Shown here: positions 1 to 64,000 of the stretch, piece by piece
Position numbering within the stretch: the first letter of the stretch is position 1
How the letters are laid out: the number at the start of each line of letters is the position of its first letter
Source of the DNA: Escherichia coli
GTDB lineage: Bacteria > Pseudomonadota > Gammaproteobacteria > Enterobacterales > Enterobacteriaceae
Reading direction: 5' to 3' (one strand)
Length of the DNA: 64,000 bases
NCBI RefSeq assembly: GCF_024502345.1
Contig: NZ_JALDNN010000001.1
Translations under genes and position numbers: made by a program
Notes under the pieces: model-generated
What the model was told of the DNA's origin: nothing
What the model saw: only the letters and a program-made list of their open reading frames with translations
Database searches by the model: none

Positions 1-3000
1 ACAAGGAGCGGAATTTACATTATCACCAGAAAATGAAACTGGAATGACTCTGTTTGCCAATAACACCGTTTCAGGAGAATATAATAACGGCGGGGCAATA
101 TTTGCTAAAGAAAACTCAACGCTGAATCTTACGGATGTTATTTTTTCTGGTAACGTCGCAGGCGGCTATGGTGGCGCAATCTATTCTTCTGGTACTAACG
201 ATACCGGTGCCATCGATTTACGTGTCACTAACGCCGTGTTTCGCAATAACATCGCTAATGACGGCAAAGGTGGTGCAATTTATACCATCAATAATGATAT
301 CTATTTAAGTGATGATGTTTTTAACAATAACCAGGCATATACATCAACAAGTTACAGTGATGGCGATGGCGGCGCAATCGATGTCACAGATAATAATAGC
401 GACAGCAAGCATCCTTCAGGTTATACGATAATAAATAACACTGCCTTTACAAATAACACTGCCGAAGGTTATGGCGGGGCGATATATACCAATAGCGCGA
501 CGGCTCCCTATCTTATTGATATTTCTGTTGATGACAGCTACAGCCAGAACGGAGGCGTGTTAGTCGATGAGAACAATAGCGCAGCAGGCTATGGAGATGG
601 TCCTTCCTCTGCGGCGGGTGGCTTTATGTATCTCGGCTTAAGTGAAGTTACCTTTGATATTGCCGACGGAAAAACGCTGGTTATCGGCAATACAGAGAAT
701 GACGGAGCTGTTGACTCTATTGCTGGTACCGGGTTGATCACCAAAACAGGTTCCGGCGATCTGGTACTTAATGCAGATAACAATGACTTTACTGGTGAGA
801 TGCAGATTGAAAACGGTGAAGTTATTCTGGGCCGCAGCAACTCCCTGATGAATGTCGGAGATACTCATTGCCAGGACGATCCGCAAGACTGCTACGGTCT
901 GACGATAGGGAGTATTGATAAGTACCAGAATCAGGCAGAGCTAAACGTTGGCTCGACCCAACAAACTTTTGTGCACGCATTGACGGGCTTTCAGAATGGC
1001 ACTTTAAATATCGATGCTGGTGGCAACGTTACTGTTAATCAGGGCAGTTTTGCTGGCATCATCGAAGGTGCTGGTCAGCTCACCATTGCGCAAAACGGCA
1101 GCTACGTGCTGGCAGGGGCGCAGTCGATGGCGCTAACCGGCGATATAGTCGTTGATGATGGTGCGGTGCTTTTGCTGGAAGCCGACGCGGCAGATCTTAC
1201 CGCTCTCCAGGACGATCCGCAGTCGATCGTGTTAAACGGCGGTGTGCTCGATCTCTCTGATTTCTCCACCTGGCAGAGCGGCACATCATACAATGATGGC
1301 CTTGAAGTCAGTGGCAGCAGCGGAACGGTTATCGGCAGTCAGGATGTGGTAGATCTTGCAGGCGGAAACGATATGCATATCGGCGGCGACGGGAAAGATG
1401 GCGTCTACGTGGTGATCGATGCGGGTGACGGGCAGGTCAGCCTGGCAAATGACAATCAATACCTCGGCACAACGCAAATCGCTTCCGGTACGCTGATGGT
1501 GAGCGACAACTCGCAGCTTGGAGATACCCATTATAACCGCCAGGTTATCTTTACCGATAAGCCACAAGAAAGCGTGATGGAGATTACTGCCAATGTCGAT
1601 ACTCGCTCTACAACGACTGAGCATGGGCGTGATATTGAAATGCGCGCCGACGGTGAAGTGGCAGTTGATGCGGGGGTAGACACGCAGTGGGGCGCACTGA
1701 TGGCTGACAGCAGCGGGCAGCATCATGATGAGGGTAGCACATTGACGAAAACGGGGGCGGGTACGCTGGAGCTGACCGCCAGCGGTACAACGCAGTCGGC
1801 GGTACGTGTCGAAGAAGGCACCCTGAAAGGTGATGTTGCTGATATCCTTCCTTATGCTTCATCACTGTGGGTTGGTGACGGGGCAACGTTCGAGACTGGC
1901 GCGGATCAGGATATTCAGTCTATCGATGCTACTTCCAGCGGCACTATCGACATCAGCGATGGTACGGTTTTGCGCCTGACCGGGCAGGATACTTCCGTCG
2001 CCCTTGATGCCTCACTGTTTAACGGCGATGGGACGCTGGTAAATGCTACCGATGGCGTGACGTTGACAGGCGAGCTTAATACCAACCTTGAAACTGACAG
2101 CCTGACCTATCTTGCTGACGTGACGGTTAATGGTGATCTGACCAATACGTCCGGTGCGGTTAGCCTGCAAAATGGCGTCGCTGGCGATACGCTGACGGTA
2201 AACGGTGATTATACCGGCGGCGGTACGCTACTGTTCGACAGCGAATTAAACGGCGATGACTCGGTAAGCGATCAATTGGTGATGAACGGTAATACTGCTG
2301 GCAACACAACTGTGGTGGTTAACTCCATTACAGGGATTGGTGAGCCGACATCGACAGGCATTAAAGTGGTTGATTTCGCAGCTGATCCCACGCAGTTTCA
2401 AAACAATGCACAGTTCAGTCTGGCTGGCAGTGGCTACGTCAACATGGGAGCGTATGACTACACGCTAGTGGAAGATAACAACGACTGGTATCTGCGATCG
2501 CAAGAAGTAACGCCGCCATCGCCACCTGAGCCAGACCCGACTCCCGATCCTGATCCCACGCCGGATCCTGACCCAACCCCCGACCCGGCCCCTACGCCTG
2601 CTTACCAGCCGGTGCTGAATGCCAAAGTTGGCGGTTATCTCAATAACCTGCGGGCGGCAAATCAGGCGTTTATGATGGAGCGACGCGATCACGCTGGTAG
2701 CGATGGTCAGACGCTGAATTTACGTGTTATCGGCGGACGTTATCATTACACGGCGGCAGGGCAACTGGCTCAGCAGGAAGACACTTCTACGGTGCAGCTT
2801 AGCGGTGACCTGTTTAGCGGGCGCTGGGGCGATGATGGCGAGTGGATGCTTGGGATTGTAGGTGGCTACAGCGATAACCAGGGCGACAGCCGCTCGAGTA
2901 TGACCGGAACTCGCGCCGATAACCAGAACCACGGTTATGCCGTTGGGCTGACCTCAAGCTGGTATCAGCACGGTAATCAGAAGCAGGGGGCCTGGCTGGA

Positions 3001-3508
3001 TAGCTGGCTGCAATACGCGTGGTTTAACAATGATGTTTCCGAACAAGACGATGGCGTGGATCATTACCATTCGTCGGGGATTATCGCCTCGCTGGAAGCG
3101 GGGTATCAGTGGTTACCGGGGCGTGGTGTGGTGATTGAACCGCAGGCGCAGGTGATTTATCAGGGCGTGCAGCAGGATGATTTTACCGCCGCTAACCGTG
3201 CGCGCGTGTCACAATCGCAGGGTGATGATATTCAGACGCGGCTGGGTTTACACAGCGAATGGCGTACCGCTGTTCATGTCATACCAACATTAGATCTGAA
3301 TTATTATCACGATCCCCATTCGACGGAAATTGAAGAGGATGGCAGCACTATCAGTGACGATGCGGTGAAGCAATGGGGTGAAATAAAAGTGGGAGTCACG
3401 GGCAATATCAGTCAGCGAGTGTCCCTGCGCGGCAGCGTGGCGTGGCAGAAAGGGAGTGATGATTTTGCCCAGACGGCAGGGTTTTTGTCGATGACGGCGA
3501 AATGGTAA
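1..3508 (+). CDS. yfaL: AIDA-type autotransporter adhesin, 5' end outside window (open frame runs to position 2)
   Basis: Long ORF with repeated GGAIY passenger motifs, Pro-rich PDPTPDPDPT linker (about 2521-2590) and a C-terminal beta-barrel ending in W; position next to ubiG/gyrA as in K-12. Confidence 0.85.
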   Translation, partial: QGAEFTLSPENETGMTLFANNTVSGEYNNGGAIFAKENSTLNLTDVIFSGNVAGGYGGAIYSSGTNDTGAIDLRVTNAVFRNNIANDGKGGAIYTINNDIYLSDDVFNNNQAYTSTSYSDGDGGAIDVTDNNSDSKHPSGYTIINNTAFTNNTAEGYGGAIYTNSATAPYLIDISVDDSYSQNGGVLVDENNSAAGYGDGPSSAAGGFMYLGLSEVTFDIADGKTLVIGNTENDGAVDSIAGTGLITKTGSGDLVLNADNNDFTGEMQIENGEVILGRSNSLMNVGDTHCQDDPQDCYGLTIGSIDKYQNQAELNVGSTQQTFVHALTGFQNGTLNIDAGGNVTVNQGSFAGIIEGAGQLTIAQNGSYVLAGAQSMALTGDIVVDDGAVLLLEADAADLTALQDDPQSIVLNGGVLDLSDFSTWQSGTSYNDGLEVSGSSGTVIGSQDVVDLAGGNDMHIGGDGKDGVYVVIDAGDGQVSLANDNQYLGTTQIASGTLMVSDNSQLGDTHYNRQVIFTDKPQESVMEITANVDTRSTTTEHGRDIEMRADGEVAVDAGVDTQWGALMADSSGQHHDEGSTLTKTGAGTLELTASGTTQSAVRVEEGTLKGDVADILPYASSLWVGDGATFETGADQDIQSIDATSSGTIDISDGTVLRLTGQDTSVALDASLFNGDGTLVNATDGVTLTGELNTNLETDSLTYLADVTVNGDLTNTSGAVSLQNGVAGDTLTVNGDYTGGGTLLFDSELNGDDSVSDQLVMNGNTAGNTTVVVNSITGIGEPTSTGIKVVDFAADPTQFQNNAQFSLAGSGYVNMGAYDYTLVEDNNDWYLRSQEVTPPSPPEPDPTPDPDPTPDPDPTPDPAPTPAYQPVLNAKVGGYLNNLRAANQAFMMERRDHAGSDGQTLNLRVIGGRYHYTAAGQLAQQEDTSTVQLSGDLFSGRWGDDGEWMLGIVGGYSDNQGDSRSSMTGTRADNQNHGYAVGLTSSWYQHGNQKQGAWLDSWLQYAWFNNDVSEQDDGVDHYHSSGIIASLEAGYQWLPGRGVVIEPQAQVIYQGVQQDDFTAANRARVSQSQGDDIQTRLGLHSEWRTAVHVIPTLDLNYYHDPHSTEIEEDGSTISDDAVKQWGEIKVGVTGNISQRVSLRGSVAWQKGSDDFAQTAGFLSMTAKW

Positions 3509-3520
3509 TCGCTGTCTGAC

Positions 3521-3615
3521 CATCACTATTGCCGGATGCGGCGTAAACGCCTTATCTGGCCTACGGAGAGCATTTGTAGGCCTGATAAGACGCGGCAAGC
3601 GTCGCATCAGGCATT
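3521..3615. repeat. REP/BIME palindromic elements (inverted pair)
   Basis: gccggatgcggcgtaaacgccttatctggcctac followed by inverted gtaggcctgataagacgcg...gcgtcgcatcaggc, matching REP consensus. Confidence 0.7.
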
Positions 3616-3648
3616 GGCGCGGTTGCCGGATGAATCCAAACAACAACC

Positions 3649-4371
3649 TCACTTATTCTGCGTGTGCAGCATATAGTTCACATCCACGCCGGGGCCGAGT
3701 TTAAAAGTATTAGTGATCGGGTTGTAATGTAGCCCGGTTATATGTCGCTCTTTAAGGCTTGTCTGATCTACCCAGCCAAGCAGCTCTGCCGGTTTAATAA
3801 ACTTCTTCACATCATGCGTGCCTTTGGGCACCATGCGCAAAATATATTCCGCGCCAACCACCGCCATCAGCCATGACTTGCCGTTGCGGTTAAGCGTCGA
3901 GAAAAAGACATCGCCGCCCGGTTTCACCAGTTGCGCACAGGCTCTGACCACTGACTGCGGATCGGGGACGTGCTCCAGCATCTCCATGCAGGTCACCACA
4001 TCATACTGCCCGGCATGTTTTGCCGCGTGCTCTTCCACGGTTTCCTGCACGTAATCCACCTGAATGCCGCTTTCCAGCGCGTGCAGCTTTGCCACCTGCA
4101 ATGGCTCAAAGCCCATATCCAGACCGGTCACCGTCGCGCCTTCGCGCGCCATACTCTCGGCCAGAATGCCGCCGCCACAACCGACATCGAGCACCTTTTT
4201 GCCAAATAAGCCGCCAGCACGCTCGGCAATATAGCCCAGACGCAGCGGGTTAATGCGGTGCAGCGGTTTGAACTCACCTTCCAGATCCCACCAGCGGGAG
4301 GCGACGGCTTCAAATTTAGCGATCTCTTCGTGGTCTACGTTATGGTTTACCGGCGATTTTTCGGCATTCAT
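3649..4371 (-). CDS. ubiG: ubiquinone biosynthesis O-methyltransferase
   Basis: Translation [23 protein letters not shown]... with SAM-binding VLDVGCGGG motif; 240 aa from the internal Met of the 256-aa track ORF. Confidence 0.93.
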
Positions 4372-4464
4372 TGGCACTTCTACTCCGTAATTGGCAAGAC
4401 AAACGAGTATATCAGGCATTGGATGTGAATAAAGCGTATAGGTTTACCTCAAACTGCGCGGCTG

Positions 4465-4473
4465 TGTTATAAT
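4465..4473 (+). promoter_or_regulatory. putative extended -10 element (TGnTATAAT) of gyrA promoter
   Basis: tgttataat about 45 nt upstream of the gyrA ATG, followed by an agaggga ribosome-binding site. Confidence 0.4.
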
Positions 4474-4517
4474 TTGCGACCTTTGAATCCGGGATACAGT
4501 AGAGGGATAGCGGTTAG

Positions 4518-7145
4518 ATGAGCGACCTTGCGAGAGAAATTACACCGGTCAACATTGAGGAAGAGCTGAAGAGCTCCTATCTGGATTATGCGATGTCGGT
4601 CATTGTTGGCCGTGCGCTGCCAGATGTCCGAGATGGCCTGAAGCCGGTACACCGTCGCGTACTTTACGCCATGAACGTACTAGGCAATGACTGGAACAAA
4701 GCCTATAAAAAATCTGCCCGTGTCGTTGGTGACGTAATCGGTAAATACCATCCCCATGGTGACTCGGCGGTTTATGACACGATCGTCCGTATGGCGCAGC
4801 CATTCTCGCTGCGTTACATGCTGGTAGACGGTCAGGGTAACTTCGGTTCCATCGACGGCGACTCTGCGGCGGCAATGCGTTATACGGAAATCCGTCTGGC
4901 GAAAATTGCCCATGAACTGATGGCCGATCTCGAAAAAGAGACGGTCGATTTTGTTGATAACTATGACGGCACGGAAAAAATTCCCGACGTCATGCCAACC
5001 AAAATTCCTAACCTGCTGGTGAACGGTTCTTCCGGTATCGCCGTAGGTATGGCAACCAACATCCCGCCGCACAACCTGACGGAAGTCATCAACGGTTGTC
5101 TGGCGTATATCGATGATGAAGACATCAGCATTGAAGGGCTGATGGAACACATCCCGGGGCCGGACTTCCCGACGGCGGCAATCATTAACGGTCGTCGCGG
5201 TATTGAAGAAGCTTACCGTACCGGTCGCGGCAAGGTGTATATCCGCGCTCGCGCAGAAGTGGAAGTTGACGCCAAAACCGGTCGTGAAACCATTATCGTC
5301 CACGAAATTCCGTATCAGGTAAACAAAGCGCGCCTGATCGAGAAGATTGCGGAACTGGTAAAAGAAAAACGCGTGGAAGGCATCAGCGCGCTGCGTGACG
5401 AGTCTGACAAAGACGGTATGCGCATCGTGATTGAAGTGAAACGCGATGCGGTCGGTGAAGTTGTGCTCAACAACCTCTACTCCCAGACCCAGTTGCAGGT
5501 TTCTTTCGGTATCAACATGGTGGCATTGCACCATGGTCAGCCGAAGATCATGAACCTGAAAGACATCATCGCGGCGTTTGTTCGTCACCGCCGTGAAGTG
5601 GTGACCCGTCGTACTATTTTCGAACTGCGTAAAGCTCGCGATCGTGCTCATATCCTTGAAGCATTAGCCGTGGCGCTGGCGAACATCGACCCGATCATCG
5701 AACTGATCCGTCATGCGCCGACGCCTGCAGAAGCGAAAACTGCGCTGGTTGCTAATCCGTGGCAGCTGGGCAACGTTGCCGCGATGCTCGAACGTGCTGG
5801 CGACGATGCTGCGCGTCCGGAATGGCTGGAGCCAGAGTTCGGCGTGCGTGATGGTCTGTACTACCTGACCGAACAGCAAGCTCAGGCGATTCTGGATCTG
5901 CGTTTGCAGAAACTGACCGGCCTTGAGCACGAAAAACTGCTCGACGAATACAAAGAGCTGCTGGATCAGATCGCGGAACTGTTGCGTATTCTTGGTAGCG
6001 CCGATCGTCTGATGGAAGTGATCCGCGAAGAGCTGGAGCTGGTTCGTGAACAGTTCGGTGACAAACGTCGTACTGAAATCACCGCCAACAGCGCAGACAT
6101 CAACCTGGAAGATCTGATCACCCAGGAAGATGTGGTCGTGACGCTCTCTCACCAGGGCTATGTTAAATATCAGCCGCTTTCTGAATACGAAGCGCAGCGT
6201 CGTGGCGGGAAAGGTAAATCTGCCGCACGTATTAAAGAAGAAGACTTTATCGACCGACTGCTGGTGGCAAACACGCACGACCATATTCTGTGCTTCTCCA
6301 GCCGTGGTCGCGTCTATTCGATGAAAGTTTACCAGTTGCCGGAGGCCACTCGTGGCGCGCGCGGTCGTCCGATCGTCAACCTGCTGCCGCTGGAGCAGGA
6401 CGAACGTATCACCGCGATCCTGCCGGTGACCGAGTTTGAAGAAGGCGTGAAAGTCTTCATGGCGACCGCTAACGGTACTGTGAAGAAAACCGTCCTCACC
6501 GAATTCAACCGTCTGCGTACCGCCGGTAAAGTGGCGATCAAACTGGTTGAAGGCGATGAGCTGATCGGCGTTGATCTGACCAGTGGCGAAGATGAAGTAA
6601 TGCTGTTCTCCGCCGAAGGTAAAGTGGTGCGCTTTAAAGAGTCTTCTGTCCGTGCGATGGGCTGCAACACCACCGGTGTTCGCGGTATTCGTTTAGGCGA
6701 AGGCGATAAAGTCGTCTCTCTGATCGTGCCTCGTGGCGATGGCGCAATCCTCACCGCAACGCAGAACGGTTATGGTAAACGTACTGCAGTGGCGGAATAC
6801 CCGACTAAGTCGCGTGCGACGAAAGGGGTTATCTCCATCAAGGTTACCGAACGTAACGGTTTAGTGGTTGGCGCGGTGCAGGTAGATGACTGCGACCAGA
6901 TCATGATGATCACCGATGCCGGTACGCTGGTACGTACGCGCGTTTCAGAAATCAGCATCGTGGGCCGTAACACCCAGGGCGTGATCCTCATCCGTACTGC
7001 GGAAGATGAAAACGTAGTGGGTCTGCAACGTGTTGCTGAACCGGTTGACGAGGAAGATCTGGATACCATCGACGGCAGTGCCGCGGAAGGGGACGATGAA
7101 ATCGCTCCGGAAGTGGACGTTGACGACGAGCCAGAAGAAGAATAA
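4518..7145 (+). CDS. gyrA: DNA gyrase subunit A
   Basis: 875-aa translation beginning [47 protein letters not shown]; acidic C-terminal tail; wild-type S83 and D87 in the QRDR. Confidence 0.98.
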
Positions 7146-7166
7146 TTTTACTTCTTCATGCCAAAA

Positions 7167-7186
7167 GGGAGCTATCTCCCTTGTTT
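7167..7186 (+). terminator. putative intrinsic terminator after gyrA
   Basis: gggag-ctat-ctccc hairpin followed by a T-rich tract. Confidence 0.4.
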
Positions 7187-7293
7187 GAATTGAAAAGTCC
7201 AGGCTGCAAAGTCTGGGCTTTTGTCGTATTAGGGCGCGGTAAAGTTTGGCTGTGTCCGTAAAAAATGGCTGGCTATACACAAGGAATGTGGCA

Positions 7294-14140
<6,847 letters not shown>

Positions 14141-15790
14141 GTGAACTGGCGCAGAATCGTCTGGCTATTGGCGTTGGTTACTCTGCCAACGCTTGCGGAG
14201 GAGACGCCGTTACAACTGGCACTGCGCGGTGCGCAGCACGATCAACTGTATCAGCTGTCGTCATCAGGCGTGACCAAAGCCTCGACATTACCTGACTCGC
14301 TCACCACGCCGTTAGGGAGTTTGTGGAAACTGTATGTTTACGCCTGGCTGGAGGATACCCATCAACCGGAGCAGCCCTACCAGTGTCGCGGAAACTCCCC
14401 GGAAGAGGTTTATTGTTGTCAGGCTGGGGAGAGCATAACGAGCGATACCGCGCTGGTACGTTCCTGTGGGCTCTATTTTGCGCCGCAGCGGTTGCATATT
14501 GGCGCAGATGTGTGGGGGCAATACTGGCAACAGCGTCAGGCACCTGCGTGGTTAGCGTCTCTTACTACGCTGAAGCCAGAAACCTCGGTAACGGTTAAAT
14601 CGCTGCTTGATTCATTAGCGACGTTACCTGCGCAAAACAAAGCTCAGGAAGTCTTACTGGATGTGGTGCTGGACGAGGCGAAAATCGGTGTCGCATCCAT
14701 GCTCGGTAGTCGGGTACGGGTGAAAACCTGGAGCTGGTTTGCCGATGATAAACAGGAAATCCGTCAGGGTGGTTTTGCTGGCTGGTTAACCGATGGTACA
14801 CCGCTGTGGGTTACTGGCAGTGGCACCAGCAAAACGGTACTGACCCGTTATGCGACGGTGCTTAATCGGGTTTTGCCAGTGTCGACGCAAGTTGCCAGTG
14901 GGCAATGTGTAGAGGTGGAGCTGTTTGCCCGCTATCCGCTGAAGAAAATCACAGCGGAAAAGAGTACGACGGCAGTAAAACCCGGCGTACTTAATGGGCG
15001 CTATCATGTGACGTTTACTAATGGTAACCACATTACGTTTGTCAGCCACGGTGAGACGACCTTACTGAGCGAAAAGGGCAAACTGAAATTGCAGTCGCAT
15101 CTCGATCGTGAAGAGTACGTTGCCAGAGTTCTGGATCGCGAGGCGAAAAGTACGCCCCCTGAGGCAGCGAAAGCCATGACCGTGGCGATTCGCACTTTTT
15201 TACAGCAAAACGCCAATCGGGAAGGCGATTGCCTGACCATCCCCGACAGCAGCGCCACGCAGCGTGTTTCTGCTTCGCCAGCGACCACGGGGGCGCGAAC
15301 GATGACCGCCTGGACGCAGGATCTCATCTATGCAGGCGATCCGGTTCATTATCATGGCAGTCGCGCTACCGAAGGGACACTTTCCTGGCGGCATGCCATG
15401 GCCCAGGCGGGGCAGGGAGAGCGTTACGACCAGATACTCGTGTTTGCTTATCCCGACAACAGCCTTAGCCGCTGGGGAGCGCCACGCTCAACCTGTCAGT
15501 TATTACCCAAAGCGAAAGCCTGGCTGGCGAAAAAAATGCCGCAGTGGCGGCGTATATTACAAGGCGAGACGGGGTACAACGAACCAGACGTGTTTGCGGT
15601 CTGTCGTTTAGTCTCAGGTTTCCCCTATACCGATCGGCAGCAGAAACGGCTGTTTATTCGTAACTTCTTTACGCTTCAGGATCGGCTGGATTTAACCCAT
15701 GAGTATCTGCACCTGGCCTTTGATGGTTATCCCACCGGGCTTGATGAGAACTATATCGAAACGCTGACCCGACAATTATTAATGGACTAA
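14141..15790 (+). CDS. yfaQ: DUF2300-family periplasmic protein
   Basis: 549-aa ORF starting with GTG immediately after the yfaS stop; signal peptide MNWRRIVWLLALVTLPTLA. Confidence 0.75.
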   Translation: MNWRRIVWLLALVTLPTLAEETPLQLALRGAQHDQLYQLSSSGVTKASTLPDSLTTPLGSLWKLYVYAWLEDTHQPEQPYQCRGNSPEEVYCCQAGESITSDTALVRSCGLYFAPQRLHIGADVWGQYWQQRQAPAWLASLTTLKPETSVTVKSLLDSLATLPAQNKAQEVLLDVVLDEAKIGVASMLGSRVRVKTWSWFADDKQEIRQGGFAGWLTDGTPLWVTGSGTSKTVLTRYATVLNRVLPVSTQVASGQCVEVELFARYPLKKITAEKSTTAVKPGVLNGRYHVTFTNGNHITFVSHGETTLLSEKGKLKLQSHLDREEYVARVLDREAKSTPPEAAKAMTVAIRTFLQQNANREGDCLTIPDSSATQRVSASPATTGARTMTAWTQDLIYAGDPVHYHGSRATEGTLSWRHAMAQAGQGERYDQILVFAYPDNSLSRWGAPRSTCQLLPKAKAWLAKKMPQWRRILQGETGYNEPDVFAVCRLVSGFPYTDRQQKRLFIRNFFTLQDRLDLTHEYLHLAFDGYPTGLDENYIETLTRQLLMD

Positions 15791-15794
15791 TGCT

Positions 15795-16571
15795 ATGCGA
15801 AAGATTTTTCTTCCGTTGTTACTGGTGGCGCTTTCGCCTGTCGCTCACAGTGAAGGTGTGCAGGAAGTCGAGATTGACGCACCGCTCTCAGGCTGGCATC
15901 CGGCAGAGGGCGAAGATGCCAGTTTTTCACAATCGATCAATTACCCGGCGTCGTCCGTCAATATGGCAGATGATCAAAATATCTCAGCGCAGATCCACGG
16001 CAAAATAAAGAATTATGCTGCGGCGGGTAAAGTTCAGCAGGGCCGGCTGGTGGTCAACGGTGCCAGTATGCCGCAGAGAATTGAATCCGATGGTTCATTT
16101 GCACGCCCTTATATTTTCACTGAAGGCAGCAACAGCGTGCAGGTCATCAGCCCAGATGGGCAAAGCCGACAAAAAATGCAGTTTTACTCAACGCTGGGCG
16201 CTGGAGTGATTCGCGCACGTTTACGGCTGGTTCTCTCGTGGGATACGGACAATACCGACCTCGATCTTCACGTTGTCACGCCCGATGGCGAACACGCCTG
16301 GTACGGTAACACCGTGCTGAAAAACAGTGGTGCACTGGATATGGATGTCACGACGGGGTATGGACCCGAGATTTTCGCCATGCCAGCGCCAGTTCACGGG
16401 CGCTATCAGGTGTATATCAACTACTACGGCGGGCGCAGCGAAACGGAATTAACCACCGCCCAACTGACGCTGATCACCGATGAAGGATCGGTCAATGAGA
16501 AACAGGAAACATTTATTGTACCGATGCGTAATGCTGGCGAGCTGACGCTGGTGAAAAGTTTTGACTGGTGA
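15795..16571 (+). CDS. yfaP: DUF2135-family secreted protein
   Basis: 258-aa ORF with signal peptide MRKIFLPLLLVALSPVAHS, last gene of the cluster. Confidence 0.75.
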   Translation: MRKIFLPLLLVALSPVAHSEGVQEVEIDAPLSGWHPAEGEDASFSQSINYPASSVNMADDQNISAQIHGKIKNYAAAGKVQQGRLVVNGASMPQRIESDGSFARPYIFTEGSNSVQVISPDGQSRQKMQFYSTLGAGVIRARLRLVLSWDTDNTDLDLHVVTPDGEHAWYGNTVLKNSGALDMDVTTGYGPEIFAMPAPVHGRYQVYINYYGGRSETELTTAQLTLITDEGSVNEKQETFIVPMRNAGELTLVKSFDW

Positions 16572-16845
16572 TCCATCCCTTCACACAACCTGGCTCTTTC
16601 TTTTTTCAGATAAGACTGCTGGGCGATCTGCCGACGCCAGGATATAACCATTAACAAGCGTCGGCAGATTGGTCATTTCTTATTTTTCGTACTGAGAACT
16701 GTCCATTTACTCCGGCTTTCCTGGTTAAGGCAATGGTTTCTAAGCGATACGCATTATTGCAATGGTGACAGAACATTGCGGTAACACGCTTTTACCGCTA
16801 CCTTAACCACACTCCATCGGTCACCTGAGGCGGAGCTTCGCCCCT

Positions 16846-19695
16846 TTGAAATACCTTGCTTCTTTTCGTACAACCCTGAAAGCCTCGCGCTACATGTTCA
16901 GAGCATTGGCGTTAGTGCTCTGGCTGTTGATTGCTTTTTCATCCGTTTTTTACATCGTTAATGCGTTACATCAGCGAGAATCGGAAATTCGTCAGGAATT
17001 TAATCTGAGTTCCGATCAGGCTCAGCGCTTTATTCAACGCACCTCTGATGTGATGAAAGAGCTGAAGTACATCGCCGAAAATCGCTTATCGGCAGAAAAC
17101 GGTGTGCTTTCCCCGCGTGGACGAGAAACGCAGGCGGATGTGCCTGCGTTTGAACCGCTGTTTGCCGACTCCGATTGTTCAGCAATGAGTAACACCTGGC
17201 GAGGTTCTCTGGAGTCATTGGCGTGGTTTATGCGCTACTGGCGCGATAATTTTTCTGCGGCTTACGATCTCAATCGGGTATTTTTAATCGGCAGCGATAA
17301 CCTCTGCATGGCCAATTTCGGTCTGCGTGATATGCCAGTGGAACGCGATACCGCGTTGAAAGCGTTGCATGAACGCATCAATAAATATCGAAATGCACCA
17401 CAAGATGATAGCGGCAGTAACCTCTACTGGATCAGCGAAGGTCCGCGCCCTGGCGTCGGGTATTTTTACGCGTTGACGCCAGTTTATCTGGCGAACCGGT
17501 TGCAGGCGCTTTTGGGTGTCGAGCAGACCATCCGGATGGAGAATTTTTTCTTACCTGGTACGTTGCCGATGGGGGTTACCATTCTTGATGAAAATGGTCA
17601 TACCCTGATTTCGCTTACCGGACCAGAAAGCAAAATTAAGGGCGATCCTCGCTGGATGCAGGAACGCTCCTGGTTTGGCTATACGGAAGGGTTCCGGGAG
17701 CTGGTGCTGAAGAAAAATCTGCCACCCTCATCGCTAAGCATCGTTTATTCGGTGCCGGTTGATAAGGTGCTGGAACGCATTCGCATGTTGATCCTTAACG
17801 CAATTTTGCTGAATGTGCTTGCCGGAGCTGCATTGTTTACTCTCGCGCGGATGTACGAGCGGCGTATTTTCATTCCGGCGGAAAGCGACGCCCTGCGACT
17901 GGAAGAACATGAGCAGTTCAATCGCAAGATTGTCGCCTCCGCGCCAGTGGGTATCTGCATTTTGCGTACCGCTGATGGCGTCAATATTTTAAGTAACGAA
18001 CTGGCGCATACCTATCTCAATATGCTTACGCATGAGGACCGCCAACGACTGACGCAAATTATCTGTGGGCAGCAGGTCAATTTTGTTGATGTCCTGACCA
18101 GCAACAATACCAATCTGCAAATCAGCTTCGTCCATTCGCGCTATCGTAATGAAAACGTGGCCATTTGTGTGCTGGTGGATGTTTCTTCGCGCGTGAAGAT
18201 GGAAGAGTCGTTGCAGGAGATGGCACAAGCAGCGGAACAGGCGAGCCAGTCAAAATCGATGTTCCTTGCCACCGTCAGTCATGAGCTGCGAACGCCGCTG
18301 TATGGCATTATCGGTAACCTGGATCTGTTGCAAACCAAAGAGTTACCGAAAGGCGTCGATCGTCTGGTGACGGCAATGAACAACTCTTCCAGCCTGTTGT
18401 TGAAAATTATCAGCGATATTCTCGATTTCTCGAAGATTGAATCAGAACAGTTGAAGATCGAACCGCGTGAGTTTTCACCGCGTGAAGTGATGAACCACAT
18501 CACCGCCAACTATTTACCGCTGGTGGTACGCAAGCAGTTAGGCTTGTACTGCTTTATTGAACCGGATGTGCCAGTGGCTTTAAATGGCGACCCGATGCGT
18601 TTACAGCAGGTCATCTCCAACCTGTTGAGTAACGCCATAAAATTCACCGATACCGGCTGTATAGTTTTGCATGTTCGCGCTGATGGCGATTATCTCTCTA
18701 TCCGTGTTCGCGATACCGGCGTGGGGATACCGGCGAAAGAAGTGGTGCGCTTGTTTGATCCCTTCTTCCAGGTCGGAACGGGCGTACAGCGAAACTTCCA
18801 GGGGACCGGTCTGGGTCTGGCGATTTGTGAAAAACTGATCAGCATGATGGACGGCGACATCTCGGTAGATTCAGAACCGGGAATGGGCAGCCAGTTTACC
18901 GTGCGTATTCCGTTGTACGGCGCTCAGTACCCGCAGAAAAAAGGCGTGGAAGGGTTGAGTGGTAAACGCTGCTGGCTGGCGGTCCGCAATGCGTCGCTCT
19001 GTCAGTTCCTGGAAACCAGTTTGCAGCGCAGCGGCATCGTCGTAACAACATACGAAGGGCAGGAACCGACTCCCGAAGATGTGTTAATTACTGACGAGGT
19101 AGTGAGTAAAAAATGGCAGGGTAGAGCGGTAGTGACCTTCTGTCGTCGCCATATTGGTATTCCGCTGGAGAAAGCGCCAGGGGAGTGGGTACACAGTGTG
19201 GCTGCTCCGCATGAGCTACCGGCATTGTTGGCGCGTATTTATTTGATCGAGATGGAGAGCGACGATCCTGCTAACGCTCTGCCGTCGACGGACAAAGCGG
19301 TCAGCGATAATGACGATATGATGATTCTGGTCGTGGATGATCATCCGATTAACCGACGTCTGCTGGCAGATCAGTTGGGATCGTTGGGCTATCAATGTAA
19401 AACCGCGAATGATGGCGTCGATGCGCTTAATGTACTTAGCAAGAATCATATTGATATCGTGCTTAGCGACGTCAACATGCCAAATATGGATGGTTACCGC
19501 TTGACGCAACGCATTCGTCAGTTGGGACTGACGTTGCCGGTAATCGGAGTAACTGCTAATGCGTTGGCTGAAGAGAAGCAGCGGTGTCTGGAGTCCGGTA
19601 TGGACAGCTGCCTGTCGAAGCCGGTAACGCTGGATGTGATAAAACAGACGCTGACGGTATATGCCGAGAGGGTCAGGAAATCGCGGGAATCGTAG
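16846..19695 (+). CDS. rcsC: hybrid sensor histidine kinase of the Rcs phosphorelay
   Basis: 949-aa ORF MKYLASFRTTLKASRYMFRALALVLWLL...; H-box SHELRTPL, ATPase motifs and C-terminal receiver domain (VVDDHPINRRLL); apparent TTG start. Confidence 0.96.
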   Translation: MKYLASFRTTLKASRYMFRALALVLWLLIAFSSVFYIVNALHQRESEIRQEFNLSSDQAQRFIQRTSDVMKELKYIAENRLSAENGVLSPRGRETQADVPAFEPLFADSDCSAMSNTWRGSLESLAWFMRYWRDNFSAAYDLNRVFLIGSDNLCMANFGLRDMPVERDTALKALHERINKYRNAPQDDSGSNLYWISEGPRPGVGYFYALTPVYLANRLQALLGVEQTIRMENFFLPGTLPMGVTILDENGHTLISLTGPESKIKGDPRWMQERSWFGYTEGFRELVLKKNLPPSSLSIVYSVPVDKVLERIRMLILNAILLNVLAGAALFTLARMYERRIFIPAESDALRLEEHEQFNRKIVASAPVGICILRTADGVNILSNELAHTYLNMLTHEDRQRLTQIICGQQVNFVDVLTSNNTNLQISFVHSRYRNENVAICVLVDVSSRVKMEESLQEMAQAAEQASQSKSMFLATVSHELRTPLYGIIGNLDLLQTKELPKGVDRLVTAMNNSSSLLLKIISDILDFSKIESEQLKIEPREFSPREVMNHITANYLPLVVRKQLGLYCFIEPDVPVALNGDPMRLQQVISNLLSNAIKFTDTGCIVLHVRADGDYLSIRVRDTGVGIPAKEVVRLFDPFFQVGTGVQRNFQGTGLGLAICEKLISMMDGDISVDSEPGMGSQFTVRIPLYGAQYPQKKGVEGLSGKRCWLAVRNASLCQFLETSLQRSGIVVTTYEGQEPTPEDVLITDEVVSKKWQGRAVVTFCRRHIGIPLEKAPGEWVHSVAAPHELPALLARIYLIEMESDDPANALPSTDKAVSDNDDMMILVVDDHPINRRLLADQLGSLGYQCKTANDGVDALNVLSKNHIDIVLSDVNMPNMDGYRLTQRIRQLGLTLPVIGVTANALAEEKQRCLESGMDSCLSKPVTLDVIKQTLTVYAERVRKSRES

Positions 19696-19890
19696 GACGG
19701 ATAAGGTGTTTATGCCGCATCCGGCATTCAGTGCAAATGCCAGATGCGACGCTGACGCGTCTTATCTGGCCTACTTTAATGTAATCTGTTGAAATAATGG
19801 GAATCGTAGGACGGATAAGGCGTTTACGCCGCATCCGGCAATCGGTGCAAATGCCAGATAAGACACTAACGCGTCTTATCTGGCCTACAG
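19696..19890. repeat. REP/BIME elements (two copies) between convergent rcsC and rcsB
   Basis: Two near-identical units gacggataaggygtttaygccgcatccggca...gccagat.agacgc...gcgtcttatctggcctac. Confidence 0.7.
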
Positions 19891-19894
19891 ATGA

Positions 19895-20545
19895 TTAGTC
19901 TTTATCTGCCGGACTTAAGGTCACAGAAGAGAGATAATTCAGCAGGGCGATATCGTTCTCGACACCCAGCTTCATCATCGCAGATTTCTTCTGGCTACTG
20001 ATGGTTTTAATACTGCGGTTCAGCTTTTTAGCGATCTCGGTCACCAGGAAGCCTTCCGCAAACAGGCGCAGAACTTCACTCTCTTTTGGCGAGAGACGCT
20101 TGTCACCGTAACCACCAGCACTGATTTTTTCCAACAGGCGAGAAACGCTTTCCGGGGTAAATTTCTTCCCTTTCTGCAGCGCGGCGAGAGCTTTCGGCAG
20201 ATCGGTCGGTGCACCTTGTTTCAGCACGATCCCTTCGATATCCAGATCCAATACCGCACTAAGAATCGCCGGGTTGTTGTTCATGGTCAGAACAATAATC
20301 GACAGGCTTGGGAAATGGCGCTTGATGTACTTAATTAAGGTAATGCCATCGCCGTACTTATCGCCAGGCATGGAGAGATCGGTAATCAACACATGCGCAT
20401 CCAGTTTCGGCAGGTTGTTGATCAGTGCTGTAGAGTCTTCAAATTCGCCGACAACATTCACCCACTCAATTTGCTCAAGTGATTTGCGAATACCGAACAA
20501 GACTATCGGATGGTCATCGGCAATAATTACGTTCATATTGTTCAT
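19895..20545 (-). CDS. rcsB: response regulator RcsB (LuxR/FixJ family)
   Basis: Translation MNNMNVIIADDHPIVLFGIRKSLEQIEWVNVVGEF... 216 aa from the internal Met of the track ORF. Confidence 0.97.
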   Translation of the reverse strand: MNNMNVIIADDHPIVLFGIRKSLEQIEWVNVVGEFEDSTALINNLPKLDAHVLITDLSMPGDKYGDGITLIKYIKRHFPSLSIIVLTMNNNPAILSAVLDLDIEGIVLKQGAPTDLPKALAALQKGKKFTPESVSRLLEKISAGGYGDKRLSPKESEVLRLFAEGFLVTEIAKKLNRSIKTISSQKKSAMMKLGVENDIALLNYLSSVTLSPADKD

Positions 20546-20561
20546 GTAATAGGCTACCTTG

Positions 20562-23234
20562 CTACAGCAAGCTCTTGACATAACTGTCAATGTCGCTGAT
20601 GTATTTTTCTATTCCTGGAACATCCTTCTCACGAATCAGATGTTCCAGCGTTTCACATAACTGCTTGCCGGGTACCAGATTTAGCATGGCAAATACGCCT
20701 TTAAGACGATGAGCCGTTTGGGCTAACGCAGCAAAGTCACTGGTTGCTGCTTCAGTATACAGCCTCTTAACATCATCCGGTACTGTGTCTACAAAGAGCG
20801 CATAATAGCCGCTGGCATGGAGTTGCGCATTTTCATCTCCGCCCAGAGGCGATTCTGTCACCTCTTCCTGCGCCAGTTGCACTTCAATTAATTGTAAGAC
20901 CGCTTCCTGCATAGCGTTGCTCATATTGAAGTTGACGCACAATTGACCAGGCCCAATTTCCCGTACGCCAGACTCATCATCGCTTAAAAGCAAGCCAGAG
21001 GCAGTAAGATTAGACGGATTATCCGTTAAAAAGATATCATAATCTTGACTAATTAATCTTTCATCGGGTGTGATACAGGTTGCACCCCAATTTTCTAACT
21101 GGCGAGTGACAATATTCCGAATTTCTGCCGAAGTAACATCCACCATTACGCAGACATCATCCAGTAAACGCTCTTCTTCCTCTTCAACTTCCGGGTCAGC
21201 TGCGAGCATTTTGATATGCACAGAGTAGCGTGTACCAAGCCCATCCCGCGTTTTGATGTTTAAATGACCGCCCAGTTTACGTGCCAGTTGATCGCTCAGC
21301 CAGAATGCCAGCGGGTCCGCCTTGCCATAGCGATCGTTTTGGGTCTGGTTGATAAACGGGAAGTGCAAATTATCCATTTCATGAATGCTTACGCCTTCTC
21401 CGGTGTCCAGAATGCGGAACGTCAGGCGGTCTTCGGAGGACTCATCCTGATCAACCTCAAGGGTGATTTTTCCCAATTGCGTTGAGGTCACGGCATATTG
21501 CATCAGTAGCAGCAAAATACGTCGTAAGGCATCGCGATCGCCACGGCGCATATCGTGTGCTTTCAGATGATTGTTAATCAGCAGTTGCAGACCTTTACGC
21601 TTGATGGCAGGCAACACTGAAGGCACAACTTCATCAATTAAATCCTGCACGGAGAACAGCACCGTCTCACTTTTCCAGCTATCGTCCGCAAGCATGTTCG
21701 CTAACTGTATTTCATCGACCAGCCGCACCAGCACATCTGCCTGATTCGCCAGTTGTTTGCTTTCCGGGGCGTTGAGTTTAGCCGCGCTCTCCGCCAGGGA
21801 CTGTGCAGGTTCTTTCAGCGCATCGCCAATGTTTTTCATAAAGGTCATCCGCCCCTGCTGGTTTTTCTCATACAGACGCTGCGCCTGCTTGAGTTTCTTG
21901 TTTACCAGCACTTCGCGATCCTGATCGCGAATAATGAAAATTTGTGTGCGCGGCGCGACCTGGCTGCGGAACATGCGGATCTCATACAGCTCGTTATTGA
22001 TCGTCGCCTGAATAATCCCCTGATGCTGTTCCGCCATGGTGGTGATGTTTTGCAGATTCAAATGCGGCAGCAAATGATCGGCAATTTTGTTACTTATGAC
22101 AGTGCGGTTCGATTCCTGATCGTGAACCAGCAGGCCGAGCGGCAGCAGTGAGACTATCTCTTCATTGATTGCCCGTAAAATGCGCAATTCGTTATTGACC
22201 GCCGTGTTGGGTAGACTTTCTGTACTGCGACTGGAGAAATGGCGGAATGTGGTATAGCCAAATAACGCCAGCGCCAGCAAACCGATGTTCAGCAGCAGTG
22301 GCAGCAGAATGTTTTGCAACGTATCCAGCAATAAGGTGCCATAAGGAACCTGCCAGACCAGTCGCATATCGGTAGAGTTGAGTGCCGAGGAGATTTCAAT
22401 CTTCGTACTGTTAAAGTGGATACTGACGCTATCCGTCCCTTCTTTCTCATTATCATTGTCTCCCGTTGCCGTCGCGTCTGGCTCAAGGCGGAAACTGTCC
22501 AGCGGCATACCCGGTGGGATCAAATCATTAATCGGCAGATCAAAAGCCACGACCGTTGCCAGATGTCCCGGCTGGTTGAACGTGGTACGTAAGGTAAAGT
22601 AATGACCGTTCTGCCAGGCCAGGCGGCGCATGTTAGAAAAACTTTCGCGTTCATCGAGGGCGTTGGCCTGTTGCAACATCTCTGCACGACGTGAATCAAC
22701 AATGTCACTGACGGTCGATTCTTTAAATCCGGAGGTGAGATCTTTGAGGGGCAGGGTTGAGATCAGTACCAGACTGTTATCCTGACCATTCAGGTAATAC
22801 ATTGACCACGGTACATTTTCTGCGCCCCACAATGTGTCCAGATAGGTGGACATCCGTTGAGTCATCTCAAGCGTTGAGTTGTCGTGAGAGCCAAAGATTA
22901 ACGCTTCCGTTTTGCGGCGCGGTTTTTCCAGATAGTAGACATCCTGTTTCAGGCGCGTCTCTTGTAAACCTTCGCCGGAGGAGGGGGAGGTCGTCGCGGC
23001 AATGTTGTCGTAGATCTGCCAGGTCACGTAACGCCAGTTATCGACGCGCTTTTGGATAGCATGGGTAATGTCGACAATCTGGTAACTTTTATCTTTCAGC
23101 CAGGCGTTAACGGCGCTTTGTACCATTACACCCATCGTCACCAGTAACACAATGATCAACAGTAAAAAGAAGCGGGTAATGCTCCCCGGTAGGAGTGAAA
23201 AGCGGGTCGTGGCCGTTGTCTCTTTCTGACGCAT
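20562..23234 (-). CDS. rcsD: phosphotransfer intermediate protein RcsD
   Basis: 890-aa membrane protein ORF immediately upstream of rcsB on the same strand; C-terminal HPt-like region. Confidence 0.93.
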   Translation of the reverse strand: MRQKETTATTRFSLLPGSITRFFLLLIIVLLVTMGVMVQSAVNAWLKDKSYQIVDITHAIQKRVDNWRYVTWQIYDNIAATTSPSSGEGLQETRLKQDVYYLEKPRRKTEALIFGSHDNSTLEMTQRMSTYLDTLWGAENVPWSMYYLNGQDNSLVLISTLPLKDLTSGFKESTVSDIVDSRRAEMLQQANALDERESFSNMRRLAWQNGHYFTLRTTFNQPGHLATVVAFDLPINDLIPPGMPLDSFRLEPDATATGDNDNEKEGTDSVSIHFNSTKIEISSALNSTDMRLVWQVPYGTLLLDTLQNILLPLLLNIGLLALALFGYTTFRHFSSRSTESLPNTAVNNELRILRAINEEIVSLLPLGLLVHDQESNRTVISNKIADHLLPHLNLQNITTMAEQHQGIIQATINNELYEIRMFRSQVAPRTQIFIIRDQDREVLVNKKLKQAQRLYEKNQQGRMTFMKNIGDALKEPAQSLAESAAKLNAPESKQLANQADVLVRLVDEIQLANMLADDSWKSETVLFSVQDLIDEVVPSVLPAIKRKGLQLLINNHLKAHDMRRGDRDALRRILLLLMQYAVTSTQLGKITLEVDQDESSEDRLTFRILDTGEGVSIHEMDNLHFPFINQTQNDRYGKADPLAFWLSDQLARKLGGHLNIKTRDGLGTRYSVHIKMLAADPEVEEEEERLLDDVCVMVDVTSAEIRNIVTRQLENWGATCITPDERLISQDYDIFLTDNPSNLTASGLLLSDDESGVREIGPGQLCVNFNMSNAMQEAVLQLIEVQLAQEEVTESPLGGDENAQLHASGYYALFVDTVPDDVKRLYTEAATSDFAALAQTAHRLKGVFAMLNLVPGKQLCETLEHLIREKDVPGIEKYISDIDSYVKSLL

Positions 23235-23545
23235 TCGTGTTTATGACCTGTTAAAACTTCGCGAAGTGATAGGGCAGTATAAAGGGTACAGTGTGAAATT
23301 CCAGACTCTTACCTGATTGATGATTCTCTATTCTCCCGTGATATTTATCATCCTGCATTGGGGGAAATAGATGTACAAGCGCCATTTTGCTGTACAAATA
23401 ACCTACGAAAAGCCCAACGAAATTAATTGCAAATAAACGAAGATTGCTGGAAATTATGCTGATGTTAATTATTTGTGAAATAGTTAACAAGCGTTATAGT
23501 TTTTCTGTGGTAGCACAGAATAATGAAAAGTGTGTAAAGAAGGGT

Positions 23546-23638
23546 AAAAAAAACCGGATGCGAGGCATCCGGTTGAAATAGGGGTAAACAGACATTCAGA
23601 AATGAATGACGGTAATAAATAAAGTTAATGATGATAGC
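23546..23638 (-). ncRNA. micF: MicF antisense sRNA
   Basis: Reverse complement reads GCTATCATCATTAACTTTATTTATTACCGTCATTCATTTCTGAATGTCTGTTTACCCCTATTTCAACCGG...GCCTCGCATCCGG followed by a T-run; divergent from ompC. Confidence 0.85.
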
Positions 23639-23972
23639 GGGAGATATTCTAGTTGCGAGTGAAGGTTTTGTTTTGACATTCAGTGCTGTCAAATACTTAA
23701 GAATAAGTTATTGATTTTAACCTTGAATTATTATTGCTTGATGTTAGGTGCTTATTTCGCCATTCCGTAATAATCTTAAAAAGTTCCCTTGCATTTACAT
23801 TTTGAAACATCTATAGCGATAAATGAAACATCTTAAAAGTTTTAGTATCATATTCGTGTTGGATTATTCTGCATTTTTGGGGAGAATGGACCTGCCGACT
23901 GATTAATGAGGGTTAATCAGTATGCAGTGGCATAAAAAAGCAAATAAAGGCATATAACAGAGGGTTAATAAC
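23639..23972. promoter_or_regulatory. micF-ompC divergent control region (expected OmpR-binding region)
   Basis: AT-rich intergenic region between the divergent micF and ompC; individual sites not resolved by eye. Confidence 0.45.
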
Positions 23973-25085
23973 ATGAAAGTTAAAGTACTGTCCCTCCTGG
24001 TCCCAGCTCTGCTGGTAGCAGGCGCAGCAAATGCTGCTGAAGTTTACAACAAAGACGGCAACAAATTAGATCTGTACGGTAAAGTAGACGGCCTGCACTA
24101 TTTCTCCGACAACGATAAGGTTGATGGCGACAAGACCTACATGCGTCTTGGCTTCAAAGGTGAAACTCAGGTTACTGACCAGCTGACCGGTTACGGCCAG
24201 TGGGAATATCAGATCCAGGGTAACGCTCCGGAAAGCGAAAACAACTCCTGGACCCGTGTGGCATTTGCTGGTCTGAAATTCCAGGACGTTGGTTCTTTCG
24301 ACTACGGTCGTAACTACGGCGTTGTTTACGACGTAACCTCCTGGACCGACGTGCTGCCAGAATTCGGTGGCGACACCTACGGTTCTGACAACTTCATGCA
24401 GCAGCGTGGTAACGGCTTCGCGACCTACCGTAACACCGACTTCTTCGGTCTGGTTGACGGCCTGAACTTTGCTGTTCAGTATCAGGGCAAAAACGGTAGC
24501 GTAAGCGGCGAAGGCATGACCAACAACGGTCGTGATGCTCTTGAGCAGAACGGTGACGGTGTTGGTGGTTCTATCACTTATGACATCGGTGAAGGCTTCA
24601 GCTTCGGTGGTGCGATCTCCAGCTCCAAACGCACCGCAGAGCAGAACAACAGTGCTCGTTTCATCGGTAATGGTGATCGTGCAGAAACCTACACTGGTGG
24701 TCTGAAATACGACGCTAACAACATCTACCTGGCTGCTCAGTACACCCAGACTTATAACGCAACTCTGGCTGGTGATTTAGGCTGGGCGAACAAAGCCCAG
24801 AACTTTGAAGTGGTTGCCCAGTATCAGTTCGACTTCGGTCTGCGTCCTTCTGTTGCTTACCTGCAGTCCAAAGGTAAAAATCTGAATGCCAACATCGCTG
24901 GTCGTACTTACGACGACGAAGATCTGGTGAAATATGTTGATGTTGGTGCTACCTACTACTTCAACAAAAACATGTCCACCTATGTTGATTACAAAATCAA
25001 CCTGCTGGACGACAATAACTTCACCCGCGCTGCTGGCATCAACACTGATGACATCGTAGCTCTGGGTCTGGTTTACCAGTTCTAA
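23973..25085 (+). CDS. ompC: outer membrane porin C
   Basis: [46 protein letters not shown]...; C-terminal LGLVYQF; 370 aa. Confidence 0.97.
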
Positions 25086-25103
25086 TCTCGATTTCTATCG
25101 AAC

Positions 25104-25126
25104 AAAGGGCCTGCGGGCCCTTTTTT
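25104..25126 (+). terminator. intrinsic terminator of ompC
   Basis: gggcc-tgcg-ggccc hairpin followed by tttttt. Confidence 0.65.
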
Positions 25127-25196
25127 CATTGTTTTCAGCGTACAAACACAGTTTTTTGGTGTACTCTTGCGACCGTTCGCATGAGGATAATCACGT

Positions 25197-26252
25197 ATGG
25201 AAATAAGCTTTACCCGCGTGGCACTGCTGGCTGCCGCGCTCTTCTTTGTTGGTTGCGATCAAAAACCACAACCCGCCAAAACCCACGCTACTGAAGTTAC
25301 CGTTCTTGAAGGCAAAACCATGGGTACCTTCTGGCGTGCCAGCATCCCGGGCATTGATGCCAAACGCAGTGCCGAACTTAAAGAAAAGATTCAGACCCAG
25401 CTGGACGCCGACGATCAGCTGCTTTCGACCTATAAAAAAGATTCCGCGCTGATGCGCTTTAACGACTCGCAAAGTTTGTCGCCGTGGCCGGTAAGTGAAG
25501 CGATGGCCGATATCGTCACCACCTCGCTGCGCATTGGCGCAAGGACCGATGGTGCGATGGATATAACCGTCGGGCCGCTGGTGAATCTGTGGGGCTTTGG
25601 CCCGGAACAACAGCCGGTTCAAATTCCGAGCCAGGAACAGATCGATGCGATGAAAGCCAAAACTGGTTTACAGCACCTTACGGTCATTAATCAGTCGCAT
25701 CAGCAATATCTGCAAAAAGACCTGCCGGATTTATATGTCGATCTCTCTACCGTCGGCGAAGGTTATGCGGCGGATCACCTGGCACGCTTGATGGAGCAGG
25801 AAGGGATTTCCCGCTATCTGGTGTCGGTGGGGGGCGCGCTGAACAGCCGTGGTATGAACGGTGAAGGCCAGCCGTGGCGGGTAGCGATTCAAAAGCCAAC
25901 CGATAAAGAAAATGCGGTTCAGGCCGTGGTGGATATCAACGGTCATGGTATTAGCACCTCTGGCAGCTACCGTAACTATTACGAACTGGACGGCAAACGT
26001 CTTTCCCATGTTATCGATCCGCAAACCGGGCGTCCCATCGAACACAATCTGGTATCCGTGACGGTGATTGCTCCGACGGCGCTGGAAGCCGATGCCTGGG
26101 ATACTGGCTTGATGGTACTCGGGCCGGAGAAAGCCAAAGAGGTTGTTCGCCGGGAAGGGCTGGCGGTTTATATGATCACCAAAGAAGGCGATAGCTTTAA
26201 AACCTGGATGTCACCACAGTTTAAAAGCTTCCTTGTCAGCGAAAAAAATTAA
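25197..26252 (+). CDS. apbE: FAD:protein FMN transferase (ApbE family lipoprotein)
   Basis: 351-aa ORF with lipoprotein signal (LLAAALFFVGC); position between ompC and ada. Confidence 0.88.
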   Translation: MEISFTRVALLAAALFFVGCDQKPQPAKTHATEVTVLEGKTMGTFWRASIPGIDAKRSAELKEKIQTQLDADDQLLSTYKKDSALMRFNDSQSLSPWPVSEAMADIVTTSLRIGARTDGAMDITVGPLVNLWGFGPEQQPVQIPSQEQIDAMKAKTGLQHLTVINQSHQQYLQKDLPDLYVDLSTVGEGYAADHLARLMEQEGISRYLVSVGGALNSRGMNGEGQPWRVAIQKPTDKENAVQAVVDINGHGISTSGSYRNYYELDGKRLSHVIDPQTGRPIEHNLVSVTVIAPTALEADAWDTGLMVLGPEKAKEVVRREGLAVYMITKEGDSFKTWMSPQFKSFLVSEKN

Positions 26253-26258
26253 AGCGCA
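26243..26258 (+). promoter_or_regulatory. putative Ada box in the ada promoter
   Basis: aaaaaattaaagcgca about 70 nt upstream of the ada ATG, resembling the AAANNAAAGCGCA Ada-binding consensus. Confidence 0.5.
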
Positions 26259-26325
26259 AGATTGTTGGTTTTTGCGTGATGGTGACCGGGCAGACTAAAG
26301 GCTATCCTTAACCAGGGAGCTGATT

Positions 26326-27390
26326 ATGAAAAAAGCCACATGCTTAACTGACGATCAACGCTGGCAATCTGTCTTAGCCCGCGACCCGAATGCCGACGGC
26401 GAATTCGTTTTCGCCGTGCGTACCACAGGCATCTTTTGCCGTCCGTCTTGCCGCGCCAGACATGCTTTGCGGGAAAACGTCTCCTTCTACGCAAATGCCA
26501 GCGAGGCACTCGCCGCTGGCTTTCGCCCCTGCAAACGTTGTCAGCCAGAAAAAGCCAATGCCCAGCAACATCGGTTGGATAAAATCACCCACGCGTGTCG
26601 ACTGCTGGAACAGGAAACGCCTGTAACGCTGGAAGCCTTAGCCGACCAGGTGGCGATGAGTCCATTTCATCTACATCGGTTGTTTAAAGCGACTACCGGA
26701 ATGACGCCTAAAGCCTGGCAACAGGCCTGGCGCGCTCGCCGTTTGCGCGAATCGCTGGCGAAAGGGGAGAGCGTGACGACGTCTATTCTTAACGCCGGAT
26801 TCCCCGACAGCAGCAGTTACTATCGCAAAGCTGACGAAACGCTGGGCATGACGGCTAAACAATTCCGTCACGGTGGCGAAAATCTGGCGGTGCGTTACGC
26901 GCTGGCTGATTGTGAGCTGGGTCGTTGCCTGGTGGCAGAAAGCGAGCGGGGGATTTGCGCGATATTGCTGGGCGATGATGACGCGACACTAATCAGCGAG
27001 TTGCAGCAGATGTTTCCCGCTGCCGACAACGCGCCTGCCGATCTGATGTTTCAGCAACATGTGCGTGAAGTGATCGCCAGCCTCAATCAACGCGATACGC
27101 CGCTGACGTTACCGCTGGACATTCGCGGCACTGCTTTTCAGCAACAAGTCTGGCAGGCACTGCGCACGATACCTTGCGGTGAAACCGTCAGTTATCAGCA
27201 ACTGGCTAACGCCATCGGCAAACCGAAAGCGGTACGGGCCGTTGCCAGCGCCTGTGCCGCCAACAAGCTGGCTATCATAATACCCTGTCATCGGGTGGTC
27301 CGTGGTGATGGCACACTTTCCGGTTACCGCTGGGGCGTGTCGCGTAAAGCGCAACTGCTGCGCCGCGAAGCTGAAAATGAGGAGAGGTAA
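26326..27390 (+). CDS. ada: bifunctional transcriptional activator / O6-methylguanine-DNA methyltransferase Ada
   Basis: 354-aa translation MKKATCLTDDQRWQSVLARDPNADGEFVFAVRTTGIFCRPSCRAR... with C-terminal PCHRV active site. Confidence 0.97.
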   Translation: MKKATCLTDDQRWQSVLARDPNADGEFVFAVRTTGIFCRPSCRARHALRENVSFYANASEALAAGFRPCKRCQPEKANAQQHRLDKITHACRLLEQETPVTLEALADQVAMSPFHLHRLFKATTGMTPKAWQQAWRARRLRESLAKGESVTTSILNAGFPDSSSYYRKADETLGMTAKQFRHGGENLAVRYALADCELGRCLVAESERGICAILLGDDDATLISELQQMFPAADNAPADLMFQQHVREVIASLNQRDTPLTLPLDIRGTAFQQQVWQALRTIPCGETVSYQQLANAIGKPKAVRAVASACAANKLAIIIPCHRVVRGDGTLSGYRWGVSRKAQLLRREAENEER

Positions 27391-28040
27391 TGTTGGATCT
27401 GTTTGCCGATGCTGAACCGTGGCAAGAGCCACTGGCGGCTGGAGCGGTAATTTTGCACCGTTTTGCTTTTAACGCTGCGGAGCAACTGATCCGCGATATT
27501 AATGACGTTGCCAGCCAGTCGCCGTTTCGCCAGATGGTCACCCCCGGGGGATATACCATGTCGGTGGCGATGACCAACTGTGGGCATCTGGGCTGGACGA
27601 GCCATCGGCAAGGTTATCTCTATTCGCCCATTGATCCGCAAACAAATAAACCGTGGCCCGCCATGCCACAGAGTTTTCATAATTTATGTCAACGTGCGGC
27701 TACGGCGGCGGGCTATCCAGATTTCCAGCCAGATGCTTGTCTTATCAACCGCTACGCTCCTGGCGCGAAACTGTCGCTGCATCAGGATAAAGACGAACCG
27801 GATCTGCGCGCGCCAATTGTTTCTGTTTCTCTGGGCTTACCCGCGATTTTTCAGTTTGGTGGCCTGAAACGTAATGATCCGCTCAAACGTTTGTTGTTGG
27901 AACATGGCGATGTGGTGATATGGGGCGGTGAATCGCGGCTGTTTTATCACGGTATTCAACCGTTGAAAGCGGGGTTTCATCCACTCACCACCGACTGCCG
28001 CTACAACCTGACATTCCGTCAGGCAGGTAAAAAAGAATAA
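27390..28040 (+). CDS. alkB: Fe(II)/2-oxoglutarate-dependent DNA/RNA demethylase AlkB
   Basis: 216-aa ORF overlapping the ada stop (TAATG); HxD...H motif (LSLHQDKDEPD ... RLFYHGI). Confidence 0.96.
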   Translation: MLDLFADAEPWQEPLAAGAVILHRFAFNAAEQLIRDINDVASQSPFRQMVTPGGYTMSVAMTNCGHLGWTSHRQGYLYSPIDPQTNKPWPAMPQSFHNLCQRAATAAGYPDFQPDACLINRYAPGAKLSLHQDKDEPDLRAPIVSVSLGLPAIFQFGGLKRNDPLKRLLLEHGDVVIWGGESRLFYHGIQPLKAGFHPLTTDCRYNLTFRQAGKKE

Positions 28041-28115
28041 AAATAAGAATTATTATTGCTGTGCGCGCGAAGATGTTTAAACTGCGGGCTGTAATTCATT
28101 GTCCGGGTTTTCTGC

Positions 28116-29759
28116 ATGGAACTTCTTGTACTTGTCTGGCGGCAGTATCGCTGGCCATTTATCAGTGTGATGGCGCTAAGCCTCGCCAGTGCGGCATTAG
28201 GCATTGGCTTAATTGCTTTTATCAATCAGCGCCTTATCGAAACGGCGGATACCAGTCTGCTGGTATTGCCGGAGTTTCTGGGATTATTGCTGCTGTTGAT
28301 GGCAGTCACTCTCGGATCGCAACTGGCGCTCACCACTTTGGGGCATCACTTCGTTTACCGACTGCGTAGTGAATTTTTCAAGCGGATTCTGGATACCAAC
28401 GTCGAGCGCATTGAACAACTCGGTAGCGCCTCGTTGCTGGCGGGATTAACCAGCGATGTGCGCAATATCACCATTGCTTTTGTGCGTCTGCCGGAACTGG
28501 TGCAGGGGATCATTCTCACTATCGGTTCAGCGGCGTATCTGTGGATGCTGTCGGGCAAAATGTTGCTGGTAACGGCTATCTGGATGGCGATCACCATCTG
28601 GGGTGGTTTTGTACTGGTGGCGCGGGTGTACAAACATATGGCGACCCTGCGTGAAACCGAAGACAAGCTGTACACGGATTTTCAAACCGTACTCGAAGGG
28701 CGCAAAGAGCTGACTCTGAATCGGGAACGCGCCGAGTATGTGTTTAACAACCTCTACATTCCTGATGCGCAAGAGTATCGCCATCATATTATCCGCGCAG
28801 ACACCTTCCATCTTAGTGCCGTGAACTGGTCAAACATCATGATGCTGGGCGCTATCGGCCTGGTGTTCTGGATGGCGAACAGTCTCGGTTGGGCTGATAC
28901 CAACGTTGCTGCGACCTATTCGTTGACACTGTTATTCCTGCGTACGCCGCTGCTTTCGGCGGTTGGCGCATTGCCGACGCTGCTGACGGCGCAGGTGGCG
29001 TTTAACAAGCTGAACAAATTCGCACTCGCGCCTTTCAAAGCAGAGTTTCCGCGCCCGCAGGCGTTTCCCAACTGGCAAACGCTGGAGCTGCGTAACGTGA
29101 CGTTTGCTTATCAGGATAACGCGTTTTCCGTTGGTCCGATTAACCTCACCATCAAACGTGGTGAACTGCTGTTTCTGATTGGCGGCAACGGTAGCGGAAA
29201 ATCGACGCTGGCGATGTTGCTGACGGGCTTGTATCAGCCACAAAGCGGCGAAATCTTGCTGGATGGCAAACCTGTCAGCGGCGAACAACCGGAAGATTAT
29301 CGCAAACTGTTTTCGGCAGTGTTTACCGATGTCTGGCTGTTTGATCAACTGCTGGGGCCGGAGGGTAAACCCGCTAACCCGCAACTGGTTGAGAAGTGGC
29401 TGGCGCAGCTGAAAATGGCTCATAAGCTTGAGTTAAGCAACGGGCGTATTGTTAACCTGAAGTTATCAAAAGGGCAGAAAAAACGCGTGGCGCTGTTGCT
29501 GGCGCTGGCAGAAGAACGCGATATTATCCTGCTGGATGAATGGGCGGCGGATCAGGATCCACACTTCCGTCGTGAGTTTTATCAGGTGTTGCTGCCGCTG
29601 ATGCAGGAGATGGGTAAAACTATTTTCGCTATCAGTCATGATGATCATTACTTTATCCACGCCGACCGCCTGCTGGAAATGCGCAATGGGCAACTTAGCG
29701 AGCTGACGGGCGAAGAGCGCGATGCCGCTTCGCGTGATGCCGTTGCCCGGACGGCATAA
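28116..29759 (+). CDS. yojI: ABC transporter, fused permease/ATPase (microcin J25 efflux type)
   Basis: 547 aa; N-terminal TM region; Walker [10 protein letters not shown], signature [12 protein letters not shown], Walker B IILLDE. Confidence 0.9.
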
Positions 29760-29964
29760 TATTACGACGCTGACCTGGCGGACTGCTGCCGTCAGGTCAA
29801 TATGCTAAAAATCCCTTCATTTCTAATAACCCTATAATTAATCAACGAAATTATAATGTTTCTAAAATTAGAATATAATTTATAAACATTATTTAAATGT
29901 TGTTACTTAAGTGTTACCGTTGATGCCGCGCAAATCTCACCTGCAATAAAGCGACTAAAAGTAA

Positions 29965-31623
<1,659 letters not shown>

Positions 31624-31627
31624 TGAT

Positions 31628-32100
31628 GTGCCACATCCGGCATGGTATGCCGGATGTGGCGTATGCTGATAAGACGCGCCAGCGTCGCATCAGGCAACCG
31701 GCTCGGGCGTTAGATGTCGGATGCGGCGTGACCGCCTTATCCGACCTACGGGGTGGAGCACTTCACAGCGGTGTAGGCCTGATAAGACGCGTCAGCGTCG
31801 CATCAGGCAACCGGCTCGGACGTTGGATGTCGGATGCGGCGTAACCGCCTTATCCGACCTACGGGGTGGAGCACTTCACAGCGGTGTAGGCCTGATAAGA
31901 CGCGTCAGCGTCGCATCAGGCAACCGGCTCGGACGTTGGATGTCGGATGCGGCGTAACCGACTTATTCGACCTACGGGGTGGAGCACTTCACAGCGGCGT
32001 AGGCCTGATAAGACGCGTCAGCGTCGCATCAGGCAACCGGCTCGGGCGTTAGATGTCGGATGCGGCGTGACCGCCTTATCCGACCTACGGGGTGACGCAC
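31628..32100. repeat. mqo terminator hairpin followed by a tandem array of about four 113-bp BIME/REP units
   Basis: Perfect 13-bp inverted repeat ccacatccggcat/atgccggatgtgg, then a 113-bp unit (gataagacgcg.cagcgtcgcatcaggcaaccggctcgg.cgtt.gatgtcggatgcggcgt.accgccttatccgacctacggggtggagcacttcacagcgg.gtaggcct) repeated with few substitutions. Confidence 0.8.
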
Positions 32101-32111
32101 TTCACAGCAGT

Positions 32112-32600
32112 TTAGCGAACTACCGCGTTGTCAATTTTCTCTTCCGCCTTCCAGACGCGGTACTTCACATCTACATTGTCTGGCGTATACACCACGATCG
32201 GCAGCTTGCTGTTGTAACGCAGCATTCCAGCATCGCCCAGATACGCGGTGACAAATTTCTTCTCTTTCTTGCCATCCGGGCAGGCCATCATCGTGGAAAC
32301 CGGCGAGCTAACTTTATCAAAGACATAATAATCATAGCCCCAGCCTTCCAGCGTTTTGCTTTCCAGCTTCCCGCCGAGACGATGCAAATTGCAATCGACT
32401 TCCAGCGTCTGACCGATTAACAGTTCTACTTTCAGGGTAGATTCATCTTCTTGCGGGGTTAACTGAATCACCTGACGCTTCATGCCTTTTTCAGCTTGTG
32501 GATAAGGCGCGATTTTTTCCAGTGGCTGGACGCTCTCTGCCGCCCAGGCGGAAGTGGTGGCGAAAGCGGCAAACAATACTGCAGGTAGAATGGTCTTCAT
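32112..32600 (-). CDS. eco: ecotin, periplasmic serine protease inhibitor
   Basis: 162-aa translation [71 protein letters not shown]... Confidence 0.95.
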
Positions 32601-33006
32601 TTTTTGCTTTCCTTCTTCATTTATAGGTTTGCACCGATGATGTCGCTGAAGGTTAACATATTCATCAGATTTATTAATTTGCTTTATGAATAACTTAAAG
32701 AATATTCAGACAATTTTACCTGCTCTTTTAGTGTTAAATTCTGATGAGAGAGCAAAACAGCAGAAATATCTCTGGTGAATTAATCGCTATATAAATATAT
32801 TTATAACCATTTGAAATGTGAGCAAAAGCCCGTTTTTGCCACGCTTCCCGCCACTCTTTTGATCCTGCTACAGGTTTTACCTCGATCGGGGTATGCATCT
32901 TTGACACATCCTTTAATATCTTAGCGGCTATAAAAATGGCTTATTAATTATGCGGTTTATTTGGTCGCTCTCAATTTTCAGAGCGCGTTAATGATGGAAG
33001 GTCAAT
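32601..33006. promoter_or_regulatory. eco/napF divergent promoter region
   Basis: 406-bp AT-rich intergenic region between divergent genes; individual Fnr/NarP sites could not be confirmed by eye. Confidence 0.35.
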
Positions 33007-33501
33007 GTGAAGATTGATGCATCCCGTCGGGGCATACTCACTGGTCGCTGGCGCAAAGCCAGTAACGGTATCCGTCCGCCCTGGTCCGGTGATGAATCTC
33101 ATTTTCTGACCCATTGCACCCGCTGCGACGCCTGTATTAATGCTTGTGAAAACAACATTCTGCAACGCGGCGCGGGCGGCTATCCGAGCGTTAATTTCAA
33201 AAATAACGAGTGCAGCTTCTGTTACGCCTGCGCGCAGGCTTGCCCCGAATCGCTATTTTCTCCGCGCCACACCAGGGCCTGGGATTTGCAGTTCACCATT
33301 GGGGACGCGTGCCTGGCGTATCAGTCAGTTGAATGCCGCCGCTGTCAGGATAGCTGTGAGCCAATGGCAATTATCTTTCGCCCGACGCTCTCCGGGATCT
33401 ACCAGCCGCAACTTAATAGCCAACTTTGCAACGGATGTGGAGCATGTGCAGCCAGCTGTCCGGTATCAGCCATAACTGCGGAGTATCTCCATGCACACTA
33501 A
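33007..33501 (+). CDS. napF: ferredoxin-type protein NapF
   Basis: 164 aa, GTG start, multiple CxxCxxCxxxCP iron-sulfur motifs. Confidence 0.93.
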   Translation: MKIDASRRGILTGRWRKASNGIRPPWSGDESHFLTHCTRCDACINACENNILQRGAGGYPSVNFKNNECSFCYACAQACPESLFSPRHTRAWDLQFTIGDACLAYQSVECRRCQDSCEPMAIIFRPTLSGIYQPQLNSQLCNGCGACAASCPVSAITAEYLHAH

Positions 33502-33754
33502 CTGGCAAGTTTGCAGCCTGGTCGTGCAGGCCAAAAGCGAACGAATTTCAGACATCAGCACCCAACTGAACGCCTTTCCCGGCTGTGAAGTTGCTGTCAG
33601 CGACGCGCCGAGCGGTCAGTTGATTGTGGTGGTGGAAGCAGAAGACAGCGAAACGCTGATCCAAACCATTGAGTCAGTACGCAACGTAGAGGGCGTGCTG
33701 GCGGTGTCGCTGGTTTATCACCAGCAGGAAGAGCAAGGTGAGGAAACACCATGA
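33491..33754 (+). CDS. napD: NapA chaperone NapD
   Basis: 87-aa ORF overlapping napF and napA ends; [17 protein letters not shown]... Confidence 0.9.
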
Positions 33755-36237
33755 AACTCAGTCGTCGTAGCTTTATGAAAGCTAACGCCGTTGCGGCCGC
33801 TGCGGCGGCTGCCGGTCTCAGCGTGCCGGGCGTTGCCCGCGCCGTTGTTGGTCAGCAGGAAGCCATCAAATGGGATAAAGCGCCGTGCCGTTTCTGCGGT
33901 ACTGGTTGCGGCGTTCTGGTCGGAACGCAGCAGGGGCGTGTGGTGGCCTGTCAGGGCGACCCGGACGCACCGGTTAACCGTGGCCTGAACTGCATTAAGG
34001 GCTATTTCCTGCCCAAGATCATGTACGGTAAAGACCGTTTGACGCAGCCGCTGCTGCGTATGAAAAACGGTAAATATGACAAAGAAGGCGAATTTACCCC
34101 AATCACCTGGGATCAGGCCTTCGATGTGATGGAAGAGAAATTCAAAACCGCCCTGAAAGAAAAAGGGCCGGAATCGATCGGTATGTTCGGTTCTGGTCAG
34201 TGGACTATCTGGGAAGGTTATGCCGCGTCCAAGCTGTTTAAAGCGGGCTTCCGTTCGAACAACATCGACCCGAACGCGCGTCACTGTATGGCGTCGGCAG
34301 TAGTTGGCTTTATGCGTACCTTTGGTATGGATGAGCCGATGGGCTGCTATGACGACATCGAGCAGGCTGACGCGTTTGTGCTGTGGGGCGCAAACATGGC
34401 GGAGATGCACCCGATCCTCTGGTCACGCATCACTAACCGTCGTCTCTCTAACCAGGACGTCACCGTGGCGGTGCTTTCAACCTACCAGCATCGTAGCTTC
34501 GAGCTGGCGGATAACGGCATCATCTTTACGCCACAGTCTGACCTGGTGATCCTGAACTACATCGCCAACTATATCATTCAAAACAATGCGATAAATCAGG
34601 ACTTCTTCAGCAAACACGTTAACCTGCGCAAAGGGGCGACGGACATCGGCTACGGTTTACGTCCGACCCATCCGCTGGAAAAAGCAGCGAAGAATCCGGG
34701 TTCTGACGCCTCCGAACCGATGAGCTTTGAAGATTACAAAGCCTTCGTTGCTGAGTATACGCTGGAAAAAACCGCTGAAATGACCGGCGTGCCGAAAGAC
34801 CAGTTAGAACAACTGGCGCAGCTGTATGCCGATCCGAACAAGAAAGTCATATCCTACTGGACGATGGGCTTCAACCAGCATACCCGTGGTGTGTGGGCCA
34901 ACAACCTGGTCTACAACCTGCACCTGCTGACCGGCAAAATTTCCCAGCCGGGTTGCGGTCCGTTCTCCCTGACCGGGCAGCCTTCCGCGTGTGGTACTGC
35001 GCGTGAAGTGGGCACCTTTGCTCACCGTCTGCCTGCGGACATGGTGGTAACTAACGAGAAACATCGTGATATCTGCGAGAAGAAGTGGAATATCCCGAGC
35101 GGCACCATTCCGGCGAAAATCGGTCTGCATGCGGTAGCACAAGACCGTGCGCTGAAAGACGGCAAGCTGAATGTTTACTGGACCATGTGTACCAACAACA
35201 TGCAGGCCGGGCCGAACATCAATGAAGAGCGTATGCCGGGCTGGCGCGATCCGCGCAACTTCATCATCGTCTCCGATCCGTATCCGACAGTCAGTGCGCT
35301 GGCCGCCGACTTGATCCTGCCGACCGCAATGTGGGTAGAGAAAGAGGGCGCTTACGGTAACGCCGAACGCCGTACTCAGTTCTGGCGTCAGCAGGTACAG
35401 GCGCCAGGCGAAGCGAAATCGGATCTCTGGCAGTTAGTCCAGTTCTCCCGCCGCTTCAAAACTGAAGAAGTATGGCCGGAAGAGCTGCTGGCGAAGAAAC
35501 CGGAACTGCGTGGCAAAACGCTGTACGAAGTTCTGTATGCCACCCCCGAAGTGAGCAAATTCCCGGTATCCGAACTGGCGGAAGATCAGCTGAACGATGA
35601 ATCCCGCGAGCTGGGCTTCTATCTGCAAAAAGGGCTGTTCGAAGAGTACGCATGGTTTGGTCGCGGTCACGGTCACGATCTCGCGCCGTTCGATGACTAC
35701 CACAAAGCGCGCGGTCTGCGCTGGCCGGTGGTGAACGGTAAAGAAACGCAGTGGCGTTACAGCGAAGGTAACGACCCGTACGTGAAAGCGGGCGAAGGCT
35801 ATAAGTTCTACGGTAAACCGGATGGTAAAGCGGTGATCTTCGCGCTGCCGTTCGAACCGGCGGCGGAAGCACCGGATGAAGAGTACGACCTGTGGCTCTC
35901 TACCGGACGCGTCCTGGAGCACTGGCACACCGGCAGTATGACTCGCCGTGTGCCGGAACTGCACCGTGCCTTCCCGGAAGCGGTCCTGTTTATTCACCCG
36001 CTGGATGCGAAAGCGCGCGATCTGCGCCGTGGCGACAAAGTGAAAGTGGTTTCTCGCCGTGGCGAAGTGATCTCGATTGTCGAAACGCGCGGTCGTAACC
36101 GTCCGCCGCAGGGCCTGGTGTACATGCCGTTCTTCGACGCCGCACAGCTGGTTAACAAACTAACGCTGGACGCGACCGATCCGCTCTCGAAAGAGACGGA
36201 CTTCAAGAAGTGCGCGGTCAAACTGGAGAAGGTGTAA
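33751..36237 (+). CDS. napA: periplasmic nitrate reductase catalytic subunit
   Basis: 828 aa; twin-arginine signal [20 protein letters not shown]; N-terminal 4Fe-4S Cys cluster; molybdopterin oxidoreductase length. Confidence 0.98.
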
Positions 36238-36243
36238 GCCATT

Positions 36244-36939
36244 ATGTCCCGGTCAGCGAAACCTCAAAATGGTCGCCGCCGCTTTCTGCGCGATGTCGTT
36301 CGCACAGCAGGCGGGCTGGCTGCCGTGGGTGTGGCGCTGGGGTTACAACAGCAAACCGCACGCGCATCTGGCGTGCGGTTGCGCCCGCCCGGAGCCATAA
36401 ACGAGAACGCCTTTGCCAGTGCCTGTGTGCGTTGCGGTCAGTGTGTTCAGGCTTGCCCTTACGACACCTTAAAACTGGCGACGCTGGCCTCTGGCCTGTC
36501 GGCGGGCACGCCATATTTTGTCGCACGGGATATTCCTTGCGAAATGTGTGAGGACATTCCGTGCGCCAAAGTGTGCCCGAGCGGTGCGCTGGATCGTGAG
36601 ATTGAATCGATCGACGACGCGCGGATGGGGCTGGCGGTACTGGTGGACCAGGAAAACTGTCTCAACTTTCAGGGGCTGCGCTGCGATGTTTGTTATCGCG
36701 AATGCCCGAAAATTGATGAGGCCATCACCCTGGAGCTGGAGCGCAACACGCGTACCGGTAAGCACGCCCGCTTTCTGCCGACGGTTCACAGCGACGCCTG
36801 TACCGGTTGCGGTAAGTGCGAAAAAGTATGCGTGCTGGAACAACCGGCAATCAAGGTGTTACCGCTGTCACTGGCGAAAGGGGAGTTAGGTCACCATTAC
36901 CGCTTCGGCTGGCTGGAGGGGAACAATGGCAAATCGTAA
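36244..36939 (+). CDS. napG: ferredoxin-type protein NapG
   Basis: 231 aa with Tat-like signal RRRFLRD and four Fe-S Cys clusters. Confidence 0.94.
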
Positions 36940-37789
36940 ACGTGACGCCGGGCGCGAGGCGCTGGAGAAAAAAGGCTGGTGGCGCAGTCACCGTTGGCTG
37001 GTGTTACGTCGCCTTTGTCAGTTCTTCGTGCTGGGGATGTTTTTGAGCGGTCCGTGGTTTGGTGTGTGGATCTTGCACGGCAACTACAGCAGTAGCCTGT
37101 TATTCGACACCGTTCCGCTGACCGATCCGCTGATGACGCTGCAAAGTCTTGCCAGTGGTCATCTGCCTGCCACGGTGGCGTTGACCGGTGCGGTGATTAT
37201 CACCGTGCTCTACGCCCTGGCAGGAAAGCGATTATTTTGCAGCTGGGTCTGCCCGCTGAACCCGATTACCGACTTAGCGAACTGGTTACGCAGGCGCTTT
37301 GACCTCAATCAGTCTGCGACGATCCCTCGCCACATTCGCTACGTGCTGTTGGTGGTCATTCTGGTGGGATCTGCCTTAACTGGCACGCTCATCTGGGAAT
37401 GGATCAACCCCGTTTCCCTGATGGGGCGTAGCCTGGTAATGGGCTTCGGCAGCGGCGCGCTGCTTATTCTCGCGCTGTTTTTATTTGATCTACTGGTCGT
37501 TGAACACGGCTGGTGCGGGCACATTTGTCCGGTTGGCGCGCTGTATGGCGTGCTGGGTAGCAAAGGTGTGATTACCGTTGCGGCCAGCGATCGGCAGAAA
37601 TGTAACCGCTGTATGGATTGTTTTCATGTTTGCCCGGAACCGCATGTGCTACGTGCCCCGGTGCTGGATGAACAAAGCCCGGTGCAGGTCACCAGCCGCG
37701 ATTGCATGACGTGCGGTCGCTGCGTGGATGTCTGTTCTGAGGATGTATTTACAATAACTACACGATGGAGTTCGGGAGCGAAATCATGA
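36926..37789 (+). CDS. napH: membrane ferredoxin-type protein NapH
   Basis: 287 aa, TM segments plus C-terminal CxxCxxC motifs. Confidence 0.94.
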
Positions 37790-38229
37790 AAAGCCATGAC
37801 CTGAAGAAAGCGCTGTGTCAATGGACGGCGATGCTGGCCCTGGTGGTAAGCGGCGCGGTTTGGGCGGCTAATGGCGTCGATTTTAGCCAGTCGCCGGAAG
37901 TATCCGGGACGCAGGAAGGGGCCATTCGGATGCCAAAAGAGCAGGATCGGATGCCGCTGAACTATGTGAATCAGCCGCCAATGATCCCGCATAGCGTTGA
38001 AGGTTATCAGGTAACGACCAATACCAACCGCTGCTTGCAGTGCCACGGTGTCGAAAGCTATCGCACCACTGGCGCGCCGCGTATCAGTCCTACTCACTTT
38101 ATGGACAGCGACGGCAAAGTGGGCGCGGAAGTGGCTCCGCGTCGTTATTTCTGTCTGCAATGTCACGTACCGCAGGCCGATACCGCGCCAATCGTGGGGA
38201 ATACCTTTACCCCATCAAATACCGAATGA
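37786..38229 (+). CDS. napB: periplasmic nitrate reductase dihaem cytochrome c subunit; final codons appear replaced at the prophage junction
   Basis: [27 protein letters not shown]... with two CxxCH motifs (CLQCH x2); ends ...NTFTPSNTE whereas the remembered reference ends ...TPSKGYGK. Confidence 0.88.
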   Translation: MKSHDLKKALCQWTAMLALVVSGAVWAANGVDFSQSPEVSGTQEGAIRMPKEQDRMPLNYVNQPPMIPHSVEGYQVTTNTNRCLQCHGVESYRTTGAPRISPTHFMDSDGKVGAEVAPRRYFCLQCHVPQADTAPIVGNTFTPSNTE

Positions 38230-38671
38230 AGTGGACTATCGAAAATTGCAGGAACTGTTCACGCGGATCGCCATCGATAAACATATTCAGCAAAAGCTTG
38301 AACATCCTCACCACCAGCTGGTGGCTACCTACCAGTCATTAAACCGCAAGTATTCAGAATTGCTGGAGGAATACAAAATCCTTCGGCGCTGCTTCTCTGT
38401 TTCCGCTCTTGTTCCTTATACCGACGTATGGACACATAAGCCTGTTCAGTTTTATCCAGGCAAACATCCATGCGAAAAACCTGCCGACATGCTGAAACAG
38501 ATCATTAGCGCCAGCAGCAGACCGGGGGATATCGTTGCCGATTTCTTTATGGGCTCTGGTTCAACTGTGAAAGCTGCAATAGAACTTGGCCGTCGGGCGA
38601 TCGGCGTAGAACTGGAGGCAGACAGGTTTATACAGACCACCGAAGAGGTGGAAAAACTGAAAAAATCATAA
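38219..38671 (+). pseudogene. 5'-truncated phage DNA N6-adenine/N4-cytosine methyltransferase (C-terminal fragment only)
   Basis: HPCEKP and DIVADFFMGSGSTVKAAIELGRRAIGVELE (FxGxG SAM-binding motif I) present; no DPPY catalytic motif and no in-frame start after the napB junction. Confidence 0.6.
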
Positions 38672-38816
38672 CGATCACCACGCTCCCCCGTTGCTGTGGT
38701 GATCACCATCTTCAGGCACCGGGAATCATCCTTAATTTTTACTTGAACATAAGAGCCCGGTTGCCTGATCCCCTTCAATCACACACAGCGCCATCCGAAC
38801 TATCGGAGGTGAGGCT

Positions 38817-39095
38817 ATGACCAGAATGAGCACCATTTACAGCAGACTTTCATATGGATCAGGAACCACGCTTGCCGGCTGCGGTGTATCAGCGAAGGCA
38901 TATGCCGAAACAGCTAAAACAGCAAAAGAGGTGTCCTGGATGTTGGCCGACAGAATTGCAGGGTTAAGCCTGAGTGACTGGGCAATTATTGTCGGTATCG
39001 CATGCACAGTTATCACCTGTGCAGTGAACTGGTATTACAGGAAAAAGGAAAGGGAGGACCGGCTTAATGGCAATGTCACCAAAGCAGAAGAATAA
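38817..39095 (+). CDS. putative holin (pinholin-like, possible dual start MTRM)
   Basis: 92-aa ORF with strong RBS ggaggtga, hydrophobic TM segment WAIIVGIACTVITCAVNWYY and charged C-terminus; directly upstream of the endolysin. Confidence 0.6.
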   Translation: MTRMSTIYSRLSYGSGTTLAGCGVSAKAYAETAKTAKEVSWMLADRIAGLSLSDWAIIVGIACTVITCAVNWYYRKKEREDRLNGNVTKAEE

Positions 39096-39615
39096 ACTGA
39101 GCGCAGCGGTCGTTGGGTTAATTCTTGCCGGGGCTTCCGCACCCGTGATTCTCGATCAGTTTCTGGATGAGAAAGAGGGTAACAGCACAACAGCGTACAA
39201 GGACGGCTCTGGTATATGGACCATTTGTCGTGGCGCTACGATGGTTGATGGCAAGCCAGTAGTTCAGGGCATGAAGCTGTCTGCTGAGAAATGTTCCAAG
39301 GTGAACGCCATAGAACGCGACAAGGCGCTGGCGTGGGTCGAGCGAAACATCAAGGTGCCACTGACCGAACCACAGAAAGCCGGGATCGCGTCTTTCTGCC
39401 CATATAACATCGGTCCCGGAAAATGTTTCCCATCTACGTTCTATAAGCGAATAAATGCTGGCGACCGTGAAGGTGCCTGTGAAGCGATCCGCTGGTGGAT
39501 AAAAGACGGTGGTCGCGATTGTCGTCTGACCAAAGGGCAGAAGAACGGTTGCTATGGTCAGGTTGAACGGCGAGACCAGGAAAGCGCGTTGACGTGCTGG
39601 GGGATAGACCAGTGA
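39067..39615 (+). CDS. SAR endolysin (T4-lysozyme-like muramidase with N-terminal signal-anchor-release domain)
   Basis: N-terminal [19 protein letters not shown] hydrophobic segment followed by the E-x8-D-x5-T catalytic triad context ([20 protein letters not shown]). Confidence 0.85.
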
Positions 39616-40127
39616 GCCTGCGCTATCAGTTCATTGTTATTTTGTTGCTGGTGGCCGTTGCATTCTTCGCGGGTAGTGTATGGAGCAGCCGCGGTTGGGA
39701 AAAGAAGTGGGCCGAGCGTGACAGCGTAGAATCATCGCAAACAGCGAACGCACAGACCGCCGCTCGCATGATTGAACAAGGGCGTATTATTGCCCGTGAT
39801 GAGGCTGTAAAAGATGCACAAGCACAAGCCGCTAAATCCGCTGCCACTGCTGCTGGCCTGTCTGCCACTGTTAACCAGCTGCGTACCGAAGCAACAAAGC
39901 TTGCCACTCGCCTGGACGCCGCAAAGCACACCGCAGATCTTGCCACTGCCGTCAGAAGCAAAACAGCCGGAGCCGACGCCGCAGTGCTCGCCGACATGCT
40001 CGGACGCCTTGCAGAAGAAGCTCGATATTATGCTGAGCGATCTGACGAAAGCTACCGGGCAGGAATGACGTGTGAGCGCATTTACGACTCAGTGAGGCAG
40101 TCAAACAACAACAGGGTTAGAAGATGA
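39594..40127 (+). CDS. i-spanin Rz
   Basis: N-terminal TM ([15 protein letters not shown]) plus coiled-coil Ala/Gln-rich periplasmic domain; overlaps the endolysin end; contains the embedded Rz1 frame. Confidence 0.75.
39814..40068 (+). CDS. o-spanin Rz1 (lipoprotein) embedded in the +1 frame of Rz
   Basis: Signal peptide with lipobox-like LLTSC, then a Pro-rich mature region; entirely inside Rz. Confidence 0.65.
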
Positions 40128-40354
40128 ACGCAGAAAACCTAAGTGAAGCGTATTACCTCAATAACGATATAAAAGAACTACAACTTCAGAAAAGCATACT
40201 GGAAAGTGGTGCCGGACTTGGTGTGACAATCCAGTCTACCTATCAGGATAACGCCTTTCTTGATGCCATACGCCCGCATGCAGTGGCTGAACTTGATCGC
40301 CGTATTGTGGAGAAGAAAAAAAACCTCTCCACTCTGGGTGTTACATTCTCTTAA
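40124..40354 (+). CDS. hypothetical small prophage protein (76 aa)
   Basis: ORF starting 4 nt before the Rz stop (translational coupling); no recognisable motif. Confidence 0.35.
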
Positions 40355-40738
40355 ATGAGAACAACAATAAAAGGTTATGTCTGCTTTGCCACATTCTGAG
40401 AGTATGAGTTTTATTTGGTAGTCAATCAGTTACTTTATTGGTTTGCTTTCCGATGGAAGATAGATGTTTCCACAGAAGGGGCAAATTAACGTTATATTGT
40501 TTTTTATTCTCGACAGACTGTGCTTTGACTGGCGGGAGCAATGAGGACAAGTACTTTTCACATGGCGTAAAGTACGCATCTTGATATCTTTGAGTATCGA
40601 CATGTTGATTGTCCTGGTGGGCGGTTAACAACCATACACCACATGTTGGCTAATAGCTTCTTTTATAACCGTTACGATGTAGTCGTTAGCCATAATCAAT
40701 CAAGCCTCGCAATAGCGGGGCTTTTTAACAACTGAGGA

Positions 40739-40942
40739 ATGAGCATTACAGTAGTTCTTACAGCTAAGCAGATTGAAGACCTGGCTGCCTTCGCAAAAGA
40801 AGATGGCCAGCCACAATATACCATCACTACCGGAACAATCCCTGAGTTCGAAGCGGATGATGGCGAGGTTATCCCTGAGTACACCGGGCTGATTGCCTAT
40901 TCCGAGTCGCTAGAGCATAGCGTTCTACAGCTCGATAACTAA
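40739..40942 (+). CDS. hypothetical small acidic prophage protein (67 aa); a degenerate paralogue lies at about 42.78-42.96 kb
   Basis: ORF with the motif F-E-ADDG-x-I-P-x-Y-TGL; a similar C-terminal fragment (FDADDGTLSPNTLGLL...) recurs at 42823-42962. Confidence 0.35.
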   Translation: MSITVVLTAKQIEDLAAFAKEDGQPQYTITTGTIPEFEADDGEVIPEYTGLIAYSESLEHSVLQLDN

Positions 40943-40989
40943 CGAATCAACATAACTTTCCATCCGCCATGACACCACAATGCTCGTAG

Positions 40990-41110
40990 ACATGCCAGGA
41001 AGCCTGGCAGAAGAAGCTCGATACCATGCTGAACGCGCTGATGAAAACTACCGAGCAGGAATGACATGTGAGCGGATTTATGAGTCCGTAAAAATACTAA
41101 CAATGAACCG
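40990..41110 (+). pseudogene. remnant 3' end of a second Rz/Rz1 spanin gene
   Basis: Translates to ...[29 protein letters not shown]..., about 80 percent identical to the Rz C-terminus at 40000-40127; no upstream gene body. Confidence 0.6.
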
Positions 41111-41129
41111 TAGAGGAAAAATAATAGCT

Positions 41130-41514
41130 CTATAAATTAAGATGTTGACGGTTTTCGTGGATAAATTTGTGAATTTTTACTATGAAGGAAATACGACTCT
41201 TCCTTGAGTCAAAATCCCTGACAACTTAGGGTGATAGATAAAGGTCTTACGCAGCATGACATAATTTTCGATTTAAGCTATTTAAATTAATTTTTAAGAT
41301 CAAAACCCACTGAGATTTACTTACAAAACTAAACCTTGCTATGTCTGGTTAATCATGCGTTAATGAATGTCTGGTTTGTAACGAATTTATCTGAAGCAGT
41401 CGCTGTAATAATTTTATTCCTTGTTCCTGTTGAGATTTCCTTGTTAGCTTTTCTCTCTGATAAATTTTTTTCGGACCATTCTGCCCAAGGGCTTACTCAA
41501 TAAAGGTAATGTTT
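41130..41514 (+). promoter_or_regulatory. long AT-rich leader/promoter region upstream of the cold-shock gene
   Basis: About 380 bp AT-rich non-coding sequence before csp, as is typical of the long 5' UTRs of cspA-family genes. Confidence 0.35.
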
Positions 41515-41727
41515 ATGTCTAATAAAATGACTGGTTTAGTTAAATGGTTTAATCCTGAAAAAGGTTTTGGTTTTATCACTCCAAAAGATGGTAGTAAAGA
41601 TGTGTTTGTTCACTTCTCTGCTATCCAGAGTAATGATTTCAAGACGTTGAATGAGAATCAGGAAGTTGAATTTAGTGTTGAACAGGGACCTAAAGGCCCC
41701 ACGGCAGTTAATGTCGTGGCTGTATAA
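41515..41727 (+). CDS. cold-shock protein, CspA family (prophage-borne, CspB/CspI-like)
   Basis: [70 protein letters not shown] with RNP1/RNP2 motifs. Confidence 0.9.
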
Positions 41728-41931
41728 GGTAACTGTTATTACTAATAATATTCACTTCAGATGTCCGTGTTGCCACGGATCTCAGTACCGAACGTCAAAC
41801 TTTGATGTTACTGAAAAAAATCCTTTCGGAGCAAAATGTATTTTTTGCAAATCAACAATGATTACATTTGATAATATTGCACTGTACATTCGTTCTGGTC
41901 AGTCTTCGTTAGAATTCAGAAAATAAATTTC

Positions 41932-41953
41932 AGGCTCCTTATGGAGCCTTTTT
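41932..41953 (+). terminator. intrinsic terminator
   Basis: aggctcc-ttat-ggagcct hairpin followed by ttttt. Confidence 0.6.
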
Positions 41954-41999
41954 TGTATGCTGAACCGACAATCTCTGTAAGAGACATCACGGTAAAATT

Positions 42000-42230
42000 A
42001 TGAAAAAAGTCATCGTTTTTTTTAATGCAGAACCAGCAGTTGTTGTAACCGTAATGAAAGGTATTACTACGATAATGCGTGAGTTTCCCAATGGGGAAAA
42101 AGCACACCTACCCGTGATGTCAGCGGGATTTCCATCTCTGACAGGAGACCATAAAATAGTTTATGTAGCCTCTGATCGTGATGTCAGTTCAGAAGAGATC
42201 CTCGAGGCAGCCTCGAAGCTTTTGAAATGA
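42000..42230 (+). CDS. YmcE-like small protein (76 aa)
   Basis: 76-aa ORF immediately upstream of a gnsA/B-like gene, the same arrangement and size as ymcE-gnsA in K-12; identity not verified. Confidence 0.4.
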   Translation: MKKVIVFFNAEPAVVVTVMKGITTIMREFPNGEKAHLPVMSAGFPSLTGDHKIVYVASDRDVSSEEILEAASKLLK

Positions 42231-42434
42231 GATCTGGTTGTTTCGTGACCGACCCGGATTTTAGTACAGTGGTTTGTGTGGTCGCGAGCTCTTTTGCATG
42301 AAGATTGTACTGCAAACTATTGATAATTGAGTCTTTCTATTCTATCTTTTAAACATATCAGCGCTTATACAAGTGCTCTACGGGGAATGTAACATGCCTG
42401 GCGTTGATACGTTAGAGATCAAGAGAGGTAAACA

Positions 42435-42608
42435 ATGAACGTCGAAGATTTAAAAAGAAAAACTGAAGCGGATATTTCTGAATTCATCACAAAAAAAATT
42501 ATTGAACTCAAAAAAAAGACAGGAAAAGAAGTTTCCGATATCCAGTTTAATGCTCGTGAAAAAATGACTGGGCTTGAAAGCTATGATATTAAAATCACAT
42601 TAATCTAA
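42435..42608 (+). CDS. GnsA/GnsB-family protein (57 aa; below the ORF-track size cutoff)
   Basis: Manual translation MNVEDLKRKTEADISEFITKKIIELKKKTGKEVSDIQFNAREKMTGLESYDIKITLI, close to remembered GnsA/GnsB sequences. Confidence 0.8.
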   Translation: MNVEDLKRKTEADISEFITKKIIELKKKTGKEVSDIQFNAREKMTGLESYDIKITLI

Positions 42609-43049
42609 TTGTTATAAGACTCAGTTCGAGTGAAAAAGCATTATCTTGAAAGGTAATGCTTTTTTATTTCTGTCATAAAATTTAGAACGTTGTCAAAGCC
42701 TTCACTTCTAACCACAGATTTTCTGCTTACCTTTTAACGGGTCCTCCTTGACGATTCTGACCATCGAGGGGCAGCAGCGGCGCGGGATTTGGAGCATTTT
42801 TGATTCTTCACGCAACCATTTCAGCATTTGATGCTGATGACGGAACACTATCCCCGAATACACTGGGTTTGTTGCATTCTCTGATTCAAAAGAACACGGT
42901 GTGCTTCAACTTGGCTGAGCAGGCATTACAGCAGACATTCACTGAGTGCCTGCGACAAAGTTAAATGGCATCAAGCATGCGATGATGATTGATTAATAAT
43001 TGAGCTATGCATGGTATAATAAGCCCCATTCATTGAAAGGTTAACCACC

Positions 43050-43214
43050 ATGTCATTTTTCGATTATGCAATGCAGCGTGTTGGGCTTGCAGCCAATACG
43101 ACTGTCATGTGCCCGATATGCGGACATAAATCCACACACTCGACCACGAAAGTACGCCAACAACAGGCGTTACTTTGCCCTAAATGTAAATCGCTGTTTG
43201 TCATTCACAGATAA
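43050..43214 (+). CDS. hypothetical small zinc-ribbon protein (about 54 aa; below track cutoff)
   Basis: Manual translation MSFFDYAMQRVGLAANTTVMCPICGHKSTHSTTKVRQQQALLCPKCKSLFVIHR with CPxCG...CPKC; followed by terminator hairpins. Confidence 0.3.
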   Translation: MSFFDYAMQRVGLAANTTVMCPICGHKSTHSTTKVRQQQALLCPKCKSLFVIHR

Positions 43215-43233
43215 CATGCGACCTGCTGAATAT

Positions 43234-43256
43234 AACCGCCTACGGGCGGTTTTTTA
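43234..43256 (+). terminator. intrinsic terminator (a second hairpin gccactttcgagtggc + T-run follows at about 43271-43293)
   Basis: ccgcc-tacg-ggcgg hairpin followed by tttttt. Confidence 0.6.
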
Positions 43257-43370
43257 TTGCCATCACAAAGGCCACTTTCGAGTGGCTTTTTTAATGGTCA
43301 TCACGACGGGTATTACAGCAGGAATTACTGAGTGCCTGCGATAATGCTCAATATTTTTATCGGAGTGAAT

Positions 43371-43559
43371 ATGCCACCGCGCACACCGAAGGCCGGCCTG
43401 AAAGGGGCGATACAAAAAAGGGAAAAAATGAAAAGACATAAGCGAAATAAAAAAGCCACCACATCTGCAAATGTGATGGCTGGCATTCGGATTAATTCAG
43501 GTTGGCTGAATAAGTTAGCCGCAGATATTACTAAAATAATTAATGAAGCATGTCCCTAA
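43371..43559 (+). CDS. hypothetical small highly basic protein (62 aa)
   Basis: ggag RBS 5 nt before the ATG; translation MPPRTPKAGLKGAIQKREKMKRHKRNKKATTSANVMAGIRINSGWLNKLAADITKIINEACP. Confidence 0.35.
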   Translation: MPPRTPKAGLKGAIQKREKMKRHKRNKKATTSANVMAGIRINSGWLNKLAADITKIINEACP

Positions 43560-43947
43560 TCTCATCTGAGATATCTCTTGGCCCTGCAGGCTGAGGCGCA
43601 ACCAACCGGGTCGGAAGTCTCTCGAAGAAACCACCACCACCATGATGATGAAAACCCCGGTTATTTTTATAACTATTGAAGTTACTGTCGGTAGTGAGAA
43701 GGATGTTGCACTGGTGCGAGCAGTCAACAACAACGACATCACCTGCATTCAGGTGCATTCGTTTGTGAAGAAATTGCATAAGTCTCCTTATCAAGAGGCA
43801 ATCAGCACTCCTCTCAAGGCTGGTACGCCAACGTCCCACCGCTGACGGGCTGAGCCATTACCTTACCCAGACTCAACGATAAGTAACATCCTGATATTCA
43901 GACAGTAACTGTAATCGATAATGCTGAAGAATAGGCAGTAAATACAG

Positions 43948-44595
43948 GTGACTGATATGGCAACACTGAAGGATTTATCAAACCAGTTAAAGCAACTGCA
44001 AAAGCAAATCCCGTTTGCCACAGCTCAGGCGATGACAAAAGTTGTACGCCAGATTGAGTTGGCTCAGAAGACGGCATTCGAACGACATCTGGAGAGCCCC
44101 ACGCCGTTTACCGTTAAATCAGTTGGTTCGGTGGCGGCAAGAAAGAACAATCTGACCGCAAAGGTTTTTGTCCGTGATACCGCTGCTGGTTATCTGGAAC
44201 CATTCGAGTTTGGCGGAGAGCACAAGCTCAATAGCCAGGCTCTATTAAATCCCAAGAACGTTAAGCTAAACAAATACGGCAACATGCCGCGTAATAAGCT
44301 CTCACAGCTTAAAGCAAAGGAAAATGTATTCGTAGGTGAGGTTGATGGCGTTAACGCTGTCTGGCAGCGTAAGAAGCCGATGAAAGCTAAGAAGCGACGG
44401 GCCAAACGTTCCGCTAACGGGACGCGAAGACCGAAACGCAAACAGCGTTCTCCAAAGCTTTTGATCCGGTTTGGTGATGCGCTACCTGTGACTCCAGTGC
44501 TGGGGTATATGGATAGGGCCCGTACCATGGCGAACGCACTGCTACCGTCTGCTTTAAATCAGGCGATAGCAGAAGCCATCAGGACGGCAAAATAA
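43948..44595 (+). CDS. hypothetical prophage protein (215 aa) with Lys/Arg-rich segment
   Basis: ORF with a central basic tract KKPMKAKKRRAKRSANGTRRPKRKQRSPK; no recognisable catalytic motif. Confidence 0.45.
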   Translation: MTDMATLKDLSNQLKQLQKQIPFATAQAMTKVVRQIELAQKTAFERHLESPTPFTVKSVGSVAARKNNLTAKVFVRDTAAGYLEPFEFGGEHKLNSQALLNPKNVKLNKYGNMPRNKLSQLKAKENVFVGEVDGVNAVWQRKKPMKAKKRRAKRSANGTRRPKRKQRSPKLLIRFGDALPVTPVLGYMDRARTMANALLPSALNQAIAEAIRTAK

Positions 44596-44605
44596 AAGCA
44601 GTAAC

Positions 44606-45109
44606 TTATAAGTTAATTTCGCAAGCTTTTATGAAGCTGTTTACTGCAGTTGTCGATCCAGAAACATTGGCTGACATGGAATGCTGGTTTCCGCCATCCT
44701 TTGTTTGCACACCAACTAACACTTTGGATTTCGCCCCCTGAAGCTGCTTAAGCACTGTTTTCAGTTGGTCCGTGTCATCCGATTGAATCTGGAGGCTCTG
44801 AACATTACGTCTTGAAAGGGTAGCATCGAGCTTCACTGCGGTATTCCCGTCGACCTTCATTATCAGGTCCATTGGTACCTCTGATAGTGATTCGGTGCTT
44901 TTATCCATTTCAACGTATGCCGCCGATAGCTTTTCTTTAGTGCAGTCAAACACAATGGCGCCATTGTCGGATGAAACCTCGCCAAGCATCATTGCTTTCT
45001 TACCACCAGAGAAAAGGTCATCTTCAGTATTAGTTACCCACTGGGCATGAGCAATTGGTGATGCCAGCACTGCGGCTACGAAAGTTATTTTGATTATATT
45101 GTTACCCAT
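44606..45109 (-). CDS. secreted/periplasmic protein, moron-like, opposite strand to the phage late genes
   Basis: Signal peptide MGNNIIKITFVAAVLASPIAHA then a soluble domain; convergent with the neighbouring phage genes (Bor-like placement, but no lipobox). Confidence 0.5.
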   Translation of the reverse strand: MGNNIIKITFVAAVLASPIAHAQWVTNTEDDLFSGGKKAMMLGEVSSDNGAIVFDCTKEKLSAAYVEMDKSTESLSEVPMDLIMKVDGNTAVKLDATLSRRNVQSLQIQSDDTDQLKTVLKQLQGAKSKVLVGVQTKDGGNQHSMSANVSGSTTAVNSFIKACEINL

Positions 45110-45253
45110 TACATTCTCCTTGTATTGAATAGGAATAATCATAGTCGGAGCGAATGGTCGAAGCCATTAAAAAAATGGGTCCTTCCTGAGACTTTTGTAA
45201 GGCACGGGCATTGCGCGCCGCGGTGTTTTCCTAGCTACAACTTTCAGATTTGT

Positions 45254-45402
45254 GTCCCATGTCCCACCTCTGGCGATCATTACGGACACCTCGCCAGCTC
45301 TGGCTATTCCAGTTTATTCCAGTGGGACATTCTGGTGGGACATGGCAAAAATGTCCCAGGCGAATGTCCCACCCCAGAAAATGTCCCAGGTGATGTCCCA
45401 TG
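45254..45402. promoter_or_regulatory. array of 8 copies of (A)TGTCCCA, 6 direct and 2 inverted; putative cosB-type binding sites
   Basis: Motif at 45254, 45261, 45322 (inverted), 45335 (inverted), 45351, 45364, 45381 and 45393, the last overlapping the terminase small-subunit ATG; GC-rich gcgcgccgcgg lies just upstream (about 45212-45225). Confidence 0.45.
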
Positions 45403-45969
45403 ACCACGATGAACCAGAGTCAGTACGCACAACATTCAGGTGTGGATCGCAAAACAATTGGTCGGTGGATTAAAGCCGGGCGCTTCATTGTGATGGACGG
45501 AGACCTGATTGACGTAGAGGCCAGCGATGCGGCATTGAAGAAAAACCGCGATGGCAAAGACCCGCGCGCCTCGAACGCGAAGAAAAAGAAAACTCCCGTC
45601 GTTAGCGATAACGATGATGACGGTGATGAAATCAATAAAACTGTCCGCCAGATAATGCTCACTGAAGGGGCAGATCTTTCGAGAGAGGAAGCGGGACGTA
45701 TCCGCGAGAATTACATGGCCCTGCAGGCAAAGCTGCAGTATGAAAAAGACAGCGGCCAGCTTATTGAGCTGACAGCAGCCGAGGAGGTTTTATTCAACGC
45801 CTTTCGCCAACAGCGTGATGCCTGGCTTAACTGGCCGTCCAGGGTGGCGCCGCTAATGGCTGCTGATCTGGATGTACCGGCGGACAGGATGACAGAGGTG
45901 CTGATTGAACATGTCCACAAACACATCTCAGTCCTCGGAGAGCCAGAGTTTAACCCGGCAGAAGATTGA
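45400..45969 (+). CDS. terminase small subunit (lambda Nu1-like)
   Basis: N-terminal winged-helix region (RKTIGRWIKAG) and C-terminal resemblance to lambda Nu1; immediately upstream of the large subunit. Confidence 0.75.
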   Translation: MTTMNQSQYAQHSGVDRKTIGRWIKAGRFIVMDGDLIDVEASDAALKKNRDGKDPRASNAKKKKTPVVSDNDDDGDEINKTVRQIMLTEGADLSREEAGRIRENYMALQAKLQYEKDSGQLIELTAAEEVLFNAFRQQRDAWLNWPSRVAPLMAADLDVPADRMTEVLIEHVHKHISVLGEPEFNPAED

Positions 45970-48034
45970 GCGTCTTGAATTAAGCGTCCGCAAAGGCTGG
46001 ACACCCCCGCCGCGTATCAGTGTGCCGCAGTGGGCAGATGACTATCGTAAGCTGGCAAAAGAGGCTGGGAGCACTTCGGGAAACTGGGAAACATCGACGG
46101 TAGAAATTGCCCGCGGACCGATGCTTGCCGCGACGGAGTCCGGGGTTCATATCATCACTGTAATGTGCTGTACCCAGTTGATGAAGACAGCACTGCTGGA
46201 AAACCTTTTTGGCTATTTTGCCCACCTCGATCCTTGTCCGATACTGCTGCTGCAGCCGAAAGAAGAAGCCGCTGAACAGTTTTCGAAAGAGCGTATTAGC
46301 CCGCTGGTAAGGGTGACGCCGGTACTGCGTAAAATCATCGGTGATTCGAAACAGAAAAGCTCGAAAGAAACCATTCTTTACAAGGCATTCACTGGCGGAT
46401 TTCTGGCGCTGGCGGGTGCTGGTAGCCCTGATAACCTTGCGCGTCGTCCGATTCGTGTCCTGCTGGCGGATGAAGTGGACAAGTACCCGATAACCCGCGA
46501 AGGCGATCCAATTGCGCTGGCCGAAGAGCGTACAGCGACATTTGGCCTGACCTGGCTGTCTGTACGCGCCTGTTCGCCGACGGTGGAGGATGAGAGCCGC
46601 ATTGCTGACAGCTACGCCGACTCCGATCAGCGCCGGGCATCTGTGGTTTGCCCGCACTGTGGCCACCGCCAGTTCCCCGACTTTTTCAAACACGTTCAGT
46701 GGCCGAAAGAGGGAGATAAACACCTGACTAAATCGGCGATGCTCTATTGCGAATGCTGTGGTAGTGGCTGGTCCGAAGGACAGCGCCTCAGAGCTCTGCA
46801 CACTATTCGATGGCATCAGACGCGCCCATTTGAGTGCTGCGGGGAGCGGCACTCACCGCTGATGGATTATGACCTTGCCTGGCGGGCGGCAGACGAGGGC
46901 AGCGTTGAAAAGGTCTGGCAATGGTCAGAGTCGGAACGGCATGCGGTCTATCGCGCAATCTGCCCCTCCTGTGGAAAGGAGGCAGTCGATAACCACCACG
47001 CGGGGTACCAGGCATCCAAGCTTTTCAGCCCCTGGCAAAAAGATAAGCCGTCGGATATTGCGAAAAAATATATCGATGCGAAGGGCGATCCGGATAAGGA
47101 ACAGGCGTGGTGGAATACCCAGATGGGGCTTCCGCACCGACCTAATCATGGGAAACAGCTCCCTGTTGATGTTCTGCTGGCGCGCCGGGAAATATTTCCG
47201 GCCGTCGTTCCGGACGGGGTGGCATTGTTAACAGCTGGAGTTGATACCCAGGACGATCGCTTCGAAATTACGATCACCGGCTGGGGGAGAGATGAAGAAT
47301 CGTGGTCGGTCGCGCATGACGTTATTTATGGTGACCTTGAGACGGAAGAACCCTGGAAGCGACTGGATGCATACCTGAAACAGATCTGGCGACGTGGTGA
47401 CGGGCGCGGCCTGAATATCATGGCAACGTGCATGGACTCCGGTGGCCACCATACGCAGAAGGTATACGAATTCGCCAAAGAGCGTCTTGGCCGTCGTGTC
47501 TGGGCAATTAAGGGGGAGTCTGCACAGGGAGGTAAACGCAATCCTGTCTGGCCGACCAAACGACCATCATCGAAAAGCAAAGCCAGTTTCCGCCCTGTCA
47601 TTCTGGGGGTTAACTCAGCGAAAGACGTGATACGCGGTCGCCTGCATCTTGAGCCACCCAAACCTGGCGCCGCCGCTGCGGGTTATATGCATTTTCCTGA
47701 CGATCGCGATCTCGGGTACTTCAATCAGCTGCTGGCGGAGCGACTGGTTTACAAAGTCATTTCCGGGCAGCGGTACAGTATCTGGGAAGCAATACCAGGA
47801 CGAGCTAACGAAGCGCTTGACTGCCTCGTTTACAGCTATGCCGCGCTGTGCGGTCTCAAACATATGGGGTTAAAACTCAACGTCCGGGCCGCCAACCTCG
47901 AAGCCGATCCGGATAAGTTCCTGCCAGCGCCAGTTGGACAGGAAGAAAAAATCAATTACGAGCTGCCGGGTGCGGTTATTGAAGAACCAGCGCCGGTCAA
48001 ACGTAAGCGAATATCGCAACTCCTGCCGAAATAA
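45905..48034 (+). CDS. terminase large subunit (lambda gpA-like)
   Basis: 709 aa; conserved blocks shared with lambda gpA (VPQWADDYRKL, CPHCGHRQF, LTAGVDTQDDRFEITITGWG, ATCMDSGGHHT, NEALDCLVYSYAA). Confidence 0.9.
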   Translation: MNMSTNTSQSSESQSLTRQKIERLELSVRKGWTPPPRISVPQWADDYRKLAKEAGSTSGNWETSTVEIARGPMLAATESGVHIITVMCCTQLMKTALLENLFGYFAHLDPCPILLLQPKEEAAEQFSKERISPLVRVTPVLRKIIGDSKQKSSKETILYKAFTGGFLALAGAGSPDNLARRPIRVLLADEVDKYPITREGDPIALAEERTATFGLTWLSVRACSPTVEDESRIADSYADSDQRRASVVCPHCGHRQFPDFFKHVQWPKEGDKHLTKSAMLYCECCGSGWSEGQRLRALHTIRWHQTRPFECCGERHSPLMDYDLAWRAADEGSVEKVWQWSESERHAVYRAICPSCGKEAVDNHHAGYQASKLFSPWQKDKPSDIAKKYIDAKGDPDKEQAWWNTQMGLPHRPNHGKQLPVDVLLARREIFPAVVPDGVALLTAGVDTQDDRFEITITGWGRDEESWSVAHDVIYGDLETEEPWKRLDAYLKQIWRRGDGRGLNIMATCMDSGGHHTQKVYEFAKERLGRRVWAIKGESAQGGKRNPVWPTKRPSSKSKASFRPVILGVNSAKDVIRGRLHLEPPKPGAAAAGYMHFPDDRDLGYFNQLLAERLVYKVISGQRYSIWEAIPGRANEALDCLVYSYAALCGLKHMGLKLNVRAANLEADPDKFLPAPVGQEEKINYELPGAVIEEPAPVKRKRISQLLPK

Positions 48035-48042
48035 GGAAAATC

Positions 48043-48306
48043 ATGTTCAACCGGAACACCAGCCTGCTTGCCGGCGCAATGACTGACGATCAGCTCAGGG
48101 ATGCGCTTGCGAAAGCTCAGCAGGCGTACATTGATTTAGCAACCGGGAGCCACGGTGTTTCGTTTTCCTATACGCAGGGAGACGGGACGCGATCAGTGTC
48201 CTATCAGCAAAGCACCCTGGCTGATCTGCTGGCCCTGATTCAACTTCTGCAGGCGCAACTGGGGATTATCTCTCGTCCCCGGAAACCAGCGAGGTTTAGA
48301 TTCTGA
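48043..48306 (+). CDS. head-tail joining protein (gpW-like)
   Basis: 87-aa ORF between terminase and portal, the same size and position as lambda W. Confidence 0.6.
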   Translation: MFNRNTSLLAGAMTDDQLRDALAKAQQAYIDLATGSHGVSFSYTQGDGTRSVSYQQSTLADLLALIQLLQAQLGIISRPRKPARFRF

Positions 48307-49943
48307 TGAATAAAGTACAGATACTGGGCTCTGATGGGCAGCCGTTGCGACAGCAGCGTCCCTCTATGCTGGTGGGGGGGAGCCGCGTACCTTATGACGC
48401 AGCTGACTCTTTCAGCGATCAACTGGCGAACTGGCAACCCGCGCTGTGGTCCCCGGACAATGAAATTAACATTTACCGGGATCGCATCGTGTCCCGCGCA
48501 CGCGATCTGGTCCGTAATGACGGCTGGGCAAACGGTGCGGTCACACGTCTGCTGGATAATGCGGTTGGTGCCAACTTCCGCCCCATCATGAAACCCGATT
48601 ACCGTGTTCTCAGAATGATCACCGGAAACAAGGCGTTTGATGCGTCCTGGGCGGAAGAGTACGGAAAAGCACTGGACGGGCACTGGCGGACCTGGAGTAA
48701 CGATCCTGGCCGGTATTGTGATGTTGAACGAAAACTCACCGTGTCGCAGATGTTACGCCTGGGATTTCGTCACAAGCTTATTGACGGGGATGCTCTGGCC
48801 ATTCTCCAGTACAGAACTGACAGGCTTGGTCCCGGAAGAGGGCGTTACGCCACCACGGTACAGATTGTCGATCCTGACCGCCTCAGTAATCCTCAGCAGA
48901 ATTTCGATATGCCAAATGTCCGTGGTGGCGTTGAAATTGATGCGGACGGTGCGCCGGTTGCTTACCACATCAGGGAGGCCCATATCGGTGACTGGTGGAG
49001 CGGGGCTAAAACCATGACGTGGCAGCGTATCCCGCGTGAAACTGACTGGGGCCGCCCGCATGTGGTTCACGATTTTGATCATGAGCGTGGCGCGCAGCAC
49101 CGTGGTAACGGCATCCTGACTCCGGTTATTCAGCGTCTGAAAATGCTGGTGAAGTATGACCAGAGTGAGCTTGAGGCAGCAATTCTTAATGCCATATTTG
49201 CCGCTTACATTGAGTCACCCTATGACCCTGCGATGGTTCAGTCTGCCCTGGGCGAGACCTATGACGAGTCGGAGTTAGGCACTTATCAGGACGGGCGTGT
49301 TGAGTTCCATAACGATCGGCGTCTGACACTTCAGAATGGTGCCCGAATGCCCATTCTTTATCCTGGTGAGAAAATCACGACGGTTAACGCGGCGCGGCCC
49401 TACAGCAATTTTGAAGTCTTCGAATCTGCTGTTCTCCGTAATTTTTCTTCAGGAACAGGGTTGTCCCCACAGCAGGTCACCCAGGACTGGTCTGACGTTA
49501 ACTACAGTTCTGCACGCTCCTCGTTGCTGGAGGCATGGAAAACACTGACTCGCCGCCGGGACGATTTTTCTACCGGCTTCGCTCAGCCCATTCTCACCGC
49601 CTTTGTTGAAGAAGTTCACGACAATGAGGATTTACCCCTGCCCGCAGGCGCACCTGATTTTGTTGACGCCAGAGCCGCGTATTCTCGCGCGCGCTGGATG
49701 GGGCCAGGGCGCGGCTGGGTGGATCCGGTTGCAGAGAAAAAAGGCGCCATTCTTGGTCTGGATGCCGGACTTTCCACCCTCGAGATTGAGGTGGGTGAAA
49801 ACGTCGGTGAAGACTGGGAAGAAGTGCTTGATCAGCGCCAGAGAGAAATTGAGTCATGTCTTAAACGCGGATTACCGCTTCCGAGCTGGGCACAGGCTGA
49901 CCAGTTTGCGAGCCAGACCATTACCGATCCGGAGGAAAAGTGA
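48306..49943 (+). CDS. portal protein (lambda gpB-like)
   Basis: 545-aa ORF following gpW, upstream of an S49-type protease. Confidence 0.8.
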   Translation: MNKVQILGSDGQPLRQQRPSMLVGGSRVPYDAADSFSDQLANWQPALWSPDNEINIYRDRIVSRARDLVRNDGWANGAVTRLLDNAVGANFRPIMKPDYRVLRMITGNKAFDASWAEEYGKALDGHWRTWSNDPGRYCDVERKLTVSQMLRLGFRHKLIDGDALAILQYRTDRLGPGRGRYATTVQIVDPDRLSNPQQNFDMPNVRGGVEIDADGAPVAYHIREAHIGDWWSGAKTMTWQRIPRETDWGRPHVVHDFDHERGAQHRGNGILTPVIQRLKMLVKYDQSELEAAILNAIFAAYIESPYDPAMVQSALGETYDESELGTYQDGRVEFHNDRRLTLQNGARMPILYPGEKITTVNAARPYSNFEVFESAVLRNFSSGTGLSPQQVTQDWSDVNYSSARSSLLEAWKTLTRRRDDFSTGFAQPILTAFVEEVHDNEDLPLPAGAPDFVDARAAYSRARWMGPGRGWVDPVAEKKGAILGLDAGLSTLEIEVGENVGEDWEEVLDQRQREIESCLKRGLPLPSWAQADQFASQTITDPEEK

Positions 49944-50806
49944 ATCTACCCCATCTGGCCCAGCGATTATTTAACACCCCGCTGGCGCTGCACCCGAGTA
50001 AAGCCGAAGTCATCATGGCATCCGTAATGGACCGATTTGGTATCAGTAAAATCGAATCTTCTCTTGCCATGGAGGATGACTGGTACGGATATGACGATAA
50101 CCGGGGACGTGAATCCCGTAGTGATCCGGGTTATGACAATGTGCTGGGTGTCGCCGTCATCCCGATATGCGGAACGCTGGTGCAAAAACTGGGCAGTCTG
50201 CGTCCGTACAGTGGAATGACAGGGTATGACGGCATTCGTCAGGCGTTTCTTACTGCGATGGAAGATCCCGACATTTCGGGCATTTGCCTGGATATCGACT
50301 CACCCGGCGGCGAGGTCGCTGGATGCTTCGATCTGGTTGATGTCATTTACGGCTCCCGGGGGAAAAAGCCTATCCATGCCATTCTGACGGAAAGCGCTTA
50401 TTCCGCTGCGTATGCCATTGCCAGTGCAGCGGACCGGATTTCTGTTCCGCGCACCGGCGGAGTGGGTTCTGTGGGTGTGATCACCATGCACCTTGACTGG
50501 ACGCAGCGGATTAAAGATGACGGTCTTAAAGTTACGATCATCACCTATGGATCCCGCAAGGCTGAAGGTTCGCCGCTGAGAGAGTTGTCAGATGAAGCTC
50601 TGGCCGCCATCCAGCAGGACATTAACACCATGGGCGAATTGTTTGTGAACACTGTTGCCAGAAACCGGGGGATTAGCGCAAAGGTTATAAAAAGTACCCA
50701 GGCCGCCTGTTTTATGGCTGCTGATGGCGTTGAAATTGGACTGGCTGATGAGGTGTGTCCTCCTGACGCTGCGTTCAAAAACTTACTTGAAAAAACAGGA
50801 GCCTGA
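49940..50806 (+). CDS. head maturation protease (S49/ClpP-like, lambda gpC-like)
   Basis: GICLDIDSPGGEVAG ... ILTESAYSAAYAIASAADRI resembles SppA-type serine peptidase motifs. Confidence 0.8.
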   Translation: MNLPHLAQRLFNTPLALHPSKAEVIMASVMDRFGISKIESSLAMEDDWYGYDDNRGRESRSDPGYDNVLGVAVIPICGTLVQKLGSLRPYSGMTGYDGIRQAFLTAMEDPDISGICLDIDSPGGEVAGCFDLVDVIYGSRGKKPIHAILTESAYSAAYAIASAADRISVPRTGGVGSVGVITMHLDWTQRIKDDGLKVTIITYGSRKAEGSPLRELSDEALAAIQQDINTMGELFVNTVARNRGISAKVIKSTQAACFMAADGVEIGLADEVCPPDAAFKNLLEKTGA

Positions 50807-50807
50807 A

Positions 50808-51398
50808 ATGGCAAAGAAAAAGACGTTTAGTTTTGCTCACCTCATTGGTCTTGGCCCTTCCGCTTCTGAGGAAGAAGAGGATAAAAAAGCCAAAAAAGCG
50901 AAAGCCCGTCGCGCGGAAGAGGACGAGCGCGAAGATGATGCCGATGATGATGAGCGCGACGACGACGCGGAAGAAGACGAACGCGACGATGATGCTGAAG
51001 ATGACGGCGATGATCCGGATGCGTCAGAAGATGATGATTCTGAAGACGACGGCGACGACGATCGCAAAGAGAGTAAGGCGGTAAAAAATGCACGCGCTGC
51101 TGAGCGTAAACGCTGCGCCCGTATTTTCGGCAGTAAGCATGCAGCTGCGAATCCTTCACTGGCCGCGTCACTGGCTTTCAATACCGGGATGAGTTCTGCG
51201 GCAGCAATTAATGTCCTAGCCTCTTCGGCTCCGGCCGCAGCCGCATCTCAGCCATCCCGTAAACGCTCTCTCGATCAGCGTATGCAGGAAAGCCACCAGG
51301 TCCGGCTTAATCCGGATAGCGGACAGAAAGAGACCGGAAAGTCTGCGCTGGTAAGTAAAATGACCGGCCTCTACAACTCCACAAGAGGAGAGAAATAA
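50808..51398 (+). CDS. acidic low-complexity head protein (possible scaffold)
   Basis: aggag RBS; Asp/Glu-rich repeats (EDEREDDADDDERDDDAEEDERDDDAEDDGDD) then an Ala/Ser-rich tail; sits between protease and decoration/capsid genes. Confidence 0.5.
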   Translation: MAKKKTFSFAHLIGLGPSASEEEEDKKAKKAKARRAEEDEREDDADDDERDDDAEEDERDDDAEDDGDDPDASEDDDSEDDGDDDRKESKAVKNARAAERKRCARIFGSKHAAANPSLAASLAFNTGMSSAAAINVLASSAPAAAASQPSRKRSLDQRMQESHQVRLNPDSGQKETGKSALVSKMTGLYNSTRGEK

Positions 51399-51802
51399 TG
51401 GATCAGTTTGGTCAGAATGCGTTTGCGCCTGGCATGAAGAGCGCGCTGTTTGTTCCGGATCAGCTTGTCGCTGGCACGCTCCAGCTGGTGACTGACACCG
51501 GGATCATTACGGGCGGTGCCTTTAAGCGTGGTACTGTCCTGGGCCTGGTGGCTGCCAGCGGGAAATACACGCAATGTGTGAAAACGGCTGAAGATGGCAG
51601 TCAGTTACCCGTTGCTATTCTGGTTGATGATGTTGATGCATCGTCTTCCGATCAGAACGGCGGCCTGTATCTGATGGGGGAATTCAACCAGCACCGAATT
51701 ATTTTTGATAACTCCTGGACGACCGCTGACCTGAAAAAAGCGCTCCGACCGCTGGCTATCTTCCTGAAAGACAGTGACCAGGCACCTGTAACCACCTCCT
51801 GA
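51398..51802 (+). CDS. head decoration protein (gpD-like)
   Basis: 134-aa ORF immediately upstream of the major capsid gene. Confidence 0.55.
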   Translation: MDQFGQNAFAPGMKSALFVPDQLVAGTLQLVTDTGIITGGAFKRGTVLGLVAASGKYTQCVKTAEDGSQLPVAILVDDVDASSSDQNGGLYLMGEFNQHRIIFDNSWTTADLKKALRPLAIFLKDSDQAPVTTS

Positions 51803-51899
51803 TTTCCCCCACGGCTCTCCTGACGAATGCTTTAACCGGCAGGGGCTGGCTCGTTTAAATTTTTTGCCAGCTGCGGCTGGCACTATCAAGAGACTGAAT

Positions 51900-52949
51900 A
51901 TGGAAAATATTTTTGATACCAGCGTGCTGGTGCAGGTTGTTCCTAACCTGAAAACCAGTCAGAACTGGCTGCTCGATCGCTTCTTCCCGAATGTCGTGAC
52001 TTACGAGACTGAAGAAGTGGCGATTGATGTTGATGTCGGCCTGCGTCGTATGGCGCCGTTCGTCTCCCCGCTGGTGGAAGGTAAGCTGGTCGAATCCCGT
52101 AAATACCAGACCAATACCTTCAAACCGGCATACATCAAAGATAAGCGCGCGCCGGACCTGCGCAAACCTATCCGCCGCCAGATTGGTGAGCGTATTGGCG
52201 GGGAATATACCGCTGCCGAGCGCGAAATGCTGAACCTTCAGTTTGAAATGACTGACCAGATTGACATGATCAACCGTCGTCTGGAATGGATGGCGGCGAG
52301 TGCGCTGGTGTCTGGGACCGTAACCGTCGCCGGGGAGGGCTATGAAACTAAGGTGGTGGATTTCGGGCGTGCTTCGGATCTGACCATCACTCTTAGCGGC
52401 TCGGATAAATGGCCACTGACCGTTGCAGCTGGCGCTACCAATACCCAGCCATCAGATGACATTGAAATCTGGCAGACTACTTTCCTGAAAGAGTCCGGCT
52501 CTGTCGCCACGGATCTGGTCTTTACGAATAAGTCATGGCGTGCATTCCGACTGGATACCACCATCAAGGATAACGCCATTACATTCCCGGCGCTGAGCCC
52601 GTTTGGTAACCAGATTAACGCCGGCCCACAGGTAATGAAGGGCGCAATTTATAAAGGGCGCTGGGGTAACTTTGACCTCTGGTTATATAACGACTGGTTT
52701 ATTGACCCGCTGGACAACGTCGAGAAGCCTATGATCCCCGATGGCGCTGTCATTATGAGTGGTGCCGATCTGATGGGTACCCGCGCCTTTGGCGTTATCC
52801 TGGACCCGGCTTTCAACTACGGTCCGCTGGCTTATGCGCCAAAATCCTGGGTGAAAGAAGATCCAGCCCAGCGTCTTATCCTGATGCAATCCTCCCCGCT
52901 GGTAATTCCGAGCCGGGTAAATGCATCCCTCTGCGCAACGGTGGTCTGA
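51900..52949 (+). CDS. major capsid protein (lambda gpE-like)
   Basis: About 350 aa; LDRFFPN and MQSSPLVIPS resemble lambda gpE LRLFFRE and IQSAPLMLLA. Confidence 0.8.
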   Translation: MENIFDTSVLVQVVPNLKTSQNWLLDRFFPNVVTYETEEVAIDVDVGLRRMAPFVSPLVEGKLVESRKYQTNTFKPAYIKDKRAPDLRKPIRRQIGERIGGEYTAAEREMLNLQFEMTDQIDMINRRLEWMAASALVSGTVTVAGEGYETKVVDFGRASDLTITLSGSDKWPLTVAAGATNTQPSDDIEIWQTTFLKESGSVATDLVFTNKSWRAFRLDTTIKDNAITFPALSPFGNQINAGPQVMKGAIYKGRWGNFDLWLYNDWFIDPLDNVEKPMIPDGAVIMSGADLMGTRAFGVILDPAFNYGPLAYAPKSWVKEDPAQRLILMQSSPLVIPSRVNASLCATVV

Positions 52950-52950
52950 T

Positions 52951-53331
52951 ATGGCAAAACAACCTAATACCGGGCTGGCTGATGATCTGAATGCAGAAGG
53001 ATCTGCCAAAGACGGCCTGAGCGTTGACAACCTGAATGCTGGCGATAACACCCAGGAAAAACAGCCTTTGAGCAAAACAGATGATGCCGAATTGTCTGTT
53101 GATGACGATGGTGGTGACGAAAAATCCGGAGACACTGAATCGCAGGAGTATGTGGTGTTGAAAGGGAATTGCATTCGTCATGACGGGGAGATGTACCGCG
53201 AAAATATGCGCATCCCTGTAACCGGCAAAGATGCTGAGCGTCTTCTGCAGTCCGGCGTTATTGCTGATGTTGATGTGCTTCGTAAGCGAGTTCTTGCTTC
53301 TCAGCCATCAGTTTCAGTTACGACAGGGTAA
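52951..53331 (+). CDS. hypothetical head protein (FI-like position)
   Basis: About 126-aa acidic ORF after the capsid gene. Confidence 0.4.
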   Translation: MAKQPNTGLADDLNAEGSAKDGLSVDNLNAGDNTQEKQPLSKTDDAELSVDDDGGDEKSGDTESQEYVVLKGNCIRHDGEMYRENMRIPVTGKDAERLLQSGVIADVDVLRKRVLASQPSVSVTTG

Positions 53332-53335
53332 TGAC

Positions 53336-53695
53336 ATGGGCGTGGACTGGGATTCTCATCTTCTGAGTCCGCTGCATGATGTCTTTGGCGATGAGCACGA
53401 GTACCGTCCACGTAACGGTACTCCTTTTACAATTAACGGGATTTTTGACCGTGGTTATGCGCAGGTTGCTGAAAACCTTGATGGCGATTCAGAAATTAAC
53501 ACCTCCAGCCCGATGTTGGGTGTGCGCGATGCTGAATTTCGCAAGCTGGGTAAATCGCAACCTGCTGTATCTGACCGGGTATTTATAAAGACGGTCGGTG
53601 GTCACATCATCAATCAGTTATTTGTTGTGTCAAACGTCGAACCCGACAGTCATGGCGGATCTCGTCTTGTCCTCAATGTGGTAAAACCGCGATGA
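53336..53695 (+). CDS. head-tail connector/head completion protein (FII-like position)
   Basis: About 119-aa ORF by position in the head-to-tail transition. Confidence 0.4.
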   Translation: MGVDWDSHLLSPLHDVFGDEHEYRPRNGTPFTINGIFDRGYAQVAENLDGDSEINTSSPMLGVRDAEFRKLGKSQPAVSDRVFIKTVGGHIINQLFVVSNVEPDSHGGSRLVLNVVKPR

Positions 53696-54237
53696 ATTCA
53701 GCAGCGATACGGCAAATGGTTGTCACTGCACTAACCGGGACAACCAGCGCGGGCGACCGCGTATTCTCTCCACGCGACTGGTCAACTTCACCAGATATGT
53801 ATCCTGTGTTGTTGGTTCAGACGCCTTTTGAACAGAAAAAATCACAGGGGCGTAATACCCCTGCTTTTACCACCCTCACCACTGTCAGGATCACTGGGCG
53901 CGTTCAGGAGTATGACGGCGATACAGTGGATGATGGAGCCATGCGGGCAGAGCTGGCGCTTGAAAGCCTTCGCGAGCAGGTGGAGCGCGCGGTGATCAAC
54001 AGCTACGAACTGACGCGGAATATTCAGAAATACGCGGAAGTTCGTTCAACCATCAATGTTGATTCAGAAGGAGAGGCCCATATGGGGCAGCTTCTTTTCG
54101 AGATCGATATAGAGCATTACCAGGGGCCGGAAGATTTTTATCCTGTCCAGTCGGTTCCCCTTGAGGGCATGGATATTGCGGTCGACATGCCAGACGGCAC
54201 AGTTAAACCGGGTATCAGCCTCAATCTTCAGGAGTAA
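53692..54237 (+). CDS. putative tail completion/neck protein
   Basis: 181-aa ORF overlapping the neighbouring stop codon; by position. Confidence 0.4.
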   Translation: MNSAAIRQMVVTALTGTTSAGDRVFSPRDWSTSPDMYPVLLVQTPFEQKKSQGRNTPAFTTLTTVRITGRVQEYDGDTVDDGAMRAELALESLREQVERAVINSYELTRNIQKYAEVRSTINVDSEGEAHMGQLLFEIDIEHYQGPEDFYPVQSVPLEGMDIAVDMPDGTVKPGISLNLQE

Positions 54238-54240
54238 TCC

Positions 54241-54438
54241 ATGTTTGTTAAGCCGAACAACGGGCTCAGCGTTCGCTGCCCCGTCAAGGGCATCCCATTG
54301 CCTAAAGAGGGTGCTGAAGTACCTGACAATATTTTCTGGCGTCGCCGTCTGAGCGATGGGGACGTGATCCTCTCTAAAAAGGATGAGGGCGCGCCAGAGA
54401 AACAATCATTACCTAAAAAAGCGGGAGAAAATGAATGA
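54241..54438 (+). CDS. hypothetical small protein (65 aa)
   Basis: ORF immediately upstream of, and overlapping, the sheath gene. Confidence 0.3.
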   Translation: MFVKPNNGLSVRCPVKGIPLPKEGAEVPDNIFWRRRLSDGDVILSKKDEGAPEKQSLPKKAGENE

Positions 54439-55937
54439 CCGTACCTTTCGCTCGTGTTCCCGATAACCTGCGGGTAGGGCTTTTCTTCGTTGAGTTTGAT
54501 AACTCAATGGCGAATAACGCCACTGCCACGCAGCGCACCCTGCTTATCGGTGGGATGCTCAGTACCGGCTCAACCCTCCCTGGTATTCCGCAGCGAGTTT
54601 CCTCTTCGGATACCGTCGGTGAGCTGACAGGAAAAGGGGGAATTCTGCAGGCCATGATGGCGGCGTATCAGAAAAATGATACCGCAGCCGAAGTCTGGAT
54701 CCTGCCGCTGGAGGAAGACTCCGATTCCATGGTGGCTGCAACCGGCACCATTAGAGTGAGCAGCGCACCGACGGAAACCGGAGTGATCTCCCTTTATATT
54801 GCTGGTGAGCGCATTCAGTTGACCGTTGTAGCAACAGATACGGTGGCAGCGATCGCCACCTCTCTGGCCGCGGCGATTAACGCAAAAACCACGCTACCTG
54901 TAACCGCCAGTGCGACTACGGATACCGTAACCCTGACCGCGAAGAATCTTGGTGCTACGGGTAATGGGATCGACATTCGCCTGAACTTCCTCGGCTTACC
55001 TGGAGGCGAGTCCACACCTGCAGGCCTGGAACTGACGATTACTGCTATGTCTAACGGAGTCGGGGCTCCGGATATTACCGGCGAGCTGGCAAACCTGCAG
55101 GATCGGACATTCGATTTCATCATCAACCCTTACGACGATACAACCTCGTTGAATGTGATGAAGGAGTTCCTGTCAGACACTGGCGGTCGCTGGGCATGGG
55201 ACAAGCAGCTTTATGGCCATTCCTTTGGTACAACCACCGGGACTTACGCCCAGCTCGGTACCAAAGGTGAGCTGCGCAATAACCAGCATGAGACCCTGCT
55301 GGGCGTAAATAAATCGCCGTCCCCTTCCTGGGCATGGTCTGCAGCTTACACCGGCGCAGCTGCGGTGAGTCTGCGTAATGACCCCGGCCGCCCGCTACAG
55401 TCGCTCGCTGTTCAGGGGGTGCTTGCGCCAGAACTGCAGGATCGCTTTGAGCTGACCGAGCGTAACAATCTGCTGTACAGCGGCATTTCGACATTTACGG
55501 TCGATGACGATGGCACGGTGCGCATTGAAAACCTGATCACCACCTACCAGAAAAACAGCTATGGCGATGCAGATGACAGTTATCTGGAAGTGGAGACGCT
55601 GTTCAGCCTGATGTTTGTGACCCGCTACCTGCGCACAGCGGTGACCAGCAAGTTTGGCCGTATGAAGCTTGCTGCGGATGGAACCCGATTTGCACCTGGC
55701 GCGGCGATCGTCACGCCAAACATTATCAAGGCCGATCAGATTGCCGAGTACCAGACTCTGGTATGGAACGGTTATGCGCAGGATGCGGAGGCATTCGCAA
55801 AAAATATCATCGTCGAGCAGAACGCCAAAAATCCGAACCGCGTCGATGTGCTGTGGCCGGGAACCCTCATGAACCAGTTGCGCATTTTCGCGCTGCTCAA
55901 TCAGTTCCGCACTCGGGCTGAATCAACAGGAGCTTAA
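54435..55937 (+). CDS. contractile tail sheath protein (Mu gpL-like)
   Basis: 500-aa protein followed by a 123-aa tube-size gene, a frameshifted chaperone and the tape measure: the canonical myovirus order. Confidence 0.7.
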   Translation: MTVPFARVPDNLRVGLFFVEFDNSMANNATATQRTLLIGGMLSTGSTLPGIPQRVSSSDTVGELTGKGGILQAMMAAYQKNDTAAEVWILPLEEDSDSMVAATGTIRVSSAPTETGVISLYIAGERIQLTVVATDTVAAIATSLAAAINAKTTLPVTASATTDTVTLTAKNLGATGNGIDIRLNFLGLPGGESTPAGLELTITAMSNGVGAPDITGELANLQDRTFDFIINPYDDTTSLNVMKEFLSDTGGRWAWDKQLYGHSFGTTTGTYAQLGTKGELRNNQHETLLGVNKSPSPSWAWSAAYTGAAAVSLRNDPGRPLQSLAVQGVLAPELQDRFELTERNNLLYSGISTFTVDDDGTVRIENLITTYQKNSYGDADDSYLEVETLFSLMFVTRYLRTAVTSKFGRMKLAADGTRFAPGAAIVTPNIIKADQIAEYQTLVWNGYAQDAEAFAKNIIVEQNAKNPNRVDVLWPGTLMNQLRIFALLNQFRTRAESTGA

Positions 55938-55940
55938 ACG

Positions 55941-56312
55941 ATGGCAGGTGATACTACTAACCGCCTGGCGGGAACCGCCTATGTCACTGTTAACGGTGTG
56001 ACGGTAATGGTGGAGGGCTCGTTTAAATACCAGGCTGCCACCGTAAACCGTACCACCCTGACAGGGATGGATGGTGTGCACGGATATAAGGAAAAACCTG
56101 TGGCGCCATACATTTCTGCCCGACTGCGTGACAGTGGCGGAACGAATGTGCAGGGCTTTAACCAGCAGACGAACGTCAACGTGATCGCCGAGCTGGCTAA
56201 CGGGAAAACTATCATTGGCCGTTCACTCTGGACGGTCAACGTCCAGGAAGTGGAAAGCGAAGATGCAGTATTTGATGTTCGCTGGGAAGGCCGCGACGTA
56301 ACGGAGAACTAA
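55941..56312 (+). CDS. tail tube protein
   Basis: 123-aa ORF directly after the sheath. Confidence 0.65.
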   Translation: MAGDTTNRLAGTAYVTVNGVTVMVEGSFKYQAATVNRTTLTGMDGVHGYKEKPVAPYISARLRDSGGTNVQGFNQQTNVNVIAELANGKTIIGRSLWTVNVQEVESEDAVFDVRWEGRDVTEN

Positions 56313-56313
56313 G

Positions 56314-56741
56314 ATGGCTGAGATTGAACGCGTTAAAACCATTCCATTAACCGTAGCGCTGGATGATGCTGCGGAGAAGACCACTTATACGCAGCTGGAG
56401 CTGAAAGCACCCACGCTAAGCCAGGCTGAGCAGTTTTACGAGAAACAGGCTGCGTCAACGTCGCTCGCGGCGATGCGCCTGCTTATTGCGCTGGTTTCCG
56501 GTACGCGTGAAAGCGTACTGCAGCCGATGGATTTTCTCGACTTCCGTAAGTGTGAGGAGTATCTGCTCAGTTTTTTGACCTGGAAGCCCTGACAACCTGG
56601 CAGGAAATGGCCGCTGACGTCACCTTCTATTTCCGCTGGTCTGAGGACAGGGCGTGGGGAATGACCCGCGCCCGGCTGAAATGGTGGGTGGCGCAGGCAT
56701 CCCGGATAAACAAGCTTAGGAAACCTGAAGACGATGAGTAA
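56314..56741 (+). CDS. tail assembly chaperone with programmed -1 frameshift (short form ends 56592; extended form to 56741)
   Basis: Slippery heptamer T-TTT-TTG at 56571-56577 in frame X-XXY-YYZ; the -1 frame stays open for 56 codons and ends 5 nt inside the tape-measure ORF. Confidence 0.65.
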
Positions 56742-58662
56742 TTCTTTTGATTTTGAGCTGGTGGCCAGCGACCAGGTTAGCGAGGCTATAGACCGCATTA
56801 ATGAGGCTGTCCGTGACCTGGAGCCGAAGCTAGATAAAACTAAAGAAGGGCTCAAGTTAGGCGGTCAGGAAACAGCCGACGGACTGAGCGGTTTTATTTC
56901 TCGCCTCGAGAATATGTCGAAGAGCGCGCGGGATAACGTGCAGTTTATTGGCGACATGGTTCCCCCACTGAAAATGGTGGGGGAGCTCACGGGGAAGATG
57001 GGGGCGCTGGGGTTAGCCGGTGCTGCCGGCTACGGACTGAAACAGGTCGCTTATGGATTTCGGGAGGCATCCCGTCAGGCCTATAATCTTGATGTCTCGG
57101 CAAAAAATGCGGGAATGCGCGTTGACGATTTTACCCGACTTTCCGGGGCAATGCGTATTCTTGGGGCAGACAGCGAGAGCGCTAATGCATCAATAGAAGG
57201 TATTTTCAAAGCATTCAATGAGGCTGCCAGTGGTAAAAACGAGGGGGTTATGGCAGCGATGGCGCAAATTGGTGCTCAAATCCAAAAAAACAGCGATGGT
57301 TCAGTAAATACCCTTAAAACACTGGAGTCTATCGCAAAAATTTTTCCAACCTTGCGACCTGAACAGCAGAAGTCCGCCGCTGATGCACTTGGGCTGACGC
57401 CCGAATTGCTGGCGCTAATGCGTGACGGTGAGCGCATGAAAAAGCTGCTGGCGAAATCGGATGAATTTGGTCTGACTGTGGATCCGGCACTAAATCAGCA
57501 ATTGAGTGAAGTGAACGGCACTATGAATGAGCTCAGCGCATCCTGGGATGGTCTGTGGCAACGTTCAAAAAACAAGGCACTTAAGACCATTCTTTCGGAT
57601 GGTTCAGTCAAAGACGGCCTTGAAGGTGTTACCGATCTGTTCACTAATGGTGATTTTACTGGGCTGTCTCATGCTCTCGGTTTTATCAACAGCAATGATG
57701 CTGAGAAACTACGGCGCATTCAGAACGATAAGGAACTTTATAACAGCTTACCCCGCAGTGAACGTGGGCAGGTTGACGCGGGTTTCATGACTGATGCTGT
57801 AAGAAAGCGGTACGATGCGAATTACCGCGCGACCGATTCTGCGATTCAATTGCAGAATGACTTATCCGCTATCAGCCAGCCACAATCCAACGTTGCACGC
57901 GGCAATGTTCCTTACGGGGAAACAAGGAATAACGCAATTGGCTTCAGAAATAATAATCCCGGTAATTTGAGGGCTGCAGCAAACGCAACGGGTAAAAATG
58001 GCGGATTTTCTACCTTTGCGAATGATGCCGACGGAAGAGCTGCAATGGCGAGACAGCTGATGTTGTATGGTGACAGGGGGAATAATACTCTGGATGGGAT
58101 TATTCATACCTATGCTCCGCAATCAGAGAATAATACTCGTGCATATATTGATTCCGTATCAAAAAGTACTGGGTTTGGAGCGCAGCAGCGTATTAATCTC
58201 CACGATCCTGATGTGTTAAAAACACTGATGGCAGCAATGATTAAACATGAAAGCGGAGCACAGCCGTATACCGAAAATGAACTGAGCGATTCTGTCCGGA
58301 CGGCCATCATTGACGATCGGTGGAAGGGTTTACGTAGCCCGGAAGTTCTGGCTCAACAGCGATATGATATTATCTCAGGTTCGCAAACTGGAAATCGTGA
58401 CTCCAGCACTCTTAGTAACCCGAGTGATGAAACTGATATTCTCTCAGGCTCGCAGAACAGAAATCGGGAATCCATCATTCTGAGTGATACGGGTAAGAAA
58501 AGTGATGAAAGTGTACTCGGCGACAATCTGGCTAAGTCTCTTAAAGAGGCAATGTCAGAACAACCACTTAAGCTCGAAATCACAATGGTTAATGATAAGG
58601 GTGAGCGAAAAACCTATAATGCGGAAAATAATGGCAGAATAACAACGGCCATGAATTACTGA
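56734..58662 (+). CDS. tail tape measure protein
   Basis: 642-aa ORF directly after the frameshifted chaperone pair; helical Ala/Leu-rich N-terminal part. Confidence 0.7.
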   Translation: MSNSFDFELVASDQVSEAIDRINEAVRDLEPKLDKTKEGLKLGGQETADGLSGFISRLENMSKSARDNVQFIGDMVPPLKMVGELTGKMGALGLAGAAGYGLKQVAYGFREASRQAYNLDVSAKNAGMRVDDFTRLSGAMRILGADSESANASIEGIFKAFNEAASGKNEGVMAAMAQIGAQIQKNSDGSVNTLKTLESIAKIFPTLRPEQQKSAADALGLTPELLALMRDGERMKKLLAKSDEFGLTVDPALNQQLSEVNGTMNELSASWDGLWQRSKNKALKTILSDGSVKDGLEGVTDLFTNGDFTGLSHALGFINSNDAEKLRRIQNDKELYNSLPRSERGQVDAGFMTDAVRKRYDANYRATDSAIQLQNDLSAISQPQSNVARGNVPYGETRNNAIGFRNNNPGNLRAAANATGKNGGFSTFANDADGRAAMARQLMLYGDRGNNTLDGIIHTYAPQSENNTRAYIDSVSKSTGFGAQQRINLHDPDVLKTLMAAMIKHESGAQPYTENELSDSVRTAIIDDRWKGLRSPEVLAQQRYDIISGSQTGNRDSSTLSNPSDETDILSGSQNRNRESIILSDTGKKSDESVLGDNLAKSLKEAMSEQPLKLEITMVNDKGERKTYNAENNGRITTAMNY

Positions 58663-58967
58663 TCACTGTCGTCATTTCGTTAAGGAAGAAGTTATGAATG
58701 AAAAAGTTTTTGGAGCAAAAGCCATTTAGACTCCAAAGGTTTTTGCGCTTGTTTACCTGGTAATTGGCATTTTCCTCGTTTTTTCTGTTGTCTCAATGAA
58801 TTTCACGGCGATTACGATATCGGTGGTAAGTGCATTGCTTTTACGTGTGCTTTATGAGTTCCTAATGAACTCATTCAAGGCGACTGAGCATCTTTACAGG
58901 ATCGCCGAATCTCTTGACCGTAATGGATCCAGCGATAAATAGATAAGTCATTTCAGTGCATATGTAA

Positions 58968-58990
58968 ACCGCCGACATGGCGGTTTTTTT
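58968..58990 (+). terminator. intrinsic terminator inside the tail module
   Basis: accgcc-gacat-ggcggt hairpin followed by ttttttt. Confidence 0.6.
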
Positions 58991-59002
58991 ATTTCCGGAG
59001 GC

Positions 59003-60409
59003 GTGATGCCGTCAATTATCCAGGACGCAATAACTTCTCTTTTGGGGGGAGATACCAGCGATGACTGGCAGGGGCAGTTACGGCCCAGCTCATTCAGAGG
59101 TGTGCCATTTGCAATTGTTGCTGAGGAAGGGAGCCACGGCCGACGCCAGGCGGTACATGAATATCCCTACCGTGATACAGCCTGGATAGAGGATATCGGG
59201 CGGGCAACACGGCGATTTGTTATTCGCGGTTTCTTGATCCAGAACAGCCAGGTTTACGGCGGCGGCGATGCTATCACGCAGCGCCAGTCACTGATTGAAG
59301 CCTGTGAACAAAAAGGTAGCGGTACGCTTGTCCATCCGACACTGGGCGAATTAACGGTTTCCATCCCTGAGAATGGTTTGCGTATTTCCGGTTCGATGGA
59401 GAACGGGCGAGTATTTGAATTTACCCTGATGGCAATTGAATCAGGGCTTAAAGTGTTTGCTGTCACGGGCAGTACCGTTGCAGGCGCCACGGTGAAAACC
59501 AACTATCTGAAACTGGTCAGCACTGCTGTGCTGAGCACGATTGCCAGAGTTAAGAGTGAAATCCGCGGTGTCACACAGGCTATAAACACCATCAGAGGCA
59601 CGGTCACGTTCTGGACTAACATGGTTGACAGCACCATCAGTCAGGTCACGAATCTCAGCAATGTCCTGAACTCCACGTTCGGGAATACCCGGTACGGACG
59701 TTACAGTAAAGGCTCTGTGGGCGGTAGTTCCTCTGCTGTTGCTGGCAAATCGTCAGTTGCTGATGTGGATGATGAGAGAGCACTGGCTGACAAGGTAACA
59801 GCCCAGTCGGTAATGGACCGGAAAAATGTTACCGACAGGTCGAGCCAGCTTAGCAGCTCCAACACACCTGATGAGTTTGTCCAGGGCGTCGCCGACGTGG
59901 TAAACGCAATTCTTAACAGCGCCGGCAGCGTTAATGACCGAATCACAGCGCTGGAAAAACTGGCTAATTCAATCAGCACGGAGTACCAGCAGTCCGACAG
60001 CAGCAAAGCGATTTCGGCGACCATGAACACGCTGATTGTTGTGCTATGTACTGGTGCCATGACCAGTGCCGCTGCGGACTCCAGACCAGCCAGTACAGAC
60101 GAGGCAGAAGAGTTAACTCAACGAGTTTCTGTGCAACTTGATACGGCGCTGGTTCTGGCTGGAGACCGCGCGGACGATGATATGTATAACGCGCTTCTCG
60201 CCGTCAGATCGGCATTCCTTTCTACGATGAGTGAGCGTGCTTCTGGTCTGAGCGAGCTTCTGCAGGTTACTACCGCTCAGCCGCTTCCGGCGCTGACGCT
60301 GGCAAACCGATTATACCAGGATGCCACCCGTGCAGATGAACTGGTACAGGAAGCGCGCGTACCGCATCCGGCGTTTATGCCGACAACCATGAAGGTACTG
60401 AGGCAATGA
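59003..60409 (+). CDS. tail/baseplate protein (Mu gpN DNA-circulation-like position)
   Basis: 468-aa ORF, first gene after the tape measure. Confidence 0.5.
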   Translation: MMPSIIQDAITSLLGGDTSDDWQGQLRPSSFRGVPFAIVAEEGSHGRRQAVHEYPYRDTAWIEDIGRATRRFVIRGFLIQNSQVYGGGDAITQRQSLIEACEQKGSGTLVHPTLGELTVSIPENGLRISGSMENGRVFEFTLMAIESGLKVFAVTGSTVAGATVKTNYLKLVSTAVLSTIARVKSEIRGVTQAINTIRGTVTFWTNMVDSTISQVTNLSNVLNSTFGNTRYGRYSKGSVGGSSSAVAGKSSVADVDDERALADKVTAQSVMDRKNVTDRSSQLSSSNTPDEFVQGVADVVNAILNSAGSVNDRITALEKLANSISTEYQQSDSSKAISATMNTLIVVLCTGAMTSAAADSRPASTDEAEELTQRVSVQLDTALVLAGDRADDDMYNALLAVRSAFLSTMSERASGLSELLQVTTAQPLPALTLANRLYQDATRADELVQEARVPHPAFMPTTMKVLRQ

Positions 60410-61491
60410 ATGCAGACAGCGATCTGGATGTTGTTTCTTTGACGGTCGACGGCAAAATCATCGAGGGGTGGGATTCTGTCCGGGTAACGCGGGGTATTGA
60501 GCGTTTTCCCTCTGATTTCGATCTTGGGCTAATGGATTACTTCCCTGGCAACGAAGATCGTCAACTCGTTGAAGAGGGAATGTCTTGTGAAGTTCGTATC
60601 GGAGATGATCTGACACTGACGGGATATGTTGATGACTGGGAACCCGCACTATCGCGCTCCCGCCATGAGGTCCGCGCCACGGGCAGGAGCAGATGTCAGG
60701 ACCTGGTGGATTGCTCAGCCGAGTGGCCTAACAACGTCATCAATGCCAGTAATGCGCTTGAAATTGCTTCTCGCCTGGCATCCTACTACGGCATCACCGT
60801 AACCACGGATGTTGATGAACTTGTGAAGGTACCCCAGTTCACTCTGAACTGGGGTGAGTCTCCGCAAGAAGTCATCGATCGGGTGGCCAGATGGTCTGCT
60901 CTGCTTTACTACGATCAGCCCGATGGAAACCTGTTACTGACCCGGGTGGGAACACGTCGTGCGGCAAGTGGGATAGCCGAAGGGGTAAATGTCGAGCAGG
61001 CATACTACCGCAAATCGATGGCTGACAGGTTTTCAGATTATGTCGGTGTATCAATGAGCGTTTCTCCAATTGCAGGGTATTCGCCTGATACGGCCTATGA
61101 CGCTGTGACTCTGGCAACGGCGAGAGATCCGGAGGCCGCCCGCATGCGGTACCGAAAACATATATCGATTGTGGAAAGTACCCTGATGGCTACTCAACAG
61201 GCACAAAGTGCGATCGACTGGGAAATGAACCGGCGGTACGGACGTTCAAAACAGCTCTCGGTAACCATCGATTCCTGGCGGGATAAAGACGGGAAACTGT
61301 GGGAACCAAACACATTGATCCCCGTTGATCTTCCCACCTTACGGTTGCCGAAGACTGAATTGCTACTGGCAGAAGTCACCTATATGCGCGATGACTACGG
61401 CACCCATGCACGCATGACGCTGATGCCGCCTGAAGCATTCTCCGTTCAGCCATATGCCTTCTACCAGAACCTGGCGGGATTCAATACATGA
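60406..61491 (+). CDS. baseplate hub/tail protein (Mu gpP-like position)
   Basis: 361-aa ORF overlapping neighbouring stop codons. Confidence 0.5.
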   Translation: MNADSDLDVVSLTVDGKIIEGWDSVRVTRGIERFPSDFDLGLMDYFPGNEDRQLVEEGMSCEVRIGDDLTLTGYVDDWEPALSRSRHEVRATGRSRCQDLVDCSAEWPNNVINASNALEIASRLASYYGITVTTDVDELVKVPQFTLNWGESPQEVIDRVARWSALLYYDQPDGNLLLTRVGTRRAASGIAEGVNVEQAYYRKSMADRFSDYVGVSMSVSPIAGYSPDTAYDAVTLATARDPEAARMRYRKHISIVESTLMATQQAQSAIDWEMNRRYGRSKQLSVTIDSWRDKDGKLWEPNTLIPVDLPTLRLPKTELLLAEVTYMRDDYGTHARMTLMPPEAFSVQPYAFYQNLAGFNT

Positions 61492-62072
61492 AGCAACTAT
61501 TTAAACATGCAGCGACCAGGATCGCCGGCATGCTGGGGATTGGCCGGATCACGGCTATGAAAGATGGTGGGGTGGTGCAGTCTATCCAGTACCAGACTCC
61601 GCTGGAGGTGGCCAGCGCTCCGCGGATGGCAGAATTTGGCTTTTCATCCGGCCTGCCGTCAGGGACTGACGTGGTTCTGGCTTTTATTGGCGGTGATCGT
61701 TCCAGCGCGGTGGTAATTGCGTCCAACCATCAGGGGTTCCGTCATACAGGCCTGAAAGCGGGCGAAACGGTCATGTATAACCAGTGGGGCCTTAATATTC
61801 TCCTGACGGAGAAGGGGATCTTCCTGGATGCAAAGGGCCAGAATGTTGAGGTCAATAACGCCACTAACGTGACCATCAATGCCAGCCAGGGGATCCTTGC
61901 AAATACCCCGATCCTGAGGTGCACGGGTGACATTGTTGATAACTGTGAAACCAATACCCGAACACTGAAAGAGCTGCGGGATGCACATAATGACCATGAT
62001 CATGTGGTTAAAAATGCCCAGAGTGGCAATGACAATATCCGCAGCCAAAAAACAGAGGATCAGGTGACATGA
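61488..62072 (+). CDS. baseplate spike/assembly protein (gpV-like)
   Basis: 194-aa ORF by size and position. Confidence 0.5.
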   Translation: MKQLFKHAATRIAGMLGIGRITAMKDGGVVQSIQYQTPLEVASAPRMAEFGFSSGLPSGTDVVLAFIGGDRSSAVVIASNHQGFRHTGLKAGETVMYNQWGLNILLTEKGIFLDAKGQNVEVNNATNVTINASQGILANTPILRCTGDIVDNCETNTRTLKELRDAHNDHDHVVKNAQSGNDNIRSQKTEDQVT

Positions 62073-62506
62073 GTGACATCGCTTCATTCTGGAATGTGGA
62101 TGAGATGTTTGCTGACTGGCAGAAAGGGCTGGGTGAACTCACCACGGGGAACGATTTACAGACTGCAATACTGGACAGCCTGTTTACCGACAGGCTGGCG
62201 CGCGCTGACGATGATTATGAGGATAGCGATCGCCGCGGCTGGTGGGGGGATTCCGGGGAGGAATCCCAACTGGGATCCCGGCTGTGGCTGCTACGGCGGA
62301 AAAAACTGACCCCGGATGTAGCAAAAAAAGCGGAGGAATACTCGAGTGAAGCGCTCAACTGGTTAAAGGTTGATGGCGTTGTCAGCGAGGTTATTCCTGT
62401 TGCAAGGATCGTCCTGCCTGACCGGCTCAATCTCATTATCCGCTATCAGGCACCGGGGAAGGACTGGCAGGAATTCAGGTTTTACTGGATATGGGAGCAA
62501 CGTTAA
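62069..62506 (+). CDS. baseplate wedge protein (GPW/gp25-like)
   Basis: 145-aa ORF upstream of the J-like gene. Confidence 0.5.
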   Translation: MSDIASFWNVDEMFADWQKGLGELTTGNDLQTAILDSLFTDRLARADDDYEDSDRRGWWGDSGEESQLGSRLWLLRRKKLTPDVAKKAEEYSSEALNWLKVDGVVSEVIPVARIVLPDRLNLIIRYQAPGKDWQEFRFYWIWEQR

Positions 62507-62507
62507 T

Positions 62508-63650
62508 ATGCCGTTTAAACGACCGACGCTGAGCGAACTCCGCGACGGAAACCGGAAATTTATGCAGGCGGAGCTTGAGGATGTTGGTGCGCTCCTGCGC
62601 TTCGCGAACCTGAAGGTACTGGCTGACATGGATGCGGGGATGGGGCATCTGCATTACGCCTACCTTGACTATATTGCCCTGCAGACAAACCCGTTTACCT
62701 CTACCGATGAGTATCTCGCCGGGTGGATGGCCCTTAAGCAGGTATTCAGAAAACCAGCTGCAGCGGCGAAGTCGCCTGCGGTACAGGCTAGTGGCAGTGT
62801 TGACTGTATTATCCCTGTTGGCTCGATCATTAACCGCGGGGACGGATACCAGTACCGGACGGATGCAGATCTTAAAATTCAGGCAGATGGATTTGGTATC
62901 GTCGCGGTGACGGCCATACTGCCGGATATTACCAGTGATGTAACGGGTGGAGGCGCGCGCGGTAACGCTGATGCCGGGACCATAATGACCCTGGACGCGA
63001 ATATTGCTGGCGTGGATCCACAGGTAACGTTACTGTCCGCTGCGACCGGCGGAGCCGATATTGAAACGGAAGAGGATTTTCGCAGTCGTGGCTTGCTGGC
63101 ATGGCAGAATCCGCCTCAGGGTGGAAGCGACGCCGATTATAAAAAATGGGCGCTTGAGGTTTCGGGCGTCACCCGCGCGTGGGTAAAGCGGCGTCTGAAC
63201 GGGGCCGGGACCGTTGGCGTGTATATCATGTGTGATCGGAATGACAATGGTGGGTTTCCGGTCGGTACCGACGGAATATCCCAACTTGAGGACTGGGGGG
63301 CTGTTAAAGCCACCGGAGACCAGCTCGCTGTCGCCGACCACATCTATCCGCAGCAGACAGACACTGCCATTGTTTTCGTATGTTCCCCGATCAAGAAAGT
63401 CATCAATATTGAAATCTCTGGGATCAAAAATGCCGACAGCACCACAGTTCAGGGGATAAAAGACGCGCTGACGGCGCTGTTTTTTGATGAAGCTAACCCT
63501 GATGGTTCCGGGAAAGTTTACCTCTCTGATATTAACGGGAGTATCGGCGGTGTTAGCGGCACGACGGGCTATATTCTTAACTCTCCGACGGCCAATATCA
63601 CCTTTGCTGTTGGCGAAATTCCGGTGCTTGGCGGGGTGAATTTTGTATGA
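62508..63650 (+). CDS. baseplate J-like protein
   Basis: About 380-aa ORF from the internal Met MPFKRPTLSELRDG; size and position match baseplate J. Confidence 0.55.
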   Translation: MPFKRPTLSELRDGNRKFMQAELEDVGALLRFANLKVLADMDAGMGHLHYAYLDYIALQTNPFTSTDEYLAGWMALKQVFRKPAAAAKSPAVQASGSVDCIIPVGSIINRGDGYQYRTDADLKIQADGFGIVAVTAILPDITSDVTGGGARGNADAGTIMTLDANIAGVDPQVTLLSAATGGADIETEEDFRSRGLLAWQNPPQGGSDADYKKWALEVSGVTRAWVKRRLNGAGTVGVYIMCDRNDNGGFPVGTDGISQLEDWGAVKATGDQLAVADHIYPQQTDTAIVFVCSPIKKVINIEISGIKNADSTTVQGIKDALTALFFDEANPDGSGKVYLSDINGSIGGVSGTTGYILNSPTANITFAVGEIPVLGGVNFV

Positions 63651-64000
63651 GCCTCTTTTCAAAAAATGATTATGCCGGTGCGCTTGGTGCGCTGCTACCG
63701 ACGGGCAGGGCGTGGCCCCGGTCGCAAAGAACGGTACAGGCTGCGGTATTACGGGCACTGGGCAGCGCGTTTCAGCGTTCTGACAACGATGCGCAAAGCC
63801 TGATTACTGGTGCTTTTCCCCCTACAGCGACGGTAATGTTGTCAGAATGGGAAAGCTCTCTGGGGTTACCAGATGATTGTGCGATTGGTGAATCCGGTGG
63901 CGTCAGCGATCGCCAGCGCGCCGTGGTGGCAAAGTTAATCAGCACCGGCGGCCTGAACCGCGATTATTACATCCGGGTGGCTGCAGCTCTTGGTTATACC
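63647..64000 (+). CDS. tail/baseplate protein (YmfQ / Mu gp48-like), 3' end outside window
   Basis: ATGA overlap with the preceding gene; open frame MSLFSKNDYAGALGALLPTGRAWPRSQ... runs to the window end. Confidence 0.5.
   Translation, partial: MSLFSKNDYAGALGALLPTGRAWPRSQRTVQAAVLRALGSAFQRSDNDAQSLITGAFPPTATVMLSEWESSLGLPDDCAIGESGGVSDRQRAVVAKLISTGGLNRDYYIRVAAALGYT

Follow-up and report, generated by a model that had tools for sequence, protein, structure and literature searches.

The block at positions 43371-45109 is best read as the right end of a temperate myovirus prophage that packages from cos, a mosaic of four unrelated items, and we consider this explanation of the whole block probable. 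The prophage is of the BZS1/phiNP kind, in which a lambda-type head and packaging module is combined with a Mu-type contractile tail. All three open reading frames (ORFs) that the first-pass annotation had placed here were present at its coordinates, and each carries the label 'hypothetical' in RefSeq. The proposal that they form a single gene set was not borne out, given their differing distributions (ORF1 nearly all in Citrobacter, ORF2 in 1147 clusters, ORF3 in 33 clusters), the mosaic joint at the ORF2/ORF3 boundary and the homology of ORF2 to tail completion proteins (TCPs); the three ORFs are not one functional unit.

The surroundings of the block, within the 64-kb stretch of E. coli DNA analyzed here as a whole (the window), are defined by the following features:

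39067-39615, endolysin, in the lysis cassette upstream of the block
39594-40127, Rz, in the lysis cassette upstream of the block
45209-45220, plus strand, cosN, with the 12-nt cohesive end GCATTGCGCGCC; the annotated cosL of Serratia phage BZS1 has the identical sequence
45259-45400, both orientations, seven ATGTCCCA motifs between cosN and terS
45400-45969, plus strand, terminase small subunit gene terS (phrog_57, E 5e-36), which starts the packaging and head module

A lysis cassette upstream and a terminase downstream, as the first-pass annotation had described, were thus recovered, with GpA-type terL, gpW, portal and S49 protease genes following terS, and with Ad1 (gpW), Hc1, sheath and tube genes located elsewhere in the window. 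The lysis-to-cos interval is also, as proposed there, a cargo hotspot, positions 40124-43300 being a low-GC run of small moron-type genes with csp and ynfU-like genes among them. The 5' overhang of BZS1 has been determined experimentally (PMC7556043); the sequence flanking cosN is likewise homologous to BZS1, and phiNP and E. coli prophages likewise have the GCATTGCGCGCC 12-mer between their TCP gene and terS. Given cosN at 45209-45220, the right arm of the virion DNA ends with ORF2 and ORF3 as its final two genes. All seven exact copies of ATGTCCCA in the window fall within 142 nt, for a chance expectation of 1.9 over the whole window, and this array probably represents cosB, the TerS binding sites. 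Searches by megablast with the block in 50,697 phage records, by Rfam of positions 40000-45600 (for RNA families within the block), by tRNA gene scan and by NCBIfam with ORF1, ORF2 and ORF3 gave no match, and a literature search with the RefSeq accessions, the PHROG ids and DUF4354 returned nothing relevant.

The clearest assignment concerns ORF2, with these features:

43957-44595, plus strand, ORF2, 212 aa, tail completion protein homologue of the lambda gpZ / HK97 gp10 kind
44368-44457, plus strand, basic disordered loop of ORF2, residues 138-167, with 17 K/R, no acidic residue and a net charge of +17

This ORF had been listed at 43948-44595 (plus strand) with 215 aa and a Lys/Arg-rich tract. 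The tract stands (17 K/R), and the length is to be shortened, as the most likely start is the ATG at 43957, because this is the RefSeq start, an AGGTGA ribosome-binding site (RBS) lies upstream of it and all homologues begin MA.L. The gene is under strong purifying selection, and its family comprises 1147 clusters at 50% identity. In the predicted fold, a long bent helix at the N-terminus and another long helix at the C-terminus flank a beta-hairpin/loop region, which is the TCP fold; the published TCP topology fits ORF2, lambda gpZ having an extra beta domain (PMC11661146). In the model the blocks at residues 141-160 have pLDDT values of 66-73, and the loop to which they belong varies in sequence while its net charge is at least +3 in 68 of the 69 family representatives (median +7). 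ORF2 matches PHROG 1924, 'minor tail protein', with an E value of 2e-62. ORF2 itself gave no Pfam match even at E 10, and the Minor_tail_Z model (PF06763) was matched by two of the 69 representatives at E<=1e-3 and by nine at E<=0.1. Alignment of the family to the single lambda gpZ sequence by hhalign was colinear, with E 7e-4 and a probability of only 27%; the PDB sequence-profile search with the family returned chance matches only, and hhalign against Mu gpG reached a probability of 5%, confined to the N-terminal motif, which we do not regard as a real relation. Within the window, a family HMM picked out ORF2 alone among 568 six-frame ORFs, the other neck and tail ORFs of the prophage matching other PHROGs. 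From these data ORF2 belongs to the TCP fold and family, and we infer that it acts as the tail completion protein of this phage. As another neck candidate we considered a 126-aa ORF after the capsid gene, which is no TCP paralogue. For the 181-aa ORF before the sheath gene, comparison with Mu gpK and with the Dryocola tail terminator detected no similarity, and Pfam gave no match; from its position and from the detection of its BZS1 homologue p11 in virions (PMC7556043) we infer a tail terminator.

The gene for ORF2 lies 5' of cosN and terS, with the Hc1 gene (53336-53695) following 9 kb further on; it is displaced from the canonical TCP site between the head-closure and tail-terminator/tube genes, as it is in relatives. 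Its homologue is kept beside cos and terS in phiNP (as phiNP_029), BZS1, phiAP1, Rhodobacter and Dinoroseobacter phages and E. coli prophages, an adjacency that spans alpha-, beta- and gammaproteobacterial phages independently of the type of lysis cassette; it is the last gene of linear cos genomes, and in one metagenomic contig it stands between terS (phrog_57) and GpA terL with 4-nt overlaps at both junctions. ORF2 thus travels with the cos/terminase module and not with the cargo, and a gpZ-like TCP may be co-adapted to the cohesive end and the terminase, hence kept as a cos-terS-TCP linkage group.

Compared with the known TCP/Ne1 proteins, namely lambda gpZ (PF06763), HK97 gp10 (PF04883), SPP1 gp16.1 and 80alpha gp51 (PDB 9mu2 chain P), ORF2 is likewise encoded in a single copy per genome and shares with lambda gpZ the extra beta insert and the Arg/Lys-rich tract. 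In contrast to them, it falls under every Pfam and NCBIfam threshold, is encoded at the right genome end instead of between the head-closure and tail-terminator genes, and would work with a Mu-type contractile tail; its presence in the virion is a prediction, the BZS1 homologue having gone undetected. Mu gpG (Mup31) and P2 gpS are, as ORF2 is proposed to be, TCPs of contractile-tail myoviruses, and the Mu gene too is displaced from the tail genes to the packaging/portal cluster, although gpG has no detectable sequence relation to the ORF2 family. By analogy with 80alpha gp51, SPP1 gp16.1 and lambda gpZ, one or a few copies of ORF2 would sit inside the neck lumen on the tape-measure protein, where they would touch the right DNA end, the last to be packaged, allow head and tail to join productively and ready the DNA for exit; the conserved positive charge of the disordered loop probably makes contact with DNA. 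Expression would be from the Q-antiterminated late transcript that would extend from the lysis genes through cos and on to the head genes.

The left part of the block is of a different origin and contains four overlapping or adjacent features:

43314-43394, plus strand, relic of an HK97-type HNH endonuclease gene: a 57-nt leader with RBS and the first 8 codons (MPPRTPKA)
43371-43559, plus strand, ORF1, 62 aa, very basic, chimeric and of doubtful coding status
43444-43481, minus strand, intrinsic terminator, with a 12-bp stem (43454-43481) followed by UUUUUUAUUU, inside ORF1
43543-43779, minus strand, truncated DUF1883 gene, 79 aa from the ATG at 43779 or 72 aa from the ATG at 43758

That ORF1 is very basic and has its own RBS, as reported in the first pass, is correct (15 K+R against 3 D+E; GGAG 8 nt 5' of the ATG). 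Judged from the alignment, these start signals derive from an HNH endonuclease gene. The relic shares 84-88% identity (blastn) with the 5' ends of annotated HNH endonuclease genes of E. coli prophages, which sit just 5' of P27-family terS; the homology ends after 43393, so that the likeness of the ORF1 protein is limited to residues 1-8, and beyond MPPRTPKA the sequence is unrelated and the HNH catalytic motif and domain are absent. Compared with the HK97 gp74-type HNH endonuclease, ORF1 therefore has the leader, the RBS, the first 8 codons and the equal map position directly 5' of the packaging genes, but is unrelated after codon 8 and has no HNH motif; the contexts also differ in that the present phage has a lambda GpA-type terminase. 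Among 5.8 billion proteins, homologues of ORF1 make up just 8 clusters; almost all are annotated as Citrobacter, they measure 46-76 aa, and their N-termini or frames vary. The frame of the N-terminal third is not conserved in these relatives, conservation being limited to the C-terminal ~40 codons, and dN/dS is 0.49-0.51 for the whole ORF and 0.34-0.41 for this core. No PHROG, NCBIfam or PADLOC match was found. The idea of a truncated ribbon-helix-helix protein, suggested by a strand-helix pattern, was dropped, being without supporting evidence.

Within ORF1, the minus-strand terminator was called by the terminator scan and is also present in the minimum free energy fold; in antisense it encodes 'KKATTSANVMAG' of ORF1. 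All 12 stem pairs are kept in three diverged sequences, with two compensatory double changes, and its G-U wobbles pair on the minus strand only. The adjoining minus-strand ORF, named DUF1883 domain-containing protein in RefSeq/NCBI, covers positions 1-62 of 89 of the Pfam model (PF08980, E 9e-15), and the domain is thus not full-length; it also matches positions 11-71 of 268 of PHROG 9211, and its final ~17 residues correspond to the end of another ORF, of 104 aa, in L016. By these alignments, it combines an N-terminal portion of the domain with the C-terminal tail of a second, unrelated gene. Neither this ORF (43543-43779) nor the terminator (43454-43481) had been listed in the first-pass annotation. 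We propose that ORF1 would be a recombination scar, in which the HNH start signals and 8 codons were joined to sequence derived mainly from a minus-strand cargo slot, namely from its 3' end with the terminator; this slot would now be occupied by the truncated DUF1883 gene. Such a scar may or may not give a basic peptide of 43-62 aa. The evidence for selection on ORF1 is ambiguous, which leaves it a doubtful gene.

At the right end of the block, the opposite-strand gene has the following features:

44606-45109, minus strand, ORF3, 167 aa, predicted to be secreted (Sec, SPase I), with an IalB-like fold; a moron
45044-45109, minus strand, signal peptide of ORF3, residues 1-22, with predicted cleavage at AHA|QW
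45134-45145, minus strand, conserved box ACTATGATTATT, ~25-36 nt 5' of the ORF3 start, a candidate -10 element (TATGAT, 45138-45143)

ORF3 is convergent with ORF2 (10 nt separate the stop codons), has an AAGGAG RBS and is under purifying selection; its GC content is 0.446, against 0.53 in the late region and 0.525-0.554 in terS/terL. The first-pass reading of a signal peptide was upheld, with an n-region Lys, a hydrophobic core and the AXA motif, A22 and W24 being invariant in 26 homologues and residues 1-20 disordered in the model (pLDDT <50); export to the envelope is accordingly predicted. The homologues share an invariant Cys pair, and the confident structural model is a beta-sandwich with an IalB-like fold. 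We therefore picture a Sec-exported protein that would probably be disulfide-bonded and probably be expressed from its own promoter. The ACTATGATTATT 12-mer is identical 5' of a 60%-identical chromosomal homologue in Leminorella, the remaining upstream region having diverged; a simple sigma-70 scan did not call it, the -35 is weak, no consensus promoter was found for ORF3, and the terminator scan called none for this gene. Pfam, with the IalB model (PF06776) included, matched neither ORF3 nor any of 26 family members, and the PDB sequence-profile search with the family gave no IalB match; a local, partial match to a de novo designed protein (E 0.0011) was discounted as fortuitous. A Bor/Cor-like lipoprotein was ruled out, the signal peptide having no lipobox Cys.

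Homologues of ORF3 occupy 33 clusters. The gene is absent from BZS1 and from phiNP, in which the TCP gene is followed by cos and terS; elsewhere it is found after com-mom, between the tape-measure gene and gpN, or in the chromosome, as in Leminorella, where phage context is lacking. By tblastn, ORF3 gave no match in phages and, in plasmids, only two in Pantoea megaplasmids (45% identity). With the ORF3 site itself, the phage-borne genes sit in three different slots, and every phage context found, a handful in all, has a Mu-type tail; in two Mu-like tail modules the homologue lies inside the late tail operon, on the same strand. Overall, these results indicate that ORF3 is an uncharacterised secreted accessory gene and true cargo, which would have entered the interval from the TCP gene to cosN, where it runs antisense to late transcription in a bor-like position.

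The first-pass reading of all three ORFs as cargo for lysogenic conversion, exclusion or defence, possibly as one unit, now appears very unlikely. The neighbouring small, low-GC cargo genes at 40124-43300, the 'hypothetical' labels of all three ORFs and the real cargo status of ORF3 would all agree with it. Yet ORF2 is a TCP homologue by fold and family that is kept with cos and terS across phages of alpha-, beta- and gammaproteobacteria, the three ORFs differ in distribution, a mosaic joint separates ORF2 from ORF3, and no PADLOC match lies below E 0.007 for any of them (ORF1 and ORF2 had none, and ORF3 reached chance level only, with E 0.007 and 0.018), so that the suggested defence-system check came out negative. 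Homology to structural or packaging proteins, which had been named as evidence against cargo if it held for all three, was found for one, ORF2. An accessory function can accordingly be retained for ORF3, is to be withdrawn for the cos/terminase-linked TCP homologue ORF2, and is weak for ORF1, a recombination stub over an antisense terminator. ORF1, or a 43-aa C-terminal core starting from an internal Met at 43428, could still be a real small basic protein, for instance a nucleic-acid-binding peptide, which we regard as possible but doubtful: even at 49% identity, homologues preserve the frame and the stop of the core, which shows a conservative hydrophobic pattern and the lower dN/dS (0.34-0.41), and ORF1 is annotated as a gene in more than 200 contigs. 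The scarcity of homologues (8 clusters, nearly all Citrobacter), the unconserved frame of the N-terminal third, the constraint that the antisense terminator with its compensatory changes places on the central part, the overlap of the 3' end with the minus-strand ORF and the missing family match all speak against it. For ORF2, an alternative is that its TCP fold serves chiefly to package DNA or to handle cos ends, the protein being an accessory of the terminase or a right-cohesive-end-specific protein; its genetic linkage to cos, terS and terL rather than to tail genes would then be explained. Such a role would suit the position directly 5' of cos/terS in many phages and last in linear cos genomes, the metagenomic contig with its 4-nt overlaps between terS and GpA terL, the strongly basic loop, and the specific binding of one DNA end proposed for lambda gpZ, as far as this is cited in PMC11661146. 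The BZS1 virions point the same way, gel-band mass spectrometry having identified 13 proteins without the ORF2 homologue p72; the portal and gpW homologues were also missed, and low-copy proteins were therefore missed by this analysis (PMC7556043). Against it, the homologous 80alpha protein has been located directly in the tail and neck lumen, bound to the tape measure (PMC11661146), SPP1 gp16.1 associates with the tail and functions both in joining it to the head and in routing the DNA (PMC11099176), and the prophage would be left without a TCP; Mu gene G, itself a TCP gene, likewise lies in the head/packaging cluster beside the portal genes, and nearness to packaging genes therefore does not imply a packaging role. 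We consider the packaging role unlikely and retain ORF2 as a tail completion protein.

The role of the ORF3 cargo is less settled. Our best single guess, a tentative one suggested by co-occurrence, is a factor that acts in the periplasm to exclude phages injecting through Mu-type tails; it might intercept the tape-measure protein, gpN or the spike while the envelope is crossed, and exclusion of Mu-tailed phages would explain why the gene hops among three slots yet keeps a constant Mu-tailed prophage setting. That ORF3 in addition founds an undescribed family of Sec-exported, IalB-fold prophage periplasmic exclusion factors against Mu-type contractile tails seems rather improbable. Alternatively, ORF3 may be a general envelope, fitness or virulence factor, like lambda Bor or Bartonella IalB, with no part in phage-phage conflict, or, in a variant, serve a late lytic periplasmic function; we regard this as a serious possibility. 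IalB-domain proteins act at the envelope, IalB promoting erythrocyte invasion and RgsG being an essential periplasmic polar-growth protein, and ORF3 is comparable to IalB (PF06776; PDB 3DTD) in size, Sec signal and fold. ORF3 differs from it, however, in having no sequence-level membership in the Pfam family, an identity of only 12% and a prophage-borne location in Enterobacterales as opposed to a chromosomal one in Alphaproteobacteria; moreover, the mechanism of IalB is unknown, so that the likeness gives ORF3 no function. Lambda bor is located between the lysis genes and cos, antisense to late transcription. ORF3 shares this map position and orientation with bor and other lysis-to-cos morons, together with predicted envelope export, low GC and presence in only some relatives, but, unlike the lipoprotein Bor, it lacks a lipobox and is predicted to stay soluble in the periplasm; the two have no sequence or fold relation, and no terminator of its own was found for ORF3. 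The Leminorella chromosomal copy without phage context would fit a general factor, and the same-strand genes in the late tail operons of two Mu-like tail modules would fit late expression, but Mu-type tails in all phage contexts are not predicted for a generic fitness factor.

Taken together, neither the naming of ORF2 nor the ORF3 moron alters current concepts. ORF3 adds a compact moron whose structural model is confident, whose host range is restricted and whose link to Mu-type tails is suggestive. The large family of ORF2, 'hypothetical' in RefSeq, without a Pfam or NCBIfam model and represented by the ORF2 sequence alone in hundreds of enterobacterial contigs, can now be named tail completion protein, and its conserved position beside cos and the terminase is relevant both to neck-module annotation and to the mining of prophage cargo for defence genes.

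The three ORFs between the lysis cassette and the cos/terminase region were all found as the first-pass annotation had described them, ORF1 being basic, ORF2 carrying a Lys/Arg tract and ORF3 having a signal peptide and an RBS, and the lysis-to-terminase interval is indeed a cargo hotspot. The view of this block as accessory cargo was partly right: it holds for ORF3, which is an uncharacterised secreted accessory gene, and not for ORF2, the largest ORF of the block, which is a conserved structural gene, nor for ORF1, which is probably a recombination scar. The suggested defence function was not borne out, none of the three resembling a known defence protein, and a truncated minus-strand ORF between ORF1 and ORF2 had been overlooked.

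Features of the lysis-to-terminase interval in the window
39067-39615: endolysin, prophage lysis gene
39594-40127: Rz/Rz1, prophage lysis genes
42993-43020: promoter-like site, TTAATA-16-TATAAT with TG, part of the ynfU-type moron
43050-43214: ynfU-family zinc-ribbon gene (NF038384, E 1e-20)
43234-43251, plus strand: strong terminator downstream of the ynfU-family gene
43371-43559, plus strand: ORF1, 62 aa
43454-43481, minus strand: 12-bp hairpin followed by UUUUUUAUUU, within ORF1
43543-43779, minus strand: truncated DUF1883 ORF (RefSeq annotation; Pfam model positions 1-62 of 89)
43957-44595, plus strand: ORF2, 212 aa
44596-44605: mosaic joint, placed by dS contrast (9641-9650 in L002, an E. 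coli prophage contig)
44606-45109, minus strand: ORF3, 167 aa
45209-45220: cosN, GCATTGCGCGCC, identical to the 12-nt 5' overhang of Serratia phage BZS1, with homologous flanks
45259-45400: seven ATGTCCCA motifs in both orientations, between cosN and terS, comprising all copies in the 64-kb window

ORF2 matched PHROG 1924 'minor tail protein' (E 2e-62) and no model in Pfam or NCBIfam; its family comprised 1147 cluster representatives in an exhaustive HMMER search. The start at 43948 proposed previously gives way to the ATG at 43957, which is the RefSeq start, has an AGGTGA RBS and agrees with all homologues in beginning MA.L. An AlphaFold model built from an alignment of 69 family representatives (pLDDT 92.8) has a helix at either end, of 40 residues at the N-terminus and 28 at the C-terminus, with a beta-rich middle and a disordered basic loop between them. 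[quoted passage not shown] Pfam Minor_tail_Z was touched by 9 of the 69 representatives (best 2.7e-7), the family profile aligned colinearly with lambda gpZ (E 7e-4), but with low probability, and public annotations of some members already read 'minor tail protein Z' or 'HK97 gp10 family'. The basic loop, comparable to an Arg-rich tract in lambda gpZ, is variable in sequence and retains positive charge in 68 of the 69 representatives, and a dN/dS of 0.04-0.08 indicates strong purifying selection on ORF2. ORF2 is the sole TCP-like ORF within the window and, together with gpW, the Hc1 head-closure protein and a 181-aa pre-sheath protein, completes the expected neck set. Lambda particles lacking gpZ look normal and show ∼500-fold lower infectivity, and SPP1 lacking gp16.1 fails at head-tail joining and at routing DNA into the cell (PMC11661146, PMC11099176); by analogy, similar roles would be expected of ORF2.

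The nearest sequenced phages to the window prophage are Citrobacter rodentium phage phiNP and BZS1, both temperate myoviruses. Exact-sequence look-ups placed the block proteins mostly in Citrobacter freundii-complex genomes, with near-identical copies in E. coli, Enterobacter, Kluyvera and Salmonella. After the block, gene order runs terS (phrog_57), GpA-type terL, gpW, portal, S49 protease, and decoration and capsid proteins, past which lie Hc1 and then a Mu-type sheath and tube. The 181-aa protein (53692-54237; phrog_6774), whose gene immediately precedes those for DUF2635 and the sheath, probably serves as tail terminator; it had no Pfam match, and no similarity to Mu gpK or the Dryocola tail terminator was detected. 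In BZS1 the homologue, p11, was detected in virions (PMC7556043), and the p11 label 'ATP-binding tail sheath protein' is a misannotation. Downstream of Rz/Rz1 lies a 3.2-kb run of small genes (GC 0.40) containing a csp gene with a cspA thermoregulator and the ynfU-family gene. The thermoregulator RNA (RF01766, 143 bits, above the gathering score; 41370-41786) extends before and across the cold-shock gene (41509-41727). At 41884-41960 there is an STnc220-like match below threshold, and 42993-43251 forms a textbook moron of promoter-like site, ynfU-family gene and terminator. A 51-aa ORF (40980-41135) duplicates a C-terminal portion of the Rz spanin (39594-40127) and is apparently left over from a second lysis cassette within the cargo run. 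A second small CxxC...CxxC zinc-ribbon ORF, ynfU-like and without a PHROG match, lies on the minus strand at 40430-40603.

ORF2 sits upstream of cos, outside the canonical neck position. The 12-nt overhang of BZS1 was determined experimentally (PMC7556043), and the cosN 12-mer also occurs in phiNP and E. coli prophages; with cosN at 45209-45220, the virion chromosome has ORF2 and ORF3 as its final two genes. The ATGTCCCA array probably represents cosB/TerS binding sites. The position of ORF2 is a trait of its family and not an accident of this prophage. Its homologue lies directly before cosN and terS in phiNP, at the extreme right of the linear genome in BZS1, Rhodobacter Cronus-like phages and Dinoroseobacter R4C, and before the terminase genes in Acetobacter phiAP1, and the ORF2-ORF3-cos-terS block is kept in E. 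coli prophages whose lysis cassettes are unrelated. A precedent for such displacement is the Mu TCP gene G, which belongs to the portal/packaging cluster and lies five genes ahead of the tail terminator (PMC11099176). In a metagenomic contig (L017, 74-3434), terS (phrog_57) and GpA-type terL flank an ORF2-family gene that overlaps each of them by 4 nt, the tightest such linkage found. By analogy with lambdoid biology, a Q-dependent late transcript would read through the plus-strand terminator at 43234-43251 and on into ORF2, cos and the head genes. A distant family member (34% identity; L018, 5001-10086) comes last behind a DUF927 primase-helicase block, and DUF2326, MC6 and CTD10 domain proteins are encoded next to it on the opposite strand; this region may represent a satellite or the end of a prophage, carrying conflict-system cargo.

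Between the window and the L002 prophage, dS was 0.009 across ORF3-cos-terS and 0.30 in the neighbouring ORF2, which places a recombination joint in the 10-nt gap between ORF2 and ORF3. ORF3 is a moron, as marked by its absence from phiNP and BZS1, its GC of 0.446 against 0.53 in the late region, its convergence with ORF2 (stop codons 10 nt apart) and the variety of slots its family occupies. In Salmonella and Klebsiella, homologues (63-65% identity) likewise occupy the TCP|cos slot. Others lie between the tape-measure gene and DNA-circularisation gpN of two Mu-type tail modules (L012, L026; around 5001/4001), or immediately behind com-mom where Mu-like transposable prophages, inserted at different loci in E. 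coli, come to an end (L009-L011, 4042-5504), and one lies in a chromosome without phage context. A 12-nt box upstream of ORF3, ACTATGATTATT, is shared with a 60%-identical Leminorella copy and may be the -10 element of a promoter travelling with the gene; a simple scan found no consensus promoter and no terminator for ORF3.

ORF3 belongs to PHROG 19473 (function unknown), matched nothing in Pfam, NCBIfam or PADLOC, and has a family of only 33 clusters, the annotated ones all from Enterobacterales. Conserved features of the family are the signal peptide, W24, two cysteines and the motifs DDLFSGG, RRN and KDGGNQ. Its model (pLDDT 85) is a beta-sandwich plus two helices, and a Foldseek search against AFDB50 returned a continuum of ∼165-aa uncharacterised proteins from Enterobacterales, Pseudomonas and Rhizobiales, grading into annotated IalB proteins. 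Since IalB-domain proteins have no established mechanism, the fold points to the envelope as the location of ORF3 and to no activity. Because every phage context found for the family, in a small sample, has a Mu-type tail, we weakly favour ORF3 as a putative periplasmic exclusion factor against phages with such tails.

The RBS of ORF1, previously taken as its own, is present and inherited from another gene. Sensitive blastn aligned 43314-43393 at 84-88% identity to the start of annotated HNH endonuclease genes, covering their leader and 23 nt of coding sequence; in other E. coli prophages these genes are found just upstream of P27-family terS. The two ATGs coincide and protein identity is limited to MPPRTPKA. 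Relatives of ORF1 numbered 8 among 5.8 billion proteins, nearly all annotated as Citrobacter, and were called at 46-76 aa with differing N-termini or frames, conservation being confined to the last ∼40 residues. The hairpin within ORF1 keeps all pairs in three diverged sequences, with two compensatory double changes, and its G-U wobbles form pairs on the minus strand only; on this sequence evidence we read it as a putative terminator of the minus-strand cargo slot. Gene content of this slot differs between prophages, and the final ∼17 residues of the DUF1883 fragment belong to another gene, intact in a related contig. With a dN/dS of ∼0.5 overall and 0.34-0.41 in the core, it is conceivable, though rather doubtful, that the core yields a small basic peptide; ORF1 as defined is probably a scar.

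Taken together, these results add to a known structural family an unannotated branch, represented by ORF2, whose map position is unusual and conserved, and they add a small family of orphan morons, represented by ORF3, in which the fold is IalB-like.

Follow-up and report, generated by a model that had tools for sequence, protein, structure and literature searches.

We analysed a stretch of 64,000 nucleotides of Escherichia coli DNA (the window), in which a prophage carries its terminase genes. A gene for a gpA-type large terminase (terL) overlaps the end of a shorter gene lying directly upstream, and is followed by the genes for gpW, the portal and an S49 protease; this arrangement is consistent with the shorter gene being terS, which encodes the small subunit. 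According to the RefSeq annotation of identical E. coli prophages, in which the terS product is labelled 'hypothetical protein', a Mu-like contractile tail module follows the head and packaging genes, and on the upstream side there is a lambdoid early region with a Q antiterminator and a lysis cassette. The phage combines lambda-type head and packaging genes with a contractile tail. Of 5,426 complete E. coli genomes, about 59-62 (~1%) contain the region, and E. coli MLI104K1 and OW1E2 have a copy of the prophage at 99.9% identity. The features of the locus are the following:

45177 to 45183, + strand: cosQ-like heptamer GGGTCCT, within the conserved block GGGTCCTTCCT (45177-45187), 31 nt before the predicted nick.
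45208 to 45219, no strand assigned: predicted cosN cohesive end GCATTGCGCGCC, 12 nt, a 5' overhang by homology with phage BZS1.
45220 to 45252, + strand: right flank of cosN, gcggtgttttcctagctacaactttcagatttg, common to all the putative specificity classes described below.
45253, 45260, 45352, 45365, 45382 and 45394, + strand: starts of the direct copies of TGTCCCA, exact matches.
45253 to 45266, + strand: proximal tandem pair of copies, TGTCCCATGTCCCA, 33 nt after the predicted cohesive end, invariant in the alignment of the TGTCCCA (T) class.
45267 to 45322, no strand assigned: variable spacer of 56 bp, which drifts among relatives while the repeats stay fixed.
45323 to 45329 and 45336 to 45342, − strand: the two inverted copies of TGTCCCA, exact matches (TGGGACA on the + strand), 13 nt apart.
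45352 to 45400, + strand: the four distal direct copies (45352, 45365, 45382, 45394), near-invariant in relatives.
45400 to 45969, + strand: terS, 189 aa, PHROG 57 'terminase small subunit' (E = 4.6e-36).
45911 to 48034, + strand: terL, gpA-type large terminase, PHROG 15 (E = 2.8e-233).

Just upstream of cos, a 178-aa ORF (44606-45142, − strand; PHROG 19473, unknown function) opposes the late operon. Its product has an N-terminal signal-like hydrophobic segment, and its position recalls that of lambda bor; it is missing from some relatives, whose alignments begin at window position 45176.

The initial annotation had reported a dense array of TGTCCCA heptamers in front of terS, six in direct and two in inverted orientation, and the exact positions bear this out. 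TGTCCCA occurs nine times in the window, and eight of these copies lie inside 148 bp (45253-45400); the only other copy is at 55197. Shuffling of the whole window gave 6.97 copies per 64 kb, corresponding to 0.016 expected in 148 bp, and the Poisson probability of observing eight or more is 1.1e-19, or 7e-15 once multiplied by every possible start position. Since an A precedes seven of the eight copies, the repeat unit is really (A)TGTCCCA. Three finer details given in that annotation were also found as described: AAAATGTCCCAGG occurs twice, 30 bp apart (45348 and 45378); the A of the terS ATG, at 45400, is the final base of the last copy (45394-45400); and the GC-rich element gcgcgccgcgg lies just upstream of the array, at 45213-45223. 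The array fills the 180 nt between the 12-mer at 45208-45219 and the terS start, with its repeats spanning +33 to +181 after the predicted cohesive end. A Shine-Dalgarno-like AGGTGA (45387-45392) is located between copies 7 and 8, and copies 3-6 form a 22-nt inverted repeat (45322-45343 / 45351-45372). A structured RNA was considered and discarded, because the Rfam search of the region returned just a sub-threshold match to a miRNA model, which reflects this palindrome.

Alignment of 17 diverged T-class relatives revealed little or no change in the (A)TGTCCCA units and drift in the spacers between them, most of all in the 56 bp after the proximal pair. This observation bears on the possibility that the cluster is functionless and arose by replication slippage or as low-complexity sequence. 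Short tandem units can expand, and the first two copies are perfectly tandem; nevertheless, the degree of clustering (P about 1e-19), the presence of both orientations at irregular spacings, and the occurrence in relatives of parallel arrays of other motifs at the same position are all difficult to reconcile with such an origin. The invariance of the copies amid changing spacers effectively refutes it, and we consider its probability negligible. Within the 56-bp spacer, a second short repeat, TATTCCAGT, is present twice (45305-45313 and 45315-45323), 10 nt apart and touching the first inverted TGTCCCA; the pair is kept in close T-class relatives as ttattcc[at][gt]tttattccag and could represent an extended site or the site of a second factor.

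The identification of TerS was obtained solely through PHROG 57 and structural comparison. Searches of curated families gave no match to a Nu1 or small-terminase family, only Pfam HTH_17 (E = 0.28); NCBIfam returned no match, and a phmmer search of the PDB returned no gpNu1, only spurious matches to RecA fusions. The identity to gpNu1 is about 18%. In an AlphaFold2 model built from 23 sequences (mean pLDDT 78), residues 1-51 are predicted to form a helix-turn-helix with a beta wing (pLDDT 81-87), followed by a disordered linker at residues 53-75 and then a helical core. The modelled N-terminal domain is nearest to the DNA-binding domains of the lambda gpNu1 type, suggesting a winged helix-turn-helix of this kind, and its recognition helix reads DRKTIGRWIKAG.

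To locate the predicted ends of the genome, the block upstream of the array is informative. The 12-mer GCATTGCGCGCC is identical to the annotated 12-nt cosL of Serratia phage vB_SspM_BZS1, whose ends were determined with PhageTerm on virion reads and confirmed by end sequencing against a prophage PCR product (PMC7556043). The right end of BZS1 reads ...GGGTCCTTCC...GCACGG, and in the window CACGG directly precedes GCATTGCGCGCC. The distance from GGGTCCT to the right end is 30 nt in lambda and 31 nt in BZS1. The flanks of the predicted cosN also resemble those of lambda (ACGG|...|CGCGGTGTTTTC in the window, ACG|...|CGCGGGTTTTC in lambda, whose right flank also reads CGCGGGTTTTCGCTA), and the alignment of the cosQ-cosN block of the window with that of lambda outscored 500 of 500 shuffles. 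By direct comparison, the cohesive end itself shares 5 of 12 positions with that of lambda (GGGCGGCGACCT). The site departs from a strict lambda-like definition both in its cohesive-end sequence and in its R-site sequence, whether of the lambda, 21 or N15 type. The early suggestion of a candidate cosN near gcgcgccgcgg turned out to be essentially right, since this element overlaps the 12-mer that is identical to the mapped end of BZS1. By homology with the end of the Serratia phage, the cohesive end of the E. coli prophage is predicted to be GCATTGCGCGCC. A headful pac site is not indicated, given that TerL is gpA-type and that in BZS1, whose cosN is identical, the cohesive ends are defined and 12 nt long.

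Related loci were collected from viral contigs carrying the cosN core and filtered for the presence of GGGTCC upstream, which yielded 88 loci comprising 67 distinct regions; GGGTCC therefore precedes cosN in all 88 because it was used as the filter. A scan of 298 Gb of genome contigs with the 15-mer CACGGGCATTGCGCG, a pattern too short for this purpose, produced almost exclusively chance matches in unrelated bacteria, and the one locus that passed the GGGTCC filter (L225) was kept. The DNA search of a phage collection with a 901-bp query gave only a 76-bp match, to Citrobacter phage phiNP; in their DNA, the isolated phages are thus all distant from the query. The TerS proteins of phiNP and BZS1 are about 33% identical to that of the window over the N-terminal 63-72% of the protein.

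The comparison with cos regions of related phages, which had been proposed as a check on the array, covered these relatives, which share the cosQ and cosN of the window. The right flank at 45220-45252 is conserved in the 17-sequence T-class alignment and also in the loci of the GGTAACA (G) class. In E. coli, the records that carry another array match the window only from 45176 to 45251, at 94% identity; these loci have the same cosQ-cosN block and a GGTAACA array with the same layout, together with another TerS N-terminus. We then assigned motif classes without preselecting a motif, according to which 7-mer was the most frequent between cosN and terS. The terS starts of the relatives were set by anchoring on the helix-turn-helix, given that TGTCCCA reads through in frame. 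Five pairs of motif and TerS recognition helix were obtained:

TGTCCCA (T class): helix [DN]RKT[IV][GST]RW, 24 of 24 distinct loci.
GGTAACA (G class): helix SRKT[VI]TxWK, 29 of 29 distinct loci.
TTGACAC: helix SRQALYTWEAKQ, locus L082.
TGTCCGC: helix D[DE]K[LQ]VRRA, loci L090 and L123.
TGTTCGC: helix SDTLVRRAV, loci L083 and L114.

TGTCCGC and TGTTCGC are one base apart, and the corresponding TerS helices differ at their N-terminal ends.

In the 53 distinct loci of the two major classes, neither TGTCCCA nor GGTAACA was found in the region of the other class, and no recombinants between motif and TerS domain were observed among 56 distinct loci. Two unrelated types of TerS C-terminal domain, alpha and beta, are each combined with either major motif (T-alpha 15, T-beta 7, G-alpha 10, G-beta 24), indicating that the motif follows the TerS N-terminal domain only. 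Likewise, cosQ, cosN, TerL and the TerS C-terminal domain vary independently of the motif. The covariation of motif and helix, in 53 distinct loci and the three minor classes, supports the earlier proposal that the array is a cosB-type set of small-terminase sites. The arrangement of the locus agrees with a cosB, with several repeats, two of them inverted, between cosN and terS; their status as candidate TerS sites is suggested by the covariation. Part of this covariation could come from tight linkage and not from co-adaptation, as the array adjoins the DNA encoding the binding domain.

A particularly clear case is provided by loci L002 (GGTAACA) and L004 (E. coli HS, TGTCCCA), which are 95-100% identical over 3.7 kb except for about 540 bp. 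The 95-100% identity runs from 600 nt upstream through cosQ and cosN and about 25 nt beyond; the following ~540 bp, which comprise the array and the N-terminal two-thirds of terS, are at background identity, and the identity then returns to 80-100% over the rest of terS and all of terL. Judged from this alignment, the pair represents a natural cassette swap, in which the putative binding sites were exchanged together with the predicted binding domain. In the HS locus (NC_009800.1, 2080500-2081960), cos is preceded by a gene that lacks its 5' part and directly borders a truncated integrase adjoining tRNA-Ser/mtfA. From these truncations, the HS copy is a partial prophage without its early region, with cos and terminase intact.

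These data also allowed us to evaluate whether the repeats bind some other protein, such as a host factor, a late regulator or a packaging-redirecting factor, and are linked to the TerS N-terminus by mere proximity. The array adjoins the DNA for the TerS domain and would be co-inherited with it anyway, and the second short repeat, the TATTCCAGT pair at 45305-45323, could be taken as a sign of an additional factor. However, each of the five motif classes has a distinct TerS helix, with 0 recombinants in the 56 distinct loci, and in the 3.7 kb compared between L002 and L004 the difference is confined to the array and the N-terminal part of TerS, with no neighbouring gene involved. A host factor cannot explain the switching of motifs within E. 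coli, and the layout and the distance to cosN match a lambda-type cosB. We therefore consider binding by another protein very unlikely, and TerS remains the preferred ligand of the repeats.

The arrays of the two major classes follow a common layout. In 24 of the 26 distinct T-class loci, and in all 39 of the G class, the first copy is placed +33 to +36 from the cohesive end; two or three direct copies are then followed by one or two inverted and three to six direct copies, with a median of eight copies in both classes. Neighbouring copies tend to be spaced by 7 nt in the proximal tandem and by 12-13 nt in the distal part. In the T class, the orientation pattern ++--++++ occurs most often, and the G class has a parallel to it. 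The terS start varies from 31 to 241 nt after cosN in the relatives; hence, the constant distance is to cosN and not to the start of terS, as would be expected if the repeats help to place the nuclease at cosN.

Two loci carry the site without terS. In E. coli 2015C-4136CT1 (L003; NZ_CP027550.1, about 1657900-1658120), cosQ-cosN and seven TGTCCCA copies are present with no terS; the homology to the intact locus L095 stops exactly at the terS start, and thiM/thiD are found 1.6 kb further on. This locus is probably a prophage remnant. The contig IMGVR_UViG_3300031419_000557 (L052, 5248-7529) contains cos and six TGTCCCA copies, with tail sheath and baseplate genes about 750 nt after the cos/array and no TerS or TerL within its 11.9 kb; the terminase and head module seems to have been deleted while cos was kept. 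We considered whether these two loci are satellites that hijack the terminase of this phage group, and regard this idea as unlikely, as both look like deletion remnants and nothing supports a satellite role.

A short form of the GGTAACA layout, represented by BZS1, phiNP and many contigs, has its distal cluster within terS, at +192 to +313 from the cohesive end. These intragenic copies are often 12 nt apart and encode a (Gly-Asn-x-x)n linker. Further short-form examples are L127 (copies about +200 to +300 after cosN), L013, L022 and L047, in addition to BZS1 (L008) and phiNP (L005) themselves. The Gly-Asn codon pairs of 35 distinct G-class terS genes are exactly GGTAACA in 111 of 122 cases, versus 0 of 14 in terL, a coding bias indicating that the heptamers are selected as DNA. 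Intragenic GGTAACA is absent from terS in 10 of the 11 long-form loci, and the other one, L037, has a single inverted copy at +386. The TGTCCGC and TGTTCGC classes behave likewise, with GCGGACA encoding Ala-Asp and GCGAACA encoding Ala-Asn repeats inside terS; in L090, L123, L083 and L114, the start codon of terS carries one repeat (+32/+33 after cosN), and three or four more copies, some inverted, are present about 200-245 nt after cosN inside the gene. From the codon usage, candidate sites for TerS appear to be written into the linker coding sequence of TerS itself in the short-form phages. One contig, IMGVR_UViG_2895364164_000011 (L085, 517-1100), has a long-form GGTAACA array and a TerS ORF that starts within Gly-Asn repeats and has no helix-turn-helix; either its TerS is defective, or the locus is transitional between the layout with all copies upstream and the split one.

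The location of the intragenic copies is relevant to the possibility that the repeats are indeed TerS sites whose main function is regulatory, for instance autoregulation of terS/terL through a block of transcription at the copy beside the start codon, and that packaging needs only one or two of them. That the last copy overlaps the start codon, that AGGTGA falls between copies 7 and 8, and that every class has a repeat touching or overlapping the start of terS would be in line with such a function, as would the finding that in the lambda-like phage N15 one R site only is critical (PMC4669245). In contrast, a promoter and terminator scan of 44500-46000 detected no promoter-like site in or near the array, the distal copies of the split layouts lie 200-310 nt after cosN inside terS and are still under strong selection at the DNA level, and the fixed +33 to +36 interval is measured from cosN, with the terS start at anywhere from 31 to 241 nt. 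A mainly regulatory role is thus unlikely, though marginally less so than binding by another protein.

Taken together, the eight TGTCCCA repeats are very probably the sites by which the small terminase of this prophage recognises the phage genome for packaging. On the basis of homology and covariation, we regard it as highly likely that 45177-45400 constitutes the cos site of a temperate E. coli phage, formed by a cosQ (GGGTCCT), a cosN (GCATTGCGCGCC) and a cosB of eight (A)TGTCCCA units. In the mechanism that we propose, the winged helix-turn-helix domains at the N-termini of TerS, flexibly linked to an oligomeric core, would bind the heptamer units. The proximal tandem pair, 33 nt from the cohesive end, would anchor the complex in a manner similar to lambda R3, allowing the gpA-type large subunit to nick cosN, while the inverted pair and the four distal copies would stabilise the post-cleavage complex on the chromosome end that enters the capsid first. 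The sequence of the heptamer would set the specificity of packaging, and relatives with the same cosQ/cosN/TerL chassis would use GGTAACA, TTGACAC, TGTCCGC or TGTTCGC with a matching TerS helix. More speculatively, several tethered domains of the TerS oligomer may bind independently, instead of acting through the IHF-bent R3/R2 hairpin of lambda; this suggestion comes from the variable copy number and spacing and from the predicted flexible linker. A scan for IHF sites (WATCAANNNNTTR, up to one mismatch) found none in 45220-45400 and so gave no support to such a hairpin; its sensitivity is low, since it gave only one weak match in the cosB of lambda.

A broader interpretation, which we put forward tentatively and consider somewhat doubtful, is that packaging specificity resides in an exchangeable cassette, made up of the array and the DNA-binding domain of TerS, on an unchanging cosQ/cosN/TerL chassis. 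Nature would hold five or more specificities of this kind, and about eight sites would be kept in every layout. If true, cosB would wrap around the TerS oligomer through multiple contacts without IHF, and specificity would be under diversifying selection, for example against cross-packaging between related prophages in one cell; in some relatives, the linker sites would yield the Gly-Asn, Ala-Asp and Ala-Asn peptide repeats. Five E. coli records (H62, H67, H69, H72 and H87) contain two separate matches to the cos region, that is, two related prophages per cell. Such cells would face the problem of cross-packaging, for which differences in cosB specificity could be relevant.

The element is of an ordinary kind, a lambda-type cosB, with a recognition sequence that is very probably previously undescribed: a text search of the literature for the repeat strings returned unrelated primer matches only, and the publications on BZS1 (PMC7556043) and phiNP describe no cosB or repeats. 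If confirmed, these results would locate the cos site, predict the genome ends and identify the small terminase for a widespread group of enterobacterial prophages. They would also provide a natural series of pairs of TerS helix and DNA motif on one packaging machinery, including near-isogenic swaps, which could be used to learn how small terminases read DNA and to engineer the specificity of cosmids, transducing particles and phage delivery. The general picture of cos packaging is unchanged.

The closest model is lambda, whose cos comprises the sites R3, I1, R2 and R1, with gpNu1 as TerS and gpA as TerL. The prophage shares with it the order cosQ-cosN-cosB-terS-terL-W-portal, the heptamer GGGTCCT at nearly the same distance from the nick (30 nt in lambda, 31 nt here), similar cosN flanks, a 12-nt 5' end (for the prophage, by homology with BZS1), a similar distance from the cohesive end to terS (178 nt in lambda, 180 nt in the window), and multiple TerS sites including inverted ones, those of the prophage being candidates. 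It differs in having eight units of 7-8 bp with an unrelated motif instead of three 16-bp R sites, in its contractile, Mu-like tail module, and in a cosB with no evident IHF site between the proximal and the inverted sites, according to the weak scan mentioned above. The initial annotation had already noted that the motif is unlike the lambda R sites, and indeed neither TGTCCCA nor TGGGACA occurs in lambda bases 1-240.

A precedent for changes in specificity exists among the lambda-like phages studied by the Feiss laboratory: in lambda, 21 and N15/Monarch, cosQ/cosN are identical or near-identical, the cosB sites diverge, and the TerS recognition helices match them; cosB layouts termed 'complex' and 'simple' have a specificity in common; and in N15 an accessory site in inverted orientation, rR2, is located within terS (PMC4669245). 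The split layout of the GGTAACA, TGTCCGC and TGTTCGC relatives is a parallel to rR2, although rR2 is a single site, whereas in these relatives a whole cluster of putative sites is found in the terS linker coding sequence. In comparison with lambda, 21 and N15, the present cos family is another one; five or more motif classes were seen in it, and each site holds many more copies.

Short repeats beside the terminase cut, bound by multiple TerS DNA-binding domains, are also known from the pac hexamers of P1 and the pacL/pacR boxes of SPP1. The locus described here resembles them in having several short repeats next to the cut site, where binding of TerS is predicted. In contrast, P1 and SPP1 package by a headful mechanism with no defined cohesive ends, whereas the prophage has a gpA-type TerL and its nearest isolated relative has defined 12-nt ends. 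The nearest isolated phages are BZS1 and phiNP, which have the same cosQ and the same 12-nt cohesive end, a homologous TerS, a gpA-type TerL, gpW, a portal and contractile tails; they differ from the prophage in carrying GGTAACA instead of TGTCCCA, with three copies upstream of terS and the rest inside it.

Follow-up and report, generated by a model that had tools for sequence, protein, structure and literature searches.

In phage Mu (gpI/gpZ), phage P2 (gpO) and the herpesviruses (protease/assembly protein), the head protease and the scaffold are encoded together just 5' of the capsid gene, with the co-encoded protease serving to remove the scaffold. The protease of these systems is covalently tethered to the scaffold domain and is thus delivered into the procapsid. 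The scaffolds of P22 (gp8), phi29 (gp7), T7 (gp9) and 80alpha (gp46) are the products of separate genes; they are largely helical or disordered, elongated proteins, several of them acidic overall, which are absent from mature virions and whose C-terminal helix is thought to bind the coat protein. The prohead core of T4 contains strongly acidic internal polypeptides that are processed by the head protease, and acidic peptides from these core proteins are retained in the mature heads. In lambda, the scaffold Nu3 is translated from an internal start in gene C, and the C-terminus is common to the protease and the scaffold. Nu3 self-associates, binds gpE, gpC and the portal, is needed for procapsids to form correctly and for the portal to be incorporated, and is probably degraded by gpC ahead of packaging (PMC3224144). 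P22 gp8 is reported to have mobile disordered segments within procapsids (bioRxiv 10.1101/539965).

The gene described here is a plus-strand open reading frame (50808-51398) in a 64,000-nucleotide stretch of Escherichia coli DNA, hereafter the window (assembly GCF_024502345.1, contig NZ_JALDNN010000001.1). It runs from an ATG at 50808 to a TAA at 51396-51398 and encodes a protein of 196 aa with a pI of 4.67, in which 49 of the 196 residues are Asp or Glu. We consider it probable, with good confidence, that its product serves as head scaffolding (capsid assembly) protein in a prophage of the temperate myovirus type with a lambda-type head, and that it is a distant homologue of Nu3 residing in a gene of its own.

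The neighbouring genes form a recognizable head module. The gpA-like large terminase (45905-48034), gpW (48043-48306) and the lambda-family portal protein (48306-49943), all identified by Pfam and PHROG matches, are followed by an S49 head maturation protease of 288 aa (49940-50806, plus strand), in which Ser155 and Lys207 are invariant. On the other side of the scaffold gene, also on the plus strand, are a gpD-type head decoration protein (51398-51802; PF02924, E 3e-20) and a gpE-type major capsid protein (51900-52949, with the start called by PGAP; PF03864, E 2e-60), and Mu-type contractile tail genes come after the head module. The scaffold gene thus occupies the same slot as Nu3, downstream of gpW, portal and S49 protease and ahead of the homologues of gpD and gpE, and its product is of the same size class (196 aa in comparison to 201 aa in Nu3). 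The organisation of the protease and scaffold genes is different from that of lambda. The protease is 36% identical to gpC, with residues 2-272 aligning with gpC residues 7-283. As this match covers only the protease part of gpC, and the protein is 288 aa long in comparison to 439 aa in gpC, it is without the C-terminal scaffold half that in lambda is also expressed as Nu3. Instead of being nested in the protease gene, the scaffold is encoded by a separate gene in another frame: the ORF starts 1 nt past the protease stop, in the +1 frame relative to the protease. We treat this lack of nesting as a variant of gene organisation that does not exclude homology to Nu3.

A Shine-Dalgarno sequence, AGGAG (50797-50801, plus strand), is located 6 nt 5' of the ATG, within the last codons of the protease gene, and its GGAG core is retained in 42 distinct junction variants from related loci, whereas the adjoining A-run is not. 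At the 3' end, the TAA overlaps the ATG of the decoration gene (TAATG); an overlap of -1 is found in 77/77 related loci, and the scaffold and decoration genes are apparently translationally coupled. The order protease, scaffold gene, decoration and capsid is likewise kept in all of these 77 loci, which are the IMG/VR loci with enough flanking sequence among those found by a C-terminal alignment of 13 sequences. In distant relatives with about 35-40% identity, an S49 protease upstream and/or a gpD-type gene downstream is kept in 7/7 cases, as far as the contig reaches, and those with longer contigs have gpA, gpW, portal, capsid and Mu-type tail genes arranged as in the window. In E. coli AW1.7, only the late region (window positions 45176-57188) matches, at 98.6%.

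The frame relationship of the two genes could also be read differently. The ORF might be no independent gene but a C-terminal half that has come apart from a gpC-like protease and is produced as a fusion with it by a programmed +1 frameshift at GAA AAA ACA, or else a pseudogene fragment. The scaffold frame, being +1 to the protease, is open for 84 nt upstream, an A6 run lies 12 nt ahead of the protease stop, and in one protein from the databases (P0002) S49 and scaffold are fused, all of which would fit a frameshift. However, the A-run is non-slippery in many relatives while the Shine-Dalgarno sequence and the ATG are conserved, and the fusion in P0002 is due to an indel that lies well upstream of this site, on a Logan contig of only 1.2 kb. 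Moreover, 134 of the best 150 representatives of the family are full-length stand-alone proteins, and the split arrangement is present in functional phages. We therefore reject the programmed frameshift at the unconserved A6 run and regard the detached-half or pseudogene interpretation as a whole as extremely unlikely. Unlike in the Mu, P2 and herpesvirus systems, the covalent link that carries the protease into the procapsid is absent here, and there is no conserved frameshift site that would re-create it.

The ORF is a genuine coding gene. It lies in low-complexity DNA, and the opposite strand is also open at 50837-51181 and 50842-51171, which might suggest a spurious ORF, i.e. a GA-rich non-coding repeat that is open by chance. 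However, this idea is at odds with 740 homologues found in a word-indexed search (E <= 1e-3), with the 988 representative clusters that carry the C-terminal profile, with the conserved Shine-Dalgarno sequence and translational coupling, and with the confident prediction of a folded domain. In addition, substitutions fall preferentially at third codon positions: of the 49 codons of the acidic tract, 19, 13 and 46 are variable at positions 1, 2 and 3, respectively, and the flanks show the same pattern. Among 5426 complete genomes of E. coli, 33 independent ones retain the ORF, as do 80 related loci, in which it has 15 different lengths; together with the third-position bias, this excludes a frameshift within the repeat, the outcome that according to the preliminary description would reveal the sequence as non-coding. 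The conservation data already refute the spurious-ORF reading, and its residual probability is negligible. The same ORF is called by RefSeq/PGAP as a 'hypothetical protein' in E. coli genomes that carry the same prophage.

The identification of the product as a Nu3-type scaffold relies on profile comparisons. In BLASTP, residues 92-160 aligned with Nu3 residues 112-177 with 30% identity and a marginal E value of 0.06. A profile of 13 sequences matched Nu3 with an E value of 0.0027, and when the profile of the 136-sequence family was compared with Nu3 by hhalign, residues 88-167 aligned with Nu3 residues 108-184 with a probability of 87.5% and an E value of 3.6e-6. The similarity is thus remote (26-30% identity across about 75 residues) and reaches significance only with profiles. 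The protein itself matches phrog_6382, a group of unknown function, from end to end (residues 3-196 with profile positions 2-200 of 201; E 3.5e-77), and the reciprocal search with Nu3 also finds phrog_6382 (E 3.8e-4), plus phrog_17040 and phrog_53 at the same segment. The latter two are weaker matches of the scaffold ORF as well. On phrog_53 ('head maturation protease'), the scaffold ORF covers positions 298-463 and the upstream protease covers positions 6-290; the two genes together tile the profile of a protease-scaffold fusion. Among the family members, 136/136 match phrog_6382, 132/136 match phrog_17040 and 60/136 match phrog_53, and a few of the 136 match phrog_8399 ('head scaffolding protein') or phrog_8940 ('capsid assembly protein', the family to which Nu3 itself belongs).

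The PHROG labels that name a head maturation protease result from matches to the scaffold half of such fusion proteins. An identity of the ORF product as an S49/gpC protease was rejected; it is without an S49 domain, which sits in the upstream gene. In the structural comparison with BFVD, the Foldseek matches were confined to S49 entries named 'prohead protease', and within these to their C-terminal parts. Foldseek against the PDB found no match, a search of the PDB by sequence returned low-complexity noise only (NOC3, Toc34), and the NCBIfam scan gave nothing meaningful. The Pfam matches to Nop14 and CDC45 do not reach the respective cut-offs and stem from the acidic tract; we discarded them.

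From these comparisons we conclude that residues ~88-167 are homologous to the Nu3 core and that the 'Ala/Ser-rich region' of the preliminary description is this folded core. The scaffolding role, which had been proposed from the position of the gene between the protease and the capsid, is supported by the Nu3 homology of residues 88-167, by the matches to fusion families and by the invariant synteny, and weakly by mass spectrometry of the virions of a phage that carries the gene.

That phage, Serratia phage vB_SspM_BZS1 (homologue p06), and Citrobacter phage PhiNP (phiNP_023) are the only cultured phages in INPHARED in which we found the gene, in both cases annotated as hypothetical; a tblastn search of the cultured phages with two distant family members again returned BZS1 only. 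Both BZS1 (PMC7556043) and PhiNP (PMC6456863) form viable myovirus particles. The decoration protein p07 and the capsid protein p08 were identified in BZS1 virions, while p06 and the protease p05 were absent from the 13 identified proteins (PMC7556043). This would fit a scaffold that does not stay in the particle; as the portal protein p04 was missed too, the absence of p06 is weak evidence. In the literature that we searched, no experiment on any member of this scaffold family was found.

Relatives are numerous. The 740 homologues, from prophages of Enterobacterales, are essentially all unnamed proteins of 160-208 aa, and they come from Escherichia, Klebsiella, Citrobacter, Enterobacter, Raoultella, Pectobacterium, Edwardsiella, Salmonella and others. 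An exhaustive search with a profile of the C-terminal domain gave the above-mentioned 988 representative clusters at 50% identity. Of the best 150 of these representatives, the 134 full-length stand-alone proteins are 150-236 aa long with the domain at the C-terminus, and the rest are almost all shorter, truncated sequences. The 1270-aa repeat protein P0261 among the profile matches was rejected as a spurious low-complexity match.

The protein is composed of four parts: an N-terminal F-A-H-L motif, a disordered charge-blocky linker of ~70 aa, a folded core of Nu3-like helices and, at the C-terminus, a basic helix of amphipathic character (all coordinates that follow are on the plus strand). 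The N-terminal motif, FSFAHLIGLG (residues 7-16; 50826-50855), was recognized in the 136-sequence alignment and in the N-termini of distant relatives, and its F9, H11 and L12 are near-invariant in that alignment; it has an AlphaFold2 pLDDT of ~67 and is without secondary structure. Residues 1-83 were predicted to be disordered by AlphaFold2 with the family alignment (pLDDT 45-67), the acidic tract having values of 45-56. The helical core (residues 84-147; 51057-51248) was predicted with a pLDDT above 93. It carries the motif ERxRCxxIF...AAxxPxLAAxLAFxTxMS and is homologous to Nu3 residues ~108-160. The near-invariant positions of the core in the 136 sequences are E99, R102, C103, I106, F107, A112, A119, A120, A123, F124, T126 and A133, as well as M159, which falls in the following short conserved helix SLDQRMQ (residues 155-161; 51270-51290), aligning with ALDRLMQ of Nu3. 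The conserved C-terminal helix (residues 178-193; 51339-51386; SALVSKMTGLYNSTRG) is basic and amphipathic, with a pLDDT of 81-87, and by analogy with other scaffolds may be the capsid-binding end.

With Nu3, the protein thus shares a helical core of the form ERxR..I...A.GR/P..A..LA.T.GM/MS...A...L, then LD.(R/L)MQ, and a disordered region ahead of it. At the same time, the two proteins differ N-terminally: the start of Nu3 consists of the final S49-fold helices and is without the F-A-H-L motif, and the lambda linker is rich in S/T/A/Q with a net charge of about -2, whereas the linker of the window protein has a net charge of -28. Encoded by a separate gene, the window protein would function in the manner of the scaffolds of P22 (gp8), phi29 (gp7) and T7 (gp9), but no sequence or fold similarity to these or to that of 80alpha (gp46) was detected. 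The scaffolds of P22 and phi29, moreover, leave the procapsid intact and are recycled, whereas the window system co-encodes a dedicated S49 protease.

The preliminary description noted about 70 residues of near-pure Asp/Glu. The strong acidity is borne out, but not its extent and purity: the best-scoring main tract covers residues 37-85 (50916-51062), in which 37/49 residues (76%) are Asp or Glu (binomial P ~4e-25 against a background of 11.5%; NCPR -0.69) and are interspersed with R, A, G, S and P at regular intervals. Over residues 20-97, the D/E content is only 55%, because the basic patch KKAKKAKARRA (residues 26-36) separates the short acidic run SEEEED (residues 20-25) from the main tract; run and patch together occupy 50865-50915, and relatives carry the module of basic patch and acidic run one to three times. 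The ends of the protein are basic, with a pI of 10.0 for residues 1-36, which include FSFAHLIGLG, SEEEED and KKAKKAKARRA, and a pI of 10.7 for residues 97-196. Charges are segregated along the whole protein (kappa 0.355 in comparison to 0.159+-0.032 in shuffled sequences), and the linker, with an FCR of 0.67 and an NCPR of -0.33, falls in the regime of an expanded polyelectrolyte coil. The Ala/Ser richness of the following region is real as regards composition (residues 111-150 are 58% A+S); it is not a low-complexity tail, the segment belonging to the folded helical core with a pLDDT above 93.

At the DNA level, a 27-bp tandem repeat of 3.4 copies with 76% matches was detected by TRF and by direct reading at 50916-51006. 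The unit is in frame and encodes the 9-aa sequence [E/D][E/D]DER[E/D]DDA three times, followed by degenerate copies. The short tandem DNA repeats that had been described are therefore present in this part, but the rest of the tract is degenerate. We know of no repeat-encoded tract of ~50 aa with 76% Asp/Glu between basic blocks in the scaffolds of P22, phi29, T7 and 80alpha. Called unusually long in the preliminary description, the tract is so when compared with lambda, but by the standard of its own family, in which acidic linkers typically measure ~90 aa, it is not: among the 136 members, the linker between the N-terminal motif and the core has a mean length of 90 aa, with 40% D/E, 20% K/R and a net charge of -17 (range -31 to +8). 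With its net charge of -28, the window copy is near the acidic extreme of the family, and rare members (P0179, P0212) have a non-acidic linker.

An acidic tract of this kind could also be viewed as a packaged or injected polyanionic DNA mimic, either an anti-restriction protein like Ocr or ArdA or an internal head protein like those of T4; the whole protein or an acidic fragment of it would be retained in the head and act on the next host. The extreme negative charge density (NCPR -0.69 across 49 aa), the location of the gene in the head module and the T4 precedent of acidic prohead-core peptides that are kept in mature heads are consistent with such a role, and the tract has its high Asp/Glu density in common with T7 Ocr and with ArdA. 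However, Ocr and ArdA are rigid folded mimics with a patterned surface charge, whereas the tract of the window protein is predicted to be disordered, with no folded DNA-shaped mimic, and the conserved domain is Nu3-like. No match in the PDB was found by fold or, beyond low-complexity noise, by sequence; homology to the T4 prohead core proteins, whose peptides stay in the head, was not found either. Further points against a mimic are that the homologue went undetected in BZS1 virions and that the rare members with a non-acidic linker exist. We consider a DNA mimic very unlikely and favour the scaffold.

The preliminary description also raised the possibility that the tract is hypervariable. Its length is indeed variable, ranging from 13 aa (in P0037) to 58 aa, and 52 distinct tract alleles with lengths of 38-58 aa were found in the 80 loci. 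In the shorter alleles, a clean deletion has removed 18 aa (2 units), 36 aa (4 units) or, between EDDGDD motifs that recur, 15 aa; owing to its 27-bp repeats, the tract is prone to slippage in frame. In comparison with the prophage of E. coli GN05064, the DNA of the head module is 95-100% identical, whereas the region 50908-51107 is only ~59% identical with 21 nt of gaps, and the GN05064 allele encodes a Glu-rich tract in place of the Asp-rich one. These three observations, i.e. the number of alleles, the deletions of whole repeat units and the exchange of a D-rich for an E-rich allele within an otherwise nearly identical module, could be taken as signs of a contingency locus, in which slippage yields adaptive diversity under diversifying selection (e.g., for evasion of host defence) rather than neutral drift.

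However, in 29 of the 33 E. coli genomes the allele is of the same length and at least 99% identical, and only in 33/79 loci is the tract less conserved than both of its flanks. The EEDERDDDAE-type unit is retained in most relatives, composition and net charge are kept over ~1000 clusters, and the third-position substitution bias is the same as in the flanks. Diversifying selection would also be improbable for a protein that lies inside the particle and is then eliminated from it. Thus, the suspicion of hypervariability holds for the length changes in 9-aa steps and for the divergence from GN05064 but not for the loci in general, and a contingency locus appears unlikely. In our reading, the tract is a slippage-prone low-complexity segment that is selected for composition and charge and is occasionally replaced wholesale, and not a dedicated or consistently hypervariable locus.

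Within the framework of a Nu3-type scaffold, the following course of assembly can be proposed. In many copies, the scaffold would assemble jointly with the portal and the capsid protein of the gpE type, and the Nu3-like core and the C-terminal helix would provide self-association and binding to the shell, by comparison with the Nu3-Nu3, Nu3-E and Nu3-B interactions in lambda. The polyanionic linker would extend into the cavity as an expanded, self-repelling chain that fills the interior of the procapsid, and it may also prevent a protein whose ends are very basic (pI 10-10.7) from coming out of solution and from binding nucleic acid. The co-encoded S49 protease would then degrade the scaffold, and the fragments would exit before or during DNA packaging. 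Under such a mechanism, selection would act on the charge and composition of the tract and not on its exact sequence.

A more far-reaching scenario, in which the split arrangement has led to a non-covalent, electrostatically driven scaffold system with an F-A-H-L docking tag and a coacervating charge-blocky linker, is speculative, and taken jointly we rate its elements as rather improbable. In this scenario, the F-A-H-L peptide, by analogy with an encapsulin cargo-loading peptide, might recruit the unfused protease or anchor the scaffold to the shell or the portal. The linker, with a charge of about -28 per chain, might drive self-coacervation of the scaffold core and stand in for DNA at the inner surface of the capsid, to be displaced competitively by the incoming genome. 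When the protease was joined through a 30-aa GS linker to scaffold residues 1-40 and the chimera modelled with AlphaFold2, the scaffold part had a pLDDT of 27-41 and the protease a mean of 58, with no docking signal at a shallow alignment depth (18 paired rows). If the scenario were true, the tract would be a functional polyanion whose total charge, and not its sequence, tunes assembly and scaffold exit.

Nu3-type scaffolding is already known, and the gene described here is of an ordinary kind with a mildly unusual design; what is distinctive is that the scaffold is uncoupled from the protease, that it has a repeat-encoded polyanionic linker and that it carries the F-A-H-L motif. Its identification assigns a function to a large family in which nearly all members are annotated as hypothetical (PHROG 6382, with ~1000 clusters at 50% identity). 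For annotation, this means that the Asp/Glu-repeat ORF is to be regarded as a genuine gene and its length polymorphism as benign. The split arrangement indicates that lambda-type heads can work with a scaffold that is uncoupled from the protease, which raises the question of how the protease is delivered into the procapsid. In addition, the linkers of the family, with net charges from +8 to -31, constitute a natural allele series that could be used to test the importance of charge versus sequence in the function and exit of the scaffold.

The virion module of the prophage (45400-57000) is a hybrid, in which lambda-type head genes (gpA, gpW, portal, S49 protease, the decoration type gpD and the major capsid type gpE) are combined with a Mu-type contractile tail comprising DUF2635/Mup38, the sheath (54435-55937) and the tube (55941-56312). 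We observed that this pairing is also kept among distant relatives. Over the late region (45176-57188), identity with a prophage of E. coli AW1.7 was 98.6%, whereas the 45 kb upstream of the matching late region in AW1.7 showed no match at all to the window, whose corresponding part is 1-45175. When the segment 33000-57000 was used for the search, the best complete E. coli genomes matched only from about 43600 onwards. Because the upstream 45 kb of AW1.7 remained unmatched and the E. coli coverage began only at this point, the prophage either is a mosaic or occupies a different insertion site. The window was found to contain no tRNA genes.

Directly 3' of the capsid gene lies a plus-strand ORF of 126 aa (52951-53331), the N-terminal half of which, as in the scaffold protein, is acidic and looks disordered. 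It matched phrog_24496 (E 5e-85), a family of unknown function, and gave a weak match to DUF7210; the syntenic genes 3' of the capsid gene in Serratia phage vB_SspM_BZS1 (p09) and Citrobacter phage PhiNP (phiNP_020) are likewise labelled 'hypothetical'. This ORF may encode another unannotated protein, the second after the scaffold, that acts in head assembly or head completion. For the major capsid gene itself, the start is ambiguous (51864-51900), the mechanical ORF beginning with TTG at 51864 and the RefSeq annotation with ATG at 51900; the 349-aa product of the latter matched the Pfam profile Phage_cap_E from position 2.

Opposite the acidic tract of the scaffold gene, two long minus-strand ORFs (50837-51181 and 50842-51171) would encode Ser-rich and Arg/His-rich products. 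They had no support as genes and are by-products of the GAN-codon repeat.

The N-terminus of the S49 protease (49943-49996) was compared with the scaffold motif FSFAHLIGLG (50826-50855). The protease starts with NLPHLAQRLFNTPLALHP in the window and with NLPHIASMAFNEPLMLEP in lambda gpC, and its likeness to the scaffold motif is loose. In a distant related locus, F-A-H-L occurs in both the protease (QQFAHLATRLFN) and the scaffold (SRFAHLMPAFLG). The two N-termini could carry a common docking tag, but the likeness extends over just 3-4 residues.

An S49-scaffold fusion of 306 aa was found in the database protein P0002, which derives from a Logan contig of 1162 bp. The fusion results from an indel in the 3' region of the protease gene (…AKVIKVPRPPVLW…), which is probably an assembly error. 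P0002 is an example of how short contigs of this sort can pass for gene fusions.

Follow-up and report, generated by a model that had tools for sequence, protein, structure and literature searches.

A predicted programmed -1 ribosomal frameshift in the tail assembly chaperone gene of an Escherichia coli prophage

Results

The Prophage and Its Tail Module

The DNA considered here, referred to as the window, is a stretch of 64,000 nucleotides from Escherichia coli (contig NZ_JALDNN010000001.1); all coordinates refer to this stretch and all features described lie on its + strand. The DNA corresponds to an E. coli prophage, which was encountered in 36 of 5426 complete genomes. Two sequenced phages are related to it. 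One is Citrobacter phage phiNP, with 77% nucleotide identity, a viable and temperate myovirus that has a contractile tail (PMC6456863); the other is Serratia phage BZS1, with 50% protein identity, in whose GenBank record the four homologues are labeled Mup39-42. The prophage is a temperate myovirus of the phiNP/BZS1-like type with a Mu-like tail module. Phage phiNP plates on E. coli K-12; the attachment site in tmRNA that was reported for it was not found in the window.

Examination of the tail module revealed genes for sheath, tube, chaperone, tape-measure and Mu N-like DNA circularisation proteins, in this order. The tail sheath gene (54435..55937; 500 aa), recognized by matches to Pfam Phage_sheath_1, Phage_sheath_1C and domain II, is followed by a tail tube gene (55941..56312; 123 aa) matching Pfam Tail_tube (PF10618; E=1.8e-35) and phrog_185. 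The adjacent ORF, at 56314..56592, encodes a predicted tail assembly chaperone of 92 aa, the equivalent of P2 gpE and lambda gpG. This ORF matches Pfam PF10109 (Phage_TAC_7; E=9.6e-9, 35.6 bits, with a cut-off of 25), a family described as 'Phage tail assembly chaperone proteins, E, or 41 or 14', as well as phrog_166 (tail protein), and was named 'phage tail assembly protein' by PGAP. The tape-measure gene (56734..58662; 642 aa) matches phrog_2276 (tail length tape measure; E=2.9e-152), with no Pfam match being obtained for its product, while the ORF at 59003..60409 is predicted to encode a Mu N-like DNA circularisation or baseplate hub protein (Pfam DNA_circ_N, PF07157; E=2.8e-30). Searches of solved structures and of NCBIfam returned no meaningful matches. 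The PF10109 match, together with the synteny of the sheath, tube, chaperone and tape-measure genes, bears out the assignment of this region to a tail module in the initial annotation, and the predicted PF07157 protein marks that module as Mu-like.

Two further observations concern the tape-measure gene. Residues about 393-541 of its product match phrog_873 (E=2e-39) and phrog_7182 (E=9e-15), families annotated as endolysin or tail injection transglycosylase, which suggests that the C-terminal half of the protein contains an embedded cell-wall-degrading domain. In addition, the sequence AGGA (56718-56721) stands 12 nt upstream of the tape-measure ATG. Its AGG specifies arginine and is seldom used as a codon in E. 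coli, yet is invariant across the 56 relatives introduced below. The AGGA in question probably doubles as the Shine-Dalgarno sequence of the tape-measure gene.

Two Overlapping Reading Frames and a Slippery Heptamer

The chaperone ORF runs from an ATG at 56314 to a TGA at 56590-56592 and contains 92 sense codons. Close to its 3' end lies the slippery heptamer T TTT TTG (56571..56577), comprising six T's (56571-56576) and a G (56577). Because position 56571 is the third base of an AGT codon, such that the zero frame reads AGT TTT TTG, the heptamer stands in the X XXY YYZ phase; in relatives, Z is G or A. The heptamer is located 19 nt ahead of the zero-frame stop. When the -1 frame was re-inspected for stop codons, it was found to be open from the heptamer onwards, beginning with GAC (56577) and continuing for 54 sense codons up to a TAA at 56739-56741. 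This -1 frame extension (56577..56741) would be the equivalent of P2 E' and lambda T.

Translation of join(56314..56577,56577..56741) yields a predicted frameshift fusion of 142 aa (56314..56741), in which the peptide expected at the junction were ribosomes to slip is CEEYLLSFLDLEALTTWQEMAADVTFYFR (…LLSFLDLEAL…). The TAA that terminates the fusion and the tape-measure ATG (56734) share the octamer ATGAGTAA, with the overlap between the two coding sequences amounting to 5 nt when only sense codons are counted (the last ends at 56738) and to 8 nt when the stop codon is included. The geometry thus agrees with what had been claimed for this locus, namely an ORF of 92 codons ending at 56592, a heptamer in the X-XXY-YYZ frame and a -1 frame ending 5 nt inside the tape-measure gene; the 56 open codons that had been counted are the 54 sense codons of the extension and the two re-read TTT codons.

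How often such an arrangement is encountered was considered by counting in-phase X XXY YYZ heptamers (with Y being A or T) in ORFs of at least 80 aa within the window. Seventy-two were found in 154 ORFs, several with long -1 extensions. As heptamers of this sort are so common, the count alone is uninformative as a test of significance, and a heptamer followed by an open frame is not in itself significant in the window. Rather, the chaperone heptamer is set apart from random occurrences by its position, by the gene family in which it is found and by its conservation.

Conservation of the Slip Site

Conservation was addressed in two scans. In the first, viral contigs provided 56 distinct relatives sharing 77-100% identity with the window sequence. 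TTTTTTG occupies one and the same position in all 56, and the -1 frame remains open as far as the same end point, in each case closing with GATGAGTAA. In four of these relatives (L048, L049, L050 and L060), TTTTTT is immediately preceded by a -1-frame TAG and, since this TAG abuts the T-run, the -1 frame can be entered only at the heptamer.

The second scan relied on an alignment of distant members and provided 65 distinct relatives of 45-100% protein identity. P2 E was left out of this alignment, as a version containing it lacked any sufficiently conserved block. In phase, T TTT TTG was seen in 55 of the 65 relatives and T TTT TTA in nine, with the one remaining member containing both TTTTTTG and TTTGGGG. 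The -1 frame spans 51-55 codons and always overlaps the tape-measure ATG, in the form of ATGAGTAA, ATGGCTAA or TAATG. At the same time, the heptamer lies 19, 37 or 49 nt ahead of the zero-frame stop. Change at the C-terminus of the short protein is, therefore, tolerated, in contrast to change at the slip site.

The codons at and next to the site were also compared. The codon 5' of the slip is AGT, GGT, TCT or ACT, thus specifying three amino acids and ending in T without exception. The slip-site phenylalanine is always encoded by TTT and the leucine always by TTG or TTA, never by CTN, the common CTG included. In these alignments, the constraint on the slip site acts at the nucleotide level.

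In two relatives, L068 (3125-3276) and L069, a second in-phase TTTTTTG occurs 12 nt upstream of the conserved heptamer. This double site reads GAG GAT TTT TTG CTC GGT TTT TTG, and the -1 frame is open from both heptamers.

Because a homopolymeric T6 run is present, and because the addition of a single U gives access to the same frame as does a -1 ribosomal shift, the possibility of transcriptional slippage was weighed. In such a scenario, RNA polymerase would add one U at T6 to generate mRNA with a U7 run, in which …SFFDLEAL… is encoded in frame. Efficient transcriptional slippage in bacteria requires runs of about 8-9 or more, whereas here the run consists of exactly six T's in every one of more than 100 distinct sequences. 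Moreover, slippage of tandem tRNAs calls for just such a strict X XXY YYZ phase and for Z being limited to G or A, and the identical site in P2 is annotated and described as a translational frameshift. One sequence could be cited in favor of transcriptional slippage, since its T7 run fuses the two frames at the DNA level. This sequence (P0001; L089:1501-1905), from Raoultella ornithinolytica (GCA_901420735.1), contains the chaperone and extension as a single 134-aa reading frame with …GFFELEAL… at the junction. The second nearby indel that it carries means, however, that an assembly error is the probable explanation. Transcriptional slippage is, as such, considered very unlikely.

As to P0001 itself, the T7 run (GGTTTTTTTGAACTGG) is accompanied by a second frame error about 130 nt later, near the C-terminus. 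Its status as a natural fusion was consequently rejected, with an assembly indel being most likely, and the sequence is evidence neither for nor against frameshifting.

Coding Signature of the Extension

Selection on the extension was assessed from the variability at each codon position in the same 56 sequences. Read in the -1 frame, the extension showed values of 0.092, 0.037 and 0.223 for the first, second and third codon positions, respectively, third positions thus being the most variable. The upstream gene presented the same pattern (0.093, 0.054 and 0.309). The stretch between the heptamer and the zero-frame stop, which would be read in two frames, is almost invariant.

The extension could instead be imagined to be a small gene in its own right, encoding a 44-aa protein expressed from an ATG at 56607..56609 or by reinitiation after the TGA at 56590-56592, with no frameshift being involved. 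Indeed, an ORF beginning with this ATG exists (56607-56741), has the look of a separate 44-aa reading frame and matches phrog_10636, a PHROGs family of 44-aa proteins of unknown function, from end to end; gene callers, therefore, do call it separately. The start codon is, however, not conserved. Across relatives, the residue at this position is M, A, T, L, D, S, E or V, the ATG being missing in most, and it follows that the extension has no start of its own. Furthermore, the residues DLEALTxWQE, which lie N-terminal to the ATG, show conservation when read in the -1 frame, and Met is altogether missing from that region in several lineages. The AGGA found 1 nt upstream of this ATG in the window is too near to serve as a Shine-Dalgarno sequence. 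Finally, a separate gene would leave the nucleotide-level invariance of the in-phase heptamer unexplained. A separate small gene is accordingly regarded as highly improbable. Judging from its coding signature and from the unconserved start codon, the extension is translated, and only as part of the predicted fusion, with phrog_10636 probably representing a frameshift extension that has been systematically miscalled as a gene of its own.

That the arrangement simply reflects chance co-occurrence, or the decay of a prophage remnant in which no functional frameshift persists, might be argued from how common in-phase heptamers with open -1 frames are in the window and from how prophages are often defective, yet this reading is effectively refuted by the comparative data, given the full conservation of the site, frame length and junction down to 45% identity, the codon-position signature of purifying selection and the viable phages phiNP and BZS1 in the family.

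Candidate Stimulatory Elements

A downstream stimulatory structure, for which the initial annotation had proposed a check, was sought 3' of the heptamer, and no conserved RNA structure was found. Single-sequence folds of stretches 50-121 nt in length gave z-scores of +1.46, +0.31, +1.06 and -1.6, such that no structure was supported. When 37 distinct relatives were considered together by RNAalifold, only pairing of the U-run and a hairpin about 73 nt downstream were obtained. That hairpin was rejected as a stimulator, being too far from the slip. Folding of the BZS1, L086, L088, P2 and phiNP sequences likewise revealed no common structure. Downstream folds with z-scores from +0.3 to -2.1 shared no common fold, and the covariation term contributed only -1.19 kcal/mol.

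In the window, the distant hairpin occupies 56651-56674 and takes the form GGGCGTGGGG-AATGAC-CCCGCGCCC, inside the extension. It presents a few compensatory changes, with G-C being replaced by A-U in 6 of 37 sequences.

Upstream of the heptamer, a Shine-Dalgarno-like GAGGAG (56554..56559) is found at a distance of 11-13 nt and represents a putative stimulator of the dnaX type. Of 42 distinct family contexts, 41 have GAGG at this fixed position, although synonymous variation is seen in the neighbouring Cys, Lys and Arg codons. This conservation is confounded by the fact that the motif encodes conserved Cys-Glu residues; in one distant member, the sequence is GAAGAG. It is conceivable, by analogy with dnaX, that the slip is boosted by pairing of this internal Shine-Dalgarno-like sequence with 16S rRNA instead of by a downstream structure. 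Because the motif encodes conserved residues and because of the GAAGAG member, this role is put forward only tentatively. A related and similarly doubtful possibility is that, through termination of the fusion in ATGAGTAA, translation of the tape measure is in part coupled to the frameshift. If true, such coupling would tie the stoichiometry of the tape measure to that of the long chaperone.

The octamer ATGAGTAA is identical in the window (56734-56741) and in P2 (L084, 851-858) despite very low protein identity, with the tape-measure proteins beginning with MSNS and MSNN in the window family and P2. The identical junction may reflect translational coupling.

Discussion

A Model for Expression of the Chaperone Gene

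Taken together, the conserved heptamer, the coding signature of the -1 frame and the P2-like layout support the proposal made in the initial annotation, namely that the tail assembly chaperone gene of this prophage undergoes a programmed -1 ribosomal frameshift. On the basis of the sequence comparisons presented here, the probability of this predicted event is put at roughly 90%.

According to this model, most ribosomes would read 56314-56592 and release the 92-aa chaperone, while a minority would slip back by one base at the heptamer. From the geometry of the site and the P2 precedent, we infer that tRNA-Phe and tRNA-Leu slip in tandem on U UUU UUG. Specifically, tRNA-Phe, paired to UUU in the P site, and tRNA-Leu, paired to UUG in the A site, would re-pair to UUU UUU. 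Ribosomes that have slipped would then continue from GAC (56577) and produce the 142-aa fusion, stopping at the TAA (56739-56741) inside the tape-measure start.

For the presumed roles of the two products, lambda gpG/gpGT and P2 gpE/gpE+E' serve as the models. The N-terminal domain common to both forms would bind the tape-measure protein. Recruitment of the tube protein would fall to the extension and, with the ratio of long to short form being fixed and presumably low, the tube would polymerise around the tape measure. Again by analogy with these phages, both forms would be required for tails to assemble, and neither would remain in the virion.

Implications for Annotation

The 142-aa fusion is not annotated by RefSeq/PGAP in the 36 E. 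coli genomes that contain the prophage, where only the 92-aa protein is given, nor in the GenBank records of phiNP and BZS1, where only the equivalent of the 92-aa protein is listed. Nor did this frameshift come up when the phiNP and BZS1 papers were searched by term. Hence, while frameshifts of this kind are textbook material (P2 E/E+E', lambda G/GT), the present instance is unannotated. The finding confirms the tail-module assignment and opens no new question; its chief value is for annotation, in that the 142-aa fusion merits an entry with the ribosomal_slippage qualifier and phrog_10636 merits reassignment.

Comparison With Known Systems

In E. coli dnaX (gamma/tau), a -1 slip is reported to take place on a homopolymeric X XXX XXG heptamer (Larsen et al. 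1994). There, a Shine-Dalgarno-like element about 10-13 nt upstream and a strong downstream hairpin accompany an efficiency of about 50%. The spacing of GAGGAG in the window fits that of dnaX, whereas a dnaX-like hairpin is absent.

In lambda, gpG and gpGT are produced at a fixed ratio of about 30:1, and each binds the tape measure. The tube protein is bound by the T domain, and the virion contains neither form of the chaperone (PMC5009743). The logic is the same as that proposed for the window, with a shared N-terminus, two products, chaperoning of the tape measure and recruitment of the tube protein, whereas the lambda tail is non-contractile, the lambda heptamer is G GGA AAG and the lambda chaperone belongs to another sequence family. 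The initial annotation had described the locus as the conserved G/GT-type arrangement found upstream of tape-measure genes. In keeping with how this arrangement is recognized (Xu et al. 2004), two overlapping ORFs lie between the tube and tape-measure genes. In addition, the slip sequence lies inside the ORF overlap in a phase that permits re-pairing, and the second ORF lacks an initiation signal of its own yet is under protein-coding selection. The PF10109 match, the synteny and the invariant heptamer argue for a conserved chaperone frameshift upstream of the tape measure, so that this part of the description holds, but the closest model is P2 E/E+E' and not lambda G/GT.

In P2, a -1 shift at TTTTTTG yields a 91-aa gpE and a 142-aa gpE+E' (PMC3091744), as is also given in the P2 GenBank annotation; the sources named for this shift are Christie et al. 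2002 and Xu et al. 2004, as cited in PMC3091744. The corresponding products in the window are of 92 and 142 aa. P2 and the window share a contractile tail and a chaperone gene placed between the tube and tape-measure genes. The P2 slip DNA is GGT TTT TTG, the heptamer thus being identical to that of the window and found at the aligned Gly/Ser-Phe-Leu position; in a joint alignment of P2 E with the window family, the slip-site Phe-Leu (F87, L88) are invariant columns. P2 E+E' ends with …AATGAGTAA and overlaps the start of gene T by 8 nt, in the same octamer as seen in the window. P2 gpE is also a PF10109 protein (47.8 bits, versus 35.6 for the window protein). As in the window, a downstream hairpin is lacking in P2, which was reported to have no downstream stimulatory structure (PMC3091744).

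P2 and the window differ in other respects. P2 E and the short protein of the window share only about 14% identity, and the Shine-Dalgarno-like motif of P2 stands at a different distance from the heptamer. P2 E' was matched to a profile of 13 extensions with an hhalign probability of 82% (E=1.1e-5; 34 columns), BLASTP gave E=6e-4, and hmmscan of the window extension against PF06528 (Phage_P2_GpE) gave no match even at E<=10. The window extension thus appears to be, at best, a remote relative of P2 E'. Furthermore, the P2 tail genes are ordered FI-FII-E-T-U-D, with gpU and gpD being encoded downstream, whereas the downstream genes in the window are Mu-like, such that a P2-type context is not found.

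It is with Mu that the gene order of the window agrees, namely sheath (L), tube (M), chaperone, tape measure and N. Mu gp41 scores 24.7 bits on PF10109, just below the cut-off of 25 bits. This 144-aa protein matches PF23746 (Gp41_Mu; E=9e-35), a family that the window protein does not match. The Mu frameshift product (Mu_41/Mu_56) is annotated as resulting from a -2 shift, which has been verified (PMC2628397; PMC5009743), whereas the open frame in the window is the -1 frame. By these comparisons, the predicted site is of the P2 E/E+E' type and lies inside a Mu-like tail module. Mu-like tail modules can, as such, hold a P2-type -1 T6G site in place of the -2 site of Mu, and the shift mechanism is therefore exchangeable within one chaperone family.

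What the first reader, a model, noticed from the sequence alone, without database searches (positions are those of the whole stretch)
58663..59002. Unusual 340-bp gap with a terminator and a short hydrophobic ORF inside the tail operon
Tail genes here are otherwise tightly packed or overlapping, but between the tape measure and the next tail gene there is a spacer holding a possible 48-aa hydrophobic ORF (MNFTAITISVVSALLLRVLYEFLMN..., about 58796-58942) and a strong intrinsic terminator (58968-58990). That is a plausible small-moron insertion point.
Basis: seen in the sequence. Interest (0 to 1): 0.3.

Follow-up and report, generated by a model that had tools for sequence, protein, structure and literature searches.

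The report
Amber-disrupted small membrane gene in tail operon
The odd gap in this E. coli prophage's tail genes holds an optional gene for an 82-residue membrane protein that a single stop-codon mutation has knocked out here, next to a terminator hairpin that belongs to the tail module itself, so it is a fairly ordinary decayed accessory gene of unknown function.

Summary
The gap (58663-59002), the 48-aa ORF (58796-58942) and the hairpin plus T-run (58966-58994) are all real. The ORF is only a remnant. It lies in frame with an ATG at 58694 that has a strong Shine-Dalgarno, and the two are separated by one TAG (58727-58729). Near-identical prophages in E. coli and Enterobacter carry TGG (Trp12) there and encode an intact 82-aa protein. 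It has two membrane helices and belongs to phrog_12129 and, marginally, to Pfam DUF4282. Homologs 51-70% identical occupy the same slot between the tape-measure gene and the Mu-N-like gene, with dN/dS 0.10-0.22.

The cassette is optional and low in GC (41% against 52%). Relatives have the slot empty or filled with other low-GC genes that carry N-terminal signal-peptide-like sequences, and one lineage has the homolog on the opposite strand. The hairpin is not the cassette's own: all 14 related tail modules examined have one just before the N-like gene, whatever the slot holds.

So this is a moron-like accessory slot, and the gene in this window is an amber pseudogene (the commonest allele). The prophage also appears to lack its early region. 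Function is unknown. Superinfection exclusion at the inner membrane is my best guess, by analogy only. There is no detectable homology to T4 Imm or HK97 gp15.

The parts
56734..58662 (+). Tape-measure-like gene (642 aa), the upstream neighbour. Its last ~60 codons (from ~58481) belong to the low-GC segment that varies together with the cassette.
   Evidence: ORF list. Position after sheath, tube and chaperone genes. Annotated 'tape measure protein' in phiNP and BZS1. Similarity to the cassette-free allele L004 stops at 58480 and resumes at 58967.
58592..58620 (+). Sigma-70-like match ATGATA-17-TATAAT inside the 3' end of the tape-measure gene. A possible promoter for the small gene, unproven.
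   Evidence: 10 of 12 matches. The number of such matches in the region is not above the shuffles. No equivalent conserved match in L015, L018 or L023.
58671..58678 (+). Left copy of the 8-nt direct repeat GTCATTTC that flanks the 276-bp cassette.
   Evidence: Alignment with the empty alleles. By my estimate an 8-mer pair in 451 nt is about what chance gives, so this is only a hint.
58682..58688 (+). Shine-Dalgarno AAGGAAG. The AGGA core ends 7 nt before ATG 58694.
   Evidence: Sequence.
58694..58942 (+). 82-codon reading frame of the accessory gene (DUF4282-like / phrog_12129, two membrane helices), disrupted here by an in-frame amber codon. A pseudogene in this window.
   Evidence: Three-frame translation. 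Intact 82-aa orthologs P0001 and P0002 at 96% identity. Pfam and PHROG hits. dN/dS 0.10-0.22.
58727..58729 (+). TAG at codon 12. It is TGG (Trp) in intact orthologs and in nearly all distant homologs, and TAT (Tyr) in NCTC9040 and three IMG/VR contigs.
58796..58942 (+). It is the residual C-terminal part (second helix plus the conserved LRVLYEFLM.SFKATEHLYRIAE motif). No Shine-Dalgarno precedes it.
58947..58954 (+). Right copy of the direct repeat GTCATTTC.
58966..58994 (+). Intrinsic-terminator-like hairpin (8-9 bp GC-rich stem, 3-5 nt loop) plus T-run. A conserved native feature of the junction, not part of the cassette.
   Evidence: Present in 14 of 14 related loci regardless of cargo, with differing stems. 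Absent in Mu.
59006..60409 (+). Mu-gpN-like 'DNA circularization' tail gene, the downstream neighbour. Its SD GGAGG lies at 58997-59001, immediately after the T-run.
   Evidence: Pfam DNA_circ_N, E=2.8e-30. PGAP start in ECONIH4.

Best explanation
The spacer is a ~276-bp optional, low-GC accessory cassette. It lies between the stop codon of the tape-measure gene and a conserved terminator hairpin that directly precedes the Mu-N-like tail gene.

Shown:
- The cassette carries one gene of 82 codons (58694-58942) with a strong ribosome-binding site.
- Intact orthologs encode a small protein with two predicted membrane helices, a conserved N-terminal motif (FG.K.IWTPK) and a highly conserved motif after the second helix (LRVLYEFLM.SFKATEHLYRIAE).
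- In this window a G->A change (TGG->TAG, 58728) ends the frame after 11 codons.

Inferred:
- Translation from ATG 58694 stops at the amber codon. The leftover ORF has no Shine-Dalgarno and starts 67 nt further on, so it is probably not made. The gene is therefore most likely a pseudogene in this copy.
- From the charge distribution, the topology of the intact protein is probably N-in/C-in.
- In intact phages the gene would be co-transcribed with the late tail genes, because no terminator separates it from the tape-measure gene. A promoter inside the 3' end of that gene might also express it in lysogens. Transcription by unmodified polymerase would end at the native hairpin. Closely related prophages encode Q-type antiterminators that would carry late transcription through the hairpin.

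Speculative (about 0.3): the intact protein acts at the inner membrane on phage DNA entry, as a superinfection-exclusion factor, in the way the unrelated proteins HK97 gp15 and T4 Imm do.
For: - Frame continuity, SD and the single TAG.
- Intact 82-aa orthologs with TGG in E. coli (P0002, L029) and Enterobacter (P0001, L010). They differ from the window at only 3-6 positions in 58481-58995.
- Trp12 is conserved in homologs 51-70% identical, and the N-terminal motif is conserved.
- The same slot is used in L010-L031.
- Purifying selection: synonymous sites saturated, dN 0.11-0.52 among the enterobacterial homologs (up to 0.85 against GF-2), dN/dS 0.10-0.22 where computable.
- Two hydrophobic helices. 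AF2 helical hairpin, pLDDT 79.
- Family: phrog_12129 at E~1e-11. DUF4282 at 23.8 bits for the window copy, 27.1 for P0012 and 31.9 for GF-2 ORF19, against a cut-off of 27.
- Optional and low GC.
- Alternative cargo in the slot.
- Opposite-strand copy in L033, which must have its own promoter.
- Hairpin conserved in 14 loci with stems CCGCC, CCCGC, CCCAC and CCTGC.
- Q-type antiterminators in the related prophages ECONIH4 and OW1E2.
- Recurrent placement of distant family members right after tape-measure genes of other tail types (GF-2; TMP_3 with Dit-like neighbours).
- HK97 gp15 has the same layout of small ORF, then terminator, then next tail gene, and T4 Imm binds the tape-measure protein.
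Against: - The amber allele is the commonest close allele: 20 of 21 complete E. coli genomes and 21 of 25 IMG/VR copies. That is unexpected for a purely dead gene, unless it hitch-hikes in a successful prophage lineage.
- No promoter is demonstrated. The sigma-70 matches are at chance level and are not conserved.
- The proposed function has no direct support. There is no relevant PADLOC hit (one marginal Csx18 match, E=0.003, for one homolog), no NCBIfam or PDB-sequence match and no significant fold match. There is no detectable homology to Imm or gp15.
- One family member lies in a non-phage chromosomal context.
- In this window the prophage seems to lack Q and the whole early region, so the expression logic applies to intact relatives, not necessarily to this copy.
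Confidence: 0.8

Rival explanations
1. One reading: an intact 48-aa hydrophobic protein gene (58796-58942) with its own terminator, forming a self-contained small moron.
For: The ORF and the hairpin exist at the stated coordinates. Gene callers have called the 48-aa product in 16 contigs (P0011). It retains the most conserved motif of the family.
Against: No Shine-Dalgarno precedes ATG 58796, while a strong one precedes the in-frame ATG 58694. All intact homologs are 79-83 aa and have a conserved N-terminus and first helix. The hairpin is also present in relatives without any cargo.
Confidence: 0.05
2. The amber allele is not dead. Low-level TAG read-through, or re-initiation at 58796, gives a small dose of full-length or single-helix protein, and this attenuated allele is maintained because the full dose is costly.
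For: TAG is the majority allele among close copies. Alleles that reopen a long frame have arisen on the TAG background. One is TAT (Tyr12), found in NCTC9040 and 3 viral contigs. The other is a T insertion after 58739 in an E. cloacae lineage, which gives an 81-aa ORF from the neighbouring ATG. This suggests the product still matters.
Against: No mechanism for efficient read-through is evident. 67 nt without an SD is unfavourable for re-initiation. Changes downstream in TAG copies (F27Y, F27C, a stop loss) look like relaxed constraint. PGAP annotates nothing here. TAG prevalence is explained as easily by clonal spread of the prophage.
Confidence: 0.12
3. The intact protein serves the phage's own lytic cycle, for example helping the tape-measure protein or tail tip at the membrane during assembly or injection, or modulating lysis. 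On this reading it is not a host-protecting exclusion factor.
For: In most loci it is co-oriented with, and not insulated from, the late tail operon. Distant family members sit directly after tape-measure genes, or beside baseplate spike genes, in several unrelated tail types.
Against: It is dispensable. Close relatives, including the cultured phages phiNP and BZS1, lack it. In L033 it is on the opposite strand to the tail genes. The other cargo in the same slot consists of unrelated proteins with signal-peptide-like N-termini. A homolog exists outside any phage context.
Confidence: 0.2
4. The spacer matters only as non-coding regulatory DNA. The terminator attenuates transcription so that baseplate genes are made at a lower level than sheath, tube and tape-measure genes, and the rest is junk.
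For: The hairpin is the one element conserved in all 14 related modules. In this window the coding part is broken. Annotated putative terminators inside the HK97 tail operon show the pattern is common in lambdoid late operons.
Against: This does not explain the 276 extra bases, which encode a protein under purifying selection in relatives. Rfam finds no RNA family in the gap above threshold.
Confidence: 0.1

Closest known systems
HK97 gp15 moron (superinfection exclusion; Cumby et al. 2012, summarised in PMC3594210)
   Same: A small inner-membrane protein gene placed inside a lambdoid tail operon next to the tape-measure gene, followed by a terminator that directly abuts the next tail gene. 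It is optional, and it has non-phage chromosomal relatives (YebO for gp15; L034/L035 here).
   Different: No sequence relationship (hhalign probability 0.75%). gp15 is 62 aa and lies before the tape-measure gene; this gene is 82 aa and lies after it. Here the terminator is native to the junction. The function here is untested, and this copy is broken.
T4 Imm (83 aa immunity-to-superinfection protein)
   Same: Almost the same size. Both are small and very hydrophobic membrane proteins. Imm is reported to bind the tape-measure protein to block genome entry (bioRxiv 10.64898/2026.03.06.709160), which would give the linkage of this gene to the tape-measure gene a rationale.
   Different: No detectable homology (hhalign probability 0.5%; no Pfam Imm hit). 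T4 imm is an early gene far from the tail genes.
Pfam DUF4282 / PHROG phrog_12129 (uncharacterised small membrane proteins)
   Same: This is the family the gene belongs to by sequence. All tested homologs hit phrog_12129 at E from 1e-11 to 1e-37. GF-2 ORF19 and P0012 pass the DUF4282 gathering score. Length and the two-helix layout match.
   Different: The window copy (read through the stop) and most enterobacterial members score just below the DUF4282 cut-off (19-24 bits against 27). No function is attached to either family, and no paper in the searched library mentions DUF4282.
Intra-operon intrinsic terminators of Q-antiterminated lambdoid late operons
   Same: A GC hairpin plus T-run between two late genes, with no room for a downstream promoter. 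Related prophages encode Q-type antiterminators. HK97 has annotated putative terminators inside its tail operon.
   Different: Termination and read-through were not measured. The copy in this window apparently has no Q gene left.

Membership tests
Moron (as described in PMC3594210, citing Juhala et al. 2000) | Extra DNA that is absent from otherwise closely related phages | tested here: met
   L004 and L005 (E. coli), phiNP, BZS1, SfV and ST64B have 33-68 bp between the tape-measure gene and the N-like gene. 11 of 32 matching E. coli genomes lack the cassette.
Moron (as described in PMC3594210, citing Juhala et al. 2000) | Base composition different from the neighbouring genes | tested here: met
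   Gap GC 40.6% against 52.4% for the tail region. The low-GC tract spans ~58350-58966.
Moron (as described in PMC3594210, citing Juhala et al. 2000) | Own promoter that allows expression from the repressed prophage | tested here: inconclusive
   One 10/12 sigma-70 match at 58592-58620, but match counts are not above shuffles and it is not conserved in L015, L018 or L023. The opposite-strand copy in L033 implies an independent promoter in that lineage only.
Moron (as described in PMC3594210, citing Juhala et al. 2000) | Own terminator | tested here: not met
   A terminator follows the ORF, but the same hairpin position is occupied in all cargo-free relatives, so it belongs to the tail module.
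Pfam DUF4282 / phrog_12129 | Profile score above the family threshold | tested here: inconclusive
   Window copy 23.8 bits against the gathering score of 27. P0012 scores 27.1 and GF-2 ORF19 31.9, both passing. Orthologs P0001, P0012, P0014 and P0009 hit phrog_12129 at about 1e-11 to 1e-13, and GF-2 ORF19 at 2e-37.
Pfam DUF4282 / phrog_12129 | Protein of ~80 aa with two hydrophobic helices | tested here: met
   Hydropathy. AF2 helices 3-34 and 37-76. The match covers profile positions 28-85 of 86.
T4 Imm family | Sequence or profile homology to Imm | tested here: not met
   hhalign probability 0.5%. No Imm family among the Pfam hits at E<=1.
HK97 gp15 / YebO family | Sequence or profile homology to gp15 | tested here: not met
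   hhalign probability 0.75%.
Superinfection-exclusion proteins (functional class) | Expression in the lysogen blocks infection or DNA entry by other phages | not testable with these tools
   Needs plating and DNA-entry assays. Only the analogy and the genomic context are available.
Rho-independent terminator | GC-rich stem-loop directly followed by a U-tract, with the structure conserved | tested here: met
   -12.2 kcal/mol, z = -2.8. 14 of 14 related loci keep a stem of 7 or more pairs plus a T-run (the run is short or interrupted in a few), with four different stem cores.
Rho-independent terminator | Actual transcript 3' ends at the U-tract | not testable with these tools
   Needs Term-seq or in vitro transcription.
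Pseudogene by nonsense mutation | In-frame stop at a position where intact orthologs have a sense codon | tested here: met
   TAG against TGG at codon 12. The copies are otherwise 96% identical at protein level, and Trp is conserved in distant homologs.

The most novel reading that the evidence does not exclude
phrog_12129 / the phage branch of DUF4282 may be an unrecognised family of small inner-membrane proteins linked to the tape-measure gene. They would control phage genome entry, acting as self-type superinfection exclusion through the incoming tape-measure protein or tail tip. Their genes are recurrently placed just after the tape-measure gene in several unrelated tail architectures: Mu-like myovirus tails, GF-2-type tails, and tails with a TMP_3-type tape measure and a Dit-like neighbour. 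The junction before the N-like gene in SfV/phiNP-like prophages, closed by a conserved terminator, would then be a dedicated docking site for cargo that acts on the cell envelope.
Probability: 0.25. Interest if true: 0.55.

Novelty: new member of a known kind. Interest (0 to 1): 0.3.

Why it matters
For this window it matters little. It is a decayed copy of an optional small gene in a prophage that appears to be defective.

More generally, three points are useful.
- Annotation pipelines miss both the intact 82-aa gene in some genomes and the pseudogene in the strains with the TAG allele.
- The junction between the tape-measure gene and the N-like gene in the lambdoid-head, Mu-like-tail prophages of Enterobacteriaceae is a recurrent cargo slot. 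It holds membrane or signal-peptide-bearing proteins of unknown function, always upstream of one conserved terminator. Such a slot is a place to look for new prophage-encoded exclusion or fitness factors.
- The uncharacterised DUF4282-like phage family shows a repeated physical link to tape-measure genes. That gives a concrete, testable hypothesis for its function.

Tried and rejected
- Known RNA: an Rfam scan of 58300-59300 at E<=1 gave only sub-threshold hits, the best at 29 bits against a gathering score of 51 on the terminator itself.
- Known defence proteins: PADLOC gave nothing relevant, for this family or for the alternative cargo proteins.
- Named families and structures: NCBIfam gave only noise. 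PDB by sequence gave nothing. Foldseek of the AF2 model against PDB gave no hit with E<1.
- Homology to T4 Imm and HK97 gp15: rejected.
- A conserved promoter for the small gene: not found with the simple scan in L015, L018, L023 or L024.
- A recent sweep of the cassette: I first thought it was far more conserved than its flanks. Position-wise comparison showed that the divergence between copies is confined to mosaic patches inside the tape-measure gene (56800-57800 and 58000-58610), so there is no such signal.
- The 8-nt flanking direct repeat: by my estimate no better than chance on its own.
- ECONIH4 as a map for the whole window: I assumed the window matched that prophage throughout and mapped its Q gene onto window coordinates. 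This was wrong. The window matches it only from 45176 onward.
- Literature: no paper mentions DUF4282, and the phiNP prophage paper contains none of the searched terms 'moron', 'tape measure', 'SfV' or 'antitermin'.

Full report
**1. What is at the coordinates**

The region lies in the contractile-tail module of an E. coli prophage. The gene order is sheath (54435-55937), tube (55941-56312), tail assembly chaperone (56314-56592), a 642-aa tape-measure-like gene (56734-58662), then a gene with the Pfam DNA_circ_N domain (Mu gpN-like, 59006-60409), followed by Mu P/gp45/gp46/gp47-like baseplate genes.

Junctions between the tail genes measure -4 to +3 bp. There are two exceptions: 141 bp before the tape-measure gene, which contains a 44-codon ORF, and 343 bp after it.

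The gap has 40.6% GC against 52% for the surrounding tail genes.

**2. The 48-aa ORF is a fragment**

Translating the gap in its three forward frames shows that the ORF continues upstream in the same frame to ATG 58694. That ATG is preceded by AAGGAAG (58682-58688). The only interruption is one TAG at 58727-58729. ATG 58796 has no Shine-Dalgarno.

A protein search with the read-through sequence found intact 82-aa proteins at 96% identity in Enterobacter roggenkampii (P0001) and E. coli (P0002). It also found homologs of 79-83 aa at 51-70% identity. All of them except P0012, which has Leu, have Trp at codon 12. At the DNA level the window differs from the E. roggenkampii copy at only three positions in 58481-58995, one of which is 58728 (TGG against TAG).

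The N-terminal motif FG.K.IWTPK and the first helix, both lost from the 48-aa fragment, are conserved across the family. Among the divergent homologs the synonymous sites are saturated. dN is 0.11-0.52 among the enterobacterial homologs, and dN/dS is 0.10-0.22 where it can be computed. This is a genuine protein-coding gene, and the window carries a nonsense allele of it.

**3. What the protein is**

- Hydropathy gives two hydrophobic helices (about residues 16-34 and 38-58). Positive charges lie at both termini, and the C-terminal segment is amphipathic.
- AlphaFold2 with the family alignment gives a helical hairpin, H3-34 and H37-76, with pLDDT 79.
- The family is phrog_12129 (function unknown; about E=1e-11 to 1e-13 for the enterobacterial orthologs and 2e-37 for GF-2 ORF19). 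It is also, marginally, Pfam DUF4282: 23.8 bits for the window copy, 27.1 for P0012 and 31.9 for Edwardsiella phage GF-2 ORF19, against a cut-off of 27.
- A profile search of 1.8 billion representative proteins found only 68 clusters at E<=0.001, nearly all about 80 aa long.
- PADLOC, NCBIfam, PDB by sequence and Foldseek against PDB all gave nothing useful. No paper in the searched library mentions DUF4282.

**4. The slot**

Every enterobacterial homolog whose context I retrieved lies between the tape-measure gene and the N-like gene (L010-L031). Other prophages and phages with this tail type have the slot in one of three other states:

- Empty, with gaps of 33-68 bp: E. coli OW1E2 and AW1.7, Citrobacter phage phiNP, Serratia phage BZS1, SfV and ST64B.
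- Filled with unrelated cargo: a 244-aa protein (L040) or a 165-aa protein (L041).
- Filled with a 188- or 192-aa protein in addition to the small gene (L024, L025).

All four of these cargo genes have 36-44% GC, encode signal-peptide-like N-termini, and have no Pfam or PADLOC assignment.

In L033 the homolog occupies the same slot but on the strand opposite to the tail genes, so there it must be an independent transcription unit. One family member (P0023) lies in a non-phage chromosomal neighbourhood.

In IMG/VR contigs more distant members recur in tail modules. In 13 of the 30 loci I analysed the gene lies 28-167 bp downstream of a 568-865-aa ORF on the same strand (overlapping its end by a few bases in the GF-2-type contig). 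The one such neighbour I checked is a Pfam TMP_3 tape-measure protein, with a Dit-like protein downstream. Another group lies next to a baseplate spike gene. In phage GF-2 the homolog follows the tape-measure/transglycosylase gene directly and is itself followed by a terminator.

Against the empty allele L004, the variable segment spans window 58481-58966. It therefore includes the last ~60 codons of the tape-measure gene. An 8-nt direct repeat, GTCATTTC, brackets 276 bp. That is suggestive but, by my estimate, no better than chance.

**5. The terminator is native, not the cassette's own**

In all 14 related loci examined, a GC-rich hairpin followed by a T-rich run (short or interrupted in a few) lies 4-20 nt before the start of the N-like gene, whether the slot is empty or full. 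The stem cores differ between loci (CCGCC/GGCGG, CCCGC/GCGGG, CCCAC/GTGGG, CCTGC/GCAGG), which points to selection on the structure. Phage Mu itself has a 4-nt junction and no hairpin.

There is no room for a promoter between the hairpin and the N-like gene, so the baseplate genes must be transcribed by read-through. Two related prophages that carry this tail module (ECONIH4, OW1E2) are lambdoid and encode Q-type antitermination proteins upstream of their lysis genes. This offers the standard explanation, which I infer from established knowledge of lambdoid late transcription: Q-modified polymerase ignores the terminator, and unmodified polymerase stops there. HK97 has the same arrangement, with annotated putative terminators inside its tail operon. 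One of them lies right after the gp15 moron and 12 nt before the tape-measure gene.

**6. Allele survey**

Among complete E. coli genomes, 21 carry the cassette at 99.7% identity or better.
- Thirteen are identical to the window, so they carry TAG.
- Seven have one mismatch. In the one I read (L003) this is F27Y, not a change at codon 12.
- NCTC9040 has TAT (Tyr12), and PGAP annotates an 82-aa protein there.

In IMG/VR, 21 close copies have TAG, 3 have TAT and 1 has TGG.

An E. cloacae lineage (L030, L031) keeps the TAG but has one extra T in the T5 run just downstream. This lets an ORF that starts at the neighbouring out-of-frame ATG rejoin the main frame, giving an 81-aa protein with both helices but a new N-terminus.

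The most parsimonious order is TGG -> TAG -> TAT, which would make TAT and the T insertion two separate re-openings of the frame. That hints the product is worth having, but the direction is not proven. Copies with TAG also show F27Y, F27C and one stop loss, which is compatible with relaxed constraint.

**7. State of this prophage**

The window matches ECONIH4 only from 45176 to 64000. Window 24000-38219 is core chromosome, from ompC through the nap genes. napB (37765-38229) is followed within about 120 bp by a fragment that matches only the C-terminal part of a phage DNA methylase. After it come a holin (38817), a lysozyme (39067) and a DUF2514 protein (39594).

Relatives have the integrase, repressor, replication and Q genes upstream of the lysis cassette. 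No integrase, repressor or Q gene is found where relatives have them, so this copy looks like a defective remnant. I did not follow this up fully.

**8. Mechanism and function**

Shown:
- The gene structure and the nonsense mutation.
- That the cassette is optional.
- The predicted two-helix protein.
- The conserved terminator.

Inferred:
- The gene is non-functional in this window.
- It is co-transcribed with the late genes in intact relatives.
- Antitermination carries late transcription past the hairpin.

Speculative (about 0.3): the intact protein blocks or modulates phage DNA entry at the inner membrane. The grounds for this are as follows.
- The predicted location and small size of the protein.
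- Its repeated linkage to tape-measure genes across different tail types.
- The other cargo in the same slot, which looks like exported or envelope proteins.
- Its dispensability, and the existence of chromosomal relatives.
- Two precedents that are unrelated in sequence. HK97 gp15 is a small inner-membrane exclusion protein encoded next to the tape-measure gene, and its effect depends on the tail region of the incoming phage (PMC3594210). T4 Imm is an 83-aa protein reported to bind the tape-measure protein (bioRxiv 10.64898/2026.03.06.709160).

Homology to both was tested and not found. The claim is 'may work like', not 'is a member of'.

**9. Verdict**

This is a moron-type slot, but the ORF is a truncated remnant of an 82-codon gene and the terminator belongs to the tail module.

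Novelty is modest: a new, broken member of a known kind (an accessory small membrane protein gene in a tail operon) from an uncharacterised family.

Interest is about 0.3. The family-level link to tape-measure genes and the conserved cargo slot are the parts worth following.

Noticed in passing
window 37765-39100: Chromosomal napB (37765-38229) is followed within about 120 bp by a fragment matching only the C-terminal part of a phage N6/N4 DNA methylase, then by holin, lysozyme and DUF2514 genes. Related prophages have integrase, repressor and a Q antiterminator upstream of their lysis genes. This prophage therefore seems to have lost its whole early region, and possibly the chromosomal genes after napB as well. 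No complete E. coli genome in the collection has this junction.
   Followed up: partly
window 56592-56741: A 44-codon ORF (56607-56741) fills the 141-bp 'gap' between the tail assembly chaperone gene and the tape-measure gene and overlaps the start of the latter. It looks like the frameshift extension typical of tail chaperone gene pairs. Some gene callers list it as a separate 44-aa gene (L010, L011, L031).
   Followed up: no
window 56800-57800 and 58000-58610: The tape-measure gene is mosaic. Prophages that are otherwise nearly identical to the window differ from it almost only in these two patches, with up to ~70 differences per 200 bp.
   Followed up: partly
L040 1729-2463; L041 1988-2485; L024 3375-3941; L025 3366-3944: Other prophages carry four unrelated genes in the same slot (244, 165, 188 and 192 aa). 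All have low GC (36-44%) and signal-peptide-like N-termini, and none has a Pfam or PADLOC hit. Each is followed, directly or after the small gene, by the conserved hairpin.
   Followed up: partly
L033 5001-5246: An 81-aa homolog (P0018) sits in the same slot between the tape-measure gene and the N-like gene but on the opposite strand to the tail genes. This locus has no terminator hairpin before the N-like gene.
   Followed up: partly
L030 and L031 4001-4246 (equivalent to window 58698-58942): An Enterobacter cloacae lineage keeps the TAG but has one extra T in the T5 run just downstream (after window position 58739). This gives an 81-aa ORF that starts at the adjacent out-of-frame ATG and rejoins the main frame, which looks like a second-site bypass of the amber codon. 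It was seen in at least 19 contigs.
   Followed up: partly
L007 1532-1780 (NCTC9040); L045-L047: These copies have TAT (Tyr) in place of the TAG on an otherwise identical cassette. This is most simply read as a reversion of the amber codon to a sense codon.
   Followed up: partly
L070, L071, L107, L108, L110-L118 (IMG/VR contigs), ~4001-4250: Distant DUF4282-like genes lie 28-167 bp downstream of long ORFs. The one checked (L070) is a Pfam TMP_3 tape-measure protein, and a Dit-like tail gene lies downstream. This is the same topological position in a different tail type.
   Followed up: partly
window 58702-58744: A 14-nt imperfect inverted repeat (AAAAGTTTTTGGAG / CTCCAAAGGTTTTT) brackets the amber codon. 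It is probably just a by-product of the repeated Lys-Val-Phe codons.
   Followed up: no
L037 12277-14213 and 44374-44613 (ECONIH4 prophage, outside the part shared with the window): The related ECONIH4 prophage carries further annotated pseudogenes: a frameshifted cytosine methyltransferase and a gene with an internal stop. Decay of accessory genes therefore seems common in this prophage group.
   Followed up: no
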